Shown here: positions 1-44,371 of the stretch, piece after piece
How the letters are laid out: each line of letters starts with the position of its first letter
Numbering within the stretch: position 1 is the stretch's first letter
Made by a program: the position numbers and the translations under genes
Origin: an uncultured Gammaproteobacteria bacterium
GTDB taxonomy: Bacteria; Patescibacteriota; Patescibacteriia; Patescibacteriales; UBA12465
NCBI GenBank assembly: GCA_964559375.1
Contig: CAZLGE010000001.1
Location: 27,492-71,862 of the forward strand
DNA: 44,371 nucleotides
Reading direction: 5' to 3'
Notes under the pieces: model-generated
What the model was told of the DNA's origin: nothing
Database searches by the model: none
The model's input: the letters and a program-made list of their open reading frames with translations, nothing else

Positions 1-713
1 ATGGTGAGCCATTGTTCATTCCCGAAAGAATCAAGCTTGCCGGCAATTAGTTCATAATCACCGGGCGTCAGGTTTGGTCTGATGACGAAATACAGACCGA
101 CTCCGGAGGGTGGTGTGACCAGAGTATTATTGCTGATATTCCAGTTGTGGTCCACGGTTGGAACTGGGATGCGGTCACCCCAGGCTTGATCAACCAACCT
201 CAATTTATAGAAGAAACTCGATCCTCCTACGTAGTTGACACTGGTTTTATTGAGCGCAATGGCGGCACTATAATTATTGCCACCTATATTACTGACCCAC
301 CATTGGACGTCTCTCATGCCGTCCAGACTGGAGACGACCTTGAAGGGTCTTGTGGCGACGTGTTCCGTGCCATTAGCTTCACGTCCGGCTAGACGAATCA
401 CTGTTGTGGAACCGATCGCCCCTTCGAATTTGTATTTTACGGCTTGCCCACTATAGGCAAACCCGTATATAGTCCAGGTCCAGCTAGTAATTGCCGGTCC
501 ACTGGACTCGCCATACAAATTAACCACCACGCCCTGCTCGACGTAGGTGGTATCACCAATTACGGTAACGCCTTCGCCCCCGGTAACCTTCATTACGATT
601 AAACCAGACGGAGGAACCCCCGCTGGTTCGACTAGGTTTACCTCTCGGCAACCAATCATGGCTACCAGAGAGATGAGCATTATTGCTACGAAATTAATTT
701 TCGCGTTTTTCAT
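1..713 (-). CDS. hypothetical secreted lipoprotein (3' end runs off the window)
   Basis: Absent from the ORF track because it is open at the window edge. ATG is at 713-711, 8 nt downstream of an AAGGAG SD (rc of 722-727). My translation is MKNAKINFVAIMLISLVAMIGCREVNLVEPAG..., a signal peptide with a lipobox-like Cys. I translated codon by codon only down to about 290, but the track shows no competing minus-strand ORF below that. Confidence 0.6.
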   Translation of the reverse strand, partial: MKNAKINFVAIMLISLVAMIGCREVNLVEPAGVPPSGLIVMKVTGGEGVTVIGDTTYVEQGVVVNLYGESSGPAITSWTWTIYGFAYSGQAVKYKFEGAIGSTTVIRLAGREANGTEHVATRPFKVVSSLDGMRDVQWWVSNIGGNNYSAAIALNKTSVNYVGGSSFFYKLRLVDQAWGDRIPVPTVDHNWNISNNTLVTPPSGVGLYFVIRPNLTPGDYELIAGKLDSFGNEQWLT

Positions 714-743
714 TATTAGTACTCCTTTGTGTTATTTAGTTGA

Positions 744-774
744 AAAAAGAACTTTTTGCGCACTTCCGGCGCAA
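744..774 (-). terminator. possible terminator after the GT4 gene
   Basis: On the minus strand: TTGCGC-CGGAAGT-GCGCAA hairpin (756-774), followed by AAAGUUCUUUUUU. The U-run is not directly adjacent to the stem. Confidence 0.35.
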
Positions 775-790
775 TCTGCAAAATCAAAAA

Positions 791-1876
791 TTATTTCTGA
801 TAAACTTTCAGAATGCGGCGGGCAACATCGGGCCAGGTAAAATTATCCTTAGCGCGGGCGTAGGCCGCCTGCGCCTTGGCTTCCACCAGGTCCGGTTTGC
901 CAACCAGATCCTGCAGTCTATCCTTCAAACTCTCGATATTCTTGCTTTCAAAAGTAAAACCGGCCTCACCAATCGCCTCTTGGTTGGCCTTGATGTCACT
1001 GACTAGGCAGGCGGTCTTGTGCCCCATGGCTTCAAGGAGCGCAATAGACATCCCCTCCATCTCGGAGGGTTGGATGAACAGATAAGCGTTAGCATATAGC
1101 TGATCCAGGATACGTCCGCGCTGATTGCCAGTAAAAACGATACGCGGGTTACCACCGGCCAGTTTTTCCAGTTCCGGCAGATAATCGCCGTCACCGGTGA
1201 TCACTAATTTCTTATCCGTGTCAATGCTTAAAAAGGCGGGAATTAGATACTGCAGGCCTTTAAGCTTGATAATTCGTGAAACACTCAGGATATAATTTTT
1301 ACGGTTAATACCCCAAGCCAGAATGCGGTCATCGGCCGTATCTTCGTATAGATTCGTACCGTTGGGTATAAGAATGGTCTCCCGATTGTGTTTAGCCAGG
1401 ACATATTTCTGGGTAGACTCGGTCAGGACGATCACTTCGTCGGCTGCCCGACACATGATCTTTTCGCCGGTCCGGAGCATGATTTTAGCAAACCAGCCCC
1501 ATTTTTCATTATAGTAATCGAAGCTATGTAGCGTCGCGACCACCTTGATCCGACGCCGGATTAATTTTGGCAACCAGGCTAGGAGGGAAGGGCCGACGCC
1601 CTGGAAGTGGATCACGTCGACGCCGCGCCAAAGCGTATGGCAAATCGACAGGAAAGTATGAGTAATGGCAGCAAAATTCTTTCCTCGCAGGTAAGGCAGA
1701 TTAATGATCGAAATTTCCCGGAATTCACGGAGTTTCTGCGGAAGATAATCGACCCGATTATATACCAAAACCTCCTGTCCCAAGGACACTAGGTTAATAG
1801 CCAGGCTTTCGACGTAGCGTTCAACTCCGCCGTCCCGGGAAGGTATTCCTTTCTGTCCGATAAAAGCAATTTTCAT
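791..1876 (-). CDS. glycosyltransferase, GT-B fold, family 4-like
   Basis: 361-aa ORF. N-terminus MKIAFIGQKGIPSRDGGVERYV and a C-terminal E-x7-E motif (EMEGMSIALLEAM) are typical of GT4 enzymes. Confidence 0.85.
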   Translation of the reverse strand: MKIAFIGQKGIPSRDGGVERYVESLAINLVSLGQEVLVYNRVDYLPQKLREFREISIINLPYLRGKNFAAITHTFLSICHTLWRGVDVIHFQGVGPSLLAWLPKLIRRRIKVVATLHSFDYYNEKWGWFAKIMLRTGEKIMCRAADEVIVLTESTQKYVLAKHNRETILIPNGTNLYEDTADDRILAWGINRKNYILSVSRIIKLKGLQYLIPAFLSIDTDKKLVITGDGDYLPELEKLAGGNPRIVFTGNQRGRILDQLYANAYLFIQPSEMEGMSIALLEAMGHKTACLVSDIKANQEAIGEAGFTFESKNIESLKDRLQDLVGKPDLVEAKAQAAYARAKDNFTWPDVARRILKVYQK

Positions 1877-1905
1877 GACAAATGAATATTAGACTGTAAC
1901 CTTCT

Positions 1906-1934
1906 ATCTTAGTATATATTCGAATATCTGTCAA
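1906..1934 (-). promoter_or_regulatory. sigma70-type promoter for the GT4 gene
   Basis: Minus strand: TTGACA (1934-1929), 17-nt spacer, TAAGAT (1911-1906). About 30 nt upstream of the ATG. Confidence 0.55.
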
Positions 1935-1980
1935 GGTATTTGTGGCCAGTTCAGTTATTTTTTGTTCAAAAATAACCGCT

Positions 1981-2015
1981 AAAATTAGAAAAACCGCTAA
2001 TAATTGTGCGGTTTT
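1981..2015 (-). terminator. intrinsic terminator after corA
   Basis: Minus strand: AAAACCGC-(10 nt)-GCGGUUUU followed by UCUAAUUUU. Confidence 0.6.
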
Positions 2016-2054
2016 ACACAGGATCAGCCATTTTTTAGATAGGTTACCGTTAAC

Positions 2055-3017
2055 TCAGAGCCATTTTTTTCGCACAAAAAACATCAACATACCGACTGTT
2101 CCGAGTAGCATTACCGCGACTATCCACCAGAAGCCATATGGCAAGTTGACAAGAGGCATGGGGCTAACGTTCATCCCGAAAATGGCAGCCAACAGGGTGA
2201 GCGGAAAAACGATGACCGAGAAGATGGTCAAGGTTTTCATGATATCGGTCATTCGATTATTAAGCAGGGACTCATTGGTATTGTACAGGACTTCGACGAT
2301 CTCTTTCTGGTTGTCGAGCGTCTCCCAAATCCGCTTAGATTGTTCGACGAGGTTAGTATAGTACTTTTTGATCGAAGCGCGATCTACCAAAGCGCTGTCC
2401 ATCTGAGTAAGTTGCTGGAAGATGTTCTTATGATTTTGGATGATCCGGCGGACACTAATAATATTGCGCCGCAAAGTCAAGATTTCCACGGCTACTTCTT
2501 TTTGTTTACGGGAAAATATAAGATCCTCTATTTCGTCTATCTTCAGGCTGTTGGCGTCAATTAGACGGTAAGTCTCATCACTAAGATGACCGAGAATCTC
2601 ATAGAGCAGGATGGCCGACGATTCCAGCGAATAGGATAACAGTGAGTCCGGACTCTTCTTGCCTAGATTAAAAAAATTATTTAATCCTCTAAGATTATTA
2701 TAGTGAGCGGTTATAAGAAAGCTGTGGCCAACAAAAAAATCAACCTCGCTAGAGACAACGTTATCTCCCTTAATGGTTGGGAAGTGGAGGACCAAGCAGA
2801 GATAGCCTTGGCCGTGGAAGATCATCGGACGCTGGAAAGAAACTGAAGCGGCGGCGGCCTTCAGATGCTGCAGGTCAAACTTAAAATTCCGGCGCAAATA
2901 TTCGATCTCTTTCTTGCCGGCGTTTATGATATTTAACCATTTTAAGTCCGGAGCAGTCTTCGGGTTGTCTATCTTCAACTCCTCGATGCTCTCGCTTATC
3001 TTCTTATAATGAGACAT
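2055..3017 (-). CDS. corA: CorA-family magnesium/cobalt transporter
   Basis: 320 aa. GMN signature (AAIFGMNV) lies between two C-terminal TM helices, with a large soluble N-terminal domain. Confidence 0.9.
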   Translation of the reverse strand: MSHYKKISESIEELKIDNPKTAPDLKWLNIINAGKKEIEYLRRNFKFDLQHLKAAAASVSFQRPMIFHGQGYLCLVLHFPTIKGDNVVSSEVDFFVGHSFLITAHYNNLRGLNNFFNLGKKSPDSLLSYSLESSAILLYEILGHLSDETYRLIDANSLKIDEIEDLIFSRKQKEVAVEILTLRRNIISVRRIIQNHKNIFQQLTQMDSALVDRASIKKYYTNLVEQSKRIWETLDNQKEIVEVLYNTNESLLNNRMTDIMKTLTIFSVIVFPLTLLAAIFGMNVSPMPLVNLPYGFWWIVAVMLLGTVGMLMFFVRKKWL

Positions 3018-3023
3018 ACTATT

Positions 3024-3052
3024 TTGACGGGACGCTTAATTTATAATAAGAT
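3024..3052 (+). promoter_or_regulatory. candidate promoter for the tagA-nudix/gltX unit
   Basis: TTGACG (3024-3029), 17 nt, TAAGAT (3047-3052). The ATG is at 3075. Confidence 0.4.
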
Positions 3053-3074
3053 TAAACTTAGCTAATTATAGCAT

Positions 3075-4280
3075 ATGGCCAATATTTTGGGAATAAATCT
3101 CAGCTCGTTAGCGCCCGATAAGATCAGGGTGCTGCTTGGCGAGTGGTTAGAGGGCGGCGCCCAGCGTTTTATCGCTACTCCTAATCCCGAAATAATCTTG
3201 GCGGCGCACGCGGACGAAGAATTATTTTATATCCTTAATTGCGCTGATCTGGCGCCGGCCGACGGGTTTGGTCTGCGTCTGGCCGGTTGGCTCTATGGCG
3301 AAAGGGTACCACGTTTTGCCGGTGCGGATATAGTGGCTGAACTCATTCAACTAGCGATAGATAAGAAGGCCCGGATTGCGGTGCTTAATTGGCGAGGTGG
3401 CCTGTCGCCCGCGGCGGAGATCGAGTCCGCTCTAGGTAAAAAATATCCTGGCCTGGAGTATCTGATCGTCGATACCAGCCGGACACATTCTCTGCCTAGC
3501 CTGTTAGAGGACGCGTTGTCTCGTCTTGCCACCTTTAAGCCGTCCATATTATTTTGCACCTTCGGCTCCCCTTATCAAGAGAAGGTAATTTATCATAATT
3601 TGGCTAAGCTGCCTTCGGTCAGGATCGCGATCGGCTGTGGCGGCGCTTTTGATTTTTTAACCGGCCGACTTCGCCGGGCGCCGCGCGTTTGGCGCCGTTG
3701 GGGGCTGGAATGGCTGTGGCGCCTCATCAGTCAGCCAACGCGCTGGCGTCGAATATACCGAGCGGTCTTTGTCTTTACATTTGAGGTCTTAAAAGCGATG
3801 TTTATCAGCCGTTATAGGTACCGGTCCAATGTCGCCTGCCTGTTATACAAATCGGACGCCGGCGTTAAAAAGGTGTTGATCGTCGAGCGTACCGGCGAAG
3901 CCGGACACTGGCAGCTGCCTCAAGGCGGGACTGACGGGGAAGAGATTGAGATCGCTGGAGCCCGCGAGTTACGGGAAGAGACTGGCGCCGTTTCAATCGC
4001 CAGTCGCGGTGTATTCAGCGGTCTGCATCGATACAAATTCCCCAAAAAAAATAATTACCGCGGATCGGAAAACTGTGAGCACAAGTACGATTATCGCGGC
4101 CAGAAGCAAAGCCTGTTCATCGCGGAATTTTTGGGTGCTGACACGGAAATCAAGATAAATTTTTGGGATCACAGCGCCTGGCGATGGGTTGAGGCTGAGA
4201 GCTTGATCGAGGCCCTACATCCAATCCGCCGTTCAGCCGCCCAGATATACATTGAGAAATTCAAATCGTTAAACTTATAA
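3075..4280 (+). CDS. WecG/TagA/CpsF-family (GT26) glycosyltransferase fused to a C-terminal Nudix hydrolase domain
   Basis: 401 aa. The N-terminal ~245 aa carry TagA-like motifs (IATPNPEI, GCGGAFDFLTG..RRAP.W....GLEWLWRL). The C-terminal ~145 aa carry HWQLPQGGTDGEEIEIAGARELREETG, a near-canonical Nudix box. One continuous frame. Confidence 0.8.
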   Translation: MANILGINLSSLAPDKIRVLLGEWLEGGAQRFIATPNPEIILAAHADEELFYILNCADLAPADGFGLRLAGWLYGERVPRFAGADIVAELIQLAIDKKARIAVLNWRGGLSPAAEIESALGKKYPGLEYLIVDTSRTHSLPSLLEDALSRLATFKPSILFCTFGSPYQEKVIYHNLAKLPSVRIAIGCGGAFDFLTGRLRRAPRVWRRWGLEWLWRLISQPTRWRRIYRAVFVFTFEVLKAMFISRYRYRSNVACLLYKSDAGVKKVLIVERTGEAGHWQLPQGGTDGEEIEIAGARELREETGAVSIASRGVFSGLHRYKFPKKNNYRGSENCEHKYDYRGQKQSLFIAEFLGADTEIKINFWDHSAWRWVEAESLIEALHPIRRSAAQIYIEKFKSLNL

Positions 4281-4282
4281 AT

Positions 4283-5752
4283 ATGTTTTCTTTCGCTAAC
4301 AAGATTCGCCTCCGCTTCGCCCCGTCGCCGACCGGTTTTCTACATATCGGCAGCTTGAGAGCCGCCCTGTTCACCTATTTACTGGCTAAAAGCTGGGGCG
4401 GAAAATTCATCCTGCGGATAGAAGATACTGATGAGAAGCGCGAAGTTGAGGGCGCCACTGACAATCTGATCCTTGTTCTGAAAAAAATCGGGCTGGAATT
4501 TGATGAAGGTCCTTATAGCGGCGGGAAATATGGACCCTACACGCAGACAGAACGCTTAGATATATATAAGCGCCACAGCGAAGAGCTGCTCGCCGCGGGC
4601 AAGGTGTACCGCTGTTTCTGCTCGGAAGAAAGATTGACCGAGATGCGCGCAGCCCAGGAAGCGGCCAAGCAGCCGCCGCGTTATGACCGTTTGTGCCGGA
4701 GCTTGAGCTTAGATGAAGCTGCCGCCCGGGCCGCAGGCGGCGAATCATACGTGATCCGTCAGAAGATGCCGCTTGAGGGCGAGGTGGTCGTCCACGATGA
4801 AATACGGGGCGATATAAAGTTTCAGGCAGCGGATCTTGATGACCAGGTGCTTATCAAATCAAATGGCGTTCCTACTTATCAATTTGCTAGTGTCGTTGAC
4901 GACCATCTGATGGGGATATCGCATGTCACTCGGGCGGTGGAATGGTTGCCATCTTACCCGAAAAATATCCTTCTGTATCGTGATTTCGGCTGGACGCCGC
5001 CAAAGTTCATCCACATGCCCCTTATCCTCAATAAAGAAGGCGGCGGTAAACTGAGCAAGCGGCGCGGGGATGTCTTTGTCGAGGATTATTTTGCTAAGGG
5101 ATACCTTCCCGAAGCGCTGATCAATTTTTGCGTCCTCTTGGGCTGGCACCCTAAAAGCGATCAAGAATTGTGGACGCTTGATGAGTTAAAAAAAGATTTT
5201 ACTCTGGAGGGGCTCGGCGCTAGCCCGGCCGTGTTTGATACCGATAAGCTCGACTACTTCAATGCCCACTACATCCGCCTTAAGTCGGTAAGTGAACTCA
5301 CGCGCCTTACCCGTCCATACCTTGAAGAGGCCGGTCTCCTGACCGACGAGCGACAGCTAGAAAAGTTTGTTGCCCTATCTCAGGATCGTCTAAAAAAATT
5401 AAGCGACGTTGTTGAGCTGACCGCTTTTCTTTTCCGTCTGCCGGAGTACAGCGTGGACTCTCTAAAATGGAAAAAAATCAGTCTGGAAGAATCCTTACTC
5501 TGCCTTGGCAAGATCGGTTCCGAGCTAAGTAATGTTCCCGCTGAAAAATGGGATAAGGCCTATTTGGAAAAGCGACTTCTGGAGTGGATAAAAGAGCAGG
5601 GGAGACCTAATGGCGACTATCTCTGGCCGCTCCGCTACGCGCTTACCGGCCAAGTTTATAGTCCAGGCCCATTTGAGGTAGCTGATGCTTTGGGGCGGGA
5701 AGAGAGCTTAAGGAGGATAAGTCTGGCCACCGACAAGGCGCAAATTGTTTAA
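4283..5752 (+). CDS. gltX: glutamyl-tRNA synthetase
   Basis: 489 aa. HIGH-type motif (PSPTGFLHIGSLRAA) and KMSKS-type motif (KLSKR). The start lies 2 nt after the preceding stop. Confidence 0.93.
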   Translation: MFSFANKIRLRFAPSPTGFLHIGSLRAALFTYLLAKSWGGKFILRIEDTDEKREVEGATDNLILVLKKIGLEFDEGPYSGGKYGPYTQTERLDIYKRHSEELLAAGKVYRCFCSEERLTEMRAAQEAAKQPPRYDRLCRSLSLDEAAARAAGGESYVIRQKMPLEGEVVVHDEIRGDIKFQAADLDDQVLIKSNGVPTYQFASVVDDHLMGISHVTRAVEWLPSYPKNILLYRDFGWTPPKFIHMPLILNKEGGGKLSKRRGDVFVEDYFAKGYLPEALINFCVLLGWHPKSDQELWTLDELKKDFTLEGLGASPAVFDTDKLDYFNAHYIRLKSVSELTRLTRPYLEEAGLLTDERQLEKFVALSQDRLKKLSDVVELTAFLFRLPEYSVDSLKWKKISLEESLLCLGKIGSELSNVPAEKWDKAYLEKRLLEWIKEQGRPNGDYLWPLRYALTGQVYSPGPFEVADALGREESLRRISLATDKAQIV

Positions 5753-5775
5753 AATTTAGCCTATTTTAAACAATA

Positions 5776-5804
5776 TTTACAGATATTCCAAAATATGTTA
5801 TAAT
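5776..5804 (+). promoter_or_regulatory. sigma70-type promoter (extended -10) for the M23 peptidase gene
   Basis: TTTACA (5776-5781), 17 nt, TATAAT (5799-5804), with TGT immediately upstream of the -10. Confidence 0.6.
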
Positions 5805-5826
5805 GTAATAGTTAATAACGTATGAA

Positions 5827-7089
5827 ATGGCTTTTTACCCTAAACTATCTATGAAAAATATCCTGTCCCGACTGATCAAGCTGAGTTGTTTGGCACTATT
5901 TGCCATAAGCTTGCTGTCCGGCGGCTCGTCTGTCCTGGGGCAGAGTAGCGATATCGATGCGGAGATCAGTGAGCTTAACCAGAAGATTCAGGCGCAAAAG
6001 AAGCAAATCGATGCGCTTCGTTTGCGCCAGCAAGAATACCAAACACAGATCCAAGCCAAGCAGCAAGAGCGCACCAGTTTGAGTAATCAGCTGGCAATAC
6101 TGGAAAATCGTCTAGCTAAAGCCAAGCTTGATATTGAAAGCGCTAATTTGGAAATCGATAAGACGAACTTGGAGATCAAGAAGGTAGAAATTGATAAGGA
6201 CAACCTCGATAAAAAAATTGAGACGCAGAAGCTGCACATCGCCAGTCTGCTCCGCTCGATCTATAAGCAGGACCAGGTATCCACTTTAGAGATACTGCTT
6301 CTAAATAATTCACTCACAGAGTTCTTGAACCAAGCTCGTTATCTGCAAGATGCCAATATCGAGATCGGCCGCAGTGTCGAAGACCTGAAAATGAACAAGG
6401 AACTGCTGGATCAGAACATCGTCGTCCTCGACGCCAAGAACAAAGAGATGCTCGCCCTTAAGACGGAACTTGAGGAAAAAAAGGAAAGTTTATCTTACGA
6501 GCAGTCTAATAAGTCCAACCTTCTTGCCGAGACCCGCGCTTCAGAAAGGGAATACCAGAATCTTATCGAGCAGGGGAAGCGCGAGCAGCGCCAAGCCGAA
6601 GCAGCGATTGCCAGCGCAGAGATCCTGATCCGTCAAAAGATGACCGAAAAAGAACGGCAGACACTAAATAATGGCAATAATACGATTGCCTGGCCAGTTG
6701 CCCGTAACGTCATCACCGCCGGTTTTCACGATTCCACTTATCCCTACAAAAACTTAATTGGCGAACATCCGGCTGTTGATATACGCGCCAAACAGGGCAG
6801 CACGATCATGGCCGCTGCCGACGGTTATGTCGCCAAGGTTAAGTCCGACGGCACCAAAAATTACGCCTATATCATGCTCATCCATGGTAACGGCTTATCC
6901 ACCGTTTACGGACACGTCTCGGCAGTCTTTGTGATGCAGGACCAATATGTTAAGCAGGGACAGGCGATCGGTCGATCGGGTGGCATGCCGGGCGGCACCG
7001 GTTCCGGACCGTTCACGACTGGGCCACATCTGCACTTTGAAGTTCGCTTGAATGGTTTGCCGGTTAATCCGGAGAACTATCTGCCTTAA
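5827..7089 (+). CDS. M23 (LytM-type) metallopeptidase with a long N-terminal coiled coil (EnvC-like)
   Basis: 420 aa. Signal/TM segment, then about 250 aa of heptad-rich Q/E/K sequence. C-terminal HPAVDI...GPHLHFEVRLNG motifs match M23. An alternative start at 5851 (MKNILS...) is possible. Confidence 0.88.
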   Translation: MAFYPKLSMKNILSRLIKLSCLALFAISLLSGGSSVLGQSSDIDAEISELNQKIQAQKKQIDALRLRQQEYQTQIQAKQQERTSLSNQLAILENRLAKAKLDIESANLEIDKTNLEIKKVEIDKDNLDKKIETQKLHIASLLRSIYKQDQVSTLEILLLNNSLTEFLNQARYLQDANIEIGRSVEDLKMNKELLDQNIVVLDAKNKEMLALKTELEEKKESLSYEQSNKSNLLAETRASEREYQNLIEQGKREQRQAEAAIASAEILIRQKMTEKERQTLNNGNNTIAWPVARNVITAGFHDSTYPYKNLIGEHPAVDIRAKQGSTIMAAADGYVAKVKSDGTKNYAYIMLIHGNGLSTVYGHVSAVFVMQDQYVKQGQAIGRSGGMPGGTGSGPFTTGPHLHFEVRLNGLPVNPENYLP

Positions 7090-7177
7090 ATTTATTTGCA
7101 ACATTATTAATTATAATAATATGTTGAGTGATAATTTTTTTTCAAAGTTCATTAACAAAAAAGAGAAGGAGAAAAAA

Positions 7178-7654
7178 ATGAACAATAAACCAAGCAAAGA
7201 AGAGGCCAAACAGGAATTAATTGAAAAATTTGGCATGGATAATACTTGGAGTTTTCAATGGGCTTTACGAAGAGGAGAGATTGAATTAGCTGAAAATTGG
7301 TTAAACTATATTATCGACAATAAAGAAAATTTTCCGCAATATGAAGGGAATTGGGATGAATGGTTAAAAGATCGCCAAGAAAATATCAGCACCTATAAAG
7401 AACTTAAAGCCAATGGGACTCTAGAAAAAACCGAAACTAAAACCATAAAATCGGTTAGCGAGGAGGGATTAAGAAGATTTGGAATAACCGACACAAAGGA
7501 TTTTAGACGATGCTTACAGGAGGGTAAAGTTGATAGCGCCCAATCCTGGTTTGAATATGTGCAAGAGAATATTATATATTTTACTCAATATTCAACAAAA
7601 AAATGGCTTTCGGACCGCCAAAAAGAATTAGCTGATGCTAAAAATAAAGGATGA
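7178..7654 (+). CDS. hypothetical protein made of two ~55-aa internal repeats (low-GC orphan)
   Basis: I prefer the ATG at 7178 (after GAAGGAG) over the track start at 7052. The repeats are FGMDNTWSFQWALRRGEIELAENWLNYIIDNKENFPQY..WDEWLKDRQ and FGITDTKDFRRCLQEGKVDSAQSWFEYVQENIIYFTQY..KKWLSDRQ. I recognise no family. Confidence 0.6.
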   Translation: MNNKPSKEEAKQELIEKFGMDNTWSFQWALRRGEIELAENWLNYIIDNKENFPQYEGNWDEWLKDRQENISTYKELKANGTLEKTETKTIKSVSEEGLRRFGITDTKDFRRCLQEGKVDSAQSWFEYVQENIIYFTQYSTKKWLSDRQKELADAKNKG

Positions 7655-7676
7655 TTTAATAAATCTCTCTTAAAGC

Positions 7677-7704
7677 AAAAGCCATCATAAATTTGATGGC
7701 TTTT
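7677..7704. terminator. bidirectional intrinsic terminator between convergent genes
   Basis: AAAAGCCATCA-TAAATT-TGATGGCTTTT, with an A-run on one side and a T-run on the other. Confidence 0.75.
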
Positions 7705-7713
7705 TTAAACGCT

Positions 7714-8670
7714 TTAGAACTCTCGTCCTTCATGCACCTTACGGTGGATATCGCGGAGCTGCTTATTAGTGACGTGAGTATAGATCTGGGTAGTAGCGAT
7801 ATTACTGTGTCCCAAAAATTCCTGTACGGTGCGGAGGTCAACGCCTTGATTAAGAAGGTCGGTAGCAAAGGAGTGGCGCAGCGTGTGAGGCGTGGCCATG
7901 ACCGGTAAGCCGGCTATCTTCACATATTTTTTAACGATATCCTCGATACTCTTTACGGTCAAGCGGCGCGAGTCCTGTGTCTTAGTTGCACCCCGACGGT
8001 AATTAATGAACAGGGCATCATCCATATCTTTACGCTCCTTAAGGTAAGCGCGCAAAGCGGTGATTGCCCGGCCAGAAAAATATACTGTCCGGAGTTTACT
8101 TCCTTTACCAATTATCGCCGTCTCGATGTCTTTAGTGTCATCCTTGATTCGTAACTGGTCCCGATCTAGGGCGGCTAGTTCAGCGACTCGCAGACCGGTC
8201 GAAAATAGGGTTTCCAGAAGTGACCGATCACGCAGGCCGATGATCGTTCCCTGAGAAGGAGCGCTAAGCAGCCGTGACAACTGCTCGAGCTTTAAAAATT
8301 TTATTTCTTTATCAGCTTTATCTTTAGCTAATTTTACTTTTGAAGGCGACAGGGAAGTGATGTCTTTTTCGACGAAAAACTCCAGAAGAGAGCGCAGCGC
8401 TATCAGGTAGTAGTTCTGCGTAGTCTTTTTAAGGGTTTTATTTGTCCTTTTATCCGCATGGCGCGACAGATATACTTTATACTGCCAGATGAGCTCCGGA
8501 GTCAGGGAAGAGGGTTGGAGGGCCTCCCGACCAGTGTCCTTGAGCCAGCCGAAGAACTTCCGGAGGAAGCGAGTATAATTTTCCTGGGTCTTCGAGGAGA
8601 GACCCTTCTCGATCTCCGAATAATCCAGAAAGTCGGTCAGGTATTTTATTATCGGCTTATGCTTATCCAT
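7714..8670 (-). CDS. tyrosine site-specific recombinase, XerC/XerD family
   Basis: 318 aa. N-terminal SAM-like core-binding domain. C-terminal catalytic motifs: ..GLRVAELAAL.., HTLRHSFATDLL, LGHSNIATTQIYTHV (R..HxxR..Y). Confidence 0.9.
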   Translation of the reverse strand: MDKHKPIIKYLTDFLDYSEIEKGLSSKTQENYTRFLRKFFGWLKDTGREALQPSSLTPELIWQYKVYLSRHADKRTNKTLKKTTQNYYLIALRSLLEFFVEKDITSLSPSKVKLAKDKADKEIKFLKLEQLSRLLSAPSQGTIIGLRDRSLLETLFSTGLRVAELAALDRDQLRIKDDTKDIETAIIGKGSKLRTVYFSGRAITALRAYLKERKDMDDALFINYRRGATKTQDSRRLTVKSIEDIVKKYVKIAGLPVMATPHTLRHSFATDLLNQGVDLRTVQEFLGHSNIATTQIYTHVTNKQLRDIHRKVHEGREF

Positions 8671-8679
8671 AGCAGGTTA

Positions 8680-8688
8680 ATTATATCA
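8680..8688 (-). promoter_or_regulatory. extended -10 element (TGATATAAT) 9 nt upstream of the xer ATG; near-leaderless transcript predicted
   Basis: Minus strand reads TGATATAAT-TAACCTGCT-ATG. There is no SD and no convincing -35. Confidence 0.45.
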
Positions 8689-8763
8689 CACTTTCTTTTT
8701 GAGGTAGGGGCAGGGTGTCTTGACCTAGATGGTTAAATACGGCCCTGAACAGGCATCCCTGAT

Positions 8764-8791
8764 ACTTCGCATAATGTATATTAATCCACCT
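8764..8791. other. dif-like Xer recombination site
   Basis: ACTTCGCATAA-TGTATA-TTAATCCACCT. The 16 contiguous nt CGCATAATGTATATTA are identical to E. coli dif (GGTGCGCATAATGTATATTATGTTAAAT, recalled from memory). Intergenic, 94 bp upstream of xer. Confidence 0.7.
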
Positions 8792-8798
8792 ATTATCT

Positions 8799-8830
8799 AA
8801 AGCAAAAGAAGGGCGGCAGAGCTTGCCCCC
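8799..8830 (-). terminator. intrinsic terminator after the ftsQ-like/small-ORF unit
   Basis: Minus strand: GGGGGCA-AGCUC-UGCC(G)CCC hairpin followed by UUCUUUUGCUUU. Confidence 0.55.
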
Positions 8831-8971
8831 TTAACTGATCAGTAAACCCATCAAATTGATCTCCGGCTGGAATAACAGGATTATCTTGATAATCAGCAAG
8901 AATAAACCGATTATTGTGATACAGAATACCAGGACGGCAAGAAAAAAAATAAATTTAAACGCTGTTTCCAT
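8831..8971 (-). CDS. possible 46-aa small membrane protein
   Basis: Below the track cutoff. ATG lies 5 nt after the ftsQ-like stop. METAFKFIFFLAVLVFCITIIGLFLLIIKIILLFQPEINLMGLLIS contains one strong TM helix, and a terminator follows. Confidence 0.35.
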   Translation of the reverse strand: METAFKFIFFLAVLVFCITIIGLFLLIIKIILLFQPEINLMGLLIS

Positions 8972-8976
8972 ATAGT

Positions 8977-9828
8977 TTATTTAAAATCTGGGTTGATAAA
9001 TATCCGATCGCCGAAGCGTAGGTCTACATACTCGGTCCTGCTAAAATTATCCTTTATTTTCTCTTTTTTGACAAGGACAAGGCGTTCTAGTTGCGTGGCC
9101 GCTCCATCATTGGTACTGAAATAAACAATCGGTCCGTCCTTAAATTTAGCCTTTAAAGTATTGAATTCCCAGTCGATGATGAATTTTTCCAGGCTCAATT
9201 CTTCATTGGCGATTATCAGCTCATTAAGGTCAAGAGCAAACCCCAAATAATCAGTATTGACATTAATCTTATTTTTGTGTCCTATCAGCGTTCCGGGATT
9301 TTTGTTTTCCAAGATAAAGTATTTTTGCTTGTCCTCATCACTCACTGCCTGGTCCTTAATGATATATCCGTCACCAGATGCGTAAAACAGGTCACTTCCC
9401 TCTTGCCAGATGAAGGCGTAAGGACGTTCATAACCAGTAACCTCAAGCGTCCGCGGCCACTTTTTTTGAATCGTACAGTCGGTCAAATTATAGGCAGCAA
9501 TCAAATCTTCAGCTGCTTTCTCTCCATCAAAAAGAAAAATGTTACTTTCCGAAAACAGGAGCCAACGCGACTCCTTAGTTTGGCGCCAGATAATATCTTC
9601 GACGGAATCAGCGGAAACTCTGGTCAGTCCGCCCAGCTGGACATTTTGTATTATCCAAAAAGGGGCCGACAGAAAAAACCAAACTAGCGCGCCGGCGACC
9701 AATATTCCGGCCGCAATCAAACAGCGTCGGAGGCGTCCGCCCTGCGGGCTAGTTTTTTTCCGGAAGAAAGGATTATGAAGATTCTTGGGCTGATAATCTT
9801 TTTTTATGTGCCTGTCGTATGGGGTCAT
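8977..9828 (-). CDS. ftsQ: FtsQ/DivIB-like cell division protein (TM anchor + POTRA)
   Basis: 283 aa. Basic N-terminus, one TM helix, then a POTRA-like segment (IQNVQLGGLTRVSADSVEDII). Strong SD (GGAGGG) upstream. Confidence 0.6.
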   Translation of the reverse strand: MTPYDRHIKKDYQPKNLHNPFFRKKTSPQGGRLRRCLIAAGILVAGALVWFFLSAPFWIIQNVQLGGLTRVSADSVEDIIWRQTKESRWLLFSESNIFLFDGEKAAEDLIAAYNLTDCTIQKKWPRTLEVTGYERPYAFIWQEGSDLFYASGDGYIIKDQAVSDEDKQKYFILENKNPGTLIGHKNKINVNTDYLGFALDLNELIIANEELSLEKFIIDWEFNTLKAKFKDGPIVYFSTNDGAATQLERLVLVKKEKIKDNFSRTEYVDLRFGDRIFINPDFK

Positions 9829-9939
9829 ATTACTTCCCTCCTGATATTAGCCTGAGGTCTGGCTAGCAATTCATAAACAATCTTCGGCTTGAATATCTGC
9901 TTAAAAATTTTTTTCATGTTTATTGTTAACGGCGATATA

Positions 9940-10992
9940 TTATTCGGCGATCACTTCACCCTGGTCGGCATTAAAGCGGTCCTCTTTAAGTTCGGTAGTC
10001 AGATCCAGCAGTCGTCCGGATACTTCTTGGCCGGTCAATTTGTCGGTGGCAAAATATCGGCCGGCTTCCACTAGTACTGGCGATACACCCACCTGGCTCT
10101 CAGCCGGGACAAGCTGTATCTCAAATCTCAGCCGGCTGGCGCCATCGGCCACCTGTAATTCGGGAATCTTCCAGATAAGTTGACGGGAATCGGGATTATA
10201 ATTAAGTTCCCCGGCCAGGAGAGACCTTTGACCGGTGAGCTCGACACCTCGAGGCAAGCGAGCGCTCAGGCTGAGATCAGAAAAATCGCCGTTTCCCTGC
10301 ACCGACCAGAAAACCCAGTAGTTGGTCGGGATACCGACGATTGGCGGAATCGGCCCGATTCCCAGTTGATCTCCTTGAGGGCTAGTGTAATAGACAACGG
10401 CACTCGCACTTAGTTCGGCTGCCAGATGTATATCCGCCAGATCTGTAGAAAACTTAAATTGCTGCCCGTTTAGTATATATTCAATTTGCGCCTGCCATTT
10501 TAAAGTCCGAGTGTCAGTATTTTTTTGTCTTATATAAGCTAAAAAAGACAGTTCTTCTTCAGAGTGCGGCGATATCCCCTGGAAAATTATACTGCTCCCC
10601 TTGACGGATGCACCTGGACTATCAACCTGCTCCTCAAGGCGGTCCAAACTATAGCCCTCAGTGGTCGGTTTCAGGCTAACAATCACATCATTAACCGTTA
10701 CGCTTCCGCCATTTTTCAAGCGCACCACTACGACGACCGGCTCCCCTGTTTTAGCGGTTGACTCGGACGGAGTGAAGGTAACTTCAAGGGGCGGGTTATT
10801 TAAATCGACCGGCGGACGGACAAAGCCCCCTAATCCAGGAAGGGCCGGCCGGAAAAAAAAGAGGAAGAATAAGCTGGCCGCCAAGATAATGGTTACCATG
10901 ATAAGCGACAGATCAAGCACCAGATGCCAATGATTCTTCAGATAGAAGCGTTCCCAGCGGCTTCGAAAATAACGATTAAAATGTCTAATCAT
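9940..10992 (-). CDS. hypothetical membrane-anchored protein with beta-rich extracytoplasmic domains
   Basis: 350 aa. N-terminal TM helix, then two beta-sandwich-like segments (VVVVVRLKNGGSVTVNDVIV..). No motif I can name. Confidence 0.6.
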   Translation of the reverse strand: MIRHFNRYFRSRWERFYLKNHWHLVLDLSLIMVTIILAASLFFLFFFRPALPGLGGFVRPPVDLNNPPLEVTFTPSESTAKTGEPVVVVVRLKNGGSVTVNDVIVSLKPTTEGYSLDRLEEQVDSPGASVKGSSIIFQGISPHSEEELSFLAYIRQKNTDTRTLKWQAQIEYILNGQQFKFSTDLADIHLAAELSASAVVYYTSPQGDQLGIGPIPPIVGIPTNYWVFWSVQGNGDFSDLSLSARLPRGVELTGQRSLLAGELNYNPDSRQLIWKIPELQVADGASRLRFEIQLVPAESQVGVSPVLVEAGRYFATDKLTGQEVSGRLLDLTTELKEDRFNADQGEVIAE

Positions 10993-11029
10993 ATTCTTAT
11001 TGTCGGGCTTCGCACGTCCCGATCATTAA

Positions 11030-13045
11030 TTAAAAGTTTTTGATGCCAACTAATATTTCCGCTCGTCCGTCACCGTCGAGATCACTGAGCGAAAGCTTAT
11101 AGCCGCCCCGGAAACTCGTGTCATAGGCGAACCAGCTACTGAGACGCTCTCCTTTTCCGGTGAAGATTAGAATGTGGGGGCCGCCTCCGGAGGCAGGGGC
11201 CGTGACGATTTCTGCTCGTCCGTCACCGTTGATATCAGCGGCCGCCACGCTTACACCGCCGCGGAACTTAATATCGTAACTTAAAAAACTGTTAATTAGC
11301 TCACCGTTTATCGTGAATATTTTAATGCGCGGCTCATCCCCCCGGCCCGGCCCCGTGATAACTTCAAGACTGCCATCTCCGTTAATGTCACCGAGAGCAA
11401 CGTCTACGCCGCCCCTTAGGTCTTTGTTATAGGCGAACCAACTGCCCTCAAGCTTGCCAACCGCAGAAAAGACGCGCACTTGCGGTCCACCGCCCGGGCC
11501 AGCCCCGACGACGACCTTTTTGAAGTATCCGTCGTCGATCTGCGTCGCTAGATTCAATTCACGGTTATAAGCTTTAGTGTAGGGCGGAAAAGAGGCGATA
11601 GCTTTACCGTCTCGATAAAGAGTGACCCAACCGCGGTTGGCGCTCAGGCTAACGGTTGTTTCACTGTCGCGACTGCCAGAAGCCAATACAACGGCTGCCC
11701 CACCGGGATAGGCGCCAGTATAAGCGAAGAATCCGTTACGAACCTGACTTCCCTCGTGATTGAATACGCGATAAAAATAGCCATTATTAAAACTACTGTT
11801 TGTTATCTCCGTATTGGTCTTGAGGAGAACGAGTCCGTCTTGCGGTTCAAGTGTAAAATAATTGATCTTTAAACCGTTGTTTGTCCGAGGATCCTGGCTG
11901 CCAATAATTTTTTCCAATTCCTCCTTCTCGAGGAAGTAACTTTGTTTAAGCGCGGTTGAGTTGACTATCGCGACGCCATTTTTAAAATCTCTCCGCCACA
12001 AGCCCGGTTTAAGTTCCTGACTACCACCCGCCAACAAATTATAGGCCGCCGTTTGAGCCGGTCCCAGATTTACTTCGTATTCATCATACCACCAGGTTTG
12101 GCCGTGGCTCGTTACGTCATAATCATAGCTGAAATATCCTTGACCCATAAGCGTGCTTGTGAGGCCGAAGCGCACGCGGCGGTAATTAGTCTGGTTCTTG
12201 TCATAAATATTGATGATCGGAAGCGACGGAACCAGGTTAAGGCTCGGCAGCTTCAGATAGGTCTGCATCGAACCGGTCCAGGTGCCACCGTTTTCCCAGG
12301 GCGAAGGAAAACTTTCCAGCATCATGCCATTTAGGAGTCCTTGATATCCGTCATAGACACGTCCGTTACCGATGATAATAAATTCTGATCCCGCCAGCAT
12401 CCGCGTCTTGGCTAGCATCTTCTTAAAGCCTTCTGCCCAGAGGCGATCGGCATCGGCGCGGTTTTCCGCCAAACCATCATTATTCATATCCAGCGTCGCG
12501 GAGTTCACCCAAGAGACATCGCCCCAAGTGTTATCATAGAAGACGCCATCCCATAATCCAGTAGCCTGTATTTCTTCGACGACGAATTCCGGGAGATAAT
12601 CATTGAACCTTTGTCCGCTCTCGTCGGTTTGGGCGCCATCAGTCAAATTGAACATTGAAGTGTATGGCCAGTTCGAAACCTTTTTTCCGGCGGCATCCCT
12701 GAGCCACCAGCCGTCTTTAAGACCAGTTGCCAGTCTGCGGCGCAGGGGCGCATCATCGTAATACTCCAAATTATCAAGAATTTCCTGTGATGTTATATAA
12801 GCCAAGATAATGATACCGGGATTGAGAGTGCGAATCTTGATGAGTTCGCTCCGGCTATTTTCTTGGACCTCCATATCTAAGATGAGAAGATCCCATTTAG
12901 CTAGTTCGGCTGCCTCACTATCGGTTATTTCCCAGCGTAAATAGTAGTTAGCCAAGCGGGGGTAGACGTTCTTAACCGTGGCCGCGTGGACGGCAAATGG
13001 CGCGAGTAATGTAATAGCCAGACTGCCTAAGAATATCTTTTTCAT
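11030..13045 (-). CDS. secreted protein: TIM-barrel glycoside-hydrolase-like N-terminal region plus C-terminal FG-GAP repeats
   Basis: 671 aa with a signal peptide (AVHA/A). The N-terminal YPRLANYYLRW...WDLLILDME region resembles the hypothetical GH-like (GHL15-type) families. The C-terminus has three DxNGDG-type FG-GAP units. Confidence 0.65.
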   Translation of the reverse strand: MKKIFLGSLAITLLAPFAVHAATVKNVYPRLANYYLRWEITDSEAAELAKWDLLILDMEVQENSRSELIKIRTLNPGIIILAYITSQEILDNLEYYDDAPLRRRLATGLKDGWWLRDAAGKKVSNWPYTSMFNLTDGAQTDESGQRFNDYLPEFVVEEIQATGLWDGVFYDNTWGDVSWVNSATLDMNNDGLAENRADADRLWAEGFKKMLAKTRMLAGSEFIIIGNGRVYDGYQGLLNGMMLESFPSPWENGGTWTGSMQTYLKLPSLNLVPSLPIINIYDKNQTNYRRVRFGLTSTLMGQGYFSYDYDVTSHGQTWWYDEYEVNLGPAQTAAYNLLAGGSQELKPGLWRRDFKNGVAIVNSTALKQSYFLEKEELEKIIGSQDPRTNNGLKINYFTLEPQDGLVLLKTNTEITNSSFNNGYFYRVFNHEGSQVRNGFFAYTGAYPGGAAVVLASGSRDSETTVSLSANRGWVTLYRDGKAIASFPPYTKAYNRELNLATQIDDGYFKKVVVGAGPGGGPQVRVFSAVGKLEGSWFAYNKDLRGGVDVALGDINGDGSLEVITGPGRGDEPRIKIFTINGELINSFLSYDIKFRGGVSVAAADINGDGRAEIVTAPASGGGPHILIFTGKGERLSSWFAYDTSFRGGYKLSLSDLDGDGRAEILVGIKNF
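11033..11497 (-). repeat. three tandem FG-GAP coding repeats (~51 aa each)
   Basis: GDINGDGSLEVITGPG / ADINGDGRAEIVTAP / SDLDGDGRAEILVG. About 20-nt near-identical DNA strings (CGCTCGTCCGTCACCGT, CTGCTCGTCCGTCACCGT) recur about 150 nt apart. Confidence 0.75.
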
Positions 13046-13054
13046 GCTTATTAT

Positions 13055-14323
13055 TTATTTCTTCTTACCGGAAACGGGCTTGAGTATCCTTAAATCCGCG
13101 GGCAGATATTTATGCAGTGCCCTAGGAATGATCACCGAACCGTCCGGTTGCTGGTTCTGTTCAAGGATTGCCGGGAAAAGCCGACTAGTCGCCAGACCAG
13201 AGGCATTAAGTGTATGCACAAATCCGTTCTGTCCGGTCGCCGGATTCTTGAAGCGGACTTGTCCGCGACGGGCCTGGTAATCGCCGGCGTTAGAGATACT
13301 GCTTACCTCCTTATAGATATCCATACTGGGTAGAAAGATTTCCAAATCATAGGTCTTAGTCATCGCGGCGCTGCAGTCACCAGCCGCCAGCTTAGAGATC
13401 TGAAAGTGCAGTCCCAGACCTTCAACTAGCTGTTTGGCATTGTCCACGAGTTCATCAAACATCTGGCCGGAATCTTCCGGGTGACAGAAGATAAACATCT
13501 CTATCTTGTTAAATTGATGGCCGCGGACCATTCCCCGCTCTTCTTGGCGATAACTGCCGGCTTCGCGCCGAAAGCAGCTCGAATAGGCGAAATATTTAAG
13601 AGGCAGATCACCGCCGGCTAGTATTTCATCACGATGATAATTACCGAGCATCATTTCGCTGGTCGCATTAAGGCAAAGCTTATCCTGTGTCCAATATAGA
13701 TCGTCGCGAAACTTAGGCAAATGCCCAGAGGTATAAGCGGAATCCTCGCTGAGCAAGAAAGGAGGAATAAGAAAGCGGTAGCCGTTTTGGGTATGGAAAT
13801 CTACAAAATACGAGAGGAGCGCCCATTCCAGGAGCGCGCCTGCGCCGGTATAGCACCAGAAGCCGCTGCCGGACATCTTAACCGCTCTTTCATAGTCGAT
13901 CAGCTTTAGGCTGGTTGCCAGCTCGACGTGGTCCCGAAATTTAAAAGAAAATTCCGGCTTCCGGCCGAAAGTGTAGATAGCTTCATTGTTTTCTTTGCCG
14001 CCGGAAACGACATCGGAAGCAGGCAGGTTGGGGAGTTCCGCCACAAGTAGCTGTAACTCTTCTTCCTTAGCCGATAATTCTTTTTCTAGTGCCCGGATAT
14101 GATCCCCTTCTTCCTTAAGCCGGGCAATGACTTCCGGAGTGGGCTTGGTCTTGGAATTCTTGTTCCGTTGGGCCTTTTTTTCCTCCATGGTCGCAATCAG
14201 CCGTCGTCTGTCGTCGTCAAGGGTGATAATCTTTTCCAGATCAAGATCAGCTGGGTCCATGCGCTTTAAAAGCGCGCTCCGGACTAGCTCCGTCTCTTCT
14301 CTGATTAATTTAAGGTCTAGCAT
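13055..14323 (-). CDS. serS: seryl-tRNA synthetase
   Basis: 422 aa. N-terminal coiled-coil arm. Class II motifs FRREAGSYRQEERGMVRGHQFNKIEMF and GLATSRL. Confidence 0.93.
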   Translation of the reverse strand: MLDLKLIREETELVRSALLKRMDPADLDLEKIITLDDDRRRLIATMEEKKAQRNKNSKTKPTPEVIARLKEEGDHIRALEKELSAKEEELQLLVAELPNLPASDVVSGGKENNEAIYTFGRKPEFSFKFRDHVELATSLKLIDYERAVKMSGSGFWCYTGAGALLEWALLSYFVDFHTQNGYRFLIPPFLLSEDSAYTSGHLPKFRDDLYWTQDKLCLNATSEMMLGNYHRDEILAGGDLPLKYFAYSSCFRREAGSYRQEERGMVRGHQFNKIEMFIFCHPEDSGQMFDELVDNAKQLVEGLGLHFQISKLAAGDCSAAMTKTYDLEIFLPSMDIYKEVSSISNAGDYQARRGQVRFKNPATGQNGFVHTLNASGLATSRLFPAILEQNQQPDGSVIIPRALHKYLPADLRILKPVSGKKK

Positions 14324-14329
14324 ATATTT

Positions 14330-15946
14330 CTAATTTACGATTTCACCGCCAAAATTTTTGAGTAGGTCTGACATCAATCCGGTATTACTCTGTCCGGTTG
14401 CCTGAGAGTCGCTGGCTCCTGACGCTACCTCGGCCACCTCCTTTTCAACGTTCTTGACCGGCAGAGTCTCGTCGAGCGCGGAAGTGAAGCTGAGTCCAGC
14501 GCCGTACACCTCACCGAGCACCTTGTCGACAATAACTTTGATACTACTATCATTGATACGGTCCTGGTGGAACTTATATTTAAAAACAAGAAGTAGGCGG
14601 CCATTTTGCAAACCGCGGGGTTCACAATTTTGCAGAACGAAAGATAAAGAATGGTTATATTTCTTTATCTTTACTAGAAGTTCGGGCCAGCGGGCCAGGA
14701 TCTCCGCAACAGTCAGCTTGAGAACAGGCGCTGACGGCGGGTTCTGGGCGGTTTTTATGTCTGTTTGTGTAGAAGCAGGTTTCAGGGGGCCTTTAGCCGG
14801 TCTCTGCGGATAATCCGCATTATCCCGGATAAACTGAGCCGCGGGCTTGTCGGCGCTAAAACAAAGTTCGCCGATTGCTATTTCCAGGGGTAACTGCGGA
14901 ATAAGCGGGCTCTTATTATCAGCCGCGACTTCTAAAAAACGACGGGTTAGACCGATTGTTTGCTCCAAGCCCAAACTTCCCGCTACCGGTGTGAGACGTT
15001 TTTCTAATTCTTCGCCCCAGTCCAGACCCAGGCTATTTTCGAGTTCTGGGCTCAGCTTGCTCAGCATAATTTTACGAAGAAGGCTAACCACCTCGGCCAC
15101 GAAAAGCTTGATATTCACGCCACTGTCGGCCAGGTTGTTAACTAGAGCCACCGCTTTTGCTGCATCTTTGCGGCTCAGATGATCGAGAAGATTAACCGCC
15201 TCCTGGCTGCTGTAATGCGGCATGACCAGTTCGGCCTGCTCGGCTGTGACTTCTTTATCTCCGAGCGAAAAGATTTGCCCCAGTAGGCTTTCCGCATCAC
15301 GCAGATGGCCTCCCGAGCGGCGGGCCACCGCCTCCAGTATCCCATCCGCGACGGAAACCTTTTCCTGCTTGGCGATGTAACTGAGCTTCCTCACTATATC
15401 CGCGACGCTTACCCGCCGGAAATCGAAGCGCTCGCAGCGGGAAACGATCGTGGCCGGCACTTTTTGTATTTCAGTGGTACAGAGGACAAAAATCACGTAG
15501 GCGGGCGGCTCTTCGATAATCTTAAGCAGGGCGTTAAAAGCGGAAATGGAAAGCATGTGGACTTCGTCGATGATAAAGACCTTATACTTGGCGCTAGTCG
15601 GCGCTAACCGGGAAAAAGCGATGATGTTATCGCGGACATTATCCACGCCGGTATTGGACGCGGCATCGATCTCGATTACTTCCAGATTGCGGCCGGCGAC
15701 TATACTTTGGCAACTCGGGCAGCTATCGCAAGGTTCGAAATCTGTCGCCGCCCGTTTTTCGCAATTAACAGCCTTCGCCAGGACCCGCGCCATAGTTGTC
15801 TTGCCGACGGCCCGTGGGCCACAAAACAGATAAGCACCGGCCGGCCGGCCGGCCACCACCTCGTTTTGCAAAGTTATCTTGATGTGATTCTGGCCGAGAA
15901 CTTCGGAAAATTTCTGCGGACGATACTCACGATACAGAGTTGACAT
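14330..15946 (-). CDS. dnaX: DNA polymerase III subunit gamma/tau
   Basis: 538 aa. Walker A GPRAVGKTT, a Cys4 zinc module (C..C.SCPSC), DEVHMLS, and the SRC motif (VSRCERF). Confidence 0.93.
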   Translation of the reverse strand: MSTLYREYRPQKFSEVLGQNHIKITLQNEVVAGRPAGAYLFCGPRAVGKTTMARVLAKAVNCEKRAATDFEPCDSCPSCQSIVAGRNLEVIEIDAASNTGVDNVRDNIIAFSRLAPTSAKYKVFIIDEVHMLSISAFNALLKIIEEPPAYVIFVLCTTEIQKVPATIVSRCERFDFRRVSVADIVRKLSYIAKQEKVSVADGILEAVARRSGGHLRDAESLLGQIFSLGDKEVTAEQAELVMPHYSSQEAVNLLDHLSRKDAAKAVALVNNLADSGVNIKLFVAEVVSLLRKIMLSKLSPELENSLGLDWGEELEKRLTPVAGSLGLEQTIGLTRRFLEVAADNKSPLIPQLPLEIAIGELCFSADKPAAQFIRDNADYPQRPAKGPLKPASTQTDIKTAQNPPSAPVLKLTVAEILARWPELLVKIKKYNHSLSFVLQNCEPRGLQNGRLLLVFKYKFHQDRINDSSIKVIVDKVLGEVYGAGLSFTSALDETLPVKNVEKEVAEVASGASDSQATGQSNTGLMSDLLKNFGGEIVN

Positions 15947-15975
15947 AGGAATAAATTCTTAGTATTTAACAGGGG

Positions 15976-18456
15976 TTATTTCACGATACTGGTGCGGCGT
16001 CTAATTTCCGCTTCGACTAAACGACTATTTTGTCCATACTTTAAACGACTTAGGGCTCTTATTTTTGAAGCGATTTCCGGTCTTTTTACCCCTAATAAAG
16101 GCCAAATTGTCTTTAAAGTAAAGGGTCGGGCCGCGCTATTATCAATCAGGAGTTTTAAGCAAGCCATTCCCTTATCGATGTTTATTAAATCATATTCATT
16201 AAAAACCGGCGCGAATTCTTTGACTAAAAATTCCGCGTCCTCCGAACCAATTTTAAAACTAATCATTGTTCCGACGTTACCGAAAACTGCGTCTTTAATT
16301 TCCGTATTATTATTTTTAGCCAGCTGACCGATATATTGATGGGCGATTACTAAATTAAGAGCGTATTTTCGCGCTTCCGATAAAATCTGACAAATTGAAT
16401 TTGTCGTAAAGTTTTGAAACTCATCGATATATAAATAAAAATCTTTACGTTCCGCGTTCGGAACATCGGTGCGCGATAAAGCAGCCATTAAAATTTTTCC
16501 GACTAAAATCATGCCGAGTAAATAAGCGTTCATTTCGCCGACGACGCCTTTCGGCAAATCAATTAATAATATTTTTTGATTATCCATGATGTCGCGCAGC
16601 TTGAAAGCACTTTCTTGCTGACCGATAATCGGCCGCATCATATCGTTTGAAATAAAGGAAGTAAGTTTCGAAGTGATATAAGGTACGATATTGGCAAGCG
16701 CCGCTTCGCCACCCGCTTTCTCCGCTTCCTTGCGCCAAAAATCGACGACCGGCTGATTTTTACAACGACTTAGTTTATACTTTCTAAAATCCTCATCGGC
16801 GAGAACCTTAGGAATTTCCATTAACGTTGAACCCGATTCCGGATCATCCATAATTAAAAGCATGGCATTGCGCATGTATTGTTCGAACATCGGTCCGCCC
16901 GTCGCTTTTAAATCATATAACTTATCAAAAATTCCGATCATCTCGTTAATCACAAAACTTTTTTGTTCCGGATATTTCGGATCGTATTCAAGCAAGTTTA
17001 AGGCCATCGGTCGCTCTAAATCGCCTGGTGAAAAAACAACCACATCCTCGCCGCGGTCCGGCGGGATGCGATCTAAAATATCGGCAATTAAATCACCATG
17101 CGGATCAATGACGCAAACACCTTCCCCGTTTTGAATATCTTGCACCGCCATATTGCAAAGCAATACCGATTTACCGACCCCGGATTTACCGACAATATAG
17201 GTATGACGACGACGATCAGAGCGCCCGATACGTATTTCTCTTTTCACCCCTCGATAAACGTTTTCGCCAAGCGAAATTCCTTCTTCCGGCAAAGTTGCCG
17301 GCGCGGGCGCTATTTTTGAAGTTAACCAAACTATGTTTGGCGTTTCTGTCCCCTTCAACGGCAAATGATATAAACTCGTCAATTCTTCCGTGCCTAATAA
17401 AAAACTAAGATTTTCTTCAAAACGGCGGTAAATAAAATCATCAATAATTTTATGTTGATTTCCCTTATAAATGCGGGAAAAATTATTGCCGTAATGATAA
17501 TTATTAAATTCGTTATAAACGTTTGAGAAATTCTCAAGATAATAATTCGCTTTTTCTTTTGTCTCGGCGCAAACAATTAAACGTAAATTTACTTCTAAAC
17601 CGGCTTTAAGATTTTTCTCTTCAATCATCTTAAGCATGTCCTGTTCAACCTGCGTTAAGTATTTCATCGTCTGCATTCCCGGCTGAGACGCATTCTGCGA
17701 GGCCGGTTTAGGCGGAAACACTGCATAGTATGTGGCCCACAAAGGATTACTTGCTCTTAGACCATGCCAGACTGAACCACAGCGGTTGATCATTACGGAA
17801 GTTCTTTTGCTCGCTTTGTGCCAACTCGGCGGGGCACTCCGCACGACATATTGAATAACGATACTTTCCTGCCGATCTAATTTTGATAAAACATTAATAA
17901 TCGAGTTAAGCGGATCGACCAACATTTTTTCATAAGTCTTTAAGGATAAAACAAATTTATTTTTCGTTTTTAAATAAGCGGCCGAAACATAATTGGTCGG
18001 CGTAAAAGAATTATAGTCTAAAACTTCCTCTAAAACCGCATCGGGATAATGGGCGGTAATTTGTTTTTCTAAATATAAAGCATGACGCTCCGGGGCAACC
18101 GCATAAAAATAAATTTTGCCTTGTTGGGCGACAATTTCAAATGAAAAATGATCATCGCGACCCAAAAGCCAACTCATAAAACCACCCTGAACACGTAAAC
18201 CGCCGATGGAAGCAAAAATAGTTTCGCCCTTGGCGATTTCTTCTTTTAGTTGTTGCGGGGTTGTTTCCTTATTTTCATCTTTCGGTTTTTCTTTCGGCAA
18301 GCGAATTAAAAAAAGACGGTGTTTAAAATGATTTCGCCCGAGACCGAAAATTTTAATAACTTTTCGCGCGAGCAGTAAAAGAATATACAAAAAAAGAAGC
18401 GCGCCCGCCATCTGCAGAATCAAAACCGGATTTAGATAACTCGTTGGATCTTGCAT
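15976..18456 (-). CDS. membrane-anchored VirD4/TraD/TraG-like (type IV coupling protein family) P-loop ATPase with an unknown ~400-aa N-terminal region
   Basis: 826 aa. N-terminal TM helix, Walker A IVGKSGVGKSVLL, Walker B FYLYIDEFQNF, then LVIAHQYIGQL. This pattern matches the T4CP/FtsK-HerA superfamily. GC is markedly lower than the flanks. Confidence 0.75.
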   Translation of the reverse strand: MQDPTSYLNPVLILQMAGALLFLYILLLLARKVIKIFGLGRNHFKHRLFLIRLPKEKPKDENKETTPQQLKEEIAKGETIFASIGGLRVQGGFMSWLLGRDDHFSFEIVAQQGKIYFYAVAPERHALYLEKQITAHYPDAVLEEVLDYNSFTPTNYVSAAYLKTKNKFVLSLKTYEKMLVDPLNSIINVLSKLDRQESIVIQYVVRSAPPSWHKASKRTSVMINRCGSVWHGLRASNPLWATYYAVFPPKPASQNASQPGMQTMKYLTQVEQDMLKMIEEKNLKAGLEVNLRLIVCAETKEKANYYLENFSNVYNEFNNYHYGNNFSRIYKGNQHKIIDDFIYRRFEENLSFLLGTEELTSLYHLPLKGTETPNIVWLTSKIAPAPATLPEEGISLGENVYRGVKREIRIGRSDRRRHTYIVGKSGVGKSVLLCNMAVQDIQNGEGVCVIDPHGDLIADILDRIPPDRGEDVVVFSPGDLERPMALNLLEYDPKYPEQKSFVINEMIGIFDKLYDLKATGGPMFEQYMRNAMLLIMDDPESGSTLMEIPKVLADEDFRKYKLSRCKNQPVVDFWRKEAEKAGGEAALANIVPYITSKLTSFISNDMMRPIIGQQESAFKLRDIMDNQKILLIDLPKGVVGEMNAYLLGMILVGKILMAALSRTDVPNAERKDFYLYIDEFQNFTTNSICQILSEARKYALNLVIAHQYIGQLAKNNNTEIKDAVFGNVGTMISFKIGSEDAEFLVKEFAPVFNEYDLINIDKGMACLKLLIDNSAARPFTLKTIWPLLGVKRPEIASKIRALSRLKYGQNSRLVEAEIRRRTSIVK

Positions 18457-18459
18457 ATT

Positions 18460-18933
18460 TTATCTGTCTTTTAAACGAATAATTTTATCAGCTTTTAATT
18501 TTACCTCTTGTTCCAAGAAAAATTTATTTATCCCCGTAATTAGAGAGAGCCATTTTCTAATCAGAGAAACAATTTTATTAATTTTTAATTTTGTTTGACT
18601 CAATAACTCATTAATTTTTAAAACTGTTTCTTCTCCCTTTTTCTTAAATATTTTCTGTTCTTCTGGTTTCATCTTTAAAAAAACTTCATTTAAGCCTTCG
18701 GCTAAAATGTTATCGATTTCCTGCGCACGTTTTTGTTGATAATAATCACCGGCCGGCACGGAAGTTGGCTTCGCAATATTAATAATCTCCGCCGCCGATT
18801 TAAGCTTCGCTTTTTTCTCATGAGTCAAGGAAACATTTTCCGTTTTATTTTCGGGCGTTTTTATTTTTTCGCTCGTCGGAATCGGAATCGGTATTTTTTC
18901 TAAAATCGTCTTCTCTAATTTTTGTTCAGCCAT
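18460..18933 (-). CDS. hypothetical Lys/Glu-rich protein, probable coiled coil
   Basis: I prefer the ATG at 18933 (MAEQKLEKT...), because the track start at 18972 would overlap the ferredoxin gene. 157 aa, very low GC, 3 nt upstream of the ATPase gene. Confidence 0.55.
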   Translation of the reverse strand: MAEQKLEKTILEKIPIPIPTSEKIKTPENKTENVSLTHEKKAKLKSAAEIINIAKPTSVPAGDYYQQKRAQEIDNILAEGLNEVFLKMKPEEQKIFKKKGEETVLKINELLSQTKLKINKIVSLIRKWLSLITGINKFFLEQEVKLKADKIIRLKDR

Positions 18934-18941
18934 AATATTTA

Positions 18942-19115
18942 TTATTTGACCAAAATTGCTCCCACCGGGCAATTTTCCGCCGCACTTTTAGCGCAATCGC
19001 TAACTTCTGTTTTAATAACTTCGGCTTTGCCGTCGAGATTCAACTGGAAGCTGTCCGGACATAATCCGGCACACAGTCCGCAACCTGCGCAGAGACTCTT
19101 ATCTATCCTAACCAT
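18942..19115 (-). CDS. small 4Fe-4S ferredoxin (57 aa), absent from the ORF track
   Basis: My translation: MVRIDKSLCAGCGLCAGLCPDSFQLNLDGKAEVIKTEVSDCAKSAAENCPVGAILVK. CxxCxxCxxxCP plus a distal C...CP is a classic single-cluster ferredoxin layout. Confidence 0.75.
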   Translation of the reverse strand: MVRIDKSLCAGCGLCAGLCPDSFQLNLDGKAEVIKTEVSDCAKSAAENCPVGAILVK

Positions 19116-19232
19116 AAAGACTGATTAATGTTTAAAACTATAATTATTATAGCATAATTTCCAAAAAATAAAACTATTATTTATCTCTAAAATTAGTAAG
19201 AAAACAAATCTCAGTTGTTATTATGGCCCTAT

Positions 19233-19261
19233 TTGACAATTATTTAGTCTTTTGTTATATT
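19233..19261 (+). promoter_or_regulatory. sigma70-type promoter for rpmA
   Basis: TTGACA (19233-19238), 17 nt, TATATT (19256-19261). Confidence 0.6.
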
Positions 19262-19290
19262 TATCTAAGTTAAAAATAAAGACGAACCTT

Positions 19291-19596
19291 ATGGCACATA
19301 AGAAAGCGGCCGGCTCAACCGCTCTAGGCCGCGAATCAGCAAGCAAACGCCTCGGCATCAAAGTTAACGACGGCCAGTGGGCTAAAACTGGCGCTATCTT
19401 GGTGCGCCAGCGGGGCACTAAATATCATCCCGGTCGTAACGTAAAGCGCGGCGGCGACGACACTCTGTTTGCGATGGCGAGCGGTTTTGTCAAATTCACC
19501 ACTAAGACCCTACGTAAATACGATAATTCCCTCAAGGCGGCCAAGTTTGTGAATATCGTTTTGCCGGAAAAGGTAAAAGCAACGGCCAAGAAATAA
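19291..19596 (+). CDS. rpmA: 50S ribosomal protein L27
   Basis: [24 protein letters not shown]... I use the internal ATG at 19291 rather than the track start at 19252. Confidence 0.92.
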
Positions 19597-19615
19597 AACC
19601 CCTACTTCATTACAA

Positions 19616-19645
19616 AAAACACCGTTATAAAAACGGTGTTTTTTA
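19616..19645. terminator. bidirectional intrinsic terminator between rpmA and pyrG
   Basis: AAAACACCGTT-ATAAA-AACGGTGTTTT followed by extra Ts. Confidence 0.8.
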
Positions 19646-19666
19646 TACAGTTTGAATTACTGAACA

Positions 19667-21346
19667 CTATTTTTTGCCTTTTTTACATACCTTAACAAAC
19701 TCGACAAACAGCGGGTGCGGCGCCAAGGGGCGGGAGATATATTCCGGGTGAAATTGGACACCGATAAAGAAAGGATGACCCTTGATCTCTATCGCTTCGA
19801 CAATCTGTCCATCAGGCGAAGTACCAGCGATGGTCAAGCCTAATTCCTCAAAGCGCGTTTTGTAGTCATTATTAAACTCATAGCGGTGACGGTGGCGTTC
19901 AGAAACAATCTTCTTGTCGCTATAGGCTTGATACGCCGCCCTGAGACGGGTGCCTGGCGTCAGACGGCAGGGCCAACCACCTAGGCGAATTGTCCCGCCA
20001 TAACCCTTTTCTTTGATTAATTCAGCCTGGCCAGGCATGATGTGGATCACAGGATCGGGTGTCTTCGGATCAACTTCGGCAGAATTAGCTAGCTTCAATC
20101 CGGCAACATTGCGCGCGAACTCTATGACCGCCATCTGCATGCCGTAACAGAGTCCGAAATAAGGTACACCATTCTCACGGCAATATTTAATGGTCTTGAT
20201 CTTGCCCTCAGACCCTCGGCCGCCCCAGCCCTGAGGGACGATTATACCGTCGAGACCGCGCAGCGCTTTCGTCCCGTTCTTTTCGACATCTTCCGCGCCC
20301 AGCCATTTGATATTAGTTCGGCAATTATTTTCGGCGGCGGCGTGCTTGATAGCTTCAATTACCGAGATATATGAATCTCCTAGCGAAAAATCTCCGCTGG
20401 CAAAATATTTACCGACGATACCGATGTTTACGACCGGACGCTTCGCTTTGGAGGCTCTAACCATCGCTTTCCATTCGATATTGCTACTCTTATGCTTCGG
20501 GGCTAAGTTAAACTTCTCAAGTATGCGATCACTCAGATAATCTTTTTCGAAATTTAAAGGAATATCATAGATCGAATCTACATCCGGGGCGCCAATCACC
20601 GCTTCCAGCGGAACATTGCAGTTGATAGATAGTTTTTCGCGCCGCGCCATATCGATCGGCTGTTCACTGCGAGCGACGAGCAGATCCGGCTGGATGCCGG
20701 CCGATTGCAAACTCCGGACCGCGTGCTGGGTCGGCTTAGTCTTCATCTCACCAATCTTGCTCGGGATGGGCAAGTACGAGACCATGACAAAAAGCACGTC
20801 TTTGGGGTGATAGAGTTTCATGACCCGGGCTGCTTCCAAGAAAAGCAAATTTTCATATTCGCCGACCGTTCCGCCAATCTCGATAATCATTATTTCCGCC
20901 TTAGTCTTAGCGGCAGCGATATCGATCCGATCGCGGATCTCCTGCGGGATGTGGGGAACGACCTGCACACAGCGCCCCTTATAGCCCAGATTGCGCTCCC
21001 GGTTGATTACCGATTGATAGATGCGGCCGGTCGTCATGTAATTTTCCCGGTAGATATTTTTATTCAGGAAGCGTTCATAATTACCGATATCCTGGTCCGT
21101 CTCATCGCCATCTTCGGTCACGAAGACTTCGCCGTGCTCAATAGGATTCATGGTCCCGGCATCGACATTAATATAGGGATCCATCTTGATGGCGCTCACG
21201 TTATAACCGCGCGCCTGGAGGATCTGGCCGATTGAGGCCGTTGTTACGCCCTTCCCCACGCCGGACATCACGCCGCCCACGACGAAAATATACTTGACTT
21301 CAGCCGGCCGGACTTTAGCTGCTCGGCGAGTTTTCTTTTCTGGCAT
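19667..21346 (-). CDS. pyrG: CTP synthase
   Basis: 559 aa. N-terminal GGVMSGVGKG. GATase domain with GLCYGMQ and VQFHPE. Confidence 0.95.
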   Translation of the reverse strand: MPEKKTRRAAKVRPAEVKYIFVVGGVMSGVGKGVTTASIGQILQARGYNVSAIKMDPYINVDAGTMNPIEHGEVFVTEDGDETDQDIGNYERFLNKNIYRENYMTTGRIYQSVINRERNLGYKGRCVQVVPHIPQEIRDRIDIAAAKTKAEIMIIEIGGTVGEYENLLFLEAARVMKLYHPKDVLFVMVSYLPIPSKIGEMKTKPTQHAVRSLQSAGIQPDLLVARSEQPIDMARREKLSINCNVPLEAVIGAPDVDSIYDIPLNFEKDYLSDRILEKFNLAPKHKSSNIEWKAMVRASKAKRPVVNIGIVGKYFASGDFSLGDSYISVIEAIKHAAAENNCRTNIKWLGAEDVEKNGTKALRGLDGIIVPQGWGGRGSEGKIKTIKYCRENGVPYFGLCYGMQMAVIEFARNVAGLKLANSAEVDPKTPDPVIHIMPGQAELIKEKGYGGTIRLGGWPCRLTPGTRLRAAYQAYSDKKIVSERHRHRYEFNNDYKTRFEELGLTIAGTSPDGQIVEAIEIKGHPFFIGVQFHPEYISRPLAPHPLFVEFVKVCKKGKK

Positions 21347-21420
21347 AATTGTATTGTCCCCCGCCAGACGGCAGCGGCTCCTAGCTATCCGGGCGACCTC
21401 GCCACCCGGGTTATTAATTA

Positions 21421-22662
21421 TTATTTCTTGGCTTTTAAAATCTCCAAAGCTTTATCAAATTGGGGATCGCGGTCATTATCCAGATCCTCGGTTGTCATCT
21501 CAACGGACACATCTGGTTCCAGTCCTTTATCGTTGATATAGTCGCCTGCCGGAGTTAGCCATTTAGCAACCGTGATCTTCAAAGTAGCCCCGCCGTCCAG
21601 ATCGCTGAGCGACTGCACCGACCCCTTGCCGTAAGTAGTTTCACCGACAATTGTAGCCAGTTTGTAATCTCTGAGGGCGCCAGCCAGTATCTCGGAAGCC
21701 GAGGCGCTGCCGCGGTTTACTAGGACGACGGTCGGAAAATTCTTGAGCCTCGCTTGGCCGCGAGCCGGGTATTCATTGCGCCGGTTATTATTAAATTGTT
21801 CGGCGACAATCGGGCCTTCTTCAACCCATTCACTGGCCAAGAAAACAGCCGTGTCCAGGTAACCGCCCGGATTGTTCCGGAGATCCAAAATCAAGCCACG
21901 CGGATTCTTCAGAAGGACGTCGGAAATAGCCGCGCTAAACAACTGCTCAGTGTCATCATTGAAATTGGAGACCTTGATCACATAAATACCATCTGAACGG
22001 AGTTCGGTTTTCACGCTTTTCGTAACAATAAGCGATCGGGTAATGGTCAAATCCTGGGGTTTCTCGTCTTCGCGGATGATGGTCAAAGTGACTTGAGTAT
22101 CTTTAGGACCACGGATCTTTTTGATGATTTCGCTCAGGCGCAACCCGAGAGTCGCTTCGCCATCAACAGCATAGATCTTATCGCCGGCCCGAAGCCCGGC
22201 TTTTTGAGCCGGCATCTCATCAAGAGGAGCGACTACGGTCGGGATATCATTCCGGAGGCTAATTTCCGCACCAATGCCCTCAAACTTCCCTGCCAGATCA
22301 TCCGTGAATTCCTTAGCTTCCTCCGGATCCATGAAAACAGTATACGGATCGTCAGTCGCTTCCGCGAGTCCGCGAAGTGAGCCGTAAAATAGTTCCTCAT
22401 CGGTCAACAGGTTCGTATCGACATAGTTACTCTTAAGTTTGTCCCAGACTTCAAAATATAGATCAAAGTCAACATTCCCGTCGGGGTTACTACCTAAAAC
22501 CGCTTCCCTCGCGTCCGGCGAAAAGGCTAACGGTCCCCGGCCAGAGAAGAGTCCCTGACCGCCGCCGTCCATCAGAAATCCGCCCGCCAACGTGCCCACA
22601 ACAAAAGCCAACGCTAGGCCGGCGAAGCCACCTTTCTTAAGTATATTTCCTGTGCTGTCCAT
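21421..22662 (-). CDS. S41 carboxy-terminal processing protease with a PDZ domain
   Basis: 413 aa. N-terminal TM helix, PDZ (AGLRAGDKIYAVDG), and catalytic region NRGSASASEILAGALRD...GKG. Confidence 0.88.
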   Translation of the reverse strand: MDSTGNILKKGGFAGLALAFVVGTLAGGFLMDGGGQGLFSGRGPLAFSPDAREAVLGSNPDGNVDFDLYFEVWDKLKSNYVDTNLLTDEELFYGSLRGLAEATDDPYTVFMDPEEAKEFTDDLAGKFEGIGAEISLRNDIPTVVAPLDEMPAQKAGLRAGDKIYAVDGEATLGLRLSEIIKKIRGPKDTQVTLTIIREDEKPQDLTITRSLIVTKSVKTELRSDGIYVIKVSNFNDDTEQLFSAAISDVLLKNPRGLILDLRNNPGGYLDTAVFLASEWVEEGPIVAEQFNNNRRNEYPARGQARLKNFPTVVLVNRGSASASEILAGALRDYKLATIVGETTYGKGSVQSLSDLDGGATLKITVAKWLTPAGDYINDKGLEPDVSVEMTTEDLDNDRDPQFDKALEILKAKK

Positions 22663-22683
22663 ATATTTATATATTTACCCCGG

Positions 22684-23289
22684 TCATTTCCTGAGAATCG
22701 CCAATCGCGCACCTCTCAGATCGATGAGACGCGACGGCCGGCTGCGCCTAACCGGTCCACTATCAACTATTAGGTCCGGTTGCCGGCCCTTATCTGGCCA
22801 ATAGTCCGAAAATCGCACCAGGTCGCGGATATTATCCGCACCGCTGAGATTGAGGCTCGTGGAAACGAGCGGCTTATTAATCTTCTTTAATATTTTAATT
22901 AAAAAATCGCTTTTAGGCAACCGGACCGCCAAACCGTCGGAGCCGGCGCTGAGCTGTAGCGGCAAGCGGCCGCGATGTTTAAGGACCACTGTGGTCGGAC
23001 GCTGGTCCGGACCCCAAATTTTCCTTAAAAAATCCGCTTGCGCGGCAGAAATATGGGTATAGCGGGCGGCCATGGCTAAGCTTGATACCAGAATAATGAG
23101 CGGTTTAGGCTGCTTACGTTGTTTGAGATAGTCGATGCGGCGGATAGCTCGTAAATTGTCGGCGGTACAACTAAAGCCATAAATGGTGTCAGTGGGCAGG
23201 ACGACCACTTTTCCGCGATCCAAGAATTCGATAATCTGCCGGATGACCGGTGCCGCGACTTCGCCGCTTTTCAACTTAAGGTAAGGCAT
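22684..23289 (-). CDS. tsaC: L-threonylcarbamoyladenylate synthase (YrdC/TsaC type)
   Basis: 201 aa, single YrdC domain (VVVLPTDTIYGFSC..., ...STSLNLSG). Confidence 0.82.
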   Translation of the reverse strand: MPYLKLKSGEVAAPVIRQIIEFLDRGKVVVLPTDTIYGFSCTADNLRAIRRIDYLKQRKQPKPLIILVSSLAMAARYTHISAAQADFLRKIWGPDQRPTTVVLKHRGRLPLQLSAGSDGLAVRLPKSDFLIKILKKINKPLVSTSLNLSGADNIRDLVRFSDYWPDKGRQPDLIVDSGPVRRSRPSRLIDLRGARLAILRK

Positions 23290-23298
23290 GATCCGTTC

Positions 23299-23814
23299 TT
23301 AGATAATCGACTGGAGAGCTTTCAGGGTATCGGGAAGAAGCGGAAGGAACATCTCCGCGATCTTTAACAACCAGGGGGTAACGACCGACTCGCTTATCCG
23401 GCTACCAAAGAAATTTTCGATAAGGGTGTAGCGGGAAATGACATACAAGATAAGGCCCATGAACAATGCCCCTTCTAAAAATCCCAGCACCGCGCCCAAC
23501 AAGTTATTTATATAGCGGCTGCCGGGAATAAAGGCGATCACTTTAAAAGCTTTTTCAATCAGGACAAAGGCCAGTTCGACCAGCTTAGCAACCACGATAA
23601 AGAGTATGATAAAGGCCAAGACCTTGCCGATATTCTCGCTGACATTCACAAAACGATCCGCCCAGTCGTAAAAGGCGAGATAGTAGCGGCTAGCAGCGTA
23701 GGCTCCGACAATCAGACCGATCAGATTGCCGACCATGCGGATAACCCCTTTAAATAGGCCGCCGATAACGAAGCCGGCGAGGATGATTAGTAAACTGATG
23801 TCGAAAAGTGACAT
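23299..23814 (-). CDS. cvpA: CvpA-family membrane protein
   Basis: 171 aa with four TM helices. N-terminus (DISLLIILAGFVIGGLFKGVIR) is typical of CvpA. Confidence 0.75.
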   Translation of the reverse strand: MSLFDISLLIILAGFVIGGLFKGVIRMVGNLIGLIVGAYAASRYYLAFYDWADRFVNVSENIGKVLAFIILFIVVAKLVELAFVLIEKAFKVIAFIPGSRYINNLLGAVLGFLEGALFMGLILYVISRYTLIENFFGSRISESVVTPWLLKIAEMFLPLLPDTLKALQSII

Positions 23815-23831
23815 ATATTTATTGAGAGTAA

Positions 23832-25292
23832 TTAATCCTTCTCGGTCAGGCGCGGAAAGAGTGGTTCACCTTTTTTTATCTGACTGGAGCTGAACTGACT
23901 AACGATTTTCCCGGCTGCTTGCGGCAAGAAAGGCTGTAGTAGATAAGCCACATCTAGGATATCTTGAGCGAGCGGCTTTAACACCGCGCCGATCGCCTGG
24001 ATATCAGTCATCTTCCAGGGAGCGGCCTTTGTCAGTAACATATCACAATTTTTGATTTTCTCCCAGACGGTTTGGAGCGCCTCATTCAGGCGGTACTGTT
24101 CCATAGCGGCCGTAAAACGGTTCGCCGTCTCTAAGATACCCGGATGAGACAGGCTAGCGGAGAGCTCAGTGACGATAACATTTTTTTCCAGCAGATTAGA
24201 AACGCGGGCCGCCAGATTCCCCAAGCCATTAGCCAAGTCGGCATTATAGCGTTCCCGAAATTTCGTTTCGGAGTAATCGCCGTCTTCAAAGGGCGGAATT
24301 TCAGCTAACAGATAATAACGCACGGCGTCAGAGCCGTAGCGATCGGCGAGTTCATAGGGATCAACAGTGTTACCGGCGCTCTTGGATATTTTCTGGCCGT
24401 TCACAGTTAAGAAGCCAAAGACCAGTATCTGTCGAGATGGCTCCAAGCCGGCAGACATGAGCATCGCCTGCCACATCGCCGCTTGCGGACGCAAATTATC
24501 TTTGCCACAAACTTGGAGTCCGGGCCAATAACGACCAAAATTTCCCGCCTCATCACCGGGCCAGCCCAGAGTCGAGATATAGTTAACCAGCGCGTCGAAC
24601 CAGACGTACATTACCTGGCTATCATCGCCGGGAACGGCTACGCCGTGCGGCATCTTTTCTTTAAGGCGGGAGATGCTGAAATCCTGGAGGCCGGAAGCAA
24701 CAAAGGCCGTGATTTCTTTCAGACGTCCCGCCGGGACGACGAAGTCTGGCCGTTCTTCATAAAGACGGAGCAATTTTTCTTGGTAGCGAGAAAACCGGAA
24801 AAAGTAGTTCTCTTCCTCAATCACTTCAAGCTCCGCGGCCGGATGAAGTGGACAGCGACCGTTTACCAACTCCGAGTCGGTCTTTTCCATCTCGCAGCCC
24901 ACGCAGTACCGGACCTTATAGAGTTTTTTATAAATGTCGCCCGCGGCCTGGCAACGACGCCAAAATTCCTGGGCGGCGCGCTGGTGGTCCGGATCGGTGG
25001 TGCGGATAAACTTATTATAGGACAGGTCGAGCTTTTCCTTGAGCGGGCGAAATTTGGCAGAATATTCAGCGCAGAATTGCTGGATCTCCATCCCCATCTC
25101 TTGGGCTTTCTGATAAATCTTCAGCCCGTGTTCGTCTGTTCCGGTATTGAAAAAGACCGTGGCGTTCCGCTGCGCCTGATAGCGGGCGATGACATCCGCT
25201 TTGATCATCTCCGCCGCAAAACCGATGTGCGGAGAGGAGTTGATGTACGCCAGGGTGGTCGTTACGTAAAAATATTTTTCTGTCTGCGACAT
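23832..25292 (-). CDS. metG: methionyl-tRNA synthetase (short form)
   Basis: 486 aa. HIGH-like NSSPHIGFA, a zinc knuckle (CVGCE...CPLH), and KISKS. Confidence 0.92.
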   Translation of the reverse strand: MSQTEKYFYVTTTLAYINSSPHIGFAAEMIKADVIARYQAQRNATVFFNTGTDEHGLKIYQKAQEMGMEIQQFCAEYSAKFRPLKEKLDLSYNKFIRTTDPDHQRAAQEFWRRCQAAGDIYKKLYKVRYCVGCEMEKTDSELVNGRCPLHPAAELEVIEEENYFFRFSRYQEKLLRLYEERPDFVVPAGRLKEITAFVASGLQDFSISRLKEKMPHGVAVPGDDSQVMYVWFDALVNYISTLGWPGDEAGNFGRYWPGLQVCGKDNLRPQAAMWQAMLMSAGLEPSRQILVFGFLTVNGQKISKSAGNTVDPYELADRYGSDAVRYYLLAEIPPFEDGDYSETKFRERYNADLANGLGNLAARVSNLLEKNVIVTELSASLSHPGILETANRFTAAMEQYRLNEALQTVWEKIKNCDMLLTKAAPWKMTDIQAIGAVLKPLAQDILDVAYLLQPFLPQAAGKIVSQFSSSQIKKGEPLFPRLTEKD

Positions 25293-25297
25293 ATTGC

Positions 25298-25978
25298 TTA
25301 TTTAATCCTGATGAGGACGACGAATTCGCCTTTCAGATTGTTAGGATCACTTTCCAACTGTTTCTTAACAGCGGCGGGATTACCGAAATATTGGCTTTCG
25401 TGAAGTTTAGTCATCTCCCGAGCAACAATGATCGCGGCGGCGGGCAAGACGGCGGCAATTTCGTCCAGGAATTTCAGGATACGGTGCTTAGACTCATAAA
25501 CGATTACGGGATAAAGACTGTTGGCGATCTCCTGAAGGATGGTCTGCCTGCCCTTCTTGTGTGGCAGGAAGCCGAGAAACAAGAAACGATCGAAGCCGTC
25601 GCCGGCAATGGATAGGGCCGCTGTCAAGGCGGAAACTCCCGGTATGCTCTCGATCCTCACCTGATCGGCCAATTCTTCTCGAACAGCGGAAATAAGGTGG
25701 CCGCCCGGGTCGGAGATACCGGGTGTACCCGCATCAGTGACTAGAGCCAAATCCCGGCCTTCCCTCAAAAGTGTGATGATCTTCGCGACCTTAAGGGGGC
25801 CAGAGTGCTGGTGATAAGAAATTGTCGGCGTCTTGATGGCGTAATGGTCGAGGAGTTTCCGGGTGATACGGGTATCTTCGCAGAGCACATAATCCGCTTC
25901 CTCAAGTATACGCCGCGCCCGAAATGTGAGGTCCTCCAGATTGCCGATCGGCGTGGCGACTATTCTGAGACTGCTCAT
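25298..25978 (-). CDS. rsmI: 16S rRNA (cytidine1402-2'-O)-methyltransferase
   Basis: 226 aa. LRIVATPIGNLEDLTFRARRILEEADYVLCEDTR is typical of RsmI. Confidence 0.88.
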   Translation of the reverse strand: MSSLRIVATPIGNLEDLTFRARRILEEADYVLCEDTRITRKLLDHYAIKTPTISYHQHSGPLKVAKIITLLREGRDLALVTDAGTPGISDPGGHLISAVREELADQVRIESIPGVSALTAALSIAGDGFDRFLFLGFLPHKKGRQTILQEIANSLYPVIVYESKHRILKFLDEIAAVLPAAAIIVAREMTKLHESQYFGNPAAVKKQLESDPNNLKGEFVVLIRIK

Positions 25979-25980
25979 AA

Positions 25981-27687
25981 CTATTCGATATTTTCCCGCC
26001 GTTCGCGGATATATTTAGTCCAATCTTCAGCGATCTCCACTAAGACTTTGAACGGGGCCTCGATCACGAAATCAAACAAGAAAATGAAGATATTGATTTT
26101 CGAAAACTTCCCGGACAGCCAGCGTCCGGCCATGATGATCGGCATGTAGAATAAGTCTAGAAGCAGAGTAAAGATATTTTCCCGACGCTCGACGACCGTC
26201 AGTTCCTTCAGGCCTTTTGTCGTACGCACGCTGAAGAAGCTGACGAAGGCCAGGAAGAAGAGAAAGATGATAATACTCACCCAGTTAAAGTTTATGGCGG
26301 TAAGTACCCGAACGATGACATAAACAGAAACCATAAAACCAGAGGCATAGATCAAATTGAAGAACCAATCCTTGAGCCAGGTACGCCGCACCGGTTGTCT
26401 GAGAACTATCGGCTGAGCGGTCGGCGCATCGGCAAGAGCCACTTCTTTGATGCCGTCGACGATCATCCGGGTATTATCGTCTCCCGGCTTGCGCGTCAAA
26501 AAGACGATGATAAACAAAAGCAGCGCCGGGAAAGAAACATTGACCGCTAAAGAGACGGGGTTAATCGGCTCGTTGAATAGCTTGATAGCCGGCACTTCGA
26601 TCAAGAAGACAAATATTGACTTTGTCAGGAAAATATAAATTATGCTGCGGACAGCCGCCCGCCACAGCCGATTCTTTGCCCGGCGGTATTTCTGGTTGCA
26701 AACCTTATTGATAGCGGCGATCAGGTTGCGCTCTCCTTTTTGAAGCTCGGTATATAGTTTGGCTGGATCAGTCGCGATCGTTTCCGATAAAATATATAAA
26801 TATAGGCTATAACGCCGAACAATGCGGTCGAGCTGGCGCGAAAGCGGATGACTCAGCTGCGTATCCACGGTCTTTCTGAGAGCGTCGAGACCGTCAGCGA
26901 TAACCGCGATCTTGTCGGAGCGTCCGGTGAATTCCGTCCAACCGCTGTTATAATATTTAAACAGAACGAAGCTGAGCATGTCTTCATCAAACTTCAGGTA
27001 TTTCCGCCCGATACTCAAGTAAATCTGGATTTCACGGTCGTCTTCATAGGGCAAATCCTTTGGGAGCTGTATCTTCTGGGACAAGCTGGTAAAAAGATTA
27101 TCAACGATTGTCTGCTTGACGCGATCTGGAGCCAGGTGTTCCTCGATCTCGCAGGCCGCCAGGGTGATGATCCAGCCAATCAGGTTATTCTTACGCTGGA
27201 CGAGGTCTTTAGTTTCGTTGATATCTCCGCCCAAACTCCAGTTGGCGGTCATCCGGGCGGAAAGTTCGTCTTTCAGACGGAGATATTTGGCTAGCTTAGC
27301 CTCGACTTCATTAATCGCCGTTTCCGGTAATTGATTGTTAGGCAGATAGCTGCCTCTAATAAGTTCGACTAACAAATGCTCGGCTATCTGTCGGCTGTTC
27401 GCCCCCATGACTGCGCCTTCGATAACTAACTGACGACGCAGTATCCGACTTATCGCATTCTTACGCAAGAGATGCTCTTCGTCGTAATCGATGGCGTTAC
27501 GGATCTTCTCATAAAAAAAAGACAGTCGCGAAATAAGCGCCGAAACCCTAAGACGCGGGACATTTTCGTCCCGCTCCTCTTTTTTGGTCTGTTCGCTGTA
27601 GATGATTTGAAACAGTTTCTTGGCTTTTTCGTTGACCGCGACCGGCTGGACTTCCTCGGTCCGTTTAAACAAATTTGGGCTAACCAT
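25981..27687 (-). CDS. hypothetical large membrane protein (soluble N-terminal ~350 aa + 4-5 C-terminal TM helices)
   Basis: I prefer the ATG at 27687 (MVSPNLFKRT...) to the TTG at 27747. No catalytic motif recognised. The architecture is loosely reminiscent of the transmembrane so-called site-specific recombinase (Gcr-like) family; this is unverified. Confidence 0.55.
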   Translation of the reverse strand: MVSPNLFKRTEEVQPVAVNEKAKKLFQIIYSEQTKKEERDENVPRLRVSALISRLSFFYEKIRNAIDYDEEHLLRKNAISRILRRQLVIEGAVMGANSRQIAEHLLVELIRGSYLPNNQLPETAINEVEAKLAKYLRLKDELSARMTANWSLGGDINETKDLVQRKNNLIGWIITLAACEIEEHLAPDRVKQTIVDNLFTSLSQKIQLPKDLPYEDDREIQIYLSIGRKYLKFDEDMLSFVLFKYYNSGWTEFTGRSDKIAVIADGLDALRKTVDTQLSHPLSRQLDRIVRRYSLYLYILSETIATDPAKLYTELQKGERNLIAAINKVCNQKYRRAKNRLWRAAVRSIIYIFLTKSIFVFLIEVPAIKLFNEPINPVSLAVNVSFPALLLFIIVFLTRKPGDDNTRMIVDGIKEVALADAPTAQPIVLRQPVRRTWLKDWFFNLIYASGFMVSVYVIVRVLTAINFNWVSIIIFLFFLAFVSFFSVRTTKGLKELTVVERRENIFTLLLDLFYMPIIMAGRWLSGKFSKINIFIFLFDFVIEAPFKVLVEIAEDWTKYIRERRENIE

Positions 27688-27781
27688 AAATAACGAATTA
27701 TTTAAAATCGTTAATATTATTGTAGCCTCTTTAGAGCCAAAAAGCAACCGGGAGTGCCCTTCTCCGGCCAGGCTATTTCCC

Positions 27782-27810
27782 TTGACAGGCGCTTCAAGAT
27801 TCTGTATTAT
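27782..27810 (+). promoter_or_regulatory. sigma70-type promoter for secE-nusG-rplK-rplA
   Basis: TTGACA (27782-27787), exactly 17 nt, TATTAT (27805-27810). Confidence 0.65.
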
Positions 27811-27857
27811 TTTAGATATAAGTGGCCGAGAGGCTATTTTTAAATACCCTGATAAAT

Positions 27858-28037
27858 ATGAACAAGATCACAAACTACGTTGCCGAGTCGGCAGCCGAGA
27901 TGAAAAAGGTCACCTGGCCAACCAAGAAAGAAACCTACAGCTATACCGTGCTGGTCATCGGCATCAGTTTGGCCGTGGCCGTCTTCCTGGGCATTTTGGA
28001 TTATATCTTTACTCAAGGACTCCAATTCGTCATATAA
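27858..28037 (+). CDS. secE: preprotein translocase subunit SecE
   Basis: 59 aa starting at the ATG at 27858. KKVTWPTKKE followed by one TM helix. Located directly upstream of nusG. Confidence 0.88.
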   Translation: MNKITNYVAESAAEMKKVTWPTKKETYSYTVLVIGISLAVAVFLGILDYIFTQGLQFVI

Positions 28038-28069
28038 TTATTCTCTAGCTAATATAGTTCTTAAGTCAT

Positions 28070-28615
28070 ATGGCCAAGCAACTTCTTAATCAAGGTCGGC
28101 GATGGTATGTCATCCATACATACTCCGGCTACGAAGAAAACGTCACGCAAAACCTCAAACAGCGCGTCGAATCACTCGATATGGAAGATAAAATCTTTAA
28201 TATCCTGATTCCAACCGAAAAGAAGATCAAGATCAAAAACGGCAAACGCAAGGTAGTCGAAGAAAAAATCTTCCCCGGCTATATTTTAGTCGAGATGGAA
28301 GTGACTGATGAATCCTGGTATATCGTCCGTAATACCCCCAATGTGACCGGCTTTATCGGCACCGGCACCATCCCGACGCCAATCAGCGAAACCGAGGTTA
28401 AATCTCTCCAGAAACGGATGGGCGTCGAAGAACCCAAATTCCAGATTGATGTCGAAGTCGGCACGCCGGTCCGGATCAACGAAGGACCGTTCAAGAATAT
28501 GGAAGGCAAGGTGACGGCGGTAGATGAGGCCAAAGGTAAAGTTAAAGTTTCGGTCTCGATGTTCGGCCGCGAAACCCCGGTCGAACTGGACTTCCTCCAA
28601 ATAAAGAAAATCTAA
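28070..28615 (+). CDS. nusG: transcription termination/antitermination factor NusG
   Basis: 181 aa. NGN domain (WYVIHTYSGYE) and KOW motif (VRINEGPFKNMEGKV). Confidence 0.94.
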   Translation: MAKQLLNQGRRWYVIHTYSGYEENVTQNLKQRVESLDMEDKIFNILIPTEKKIKIKNGKRKVVEEKIFPGYILVEMEVTDESWYIVRNTPNVTGFIGTGTIPTPISETEVKSLQKRMGVEEPKFQIDVEVGTPVRINEGPFKNMEGKVTAVDEAKGKVKVSVSMFGRETPVELDFLQIKKI

Positions 28616-28677
28616 GATATTTATCATAAATAACAGGCAGGCGGTGCTTCTACGCTTTCCGACATGGCAACAATAAT

Positions 28678-29100
28678 ATGGCAAAAAAGATAAAGACCAA
28701 GATCAAACTACAGATCCCCGGCGGCCAAGCCAATCCGGCTCCTCCGGTCGGACCGGCGCTCGGCCAGCATGGCCTCAATATCGCCGAATTCTGCAAACAA
28801 TTCAACGACAAAACTAAGGATAAGATGGGTAGCATCATCCCGGTTGAGATTACTGTCTACGAGGACCGGAGCTATGACTTCATCCTGAAGACCCCGCCCG
28901 CCGCCGAGCTCATCAAGAAAGCGGCCGGAATCCAGAAGGGCTCGGGTAAACCGCTGACCGAAAAGATTGGCAAGATTTCGATGGCCCAGCTCGAGGAGAT
29001 CGCTAAGGTTAAGATGCCCGATCTGAACACTGATGACCTAGAATCGGCAAAAAAAATCATCGCCGGCACCGCGCGGCAGATGGGTGTAGAAATAAAATAA
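28678..29100 (+). CDS. rplK: 50S ribosomal protein L11
   Basis: 140 aa; [26 protein letters not shown]. Confidence 0.95.
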
Positions 29101-29178
29101 TTATAATTGTGGGAGTCCGTTTCGCTCCTGCCTCGTTAGGCAAATGGCGAATCGCAGACGCTTACCACGACTAACCCT

Positions 29179-29880
29179 ATGACTAAAGAAAAAGAAGTAA
29201 AGAAGAGCGCTAAGAAGATTATTGATAATTCCGCTATTTACAATAAGACGACCGCCTACTCGCCGACCGAAGCGCTCGCGATCGTCAGGAAGCTGACCAA
29301 AAGCAAGTTCGACGCGTCTGTGGAAGTCCATTTTCGGCTCGGAATCAATACTAAAAAAGGCGATCAGCAGGTCCGGGCGTCGGTCAGTTTGCCCCATGGC
29401 ACGGGAAAGACTATTAAGGTCGCGGCCTTTGTCACGCCAGATAAGGAAAAAGAAGTAAAAGAAGCCGGCGCTGATTTTGTCGGCGGCGAAGAATTAATCA
29501 AGGAGATCAAGAAGACCGAAAAGACTGATTTTCAGGTCGCCATTGCCGAACCGGCGCTTATGAAAAACCTGGCCGTCATCGCTAAAATCCTCGGTACCCG
29601 CGGTCTAATGCCATCGCCGAAAAATGATACTGTTACGGCCAACCCCGCCAAAACCGTCCAAGACCTCAAAAAGGGTAAAATTAGCTTCAAAAACGACGAC
29701 ACAGCTAACATCCACACGGTCATCGGCAAGATCAGCTTCGACGACCAGAAACTCCTGGAAAACTATGCCGCCCTGCTCGAAACCATCCAAAAATCCAGAC
29801 CGTCCTCAGCGAAGGGCACCTTTATCAGAAATATCAGCCTATCTTCTTCAATGAGCCCGGGCGTTAAGGTCTTAATTTAA
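29179..29880 (+). CDS. rplA: 50S ribosomal protein L1
   Basis: 233 aa; FDASVEVHFRLGI, LPHGTGKTIKVAAF. Confidence 0.95.
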   Translation: MTKEKEVKKSAKKIIDNSAIYNKTTAYSPTEALAIVRKLTKSKFDASVEVHFRLGINTKKGDQQVRASVSLPHGTGKTIKVAAFVTPDKEKEVKEAGADFVGGEELIKEIKKTEKTDFQVAIAEPALMKNLAVIAKILGTRGLMPSPKNDTVTANPAKTVQDLKKGKISFKNDDTANIHTVIGKISFDDQKLLENYAALLETIQKSRPSSAKGTFIRNISLSSSMSPGVKVLI

Positions 29881-29896
29881 TAGACTTTCTTCATCC

Positions 29897-29925
29897 TTGA
29901 CGACACGCGCTATTTCCGGTAAAAT
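29897..29925 (+). promoter_or_regulatory. promoter-like element upstream of the rplA terminator hairpin
   Basis: TTGACG (29897-29902), 17 nt, TAAAAT (29920-29925). Confidence 0.45.
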
Positions 29926-29950
29926 ATAAGTAGGTAAGCAATTTTTAAAG

Positions 29951-29976
29951 AAGAGCGGACCAACCGCTCTTTTTTA
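29951..29976 (+). terminator. intrinsic terminator or attenuator hairpin
   Basis: AAGAGCGG-ACCAA-CCGCTCTT followed by TTTT. Confidence 0.75.
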
Positions 29977-30023
29977 AGAAAAAGGTCGTCTTACAATTTA
30001 ATAAAGTTTAGTGTGTCAAAGAA

Positions 30024-30281
30024 ATGAAAAAATTATTTGTCGGCGGCTTGAACTTCAAGACGACCGATCAGACCCTCGGTGAGGCTTTTGCCAAAGCCGG
30101 TAAGGTCCTGTCCGCCGTCGTCATCATGGACCGCATGACCCATCGTTCTAAGGGTTTCGGCTTCGTTGAGATGGAAAATGACGATGAAGCTCAGGCGGCT
30201 ATCGATATGTATAACGGCCAAGAGCTGGACGGACGCCAAGTGGTTGTTAACGAGGCCCGCCCGCTCGAGAAGAGATTCTAA
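30024..30281 (+). CDS. RRM-type (RNP-1) RNA-binding protein
   Basis: 85 aa. RNP2 LFVGGL and RNP1 KGFGFVEM. Confidence 0.9.
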   Translation: MKKLFVGGLNFKTTDQTLGEAFAKAGKVLSAVVIMDRMTHRSKGFGFVEMENDDEAQAAIDMYNGQELDGRQVVVNEARPLEKRF

Positions 30282-30300
30282 CTATCTGAATTTGACTAAA

Positions 30301-30328
30301 ACACCCCGCCTGAAGCGGGGTGTTTTTT
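30301..30328. terminator. bidirectional intrinsic terminator
   Basis: ACACCCCGC-CTGAA-GCGGGGTGT followed by TTTTT, between convergent genes. Confidence 0.8.
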
Positions 30329-30347
30329 GTATTACGACAAGTACTCT

Positions 30348-31043
30348 CTACTTAACCAACTCAACGCTCTCGATAACGACATCAGTGAGCGGGCGATCGT
30401 TAACGCCTGTCTCAATCGCTTCGATTTTCTTCACGATATCTAGGCCGGAAACGACTTCTCCAAAATTAGTATGTCGCCCGTCCAACCAGGGCGTAGCCTC
30501 GGCCGTTACGATAAAAAACTGGGAGCCATTGGTATTCGGCCCAGAATTAGCCATGGCCAGGCTGCCAGAAACGAGCTGATGATCGTTAAATTCATCCTTA
30601 AAGCTATAGCCCGGACCGCCCGTGCCATAAAGCCGTGTATCGCTCCCCTGGCTCAATGGATCGCCACCCTGGATCATAAAATCTTTGATGACGCGGTGAA
30701 ATTTGGTGCCGTCATAAAATCCCGCCTTAGCCAGATTAAGAAAATTATTGACGGTTAATGGCGAATCGCTGCCGTACAGTTTAACTGTGATATTCCCAAG
30801 GCTGGTCTTTATAATCGCCTGAGAATATTCGTCGCGCAGGTTTTCCTGCTTATCGGGTGTTTCCATGTTACTGATATTTACGTCGTTCTGCTGAGCAGGC
30901 GACGGCGGTGCGGCCTGATCGGGCGCAGCCGTTAAATAATTATTAAAATCGATCGTCACTGGCTCGGGAGCGTCGTCATAGCTGCAGGCGGAAACGCTAA
31001 GCGCCACCACCGACAACACTAAAATATAAATGATTTTTTTCAT
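30348..31043 (-). CDS. cyclophilin-type peptidyl-prolyl isomerase, lipoprotein
   Basis: 231 aa. Signal peptide with lipobox (LSVSAC), a linker, then FHRVIKDFMIQGGDP...GSQFFI. Confidence 0.9.
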   Translation of the reverse strand: MKKIIYILVLSVVALSVSACSYDDAPEPVTIDFNNYLTAAPDQAAPPSPAQQNDVNISNMETPDKQENLRDEYSQAIIKTSLGNITVKLYGSDSPLTVNNFLNLAKAGFYDGTKFHRVIKDFMIQGGDPLSQGSDTRLYGTGGPGYSFKDEFNDHQLVSGSLAMANSGPNTNGSQFFIVTAEATPWLDGRHTNFGEVVSGLDIVKKIEAIETGVNDRPLTDVVIESVELVK

Positions 31044-31066
31044 AATCTTTGATTAATGTTTATAAA

Positions 31067-32527
31067 TCACACTTTATATTGCCGTTTTATCTTCTTATCC
31101 TCTTCTTCGCGCTTTTCCTCAATCACTTCCCTGGCGCGGGCTCTTAGTTCCTCAAGCGGCAGTTCAGCCAGCTTTCTAGCTCGCTCGGCCAGATGCTCCA
31201 AAGTATTATGTTCTGGCTCTTCGATTACCTCGCTCAGTAATACGTCGAGTATGGCGCCGATTTTCGGACCGGGGGCGATAGCAAGTAGGCGCATCAGGTC
31301 ATCACCGTTTATCTTAAGCATCTTGACGGAAATGGGGTCGTTCTGGACCTTCTCCATCATATATTCGAGGTGACGGAGCTTATAGGGCTTAGCCTTGGGC
31401 GTACCGGAACCTAGGCGGTCGGCGATGCGCAGCTCGATAAGATCTTTCAGGTTCTGCCGACCGACTTTGACAATCAGCCGACGGACGGAAGCGGCGGTCA
31501 CCTCTCCGACATTATAATAGAACATGTGGTTCTTGACCAGATTAACCACCCGTTCCCGATCTTCATTGGAAAACTTCAGACGCGTCATGATCCGCTCGAC
31601 CAGCTTAGCACCGACATATTCGTGATTATAGAAAGTGGCGATGCCACCGATAATTTTACGCGTTTTAGGTTTACCGACGTCATGAAGCAGCGCGGCTAGT
31701 CGGACGGGCCACTCGCGGCTCGGGCAATGTTGAAGCGAGAGCAAATTGTGCTTGAAGACCGTATGGATATGATGACGGTCCTGCTTCACGCCCACACCCT
31801 GTTCCAGTTCCGGCAAGATATATTGGAGAAGCTTAGTCTCATGGAGCAGCGTCACGCCCTCGGCTGGCCGATCGGAAGACAGGATCTTCACGAATTCATC
31901 GCGTATTCTTTCGGGCGAAACAAATTTCAAGCTGCCGGCCAGCTTGACTATTCCCCGCTGCGTTTTGGGTTCGAGTTCGAAGCCCAGCTGAGAACTGAAG
32001 CGGACGGCGCGGAGGAGCCGGAGAGCATCCTCTTTAAAACGGTCCGCTGGCTCGCCCACCGAGCGAATAATCTTGGCCTTGATATCCTTACGCCCGCCGA
32101 AATAATCGATTATAGTCTCGGGCTCGAGGGGATTGAACGCTAGCGCGTTGATAGTGAAATCGCGTCGCTCCAAATCTTTATCGAGTTCGGTCTCAAAACG
32201 GACCTCATCCGGATGGCGGCGGTCGGAGTATCCCTGTTCACTGCGGTAAGTCGTAATTTCGACAATCGATGAGGGTTTCGATTTATGGCCGTTTTCTTCC
32301 GCACTAGCCGTATAAATAGGCAGCAGAACCGTTCCGAAGGTATTTTCGTACTTGCCGTTCGGAAAGACCTGGAGAATCTCTTCCGGCCGGGCAGCGGTCG
32401 TGATATCCCAGTCTTTAGGTTCCTTACCCATGAGGATATCACGAACACAGCCACCGACGGCATAAGCCGCGTGACCCGCCGAGTGGAGCTGGCGCGCGAT
32501 TTCTAATATGTGATCGGGAATGTTCAT
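31067..32527 (-). CDS. cca: CCA-adding enzyme / tRNA nucleotidyltransferase with HD domain
   Basis: 486 aa; GGCVRDILMG, RRDFTINA, LLHDVGK. Confidence 0.85.
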   Translation of the reverse strand: MNIPDHILEIARQLHSAGHAAYAVGGCVRDILMGKEPKDWDITTAARPEEILQVFPNGKYENTFGTVLLPIYTASAEENGHKSKPSSIVEITTYRSEQGYSDRRHPDEVRFETELDKDLERRDFTINALAFNPLEPETIIDYFGGRKDIKAKIIRSVGEPADRFKEDALRLLRAVRFSSQLGFELEPKTQRGIVKLAGSLKFVSPERIRDEFVKILSSDRPAEGVTLLHETKLLQYILPELEQGVGVKQDRHHIHTVFKHNLLSLQHCPSREWPVRLAALLHDVGKPKTRKIIGGIATFYNHEYVGAKLVERIMTRLKFSNEDRERVVNLVKNHMFYYNVGEVTAASVRRLIVKVGRQNLKDLIELRIADRLGSGTPKAKPYKLRHLEYMMEKVQNDPISVKMLKINGDDLMRLLAIAPGPKIGAILDVLLSEVIEEPEHNTLEHLAERARKLAELPLEELRARAREVIEEKREEEDKKIKRQYKV

Positions 32528-32549
32528 GAAAAAGCAATAAGACCCGATC

Positions 32550-33290
32550 CTACCCTTTAACTTTCAGTTTGATCAGATCTTGATAGATATTATAACTGTA
32601 AACGAGTACGATCGGCCCGACCAGGAAACTCACCAGTTGCACGAAGGAGTTATATAAATGCCAAGGCGTACTATCTTTCACCAGCGAAACAAGCGGCCAG
32701 GAGACAATCGAGAGTATTGCCCAAATAAAGATGGCGACAAGTAGTAAGCGCCCAAAAACCGGCCACCAGTATCCGGTAACAAGCTCGGTGCTGCGACGAA
32801 TGGCCGCCCGCCCCCGCTTATCTTCAAAAAAGAAAACAAAAGCGGCGAAACTGTAAAACACCGCGTAGATGATGCCCGGAATGATGAGTAGCAAGGACCA
32901 GAGCAGTACAAAAAGAGCGCTCAGGAGCGACAATCCCAGATACGGCCAGAACCAGGGGCGGGTCTCCTTGTATATAGCCAGCTCATCACCGGCATAATCC
33001 TTCTTGATGAGAAGGAAAGCACCGATCTGGCCGCGGATAGCAAAGTACATCGCCACCAGACCGGCTAGGCCGGCACCCAAGATCATTAGGGCGCTGAGCA
33101 GACCGTTATCTGCGCCATAACGGATACTGGCAGCTACTAGCGCCATTGATATAAGGGCGGGAATTAGAGAATACAAGAAGCTCCAGACATAGACCATTAC
33201 GAATTTCTTCAACTGCTTAAACCAGGTCTTGAGAGCCATTTCCAGATTATCCAGGGCCGGAGTCAATTTCGGTTTTGTCTCTTCGATCAT
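32550..33290 (-). CDS. hypothetical polytopic membrane protein
   Basis: 246 aa with about 6 TM helices. No motif I can name. Confidence 0.6.
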   Translation of the reverse strand: MIEETKPKLTPALDNLEMALKTWFKQLKKFVMVYVWSFLYSLIPALISMALVAASIRYGADNGLLSALMILGAGLAGLVAMYFAIRGQIGAFLLIKKDYAGDELAIYKETRPWFWPYLGLSLLSALFVLLWSLLLIIPGIIYAVFYSFAAFVFFFEDKRGRAAIRRSTELVTGYWWPVFGRLLLVAIFIWAILSIVSWPLVSLVKDSTPWHLYNSFVQLVSFLVGPIVLVYSYNIYQDLIKLKVKG

Positions 33291-33320
33291 AGTTTTATAT
33301 TAATATTTAAAAAGAGAGGC

Positions 33321-34328
33321 TTAGCGCCGGCCTAGATAATCAGCCAGCTCAACCAAACGATTGGCATAGCCCCACTCATTGTCGTACCAAGAAATCAGTT
33401 TAAGGAAATCGCCGCCCACGAGGCGGGTATTTTTGAGATCCACGATTGCGCTGTGCGCGTTACCGACAATATCAGTGGAAACCAGTTCATCATCCGAAGC
33501 CTCGATGATGCCGCGCATCTTTCCTCGGGCCGCCTTTTTGAGGGCGGCATTTACAGCCGCCACAGTGGTCCGCTTATCTAGTAGATAAACGGTATCGCAG
33601 AGCGACCCAACCGGAGTCGGCACGCGCACCGCCAGGCCGTCAAATTTATTCTTAAGCGAAGGGATAGTTTCCGTCGCGGCGATGGCTGCGCCGGTCGTAG
33701 TCGGAATGATGTTAAGCGCCGCGGCGCGAGCGCGGCGCAAATCTTTGTGCGGACCGTCAACGAGATTCTGGTCGGCGGTATAGGAATGGATGGTCGTCAT
33801 AAACGCTTTCTTGATGCCGAAAACCTCCTTGATTATCTTGGTCACCGGCGCTAGACAGTTAGTCGTACAGGAAGCGCACGATAGCAGCCGATCACTCGCC
33901 TTGATCTTTTCCATATTGACACCAGGAACGATGATCGGTACGCCGGCAGACTTGGACGGCGCGGACAAAAGGACGTTTTTCGCTCCTGCCGCCAGATGCT
34001 TTGCCAAATCCTCCTTCTTAGTGAAGCGACCGGTGCATTCCAGAACTACATCCACCTTAAGCTTCTTCCAGGGCAATTCAGCCGGGTCCTTAACAGCCAG
34101 AACTGGAATGCTCCGGCCGTTTACTACCAGGGCATCCTTAACAGCTAGGATCTCTTGCTTAGTCGTGCCGTAGACGGAATCGTAGCGCAAAAGATGCGCT
34201 AGCGTCGTCGGGTCGGTCAAATCATTGATTGCCACGATATTAAAACCGGGAAAACGCAGCCAGATGGCCTTGAAAGCCGCCCGGCCGATACGGCCGAAGC
34301 CGTTAATCGCGATGTTGATCTTCTTCAT
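33321..34328 (-). CDS. gap: type I glyceraldehyde-3-phosphate dehydrogenase
   Basis: 335 aa; INGFGRIGR, catalytic SCTTNCLAP, WYDNEWGY. Confidence 0.95.
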   Translation of the reverse strand: MKKINIAINGFGRIGRAAFKAIWLRFPGFNIVAINDLTDPTTLAHLLRYDSVYGTTKQEILAVKDALVVNGRSIPVLAVKDPAELPWKKLKVDVVLECTGRFTKKEDLAKHLAAGAKNVLLSAPSKSAGVPIIVPGVNMEKIKASDRLLSCASCTTNCLAPVTKIIKEVFGIKKAFMTTIHSYTADQNLVDGPHKDLRRARAAALNIIPTTTGAAIAATETIPSLKNKFDGLAVRVPTPVGSLCDTVYLLDKRTTVAAVNAALKKAARGKMRGIIEASDDELVSTDIVGNAHSAIVDLKNTRLVGGDFLKLISWYDNEWGYANRLVELADYLGRR

Positions 34329-34363
34329 ACTTTATTGAAAGATTTAATAAAAAGGCTAGCTAT

Positions 34364-34372
34364 ATTATAACA
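34364..34372 (-). promoter_or_regulatory. extended -10 (TGTTATAAT) for gap
   Basis: Minus strand TGTTATAAT, about 35 nt upstream of the gap ATG. Confidence 0.45.
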
Positions 34373-34382
34373 TATCCGGCTA

Positions 34383-34408
34383 AATTTAAAACCGCCCGAA
34401 CGGGCGGC
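34383..34408 (-). terminator. intrinsic terminator ending the rpsB-tsf-PSP1 unit
   Basis: Minus strand CCGCCC-GUUC-GGGCGG followed by UUUUAAAUUU. Confidence 0.7.
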
Positions 34409-35248
34409 TTAGGTCGGACGTTTCTTCTGAGAATTATTCGGCTTAATATCCAATTCGACGATCACGTCTCTCTCGTCGGAACGCTCCGCTGGTATACGCA
34501 CATCCACCGACTGCTTGAGTATATGATGGCCGACCACAGTCCCCTTCACTTGACCGCGGTTCAGTTTAGAACCAATCGGGGGTAGCTGACCGTCCAATTC
34601 CTTGTATCCCTCAAACTCATATGAGAGACAGCATTTAAGGCGGCCGCAGAGGCCGGATATCCGGTCGCTGCCACGATGAGCAATTTGCTGCGCTTCCGCC
34701 ATCTCAGAAGTGATCGAACAAAAACCCTTCAAGATACCGCGGCAACAGAGATCGCGGCTACAGGGGCCACAGATTCCGCACAATCGTGCTTCGTCACGCG
34801 TCCCAATCTGCGTCAGACGGATATTGCCGCCCAGCCGGCCGGCCAATTCCTTGACGAGGTCTCGGAAATCAACCCGGCCCTCGGCAATGAACGCAAAATT
34901 ATAGCGATCACCCGACCAGGATATATAGCAATCAACGAGTTTCATTGTCAAACTGTTTCTGTCCGCCAGTTCCCGGCAAATCCGGAGAGCTTCGTTCCGC
35001 CGCTCCGGGCTGGGCCGACGCGCCAAATCGGCTTCATCTGCCTTCCGGATTATCGGTTTTAGTTCACGCGTGCTTTTTGTCTCTTCTGGCACGGCGTCAG
35101 GCGCGCTAACAGACAAAACCCGGCCTAATTCTAAGCCGAGTTCTGTTTTCACCATGACGTAGTCACCGCTCATGATATCCGCCTGGGAGATACTAAAATC
35201 GTAAGATTTATCCCAAGGGGCAAATTGTACTTGAGCGATCGTAACCAT
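34409..35248 (-). CDS. PSP1 domain protein (YaaT/RicT-like)
   Basis: About 279 aa starting at the ATG at 35248 (MVTIAQVQF...); the track start at 35275 overlaps tsf. Cys-rich PSP1 C-terminal core (CGPCSRDLCC..., GLCGRLKCCLSYE). Confidence 0.82.
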   Translation of the reverse strand: MVTIAQVQFAPWDKSYDFSISQADIMSGDYVMVKTELGLELGRVLSVSAPDAVPEETKSTRELKPIIRKADEADLARRPSPERRNEALRICRELADRNSLTMKLVDCYISWSGDRYNFAFIAEGRVDFRDLVKELAGRLGGNIRLTQIGTRDEARLCGICGPCSRDLCCRGILKGFCSITSEMAEAQQIAHRGSDRISGLCGRLKCCLSYEFEGYKELDGQLPPIGSKLNRGQVKGTVVGHHILKQSVDVRIPAERSDERDVIVELDIKPNNSQKKRPT

Positions 35249-35255
35249 TCTTTCT

Positions 35256-36050
35256 TTAGAGAGAATAACGGACAAATCCGGTGACAGTAGCGCCGCCCAG
35301 CATGTCCTTCACTTTCTTTTTATCGTCCTTGATATATTCCTGCTCCAGCAGGCAGACTTCAGAATAATATTTACCCATCTTGCCTTCCACAATCTTATCA
35401 ACCATATTTTCCGGCTTCCCTTCCTTGAGGAGTTGCGCTTTATAAATTTCCTTTTCCTTAGCCATCTCTTCCGCATCAACCTGGTCAGGCCGGATATACT
35501 TGGGATTAGCTGCCGCCACCTGCATGGCAACATCCGCCGCCAATGATTCTTGACCAGCCGCATCAAGGGCGACTAAAACACCAAGACGGCCGCCTAAATG
35601 AGAATATGAAGCCACTGTTACTCCTCTTAATATCTCAAAGCGCTTGATGTCCAGCTTTTCACCAATAGTTCCGCTAAAACTAGCTAAATTATCTTGAACT
35701 GTGCTGCCCCCCATCGTCAGCGCCATAAGCGCCGCCAAATCGGCAGGCTTATCCTTCCGGACCGTCTCCATAATCTGGTCAGCTAAAGCCTGAAATTTCT
35801 CGTTACGGGACACGAAATCGGTTTCACAATTCACTTCCAAGATATAGGCTTCCGCCTTGTCAGCACTGATAGCGACTTTGATCACACCTTCTTTCGCATC
35901 GCGGCCAGTCCGTTTAGCCGCCTTGGAGATGCCTTTCTTCCGGAGAATTTCCACGGCTTTATTAAGGTCGTTACCGGCCTCGTCGAGCGCCTTCTTGCAG
36001 TCCACCATACCAGCGCCGGTCATTTCACGAAGTTGTTTGATGAGTTCCAT
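35256..36050 (-). CDS. tsf: translation elongation factor Ts
   Basis: 264 aa; LREMTGAGMVDCKKALDEAGNDLNKAVEILRKKG. Confidence 0.94.
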   Translation of the reverse strand: MELIKQLREMTGAGMVDCKKALDEAGNDLNKAVEILRKKGISKAAKRTGRDAKEGVIKVAISADKAEAYILEVNCETDFVSRNEKFQALADQIMETVRKDKPADLAALMALTMGGSTVQDNLASFSGTIGEKLDIKRFEILRGVTVASYSHLGGRLGVLVALDAAGQESLAADVAMQVAAANPKYIRPDQVDAEEMAKEKEIYKAQLLKEGKPENMVDKIVEGKMGKYYSEVCLLEQEYIKDDKKKVKDMLGGATVTGFVRYSL

Positions 36051-36054
36051 ATTT

Positions 36055-36750
36055 TTATTTCTTTATATTCTTTTGTCCTTCGACTATCGCCGACCGGACC
36101 GCTTCAAGCAGGATCTCAATCGTCTTTGTGGAGTCGTCATTGGCGGGAATCGGGTAATTAACTTCTTCCGGGTTAACGTTGGTATCGCAGATGGCGATGA
36201 TCGGAATATTCTTCTGGCGCGCTTCCTTAACAGCGGTTTCCTCCTCCTTGATATCCCAGACGAACAAGACATCCGGTAATTTCGTGAGGCCGCTCACGCC
36301 ACCGACTCGCTCTTCGAGCTTCTTAATTTCGCGATCAAAATTAAGTCGTTCTTTCTTGGTATATTTTTCTAATTTACCAGTATCTCTCTTTTCGATCAAA
36401 TCCAGATATTTTTTAACCGAACGTTTGACCATGCTGAAGTTGGTCAGATAGCCACCGAGCCACTTGCCGACAACATAAGCCTGGCCGGTTTCCTGCGACA
36501 TCTTCTTAAGAGGCTCAGACACCTGGCTCTTCGTGCCGATGAAGAGGATACTCTTTCCTTCGGCTACCATACGGACGATGAACTCCAGCGCTTCCTGGAG
36601 CTTTTCCTGAGTCTTCTTCAGGTTGATGATATAAACGCCGTTCTTGGAGGTGAAGATGAATTGCTTCATCTTCGGGTGCCAACGGTTAGTCCGGTGGCCG
36701 AAGTGCATGCCGGCTTTCAACATGTCTTCGATCTTAGGGATACTGATCAT
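36055..36750 (-). CDS. rpsB: 30S ribosomal protein S2
   Basis: 231 aa; AGMHFGHRTNRWHPKM, and the order rpsB-tsf. Confidence 0.95.
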   Translation of the reverse strand: MISIPKIEDMLKAGMHFGHRTNRWHPKMKQFIFTSKNGVYIINLKKTQEKLQEALEFIVRMVAEGKSILFIGTKSQVSEPLKKMSQETGQAYVVGKWLGGYLTNFSMVKRSVKKYLDLIEKRDTGKLEKYTKKERLNFDREIKKLEERVGGVSGLTKLPDVLFVWDIKEEETAVKEARQKNIPIIAICDTNVNPEEVNYPIPANDDSTKTIEILLEAVRSAIVEGQKNIKK

Positions 36751-36910
36751 ACTTTTCTTTTTTAGGGCCGTAGCCCGTTACATCTGCTCCCCGCCTCCGC
36801 AGTTTCCCGCGAAGGAAAGAAAATAATGGCCCGGTCGGCCATGGAAGCATGATAATTAATTAAATTTTATAAAAAAAGAGACTAGAGCCAGAGGCCAAGC
36901 CTCTTACCTA

Positions 36911-36939
36911 AAGATAAGGCATTTTTTCGCAATTGTCAA
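36911..36939 (-). promoter_or_regulatory. sigma70-type promoter heading a ~160-nt structured rpsB leader
   Basis: Minus strand TTGACA (36939-36934), 17 nt, TATCTT (36916-36911). Confidence 0.5.
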
Positions 36940-36949
36940 GGGATTTGGC

Positions 36950-38446
36950 CTATTTTTGGTAAAACTCTTTTACCGCCTGATTAAGATCGACCGCTTTTTG
37001 ATTATAATCGTCTACTTTTAACTGGTAAGCCGCCAGTCCAGCGTTATATTGCTTAACTTTATCATTATATTCGGAAACCAACTGGTTATAGGCGCTCAAC
37101 TGGCCGCTCGCGTAATAAGCGTCAAGCTGAGCCCTAAGGGCGATGAGCTCCGCTTCCTGTTTGCGATATTCATCCTCCAGCTCGCCAATCTCCGCCTGCC
37201 GGAGCTTCAAATCGGCTTGATCGGCCTCGATAGAAGAAACGAGGGCTCTGGTAGCGGCCACGCCGCCATAGATCCGTCCCGCGCTCTTCTGGTAGATTTC
37301 CATCTCACCGAGATTTGACGCATCAAAAGAGCCACTAAAACCTTCCTGGGTCTGGGCCTGGCCGGAACTGATATTCCGTGGCACCACGCCGAGCGGAAAA
37401 TAATTAGTAGTTTCGCCGTAACAATAGCCGGAACCATTCACCGAGTATTCCGAGGGGCAAGCGATGCCGACCGCGCTGTGGTTGCTGTCGGGAAAATCCA
37501 AGATGGCGGCGCCATAACCGAGCTCGCGAAGCAGAGCGACCGCCAAAAAAGTCTTGTCGGAACAGACGCCCCGCTTGAGATACAGAGTTTCATACGGATA
37601 ATATGGATTGGTGTTACGGTTATCACTTTCGACCAACTTGTCGTGATCATAAGGAATATATTGTACAAGAGCCATCGAGAACTCAATCAACTCATCTCCG
37701 CTCCAGGAGTGCTGCTCAGCCTCCGCCTTTAGTTTGGCTGCCAAGTCGCTCACGGCAGTGTCGCCGCTCTTAGCACTCAGAAAAAGATTATAAAAAGCGT
37801 CGCGCAGATTGGGGGGCGGCGAGGCGCTGGAGTAGGTATAGACTTTCGGAGAATCCTTATAGCGTTCATACCAAGAGGCCGACAGATCATGGGTGATGGA
37901 GTAATCAACATTTTGATATTTGAAATCAAAACGGGTTGATTGGCTCGCCGGTGCACTCTCCGCGGTAAAAGCCGGAATGCGCGCCAGATCGATGTCGGTG
38001 ATCCCCAGACCCTGAGAACGCATCAGACTGAAGGCATCAGCCGGGCGACCCAGGTAATGGAGCCTAAGAGTCTGCGGATCGACATAATAGGCTTGCCCCT
38101 TGTCCTGGACCTGGAGCAGGATGCGGCCGCCAAGACGAGACGGGGCTCCACCTTGAAATTTTTGGATGTCCGAGTTTGTCACGCCCAGCCCGAGAGAACG
38201 CATCAGGCTAAAGGCGTCGGCCGGGCGGCCCAGATAGTATCGCCAACCATCGAGCGGATTAACGTACCAGGCCTGGCCTTTGTTCTGAACCTGGAGCAGG
38301 ATACGGCCGTTTAGGTTCGTCGCCGCTTGCGAGACGGAAGCCGTGAAAAACGATCCGTTTAAACCCGGGTTGAATCCAAAGCTAAGAGCGGTCAGCACCG
38401 CTACCAGAGAGAGCATGAAACTTGTCTTGAGAATACTGCGGTGCAT
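36950..38446 (-). CDS. secreted protein: two tandem ~60-aa modules, a transglutaminase/papain-like Cys-His core (tentative), and a C-terminal coiled coil
   Basis: I prefer the ATG at 38446 (MHRSILK...) because the track start is a TTG. Signal peptide present. KRGVCSDKTFLAVALLRELGY...NHSAVGI resembles a transglutaminase-like core. The last ~100 aa are heptad-rich. Confidence 0.6.
   Translation of the reverse strand: MHRSILKTSFMLSLVAVLTALSFGFNPGLNGSFFTASVSQAATNLNGRILLQVQNKGQAWYVNPLDGWRYYLGRPADAFSLMRSLGLGVTNSDIQKFQGGAPSRLGGRILLQVQDKGQAYYVDPQTLRLHYLGRPADAFSLMRSQGLGITDIDLARIPAFTAESAPASQSTRFDFKYQNVDYSITHDLSASWYERYKDSPKVYTYSSASPPPNLRDAFYNLFLSAKSGDTAVSDLAAKLKAEAEQHSWSGDELIEFSMALVQYIPYDHDKLVESDNRNTNPYYPYETLYLKRGVCSDKTFLAVALLRELGYGAAILDFPDSNHSAVGIACPSEYSVNGSGYCYGETTNYFPLGVVPRNISSGQAQTQEGFSGSFDASNLGEMEIYQKSAGRIYGGVAATRALVSSIEADQADLKLRQAEIGELEDEYRKQEAELIALRAQLDAYYASGQLSAYNQLVSEYNDKVKQYNAGLAAYQLKVDDYNQKAVDLNQAVKEFYQK
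37976..38308 (-). repeat. tandem coding duplication, period 180 nt (2 x ~51 aa conserved core)
   Basis: GRILLQVQNKGQAWYVNPLDGWRYYLGRPADAFSLMRSLGLGVTNSDIQKF versus GRILLQVQDKGQAYYVDPQTLRLHYLGRPADAFSLMRSQGLGITDIDLARI; about 70% identical by eye. Confidence 0.85.
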
Positions 38447-38452
38447 ATACAA

Positions 38453-39124
38453 CTAATCAATCAGGGTTATGAACAGATCTTCGGCGGGCGGATCGGGTAG
38501 ATGGCTGGCATCATTGATATAATTTATCTTGATGTAGCCGTCGCGATCTATGACCAGCTTAGTTATCGAGGACTGGAATATCTCGAGCGACAGGAAGCCG
38601 AGCACGTCGGAATTAAGGATGCCGGTGAGGAGAGACTTGATAAAATTACCGTGTGTAAATAGAGCGAGGCGCCGGCCGCGATTGGCGCGCCAGATAGCGG
38701 CTAGAGTCCGACGGGCGGCAGTCTGCATCCGATCCAACTTCTTATCCAGCTCGGCATGGGCACGGAATTTCGCTCGCCGGCTGCTTTCCGTCATATTAAA
38801 ATATTTGATCCGGTGCCAATTACTCCAATTGATCTCGTCTAGACGCAGTTCGACATTGAGCGGCTGACCGACTTTTTCCAGATAGGCGGCAGCGGTCTCC
38901 TGCGAACGCGGCAGGCCACTAGTGTAAACCTTGTCGATGTCCATTTTCAGAAGCCGGGCCGTCAGGTAGCGCCGTTGTTTCTGGCCGGTCAAAGACAGCG
39001 GCATATTGTACTCGCCCAGAGTTTTTTCCCGACGATAATCGGGGTGACAGTGGCGGATTAGATAAATTTCGGTATATGGGCGACGTAGCGGCGGCTTAAG
39101 CTTGCTGTAGGGGTTTTTATACAT
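38453..39124 (-). CDS. histidine phosphatase superfamily (phosphoglycerate-mutase-like) protein
   Basis: 223 aa. IYLIRHCHPDY (an RHG-type motif) and a distal FTHGNF. Confidence 0.7.
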   Translation of the reverse strand: MYKNPYSKLKPPLRRPYTEIYLIRHCHPDYRREKTLGEYNMPLSLTGQKQRRYLTARLLKMDIDKVYTSGLPRSQETAAAYLEKVGQPLNVELRLDEINWSNWHRIKYFNMTESSRRAKFRAHAELDKKLDRMQTAARRTLAAIWRANRGRRLALFTHGNFIKSLLTGILNSDVLGFLSLEIFQSSITKLVIDRDGYIKINYINDASHLPDPPAEDLFITLID

Positions 39125-39137
39125 AGGCTACAAACGA

Positions 39138-39728
39138 TTATAAATTTTCCTCCACGACGGACCAATTAATTAGATTCTTTAAGACGGCGTCAGCAAAATC
39201 TCCGCGACGATTCTGATAGTCGAGGTAATAAGAATGTTCCCAGACATCGAGCGCGAAAATCGGCTTGAGGCCGTGAGCGACGGAATTATCGGCATTAGAC
39301 ATTTTCAAGATGCGGAGTGCTCCGCCCTCTTTAACGAGCCAGACCCAGCCGCTCCCGAATAAACCCCCAGCCGCAATCTTAAATTCTTCATAAAAATTGT
39401 CGAGCGAACCAAAACTAGCGGCAATGGCGGTAACAACAGCTTCCCCCGGTTCCGTCCGATTGGTAATGGGCTGCAAGCTCCGCCAGAAAAAGCTATGATT
39501 GAAGTGTTGGCCAGCGTTATTAAAAATTGCGCTCTTATCAGGGTCAGACGTCGTCTTGAGGATAATCTCCTCGAGCGTCAGCCCCTCGAGTTCCGTGCCC
39601 CTGATCAACTTATTCAGGTTATCGACGTAGGCTTGGTGATGCTTGCCGTGGTGAAGCTCCATCGTCCGGGCCGAAATGAACGGCTCGAGAGCAGCGGGAC
39701 CATACGGCAGAGCGGGTAGAGTGAACAT
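39138..39728 (-). CDS. Fe/Mn-family superoxide dismutase
   Basis: 196 aa; LHHGKHHQAYV and DVWEHSYYLDYQNRR. Confidence 0.93.
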   Translation of the reverse strand: MFTLPALPYGPAALEPFISARTMELHHGKHHQAYVDNLNKLIRGTELEGLTLEEIILKTTSDPDKSAIFNNAGQHFNHSFFWRSLQPITNRTEPGEAVVTAIAASFGSLDNFYEEFKIAAGGLFGSGWVWLVKEGGALRILKMSNADNSVAHGLKPIFALDVWEHSYYLDYQNRRGDFADAVLKNLINWSVVEENL

Positions 39729-39765
39729 ATATTTGATGAAGATTATTTTTTAAAGCGACGATATT

Positions 39766-39774
39766 ATTATAGCA
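39766..39774 (-). promoter_or_regulatory. extended -10 (TGCTATAAT) for the SOD gene
   Basis: Minus strand TGCTATAAT, about 37 nt upstream of the ATG. Confidence 0.45.
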
Positions 39775-39810
39775 AAAAAATCCGATATAATCACTATTTT
39801 TTACTACGCA

Positions 39811-39840
39811 AAAGGGCCGGCAGCTGTTCGCTGCCGGCCC
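39811..39840 (-). terminator. intrinsic terminator after csp
   Basis: Minus strand GGGCCGGCAGC-GAACA-GCUGCCGGCCC followed by UUUUGCG. Confidence 0.8.
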
Positions 39841-39858
39841 TTAGTGTCTCGTGCGATA

Positions 39859-40056
39859 TTAAGCGCGCTTGACGTTGACCGCGTTCGGTCCCTTGGGGGA
39901 CATCTCGGAATCGAAGGTAACGGCGTCACCTTCGCGGAGTTCGTTGAATTGGACATCAACCAAAGCCTTGCTGTGGAAGAATAGATCCTTTTCCTCGCCC
40001 TCGACGCTGATGAAACCGAAGCCTCTGTCGGTCAAAGTTTTGATGGTACCAGTCAT
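39859..40056 (-). CDS. cspA: cold-shock protein (CspA family)
   Basis: 65 aa; MTGTIKTLTDRGFGFI...DLFFH. Confidence 0.94.
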   Translation of the reverse strand: MTGTIKTLTDRGFGFISVEGEEKDLFFHSKALVDVQFNELREGDAVTFDSEMSPKGPNAVNVKRA

Positions 40057-40146
40057 GGACTCTAAAACTTAGGGATTAATAAATGGCAATCTTGTATGAC
40101 TAATTTAAAGTCGACTACTTTGCTTAATCATTCTTGCTTAATGAAC

Positions 40147-40175
40147 AGTCTAGCATATTAATCCCAGGAAGTCAA
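40147..40175 (-). promoter_or_regulatory. sigma70-type promoter for csp, leaving a ~85-nt 5' UTR
   Basis: Minus strand TTGACT (40175-40170), 17 nt, TAGACT (40152-40147). Confidence 0.5.
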
Positions 40176-40199
40176 GCCCCATTCCAGCTTTCCCTTCCC

Positions 40200-40228
40200 T
40201 TGACACATTTTCTAAAAAAAGCTATATT
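40200..40228 (+). promoter_or_regulatory. sigma70-type promoter, divergent from csp
   Basis: TTGACA (40200-40205), 17 nt, TATATT (40223-40228). Confidence 0.55.
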
Positions 40229-40330
40229 ATAATGTTCTTTAAAATTCGGGAAGTAATACCAGCCGAGCCAGTTAAGCTAATTAACTAGAAGCTCGGACTT
40301 GGTCGCCCGGGCTGCTTAACATATAAAAAT

Positions 40331-40483
40331 ATGTTACAGACAATCAATGGGTTCATCGGTATCATAATATTGATACTGATACTCAAATGGGCCTTACCTT
40401 CCGAAGCCGCCGACTTAGCCGGACAGATCCTGATCAAGATCCTAAGCTTGATCCGTGATTTGCTCCTGCAAGTCAACCCCTGA
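40331..40483 (+). CDS. possible 50-aa small membrane protein (or part of a non-coding transcript)
   Basis: Below the track cutoff. MLQTINGFIGIIILILILKWALPSEAADLAGQILIKILSLIRDLLLQVNP has one TM helix plus an amphipathic tail. Bracketed by the promoter at 40200 and the terminator at 40488. No SD. Confidence 0.35.
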   Translation: MLQTINGFIGIIILILILKWALPSEAADLAGQILIKILSLIRDLLLQVNP

Positions 40484-40487
40484 ATTT

Positions 40488-40517
40488 AAAAGGTGTTATT
40501 TTTATAACACCTTTTTT
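40488..40517. terminator. bidirectional intrinsic terminator
   Basis: AAAAGGTGTTAT-TTTT-ATAACACCTTTT followed by TT. Serves the plus-strand small unit and the minus-strand GerMN gene. Confidence 0.8.
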
Positions 40518-40558
40518 CTTTCTTAAAATATGGCGACTAGCACCGCTTTCCTTATAAT

Positions 40559-41485
40559 TTAGGGTTGGAGTATGTCCTCGCTCCGACCATCGATCGAAAT
40601 GATGACTTCGCTGACGGTTGGAAACTGGAGCAGAGTTTCTCTGATCTGGGCGCCTATCGCCGCCGCGCGGCAGGAACCGCCAGGCTGGGCCTCGAGAGCA
40701 GGATTAAAATCAACCTTGGCTACCCCGTTCTCGATGGTCAGACTCTGGATGCGGACATCCTCGTTCAAGCTCGTAGAATATCCCTGATCCCTCTCGACCG
40801 TTGTCAATCCCTTAATCAATTCTTCAAGTGCGGCCCGGGCGACAGCGCTGGTAGCCGGTACTTGCCGCTCAATCGGGAACACAACATTACAGGACACAGC
40901 GGGATCGAGGATAATGTTACTAAAATAAGCTTTGACCGTCATCAAACTAGGTATCGCCTGCAGCCGGAGCGGGATCCGGATCTCGTCGGCGTTCTGCGGC
41001 AATCCCGAGGGGTTATCCTTCTCCAAAACGAGTGTCGCCTCCATCTCACTGGCCGCCTGATAAGTTAGAATTGCTCGGAAGGGGACGAAATTCTCGGTCA
41101 TCCAGTCGCCCTGAGCAGTGGCAATAGCGGTCGCTAGCAACTGGCCCGCTGAATCATAAAGACGAACCGGAAAATCCGCTTCAAAGTACCAATTGCCCCG
41201 CGCTTCGCCTTCAATAATGATCGGACTGCCGACCGATTGATTTGGAGCCGGGACATTCACTCTGATTAGGTCGCCCTTATCAACCTCAACCGGACCACCT
41301 GGTTCTTCCCCGCTGTCCTGAGGACAAGACTCTAACGGCTGGTTTCCGGCGGGATTACCGTGACGGATCCACACGCCGTCCCGGCAAACCCAAGCATCCT
41401 CGGCTGAGAAGAAACGGACCGTGGAAATAATGGCCGCTATCACGACTATAGCCGCCAAGATCGAAAGTAATGTTTTGTTGGACAT
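40559..41485 (-). CDS. membrane-anchored Gmad2 Ig-like + GerMN domain protein
   Basis: 308 aa. N-terminal TM helix. SPIIIEGEARGNWYFEADFPVRLYD resembles a Gmad2-type Ig-like domain. The C-terminal half resembles GerMN (VKAYFSN...AVARAALEELIKG). Confidence 0.65.
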   Translation of the reverse strand: MSNKTLLSILAAIVVIAAIISTVRFFSAEDAWVCRDGVWIRHGNPAGNQPLESCPQDSGEEPGGPVEVDKGDLIRVNVPAPNQSVGSPIIIEGEARGNWYFEADFPVRLYDSAGQLLATAIATAQGDWMTENFVPFRAILTYQAASEMEATLVLEKDNPSGLPQNADEIRIPLRLQAIPSLMTVKAYFSNIILDPAVSCNVVFPIERQVPATSAVARAALEELIKGLTTVERDQGYSTSLNEDVRIQSLTIENGVAKVDFNPALEAQPGGSCRAAAIGAQIRETLLQFPTVSEVIISIDGRSEDILQP

Positions 41486-41489
41486 ATAT

Positions 41490-41495
41490 ATTATA
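41490..41495 (-). promoter_or_regulatory. TATAAT 4 nt upstream of the GerMN ATG (possible leaderless mRNA)
   Basis: Minus strand CAATATAATATATATG. Confidence 0.3.
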
Positions 41496-41575
41496 TTGCT
41501 GGGCCGGATAATATATTTCCGGCTCAGGAGATAAATCCGTCCGATTGTAAGTATAGATGAGTACGCCGATGTTCT

Positions 41576-42115
41576 TCATATCGATGGCCTTCTAGCTACG
41601 CTCAGCAGAAAAATCATGAGCAGAAAAGCGCTAAGAGCCATAATCGGGATAGTCACGTAATTAAATTCGGTCACATACTGGGCCAGGCAGCTGACGCCGC
41701 TACCGCTAATCGTACAAGCGGCTAGAGCAGACCGACCATAGTATAAGTAGTTATGATAAAGAGAAAGCAGCGCGCCGATAATCAGAAGGGCCAGCCCATA
41801 ATCCAAGACCGAACGATCTTTCTTCATAAGCGACATGGCCAAGAGGACGACAAGCGGATACATGGCGATCCGTTGGTACCAACAAAGATCGCAGGGCGGA
41901 TAACCAGCTACTTGAGAATAAAAAAGACTACCTAAGGTCGCCGCAAGAGCAACCAGGAAGGCTAAAAACGGACCACGGCGCCACAAGAAACCGCGGAAGC
42001 GATTGCCGCGGTCACGTCGAACGGCTAAAAAATAAATCAAGCCACCAACCAAAAAGATCTGGGCGGCGACCGTCATTATTGAAAGTATTTTGCTTACCAG
42101 CTCAATCATATCCAT
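41576..42115 (-). CDS. dsbB: DsbB/BdbC-family disulfide bond formation protein
   Basis: 179 aa with four TM helices. CDLCWYQRIAMYP (first Cys pair) and ACTISGSGVSC (second pair). Confidence 0.85.
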   Translation of the reverse strand: MDMIELVSKILSIMTVAAQIFLVGGLIYFLAVRRDRGNRFRGFLWRRGPFLAFLVALAATLGSLFYSQVAGYPPCDLCWYQRIAMYPLVVLLAMSLMKKDRSVLDYGLALLIIGALLSLYHNYLYYGRSALAACTISGSGVSCLAQYVTEFNYVTIPIMALSAFLLMIFLLSVARRPSI

Positions 42116-42121
42116 ATCAGG

Positions 42122-42529
42122 TTATTTAGGAAGTGGGCAGCCGGTCTTAGCAGCCAGCTCTTCTAGGGACAGCTTTCCTAAGACACGACTACCGTTGGCA
42201 AACGTCCAGGTCGGATAGCCGGTGATCTCGTTCTCGGTGCAGATCGGAAGCTGACCGCGGCCATCGGGAGTGGAGCATTCCACGTAGGGTGCCTCACTGA
42301 GAGCCGAACCGAATAGGTCCTTCTGATCTTGACAATGCGCACACCAGAACGTGCCATAAAATACCGCTCCCTCGTCTTTCAGACACTGAGCGAATCCGAC
42401 CAGTCGCCCGCCGTCAACAGCGGGACGGGTACTCCATTGTCCGTAGACCAAGAGAGCGAAAGCTAAAACCAGGACAGCGACAACCCCGTAAACAGCGGCT
42501 TTTTTAGACTTATCTAACTTATTTCCCAT
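42122..42529 (-). CDS. membrane-anchored thioredoxin-fold protein of the type fused to bacterial/plant VKOR homologs
   Basis: 135 aa. N-terminal TM helix. FYGTFWCAHCQDQKDLFG...PYVECS...ITGYPTW closely recalls the Trx-like domain of cyanobacterial VKOR / plant LTO1 (from memory). Confidence 0.75.
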   Translation of the reverse strand: MGNKLDKSKKAAVYGVVAVLVLAFALLVYGQWSTRPAVDGGRLVGFAQCLKDEGAVFYGTFWCAHCQDQKDLFGSALSEAPYVECSTPDGRGQLPICTENEITGYPTWTFANGSRVLGKLSLEELAAKTGCPLPK

Positions 42530-42546
42530 ATGTAAATGTTTATTGA

Positions 42547-42564
42547 TTATACGAATCAGTATAA
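42547..42564. promoter_or_regulatory. 18-bp inverted repeat overlapping the putative -10 of the trx-dsbB unit (operator candidate)
   Basis: TTATAC-GAATCA-GTATAA. On the minus strand it contains TATAAT. Confidence 0.3.
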
Positions 42565-42633
42565 CAAAAGAATTTTTTTCTGTCTTCCTTTTTTACTCGG
42601 CCGCCGGCTTCGGTTTATCTTGCTCCTGCGCTA

Positions 42634-42660
42634 AAATAGAGCCTTAATTCGGCTCTATTT
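42634..42660 (-). terminator. terminator-like hairpin after the Nramp-like gene
   Basis: AAATAGAGCC-(7 nt)-GGCTCTATTT, a 10-bp stem. The U-tract is partly inside the stem. Confidence 0.55.
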
Positions 42661-42693
42661 ATATGTCACCGTGGTCCGTTTTTACCGCCCGAA

Positions 42694-44085
42694 TTAACGC
42701 AACAGCTGATCCCAAAAAACCACACCGCTGAAAAAAGCGAAGAAGATAATAATGAAATAGAGGACGGCCCGGCGCCAAGGACGGGGCCAAAATGGCTTCT
42801 CAAGCGCCCGACGGTTAAGTATCGTTACCAGTACGACATGAACCAGCATGGCAAAAGCGTTGATGAGGGCGCCCAGGACGATCAGGGTCTTCGGCTCATA
42901 GATATTAAGAAGAAAAAGGATAACCCCGAAGGCGATCTGCGACCAGACAAATATATAATAAATTCGAGAAAGATTAATCTTGCCCGCCTTATCGCCGCGC
43001 AATTTCTCAATGGCGGCGTTTTCGGCCATGATACGACTAGTAGAGTCCATGATGCCCAGCTGAGTTTGAAAGAGCATCACGCCGACAACGACTAGGAAAA
43101 GTAAACCAATGAACGGATGGAGTAATCCGCCGATGGCAGCTCCTTCAGTAATGACAAAGTTTATGCCGCTGGCATTTCCGGGGTGGCCGAAGGTCGTGTT
43201 ATAAGCTAAGAACATAAGGAGCAGCATAGATAGACTGCCGATCAGCCAAAAAACCAAGAGATGCTCCAAGTTGATGGCGCGCCACCATTTTTGGAAGCGT
43301 CTGATACTCCGCGCATCAACCGTAAACGACTCGCCCGCCAGCTTCACTTCCTGGTGCCTGCTGCCGCGCGCAAAAAGGCCGGCAATCTTCTGGGAATATT
43401 TGCCCATACCATAACCTTTCTCCTTGACATAGATAGACTGCGTCAGGTTAAGATTGCCGCCCGCTCCGGAGTAGGCGAAAGCGGCCATGAAGGTAGCAAG
43501 AGCCATGCCAGGTGCCAGGAACCAGAACCCCTCGCCGCGGCCGATAAGACCGTTAGTTAGTGCCACCCAACTTTCCGGCGAACTGGTTACGATCGCCAAA
43601 ACAAAAATGAGCGGAACGCCGATAAGTATCACCGTCCGCGTGAGACCTTCCATCAGAGAATAAATCGTCTTCCCGATCGTCAAAATTAACCCGATCAGGA
43701 GAAGGAGGCCGATTGCCAACCACTTGAAACTAGCTAGCCCCAAAACGGACGCTAATACCTGGGCGGAGGCGGCAATAATGCCGGGTAGACCGAAACCGAT
43801 AAAAGTTGAAAGAATAAACCAATAGGGAGCGAAGCGCAAAAATCTGGCCAGGCCGACAAAAACGCTCTCGCCGCGGACGAGCGCATAACGCTCAATTTCC
43901 ATGTTGATGAAGAATTGGAAGGTGATGCCGGCCAGCGCTCCCCAAGCCAAGCCCAGCCCAAAATTAGCGGTCAGGTAGGGCCAAAGTATGACCTCACCCG
44001 ATCCCAGGCCAAGGGCTAAGATGATAAAACTCGGACCGAGTAGACGCCTAACTTTAGGCGCGGCGGGGAATTCTTTATTTACCAT
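42694..44085 (-). CDS. Nramp-like (LeuT-fold) metal-ion transporter, divergent
   Basis: 463 aa with about 11 TM helices. Overall layout is Nramp/MntH-like, but the usual DPGN motif is replaced by GSGE (LGLGSGEVILWPY), so substrate is uncertain. Confidence 0.55.
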   Translation of the reverse strand: MVNKEFPAAPKVRRLLGPSFIILALGLGSGEVILWPYLTANFGLGLAWGALAGITFQFFINMEIERYALVRGESVFVGLARFLRFAPYWFILSTFIGFGLPGIIAASAQVLASVLGLASFKWLAIGLLLLIGLILTIGKTIYSLMEGLTRTVILIGVPLIFVLAIVTSSPESWVALTNGLIGRGEGFWFLAPGMALATFMAAFAYSGAGGNLNLTQSIYVKEKGYGMGKYSQKIAGLFARGSRHQEVKLAGESFTVDARSIRRFQKWWRAINLEHLLVFWLIGSLSMLLLMFLAYNTTFGHPGNASGINFVITEGAAIGGLLHPFIGLLFLVVVGVMLFQTQLGIMDSTSRIMAENAAIEKLRGDKAGKINLSRIYYIFVWSQIAFGVILFLLNIYEPKTLIVLGALINAFAMLVHVVLVTILNRRALEKPFWPRPWRRAVLYFIIIFFAFFSGVVFWDQLLR

Positions 44086-44089
44086 AATC

Positions 44090-44284
44090 TTAAAAGGTTA
44101 TTATGTTTCTAGTCGTTTTCAGAAAGGCTAAATCTTGTTTGATTATGAAGTTCCCTTCATAACCTTCAGGCTGATTTCCCTCAAACCGTCTAATAGCCTC
44201 CGCCAAAGATATCCATAACGGCCGCAAACCCTCGGCTACCTCTTTCCGGATCCCCTGAACCGAGATCCTGATCGCTAATCTCAA
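44090..44284 (-). other. ambiguous: a TTG-initiated 64-codon ORF or a structured 5' leader of the transporter gene
   Basis: The ORF has no ATG, no SD and no recognisable motif. The same RNA folds into a 10-bp GNRA-capped hairpin (44141-44164) enclosed by a GAAAG/CUUUC pairing (44243-44247 / 44122-44126). A TATAAT lies at 44304-44309 on the minus strand. Confidence 0.3.
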
Positions 44285-44371
44285 GAAGTAATTTCATAAG
44301 CAGATTATATATGTTCCATCTTAACAAATTATCCTTAAACGGCCTAGAGTTACATTTTTCCAGGCACAAAT

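Follow-up and report, generated by a model that had tools for sequence, protein, structure and literature searches.

The window, meaning the whole 44,371-nt stretch of DNA analysed here, is a housekeeping stretch that includes gltX, serS, metG, dnaX and the genes for CTP synthase, GAPDH, a CCA-adding enzyme, an M23 peptidase and an FtsQ-like protein. Its closest proteins and genome records are those of Patescibacteria, many of them named Candidatus Falkowbacteria, and the source chromosome is that of a Candidatus Falkowbacteria-like member of the Patescibacteria. Contigs encoding the same Xer protein extend the window leftwards by approximately 2.3 kb; exact look-ups of three other window proteins gave no record. 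Many MAG records that contain this Patescibacteria module are titled 'uncultured Gammaproteobacteria', 'Bacillota' or 'Planctomycetota' (L002, L012, L014, L015, L020, L045 and others), which suggests that the source records were mislabelled or wrongly binned. In the window lies a gene for a tyrosine recombinase (xer), and 94 bp upstream of its ATG (8670) an intergenic 28-bp sequence resembles the dif sites of other bacteria. The features of the locus, together with a related set of sites found on phage contigs, are collected in Table 1.

Table 1 Features of the xer locus (window coordinates) and second-type palindromes on phage contigs (contig coordinates)
Feature	Position	Strand	Basis or remarks
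dif-like 28-bp recombination site, 11-6-11: ACTTCGCATAA-TGTATA-TTAATCCACCT	8764..8791	.	direct read, conservation, identity with E. coli dif
xer-proximal arm ACTTCGCATAA (TTATGCGAAGT in xer orientation)	8764..8774	.	near-invariant; proposed high-affinity Xer binding arm
6-bp centre TGTATA (putative strand-exchange region)	8775..8780	.	same as E. coli dif centre
distal arm TTAATCCACCT (reverse complement AGGTGGATTAA)	8781..8791	.	inner TTAA kept, outer 7 nt variable
xer, 318-aa XerC/D-like tyrosine recombinase	7714..8670	-	Pfam, structure match, catalytic residues
possible extended -10 element TGATATAAT	8680..8688	-	read from sequence, 9 nt before xer ATG
M23 peptidase	5827-7089	+	Pfam Peptidase_M23 1.2e-24; beside xer in nearly all relatives; points toward xer and the site
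small ORF ending at 7654	within 5827..7654	+	transcribed toward xer and the site
weak hairpin with T-rich tail, end of FtsQ-like/46-aa operon	8798..8832	-	9-pair hairpin, -12.7 kcal/mol, z = -0.44
46-aa hydrophobic ORF	8831-8971	-	ORF call; transcribed toward the site
FtsQ-like POTRA protein	8977-9828	-	weak POTRA_1 match; transcribed toward the site; synteny kept through the clade
second-type phage palindromes	L240 1333-1360, L221 947-974, L230 623-650, L247 2725-2752, L251 37-64, L254 3237-3264, others		

A preliminary description of this DNA, made by reading the sequence, had proposed the 28-mer as a dif-like site. The window indeed reads ACTTCGCATAATGTATATTAATCCACCT at 8764-8791, as given there. 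The 28-mer occurs once in the 44-kb window when up to 3 mismatches are allowed, and 100 shuffles of the sequence gave 0 matches. Furthermore, a weight matrix built from related sites scored 8764-8791 at 44.6 bits, the sole position in the window to reach 8 bits or more. The site has the architecture of dif, in which two inverted 11-bp arms flank a 6-bp centre; its own arms share an inner TTA/TAA. The preliminary description also gave an identity between its first five nucleotides and the start of B. subtilis dif; the B. subtilis sequence quoted was not found in PMC2731167. The 16-nt identity with E. coli K12 dif (8768-8783) given there holds against the table in the same source, in which the E. 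coli site is given as GGTGCGCATAATGTATATTATGTTAAAT (PMC2731167). The table also lists the dif of Thiobacillus denitrificans, ACTTCGCATAATGTATATTATGTTAAAT (PMC2731167), with which the window site shares 20 contiguous identical nucleotides.

The right arm had been said to depart from the XerD type, and the XerD-type arm TTATGTTAAAT is in fact absent from the window site. Because it is absent, a degenerate proteobacterial dif pattern run on the window missed the true site and returned chance-level matches only. The arm that proved invariant among relatives (see below) is the counterpart, by alignment, of the XerC arm of proteobacteria. For dif sites of the canonical type, it is the XerD arm that is regarded as the best conserved.

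The Xer protein matched Phage_integrase (PF00589) at 8e-40 together with SAM_1 (PF02899). Its nearest solved structure was E. coli XerD (1a0p, E = 3e-35), with XerA 4a8e at 2e-30 and 5hxy at 2e-26 as the next best. The XerH structure 5jjv aligned over the catalytic domain only (E = 3e-13), and the protein does not belong to the XerH family. Catalytic R, K, HxxR, H and Y residues lie in register with those of XerD 1a0p, within the motifs GLRVAEL, GKGSKLR, HTLRH, GHS and IYTHV; the protein therefore carries both the R-K-H-x-x-R-H-Y set and the SAM-like N-terminal domain by which the tyrosine recombinase superfamily is recognised. Scores against the curated NCBIfam models fell below the cut-off in every case: 221.5 bits against 335.15 for XerC (TIGR02224), 215.2 against 329.6 for XerD (TIGR02225), 185.1 against 220 for XerA (NF040815) and 110.6 against 267 for the XerS model. 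We have therefore filed the protein under none of these four families. By phmmer search it is the single tyrosine recombinase detectable in the 44-kb window, as the preliminary description had it.

At the C-terminal stretch by which XerD contacts the FtsK gamma domain, the query reads LRDIHRK where XerD reads LRQLHQQ; it retains the arginine but has other residues in place of the glutamines. No match to the FtsK family was obtained in the 44-kb window. According to passages of a review of single-recombinase systems, XerS likewise is without the XerD-type RQ-QQ contacts and still needs FtsK (PMC5357621); any dependence of the present enzyme on FtsK would be an extrapolation from such cases.

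Around the site, the table shows genes on both flanks transcribed towards it. The preliminary description had counted five plus-strand genes on the left and eleven minus-strand genes on the right; the convergence on the site is real, but both counts are approximate. A terminator had likewise been placed at 8799-8830. A modest hairpin with a T-rich minus-strand tail is present there, but it folds no better than shuffled sequences and was not called by a consensus scan. GC-rich-then-T-run motifs recur at the position of this hairpin in relatives. On the xer side, TGATATAAT could be the extended -10 element of xer, which would give a nearly leaderless transcript; the promoter consensus scan did not call the element at 8680..8688, and no good -35 was seen with it.

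Elsewhere in the window, an 826-aa DUF8128 protein encoded beside dnaX (15976-18456, minus strand) bears a weak likeness to type IV coupling proteins (TrwB/TraG) and keeps its position in relatives L081 and L206-L208. Close relatives carry an alanine racemase gene between the genes for a 350-aa protein and the FtsQ-like protein (L206 6775-7917, L207 7263-8402, L208 7681-8820), at a place represented in the window only by a 111-bp gap (9829-9939).

Conservation of the 28-mer upstream of orthologous xer genes had been set as a check on the dif reading. One scan of species-representative genomes yielded 80 loci, each from a different species, with xer orthologues whose proteins are 67-90% identical to that of the window. 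The 28-mer was found upstream of xer, in the same relative orientation and with no more than 6 mismatches, in 75 of the 80; a 76th copy is cut by a contig end. Three loci with less than 90 bp of upstream flank were uninformative, which leaves the site present in 76 of 77 informative genomes. The exception is L045, in which the site is absent from the 758 bp upstream of xer. Information content was 1.71 bits per position across the site compared with 0.34 and 0.42 in the two 30-nt flanks, and over the same genomes the FtsQ-like neighbour has drifted to 27-60% identity.

This conservation is unevenly distributed within the site. Across columns 17-28, which contain the xer-proximal arm, 73-75 of the 75 aligned sites are identical at every position. 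The centre, read in xer orientation, is TATACA in 49/75 and TCTACA in 25/75. Columns 1-7 of the distal arm vary from AGGTGTA to ACTTCGC, with the inner TTAA kept, and these outer positions vary freely even among close relatives.

The distribution of the motif was also restricted. Exact matches to the 22-nt core were sought in public metagenome contigs and obtained at 100 loci, 89 of which have xer downstream in the same orientation; the remaining 11 have at most 772 bp of flank on the xer side, and no occurrence was shown to be without xer. No second site of at least 12 bits was found in 1.36 Mb of related loci. Dispersal of the motif through the genome, named beforehand as an outcome that would count against a dif site, is thus not seen in the 100 metagenome core loci or in the 1.36 Mb of related loci.

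Between site and xer lie 52 to 2029 bp in the 89 metagenome loci (median 112 bp). About 17 relatives carry unrelated small genes between dif and xer, all of them transcribed towards the site; such insertions occupy, for example, L001 2073-2660, L005 2108-2911, L009 2101-2859, L021 2129-2869 and about 2400-2950 in L019, L026 and L028. The gap beside dif looks like a hotspot for gene gain. Some relatives also have an extra isolated half-site, ACTTCGCATAATAT, inverted, between dif and the xer start (L076 2973-2986, L070 2963-2976, L060 2891-2904, L066 1243-1256, L003 2806-2818), in some cases directly before the start codon. No such half-site is present in the window; where it occurs, it may serve for autoregulatory binding.

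These observations bear on the proposal that the motif is only an operator or promoter of xer, or the site of an invertible switch, and has no part in dimer resolution. Its location upstream of xer would suit an operator, and the extra half-site at the xer start of some relatives does suggest autoregulatory binding. However, the spacing varies from tens of base pairs to two kilobases with other genes in between, which argues against a role confined to the promotion or control of xer transcription. Moreover, the 11-6-11 architecture and the centre are those of dif, and an inversion switch would be expected to have an inverted partner copy, of which none was found in the window or in the 1.36 Mb of related loci. 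We regard this proposal as very improbable.

Copies of the site were also sought in viral contigs. With tight patterns, the palindromic form of the site (described below) was matched in 8 viral contigs and the Falkowbacteria form in 1 more; by a rough estimate, the number expected by chance is well under one. A looser scan with 15 specified bases gave matches that were nearly all chance or coding. Genes for terminase, portal, major head protein and primase are present on the mimic-bearing contigs, which share 22-54% amino-acid identity among themselves. None carries host genes of this window, and no tyrosine recombinase was detected on them, L110 excepted. One phage contig was reassembled over 34.4 of its 38.9 kb, and no tyrosine recombinase was found in it; its site reads AGGTGGATTAA-TGTATC-TTATGCGAAGT, in which both arms are those of the window and the centre differs. 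A generic inverted-repeat search in the phage loci showed no positional enrichment, whereas the motif-specific search succeeded.

Full 28-mer mimics lie just upstream of the terminase operon in L205 (10041-10068; the same contig as L209, 3209-3236), L098, L109, L137, L140, L203 and L204. L205 is the one in which both arms are identical to those of the window site and the centre is TGTATC. In L123, two dif-like sites in direct orientation (1867-1894 and 2799-2826) stand 932 bp apart with only small ORFs between them, an arrangement that resembles a module flanked by dif sites or a nested element. L110 has the dif-like site ACTTCGATTAAGTTAAATTATGCGAAGT at its contig end (17-44) and its own tyrosine recombinase (484-1578), which is 25% identical to the window Xer.

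A further 80 relatives of these phages were collected through the portal protein. About a dozen of them carry a second dif-like palindrome, ATGTCGCACAA-N6-TTGTGCGACAT, in most cases some 1.85-2.5 kb upstream of the portal gene, the same place as the first type. Presumably the second palindrome imitates a dif from another lineage of hosts, and we infer that arm differences between phages track the lineage of the host.

The phage copies raise the question of whether the chromosomal 28-mer might itself mark the attachment site or junction of a mobile element that had integrated, with the neighbouring gene as that element's integrase. A tyrosine recombinase gene next to its target site is typical of integrative elements, and similar sites do occur on phage contigs. 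Against this, the flanking genes are housekeeping genes that are syntenic across at least 80 species, the recombinase is conserved at the level given above, no partner site exists in the 1.36 Mb of loci, and the mimic-bearing phage contigs are without this gene. An origin of this kind is exceedingly improbable. Synteny, the missing partner copy and the variable distance to xer led us to reject the integrated-element, inversion-switch and pure-operator readings.

We conclude that the 28-mer is very probably the chromosomal dif site of this Falkowbacteria-like member of the Patescibacteria and the target of the XerC/D-like recombinase encoded beside it. This reading of the sequence is strongly supported by comparative evidence. 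The presence of dif mimics in tailed-phage contigs is an independent sign that the sequence is a recombination target.

Whether one recombinase or two would act at the site was considered from the structure of its arms. Many relatives have ACTTCGCTTAA as the distal arm and hence a 10/11 palindromic site, ACTTCGCTTAA-N6-TTATGCGAAGT. L003, whose Xer is 87% identical to that of the window, has the palindromic arm, and others at similar identity have AGGTGTATTAA. Because both kinds of arm accompany Xer proteins of similar identity, one Xer protein seems to tolerate both, a pattern that would follow from tight binding to one arm and cooperative binding to the other by a single recombinase. Additionally, the site is genetically linked to the recombinase gene as in known single-recombinase modules, and passages of a review name dif-gene linkage as a possible hallmark of such systems (PMC5357621).

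The arms can also be read as a classical dif for two recombinases, whereby the product of the adjacent gene would occupy the invariant arm and a second Xer paralogue, encoded elsewhere, the distal arm. The window arms match each other at only 6/11 positions, and E. coli dif, which serves two recombinases, is equally asymmetric by arm-to-arm counts made here. In the subclade of the window the distal arm has its own loose consensus, nnGTKKATTAA, which could mark a second protein, and a phage mimic copies the distal arm of the window exactly, such that its sequence may matter. The paralogue search covered 44 kb of the genome. Conversely, near-perfect palindromes in relatives with orthologous Xer proteins (67-87% identical) are not expected from two different proteins, the outer distal positions are free to vary among close relatives, and the linkage of site and gene is of the kind that the review associates with one recombinase (PMC5357621). 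We therefore consider a two-recombinase dif unlikely, and favour use of the site by a single recombinase as reasonably probable. The latter stays an interpretation because of the 6/11 match between the window arms, the distal consensus of the subclade and the 44-kb extent of the paralogue search.

By analogy with characterised Xer systems, a mechanism can be proposed for the preferred, single-recombinase version. One recombinase monomer would bind the invariant arm ACTTCGCATAA tightly, and a second would join it cooperatively on the weaker, variable arm. Two sister dif sites would synapse late in the cell cycle, whereupon the four monomers would swap strands in two ordered steps across TGTATA, adding one crossover and converting a chromosome dimer to monomers. 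The unequal arms would decide which strand pair exchanges first. In its most likely version the same recombinase would act on both arms, in a linked xer-dif module like those of XerS/difSL, XerH/difH and XerL/dif, and the module would most likely lie at or near the replication terminus.

In function, the module is very probably one for Xer/dif dimer resolution. As in XerS/difSL of streptococci and lactococci, one recombinase gene adjoins its site here and the arms are unequal, one half-site of difSL being bound more strongly according to passages of PMC5357621. XerS has 356 aa, however, compared with 318 aa here, and difSL is 31 bp with an 11-bp centre, in contrast to the 28 bp and 6-bp centre of the window site. 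Helicobacter and Campylobacter, with XerH/difH, similarly combine a single recombinase with a site near its gene, as the same passages describe (PMC5357621), yet XerH has 354-362 aa and the arms and spacer of difH are unrelated in sequence. XerL/dif of Legionellales is, like the module proposed here, a single-recombinase system in a lineage for which none had been recognised earlier, and there too a dif mimic, on the mobile element LME-1, pointed to the site, as reported in parts of PMC9765430. XerL was proven genetically whereas the module here is known from sequence, and XerL is described as a distinct system (PMC9765430); furthermore, the mimics here reside on tailed-phage contigs of approximately 40 kb of which no integrated copy was seen. 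Archaeal XerA/dif shares with the proposed module a single recombinase of canonical length acting on a conserved 28-bp, bacterial-like dif, but XerA is reported in passages of PMC5357621 to be independent of FtsK, and these passages mention no linkage of its site to the gene.

The XerCD/dif system of E. coli and most bacteria agrees in site architecture and in 16 nt that include the whole centre, and the Xer protein is closest to XerD and XerC. It differs in having two paralogous recombinases and in the XerD-type arm that is missing here. The XerCD genes are not known to adjoin dif. In layout the module matches XerS/difSL, XerH/difH and XerL/dif (PMC5357621; PMC9765430), but it has a protein of the ordinary XerC/D kind and a site of the ordinary 28-bp kind, as does archaeal XerA.

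The preliminary description had called the locus a probable replication terminus and proposed a GC-skew extremum near it as a check. In the window, cumulative G-C does peak at approximately 8600 and declines from there as far as the right-hand edge. The average over 162 distinct loci shows a GC skew of +0.08 to +0.14 in each 1-kb bin on the far side of the site. At the site the skew drops abruptly, to -0.02 to -0.05 over the first 5 kb on the xer side, and from +5 to +8 kb, among genes of mixed orientation, it is back at about 0. Among the eight loci with at least 5 kb on both sides, the skew maximum lies within 1 kb of the site in four, and the other four are without a sign change. The local maximum was recovered, but a terminus here is no more than likely, with agreement in 4/8 long loci and skew of about 0 beyond 5 kb. 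ORFs in relatives run towards the site at a ratio of 155:2 on the far side; on the xer side 193 do so with 83 exceptions, mostly xer itself. Because the flanking genes form the same syntenic block in nearly all genomes, this convergence counts as one inherited observation. An all-site regression of skew on replication and coding strand gave a side effect of -0.053; third codon positions were noisy and showed no clear side effect. In the record CP066698.1, xer lies at 204 kb of 977 kb, which is uninformative on the terminus because the start of a record need not be the origin.

A genuine Xer/dif module could also lie away from the terminus, with the local change in skew merely reflecting the switch in gene orientation. 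The return of skew to zero on the xer side, the four long loci that keep their sign, the third codon positions and the single inheritance of the convergent synteny all agree with such a location. On the other hand, the drop in skew is abrupt and falls at the site, both in the 162-locus average and in the window, and xer, a top-strand gene in these alignments, has a skew of about 0 compared with +0.11 for top-strand genes across the site. In addition, a strong correlation between the predicted position of dif and the point at which skew shifts is reported for 641 organisms (PMC3025954). A location away from the terminus seems somewhat unlikely to us. By analogy with the 641 organisms (PMC3025954), a terminus position is likely for the dif site described here, and consistent with the data.

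Returning to the phages, we found no sign of a prophage integrated at dif: no host locus in the 1.36 Mb of related loci has two sites, and all portal homologues are on contigs of 43.7 kb or less, with no integrated copy seen among them. Use of the host Xer for integration, as in elements known to exploit Xer, and use for resolution of episomal multimers are equally plausible. A joint reading of all the evidence can be ventured, to which we give somewhat less than even credence. Falkowbacteria-group bacteria would resolve chromosome dimers with one XerC/D-like recombinase acting at a gene-linked 28-bp dif, and a widespread family of tailed phages of approximately 40 kb, lacking integrases, would have copied that site, matched to the host lineage, into a fixed place upstream of their terminase operon and use the host recombinase for integration or multimer resolution.

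A search of full-text literature, mostly outside subscription journals, returned no account of Xer, of dif or of phages that mimic dif in Patescibacteria, a result that is not proof of novelty. What we describe is a familiar kind of system in a phylum unstudied for it, and the phage mimics are the most novel lead.

The Patescibacteria (candidate phyla radiation) form a very large bacterial branch that is uncultured and has tiny genomes, and how its members handle their chromosomes is almost unstudied. A dif site tied to a recognisable gene provides a landmark for the likely terminus, and could help to check and orient assembled genomes. With one gene and one 28-bp site, the system is compact enough to be taken into E. 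coli with no need to culture the organism. This would be the fifth lineage in which a site and a probably single recombinase travel together, here with a recombinase and a site of the ordinary kind and not of the divergent XerS or XerH kind. If the phage copies are functional, they would provide a rare direct sequence link between phage and host, and an example of tailed phages relying on the host Xer; if the joint reading is true, a copied dif site would permit the sequence-based assignment of phages to uncultured hosts.

Follow-up and report, generated by a model that had tools for sequence, protein, structure and literature searches.

A conserved dnaX-linked gene pair encoding a VirD4/TrwB-like ATPase and a small partner, replaced in place by the copy of a low-GC relative

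Gene layout around the ATPase

The locus lies within a stretch of 44,371 nucleotides, referred to here as the window, and consists of co-directional genes in which a ferredoxin gene is followed by a small ORF, a large ATPase gene, dnaX, and serS. The features of this run are given below in the direction of transcription; residue numbers refer to the ATPase.

19137–19164, minus strand: candidate operon promoter, sigma-70-like (TTGGAA, 16-nt spacer, TATAGT; from a consensus scan only)
18942–19115, minus strand: gene for a 57-aa 4Fe-4S ferredoxin, first gene of the co-directional run
18460–18933, minus strand: gene for the 157-aa partner protein, from its ATG (ORF call)
15976–18456, minus strand: gene for the 826-aa DUF8128 plus T4CP-type ATPase, whole CDS (ORF call)
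18361–18429, minus strand: single N-terminal transmembrane helix, residues ~10–32 (hydropathy and AF2 model)
17302–18324, minus strand: DUF8128 N-terminal alpha/beta domain, residues ~45–385 (Pfam PF26449 and model)
16087–17244, minus strand: T4CP-type P-loop motor domain, residues ~405–790 (Pfam, NCBIfam, and PDB matches)
17167–17190, minus strand: Walker A, GKSGVGKS, residues 423–430
16408–16437, minus strand: Walker B, YLYIDEFQNF, residues 674–683
Residues 705–712 of the ATPase: AHQ motif, AHQYIGQL
14330–15946, minus strand: dnaX, clamp-loader tau/gamma subunit (Pfam families in syntenic loci)
13055–14323, minus strand: serS, after dnaX
15947–19025, no strand assigned: tract replaced in place, ~3.05–3.1 kb, ends approximate

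An earlier note on this DNA had described the two central ORFs, their spacings, the three motifs, and one N-terminal transmembrane helix, and all of these were recovered as described. The small ORF would encode 170 aa if begun at an upstream TTG. The ferredoxin gene was identified by Fer4_13 and Fer4_15 on the identical protein. Spacers along the run are short (ferredoxin to small gene, 8 nt; small gene to ATPase gene, 3 nt; ATPase gene to dnaX, 29 nt; dnaX to serS, 6 nt), and this tight spacing is compatible with co-transcription of the pair with dnaX-serS, as the note had proposed. The sigma-70-like promoter match sits upstream of the ferredoxin gene, and our scan found no terminator-like sites in the ferredoxin-small, small-ATPase, and ATPase-dnaX spacers. 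The ATPase gene and the small gene are probably co-transcribed with dnaX-serS.

The ATPase gene has housekeeping neighbours, namely the ferredoxin gene, dnaX, serS, and pyrG. In agreement with the note, no relaxase, VirB4, or pilin gene was found in the 44-kb window (gene tables, and a Pfam scan covering all but the last four genes at 38453–44085). Nor were boundary repeats found at the tract, where the only repeats are short and imperfect, as expected by chance. There is no tRNA gene in the window. Contrary to the note, which saw no integrase, a tyrosine recombinase gene is present in the window (7714–8670, Pfam Phage_integrase); it lies 7 kb from the pair and is a syntenic Xer-like chromosomal gene, found in relatives too.

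Domains and family of the ATPase and its partner

Kyte-Doolittle hydropathy (19-residue windows) reaches its peak of 2.66 over residues 11–29 of the ATPase, and the AF2 model has a helix at residues 10–39. A basic stretch directly follows the transmembrane helix, and by the positive-inside rule the bulk of the protein is predicted to be cytoplasmic. The next part of the protein, described earlier as ~400 aa without a recognised motif, is the Pfam domain DUF8128 (PF26449), which is precomputed on the identical protein and on all listed homologues. DUF8128 comprises 1551 clusters at 50% identity, and its full-length members have ~800–860 aa. In our full-length model the domain has a pLDDT of ~80–90. 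With only this domain as query, Foldseek against the PDB returned TrwK/VirB4 chains of R388 as all of its top 12 matches (E-value 2e–5 to 4e–3, probability up to 1.0, query-normalised TM-score 0.33–0.39, rmsd ~10 Å); these were its sole significant fold matches, and the full-length model retrieved the same targets. At such modest scores (TM-score < 0.5), the predicted fold of DUF8128 is nearest to the N-terminal domain of VirB4/TrwK.

Like VirB4 (TrwK), the ATPase has ~800 aa and joins an N-terminal alpha/beta domain to a C-terminal motor related to TrwB. Unlike VirB4, it carries no AAA_10/CagE-type signature: AAA_10 and CagE_TrbE_VirB are absent from its Pfam hits, and its TIGR00929 score is 19.9 bits versus a cut-off of 643. 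BLASTP against a Gram-positive VirB4, the AAA_10 protein of a Bacillus plasmid, gave no significant similarity; that plasmid carries this separate bona fide VirB4 alongside a homologue of the ATPase.

The earlier description of the protein as a VirD4/TraD-like coupling ATPase was borne out by family searches. Three Pfam families match above their gathering cut-offs (TrwB_AAD_bind, 9.7e–8; T4SS-DNA_transf, 2.7e–5; TraG-D_C, 8.8e–5). The best NCBIfam matches are TraD, VirD4, and TrbC models, with SXT_TraD at 2e–13, and scores against NCBIfam curated equivalog models are far under the cut-offs. TrwB is the top sequence match among solved structures (3.6e–6), and CedD and HerA models match weakly. 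Core residues of the Walker A, Walker B, and AHQ motifs are invariant across 64 homologues, and the ATPase as a whole is unusually conserved, with a mean column identity of 75%. More than 4658 homologues were found, the best 120 of which are 68–100% identical. The motor is modelled poorly, with pLDDT < 50 over most of residues 475–826; between Walker A and Walker B the model has a helical region (residues 498–611), also with low pLDDT, which may correspond to the all-alpha domain that T4CPs carry within the nucleotide-binding domain. Taken on its sequence matches, the 826-aa protein is a member of the T4CP (VirD4/TraD/TrwB) ATPase family.

TrwB of plasmid R388 is the structural prototype of the VirD4/TraG/TraD/TrwB coupling proteins, and canonical T4CPs usually have two transmembrane helices. 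The ATPase resembles TrwB-family T4CPs in its N-terminal membrane anchor followed by a motor of the FtsK/HerA P-loop superfamily, predicted to be cytoplasmic, in its T4CP Pfam matches, and in its intact, invariant Walker A and B motifs. However, it has one transmembrane helix instead of two and a DUF8128 domain of 340 aa between anchor and motor, and its gene is chromosomal and core, without adjacent relaxase or mating-pair-formation genes.

In the 157-aa protein the N-terminus is variable and rich in K, E, and P, and ~90 aa at the C-terminal end form a conserved helical domain with an FFLEQE motif; no transmembrane segment is predicted. Searches of Pfam, NCBIfam, PADLOC, and PDB returned no relatives. 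A small ORF stands directly upstream of the ATPase gene in nearly all of 80 related loci, and in distant ABY1 loci the ORFs at this position match the partner HMM (E = 8e–38, 8e–27, and 3e–21). The protein is a dedicated partner of the ATPase.

Conservation of the pair and replacement of the local copy

Species-representative genomes with relatives of the ATPase number at least 568. The gene order ferredoxin, small gene, ATPase gene, dnaX, serS, GHL15 is kept in ~45 or more loci of Falkowbacteria-like species, the leading ferredoxin gene being a feature of this group. Downstream of the ATPase gene, dnaX is the conserved neighbour. The pair with dnaX behind it also occurs in distant members that include Kerfeldbacteria, Uhrbacteria, and Magasanikbacteria, and dnaX is on the same strand as the ATPase gene even in Kerfeld- and Uhrbacteria. 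We take the candidate phyla that carry the pair to belong to class ABY1 of the Patescibacteria. In essentially all related loci the pair occupies the same site. Gene order across these loci marks the ATPase and its partner as an ancestral chromosomal two-gene module just upstream of dnaX-serS.

We found that the pair differs from its surroundings in composition. GC is 0.401 for the ATPase gene (GC3 0.385) and 0.321 for the small ORF (GC3 0.310), versus 0.521 for dnaX, 0.500 for serS, 0.509 for pyrG, and 0.483 for the entire window. Relative to the 35 other window genes (GC3 0.578, sd 0.039), GC3 is lowered to z = –5.0 in the ATPase gene and z = –6.9 in the small ORF, and tetranucleotide distance has its maximum at 16001–19000 (z = 4.7). 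The discontinuity suspected in the earlier note is therefore present, although total GC drops by less than the 15–20 points that hand counts had suggested. Of the two sharp edges placed at spacers, the one between the ATPase gene and dnaX was confirmed, whereas the one assigned to the 8-nt ferredoxin spacer lies inside the ferredoxin gene, with GC3 of 0.57 over its first half (19026–19115) and 0.36 over its second half (18942–19025). The shift is greatest at third codon positions and synonymous sites, so it is not explained by amino-acid bias. GC3 of the ATPase gene minus that of the flanks is –0.17 to –0.19 in this lineage; in 59 other species the same difference averages +0.010 (sd 0.024).

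In this lineage ~3 kb of resident sequence gave way, in place, to orthologous DNA from a low-GC relative. The replaced tract takes in both genes of the pair as well as the 3' half of the ferredoxin gene. Identity of the ATPase to loci L001, L005, and L008 is 0.87–0.90 where the flanks predict ~0.72 (residual z = +4.2 to +5.8, with the ATPase residuals the largest among ~2000 pairs). L027 is the closest genome by flanking genes, yet its ATPase identity is just 0.69 (residual z = –2.5 to –4.6). Neighbour-joining (NJ) trees conflict: L005 is the sister of the ATPase, but L027 that of the flanks, each with 100/100 bootstraps. Sliding-window identities are donor-like for ferredoxin residues 31–57 and not for residues 1–30. 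At the other end dnaX is recipient-like from its first residues (residues 1–40, identity 0.90 with L027 and 0.75 with the donor clade), and serS is recipient-like as well. The breakpoints thus fall inside the ferredoxin gene upstream and at the ATPase-dnaX spacer downstream. The mosaic recurs in two independent assemblies that come from different projects, at nucleotide identities of 98.9% and 99.4% and with SNPs scattered across it; hence it is not an assembly artefact.

The donor lies within the clade of L001, L005, and L008, and homologous recombination is the most likely route of replacement. In-place replacement by a low-GC relative accounts for the foreign codon composition (GC3 0.31–0.39 in a ~0.58 genome). 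The nearest sampled donor-clade genes have ~80% DNA identity, and four-fold sites are near saturation (0.40–0.47). Hence, the true donor is not among the sampled genomes, and the replacement did not take place very recently.

The earlier note had read the tract as a foreign low-GC island, for example the remnant of an integrative conjugative element (ICE), that had landed between the ferredoxin gene and dnaX with genes the genome previously lacked. Such an insertion would fit the real break in composition and tetranucleotides, an ATPase family typical of conjugative elements, and a tract origin that is indeed foreign. However, our survey of the gene pair found the same two genes at exactly this site, with dnaX downstream, in dozens of species from several ABY1 candidate phyla, so the pair is not an inserted island. 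It also matches flank composition in the 59 other species, it has no flanking repeats and no relaxase or other conjugation genes around it, and a breakpoint within a conserved gene marks a replacement rather than an insertion. Among the hallmarks of an island or ICE that we looked for, variable presence, boundary repeats, a tRNA, and an adjacent integrase are all missing; the one that is found, atypical composition, is due to orthologous replacement rather than island insertion. We consider insertion very improbable. No more credible is a composition dip without any transfer, produced by codon or amino-acid selection on the pair or by an assembly chimera. The unusual conservation of the ATPase could be cited in its favour, as could the richness of the partner in Lys, Ile, and Glu, which depresses GC at the first two codon positions. 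The shift, however, is largest at third codon positions, and the dip falls where trees conflict with strong support, is absent in the 59 other species, and belongs to a mosaic that is shared by two independent assemblies with SNPs spread across it. Both the GC3 comparison over these species and the NJ tree conflict contradict a no-transfer origin. The note had itself named, as an outcome that would undo the island, a conserved pair whose composition follows from amino-acid bias alone; conservation at the position is what we found, which tells against the island on one of the note's own terms, and bias is not the cause of the composition.

Possible role of the ATPase

Relatives of the ATPase occur in 347 plasmid records. 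Residues 44–786 align with an 885-aa protein of a B. subtilis plasmid (WP_345805471.1, NZ_CP154917; E = 4e–40, ~24% identity), whose gene is immediately followed by a relaxase-like Replic_Relax gene; the cluster also includes a VirB4 of the AAA_10 type and genes with conjugal-transfer protein annotations. In Haloterrigena plasmid pHTS138 the same two domains are encoded by adjacent genes amid pilin and conjugal-transfer genes. Our ATPase shares full-length homology, including the N-terminal domain, as well as similar size and the same domain order with such coupling ATPases of the DUF87/DUF8128 type, which are found on conjugative plasmids of Gram-positive bacteria and archaea. The plasmid genes stand beside Replic_Relax, VirB4, and conjugal-transfer genes, whereas the Patescibacteria gene stands beside dnaX. 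Full-length homologues also occur in Bacillus phages that have no T4SS. The homologue in phage Goe26 is found among replication and recombination genes, following recA, polA, and a ligase gene; in phage G the gene adjoining the homologue is annotated VirB-like. A small FFLEQE partner is absent upstream of all the plasmid and phage homologues.

The earlier note regarded a coupling-protein-like ATPase without a secretion apparatus as unexplained or possibly undescribed. A secretion apparatus is indeed missing nearby, with no T4SS genes in the window or within 7–10 kb of the ATPase gene in ~90 relatives examined. VirD4-like T4CPs unlinked to virB4 are, however, already reported to be widespread in Patescibacteria: Quinonero-Coronel et al. 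2025 (PMC12102498) count 5,713 VirD4-like T4CP homologues across 2,918 Patescibacteria genomes, just 148 of them near virB4. The same article reports that T4SS loci do occur in ABY1, that relaxases are rare in Patescibacteria, and that in Ca. Southlakia epibionticum the t4cp homologue is non-essential while other T4SS genes are essential; exaptation of Patescibacteria t4cp homologues is raised there as a possibility. By description our ATPase would fit this set (same phylum, VirD4-like, and, as for the great majority of the set, encoded away from virB4). DUF8128, the small partner, dnaX linkage, and allele replacement are not mentioned in the consulted parts of the article.

Overall, for this conserved ABY1 pair, the local copy of which was replaced in place, we think it likely that the ATPase serves as a T4SS-coupling motor. 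By analogy with coupling proteins, we infer that the ATPase may be the substrate-coupling motor for a T4SS encoded elsewhere. Its one N-terminal helix would anchor it in the membrane, placing the VirB4-NTD-like domain and the VirD4/TrwB-type P-loop motor in the cytoplasm, and it might form a membrane-associated hexamer as TrwB/VirD4 does. It would then use ATP to recruit a macromolecular substrate (DNA or protein) and feed it into the T4SS channel, presumably that of a Patescibacteria MPF-FATA-like system encoded elsewhere in the genome. The small protein could bind the ATPase as an adaptor or regulator.

Several observations count against T4SS coupling, namely the lack of T4SS genes near the ATPase, the non-essential t4cp homologue of Ca. 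Southlakia epibionticum and the rarity of relaxases (both from PMC12102498), and the homologues in T4SS-less phages. The pair might instead be a T4SS-independent translocase, a membrane-anchored FtsK/HerA-superfamily motor that would handle DNA at the membrane during replication, segregation, uptake, or export; we regard this as less likely. It would explain why the pair is tied to dnaX, which follows it in the same orientation in groups as distant as Falkowbacteria and Kerfeld-/Uhrbacteria, instead of to secretion genes, which are not near the pair at any locus examined. It would also agree with the full-architecture homologues in Bacillus phages, the Goe26 copy after recA, polA, and the ligase gene among them, with the weak CedD/HerA matches, and with a Saccharibacteria t4cp homologue that is dispensable where the T4SS is essential and for which exaptation has been suggested (PMC12102498). 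However, among cellular homologues, the closest ones whose gene context is informative are coupling proteins in conjugation modules, adjacent to a relaxase-like gene and VirB4, and the top family matches of the ATPase are all T4CPs. The dnaX synteny may be historical and not functional, the neighbour of the phage G homologue is annotated VirB-like, and distance from virB4 is common for T4CP genes according to the same article. An anti-phage defence module appears highly improbable. It is suggested by the resemblance of the ATPase to mad8 of MADS and to HerA-type defence ATPases, with the PADLOC mad8 model matching the motor domain at 2.3e–12 and HerA models matching weakly, but the mad8 match is confined to the generic P-loop domain, no other MADS or defence gene adjoins the pair, and the partner has no PADLOC match. 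Moreover, the locus is not variable but fixed, core, and syntenic, with housekeeping genes as its neighbours.

Composition and conservation of the ATPase locus

The genes at the locus are separated by spacers of 8, 3, 29 and 6 nt (ferredoxin/small ORF, small ORF/ATPase, ATPase/dnaX and dnaX/serS, respectively):

18942-19115, minus strand: ferredoxin gene, 57 aa (from its translation)
18460-18933, minus strand: small ORF, 157 aa from ATG (GC 0.321, GC3 0.310)
15976-18456, minus strand: ORF of the ATPase, 826 aa (GC 0.401, GC3 0.385)
14330-15946, minus strand: dnaX (GC 0.521)
13055-14323, minus strand: serS (GC 0.500)
pyrG (GC 0.509)

The earlier note had read the ATPase and small protein genes as a low-GC island inserted in line with dnaX. 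We found that the composition break is real: mean GC3 over the 35 other window genes is 0.578 (sd 0.039), from which the ATPase gene departs with z = -5.0 and the small ORF with z = -6.9, and the tetranucleotide departure from the window is greatest at 16001-19000 (z = 4.7). Since the shift in the two genes is largest at synonymous sites, amino-acid content does not explain it. The downstream edge of the low-GC tract is the ATPase-dnaX spacer, and the upstream edge lies inside the ferredoxin gene (GC3 0.57 in the first half, 0.36 in the second).

The insertion itself was not borne out. Database relatives of the ATPase number more than 4658; the best 120 of these cover the full length at 68-100% identity, and every named one among them is from Patescibacteria. 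In gene tables of relatives at 90%, 87% and 72% identity, the order ferredoxin, small protein, ATPase, dnaX, serS, GHL15 is common to all. Relatives of the ATPase occur in at least 568 genomes (scan of species-representative genomes). The small ORF lies directly 5' of the ATPase gene in nearly all of the 80 loci kept, and the arrangement of ferredoxin gene, divergent rpmA and dnaX-serS-GHL15 is preserved in about 45 or more of them. Three distant members, namely a representative with a 32%-identical N-domain, one Kerfeldbacteria protein and one Uhrbacteria protein, again have a small ORF adjoining the ATPase gene, and dnaX follows in the same orientation 1.5-5.6 kb further downstream; their upstream ORFs match the small-protein HMM (E = 8e-38, 8e-27 and 3e-21). 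The ATPase and a dedicated, co-inherited partner are thus conserved as a core module adjoining dnaX. The locus is ancestral, and the low-GC tract was replaced in place.

The window genes checked are otherwise housekeeping ones (among them gltX, M23 peptidase, nusG, rplK, rplA, gap, tsf and rpsB). The window genes scanned, those before position 38453, include no T4SS, relaxase or mobile-element gene, no tRNA genes or Rfam families were detected in the window, and no boundary repeats were found at the low-GC tract. A tblastn search of 1.59 Mb of related loci with Bacillus and haloarchaeal conjugation proteins gave no matches, a search of low sensitivity for divergent Patescibacteria T4SS proteins. 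An island or ICE remnant is therefore unlikely, given the synteny of the pair in relatives and the lack of boundary repeats and of T4SS, relaxase or mobile-element genes among the window genes scanned.

In-place replacement of the tract

The difference in GC3 between the ATPase gene and its flanks averages +0.010 in 59 other species (sd 0.024, range -0.041 to +0.098) and is -0.17 to -0.19 in the window lineage. We compared ATPase identity with that expected from regression on dnaX, GHL15 or pyrG identity over ~2000 genome pairs. The window ATPase is 0.87-0.90 identical to those of three low-GC loci (L001, L005 and L008, hereafter the donor clade), against an expectation of ~0.72 (z = +4.2 to +5.8), which gives the largest residuals in the regression data. 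In contrast, its identity to the ATPase of L027, the closest relative by flanking genes, is only 0.69 (z = -2.5 to -4.6). Neighbour-joining trees (100 bootstraps) place the window as sister to L005 within the donor clade for the ATPase (100/100), and as sister to L027 for the concatenated flanks dnaX+GHL15+pyrG (100/100). By sliding-window identity, the whole ATPase, the whole small protein and ferredoxin residues 31-57 are donor-like, whereas L27 and dnaX, the latter already from its first 40 residues, are recipient-like. Two independent assemblies (JGI and ENA; 98.9% and 99.4% identical) share the mosaic, and SNPs are spread over it, which excludes an assembly chimera; codon selection, like a chimera artefact, is unlikely as the cause of the composition. 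Approximately 3.05 kb (roughly 15947-19025) have been overwritten in place by the orthologous tract of a lower-GC relative.

The donor-clade genes sampled share only ~80% DNA identity with the tract and their four-fold sites are near saturation; hence, the true donor is unsampled. The replacement predates the strain divergence seen between the assemblies. A very recent transfer or sweep is unsupported, as SNPs between strains in the tract (0-4.8 per kb) are not clearly below those in pyrG (2.4 per kb), and a very recent transfer is also opposed by the near-saturated four-fold sites relative to the donor clade. The case is a clean, well-bounded orthologous (xenologous) replacement in a core Patescibacteria gene pair; divergent lineages of the candidate phyla radiation therefore swap core genes by recombination. 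It also illustrates that composition by itself is insufficient for calling an island.

Several pairs among loci L036, L056, L051, L021 and L013 have ATPase identity far above the dnaX, GHL15 or pyrG prediction; for L036-L056, dnaX identity is 0.56 and ATPase identity 0.81 (z = 3.8). Given this excess in pairs that do not involve the window, exchange of the cassette between lineages may be recurrent.

The ATPase, its partner and their possible roles

The ATPase has a single TM helix (residues 10-32), followed by a ~340-aa domain that precomputed annotations, the only source of the name, assign to Pfam DUF8128; our local Pfam scan found nothing in the N-terminal 400 aa. DUF8128 is found in 1551 clusters at 50% identity, almost invariably as the N-terminal part of proteins of ~800-860 aa. 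The motor domain matches TrwB_AAD_bind, T4SS-DNA_transf, DUF87 and TraG-D_C, each barely over the Pfam cut-off, and its best NCBIfam models are TraD and VirD4, with scores far under the equivalog cut-offs. TrwB is the best solved-structure match of the ATPase, and the Walker A, Walker B and AHQ motifs do not vary in 64 homologues. The protein is thus a member of the T4CP superfamily with intact catalytic motifs and a single membrane anchor. An AF2 model of the full protein from a 64-sequence alignment resolved the N-domain well and the motor poorly; too little variation among the aligned motor sequences is the probable reason. Modelling the N-domain by itself gave a moderate result (pLDDT 66). 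For both models, the only significant Foldseek matches were TrwK/VirB4 of R388 (E 2e-5 to 4e-3 and TMq 0.33-0.39 for the N-domain alone), which suggests, but does not prove, a VirB4-NTD-like fold of the modelled domain.

The N-terminus of the partner is variable and of low complexity, and its C-terminal ~90 aa make up a conserved helical domain ending in an FFLEQE motif. No TM segment was predicted in it, and no relatives were found in Pfam, NCBIfam, PADLOC or PDB.

Outside Patescibacteria, tblastn revealed ATPase homologues in 347 plasmid records, mainly of Streptomyces, Bacillus, Staphylococcus, Clostridium, haloarchaea and Sulfolobus, with coverage of up to 87% of the query. In B. subtilis, plasmid NZ_CP154917 encodes an 885-aa homologue that aligns to ATPase residues 44-786 (E = 4e-40); its gene is directly 5' of a Replic_Relax gene, in a cluster with an AAA_10 VirB4 and conjugal-transfer genes, and so occupies the coupling-protein position. 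The VirB4 of this plasmid has no similarity to the window ATPase. On a haloarchaeal plasmid, the two domains of the ATPase are adjacent genes in a cluster of pilin and conjugal-transfer genes. Viral contigs gave one distant match, to the motor only. Large Bacillus phages encode homologues of ~825-845 aa that align to residues 56-759, i.e. N-domain plus motor: that of vB_BsuM-Goe26 (5830-8364) is preceded by recA, polA and a ligase gene, and gp156 of phage G (4983-7460) by gp155, annotated as VirB-like. No counterpart of the partner is present beside any of the plasmid and phage homologues examined.

According to Quinonero-Coronel et al. 2025 (PMC12102498), the Patescibacteria T4SS is related to the monoderm MPF-FATA class and mostly lacks relaxases; 5,713 VirD4-like T4CP homologues were counted in 2,918 genomes, only 148 of them near virB4; T4SS loci of the class ABY1 are often grouped with comF, recG and radA; and in Ca. 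Southlakia epibionticum the t4cp homologue is non-essential while other T4SS genes are essential, its exaptation being, per the authors, something that cannot be ruled out. A 2025 review (PMC12857230) repeats these points. VirD4-like T4CP homologues of Patescibacteria being published, the gene is therefore of a known kind, a VirD4-like coupling ATPase, and nothing categorically new. A literature search for "DUF8128" returned no paper, and the accessible parts of the literature examined contain no description of the domain, the partner or the dnaX linkage.

By analogy with TrwB, the ATPase would form a membrane-associated hexamer that couples ATP hydrolysis to recruitment of a DNA or protein substrate and hands it to the channel of a T4SS whose genes lie elsewhere; the small protein would serve as adaptor or regulator. 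The main alternative is that the pair handles DNA without any T4SS. The linkage to dnaX, the phage homologues and the non-essential t4cp reported for Saccharibacteria speak for it; we nevertheless hold it to be rather unlikely. A broader version, in which the DUF8128-T4CP ATPase and its FFLEQE partner make up a T4SS-independent membrane translocation module, conserved across candidate phyla that we assign to ABY1 and with both a genetic and a functional tie to dnaX, a replisome gene, appears doubtful. It would have DNA moved or handed over, for example, at the membrane of ultrasmall epibionts, with the N-domain possibly a true VirB4-NTD homologue and the allele replacement reflecting recurrent exchange of a host-interaction component. 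A defence role is unlikely: PADLOC mad8 matches the ATPase, but the match is confined to the motor.

The T4SS on which Patescibacteria depend is a repurposed one of the conjugation type, but their VirD4-like ATPases are encoded elsewhere. The present family nearly always comes with a small partner, adjoins dnaX in several candidate phyla and has a domain resembling the VirB4 NTD. Leads on whether such motors feed the essential T4SS or were co-opted for other DNA handling come from the partner, the linkage to dnaX and the fold of the N-domain. If the N-domain is truly a VirB4-NTD homologue, the DUF8128-T4CP family would be an evolutionary bridge between VirB4 and VirD4.

Other features of the window and its relatives

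A 177-aa ORF (7120-7653, plus strand) between the M23 peptidase and a Xer-like recombinase gene has a GC3 of 0.31 (z = -6.9), as extreme as that of the small partner gene. It matches nothing in Pfam or PADLOC. The gene calls of L003, the sister assembly, include it, but the corresponding gap holds no gene in L001 or L002; the ORF may represent another foreign segment, independent of the first. The syntenic serS falls into two deeply divergent types: identity to the window protein is 37-41% for one set of relatives and 63-76% for the other (L001, L005, L008 and L012 versus L002, L019 and L027). This split is at odds with that of the neighbouring genes and suggests that serS, too, was orthologously displaced within the clade. 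The Xer-like tyrosine recombinase (7714-8670) is also bimodal among related loci (either 29-33% or 66-89% identical to that of the window), in a grouping unlike that of serS: L008 has 74% identity for the recombinase and 38% for serS.

Relatives carry an alanine racemase gene (18520-19656 in L001, 18722-19822 in L002) between genes for a 350-aa hypothetical and a 280-aa POTRA-like protein, a site that in the window (9829-9939) and in L003 consists of just a 111-nt gap. GtrA-family and other small genes lying between pyrG and rpmA in relatives are missing from the window. Many species-representative records with the syntenic block (L009, L011, L016 and others) are titled "uncultured Gammaproteobacteria bacterium" and single ones Bacillota, Planctomycetota, Nanoarchaeia or Saccharimonadales; record titles look unreliable as taxonomy. 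A GC dip at 40001-40500 (0.40) corresponds to a ~500-nt AT-rich intergenic stretch (39859-40558 region), where no RNA families or tRNA were detected, upstream of the following ORF:

39859-40056, minus strand: cold-shock-like ORF, 65 aa

A 16-nt inverted repeat at 19611-19647 (94% complementary, 5-nt loop), situated where rpmA (L27) and pyrG converge, looks like a bidirectional terminator hairpin.
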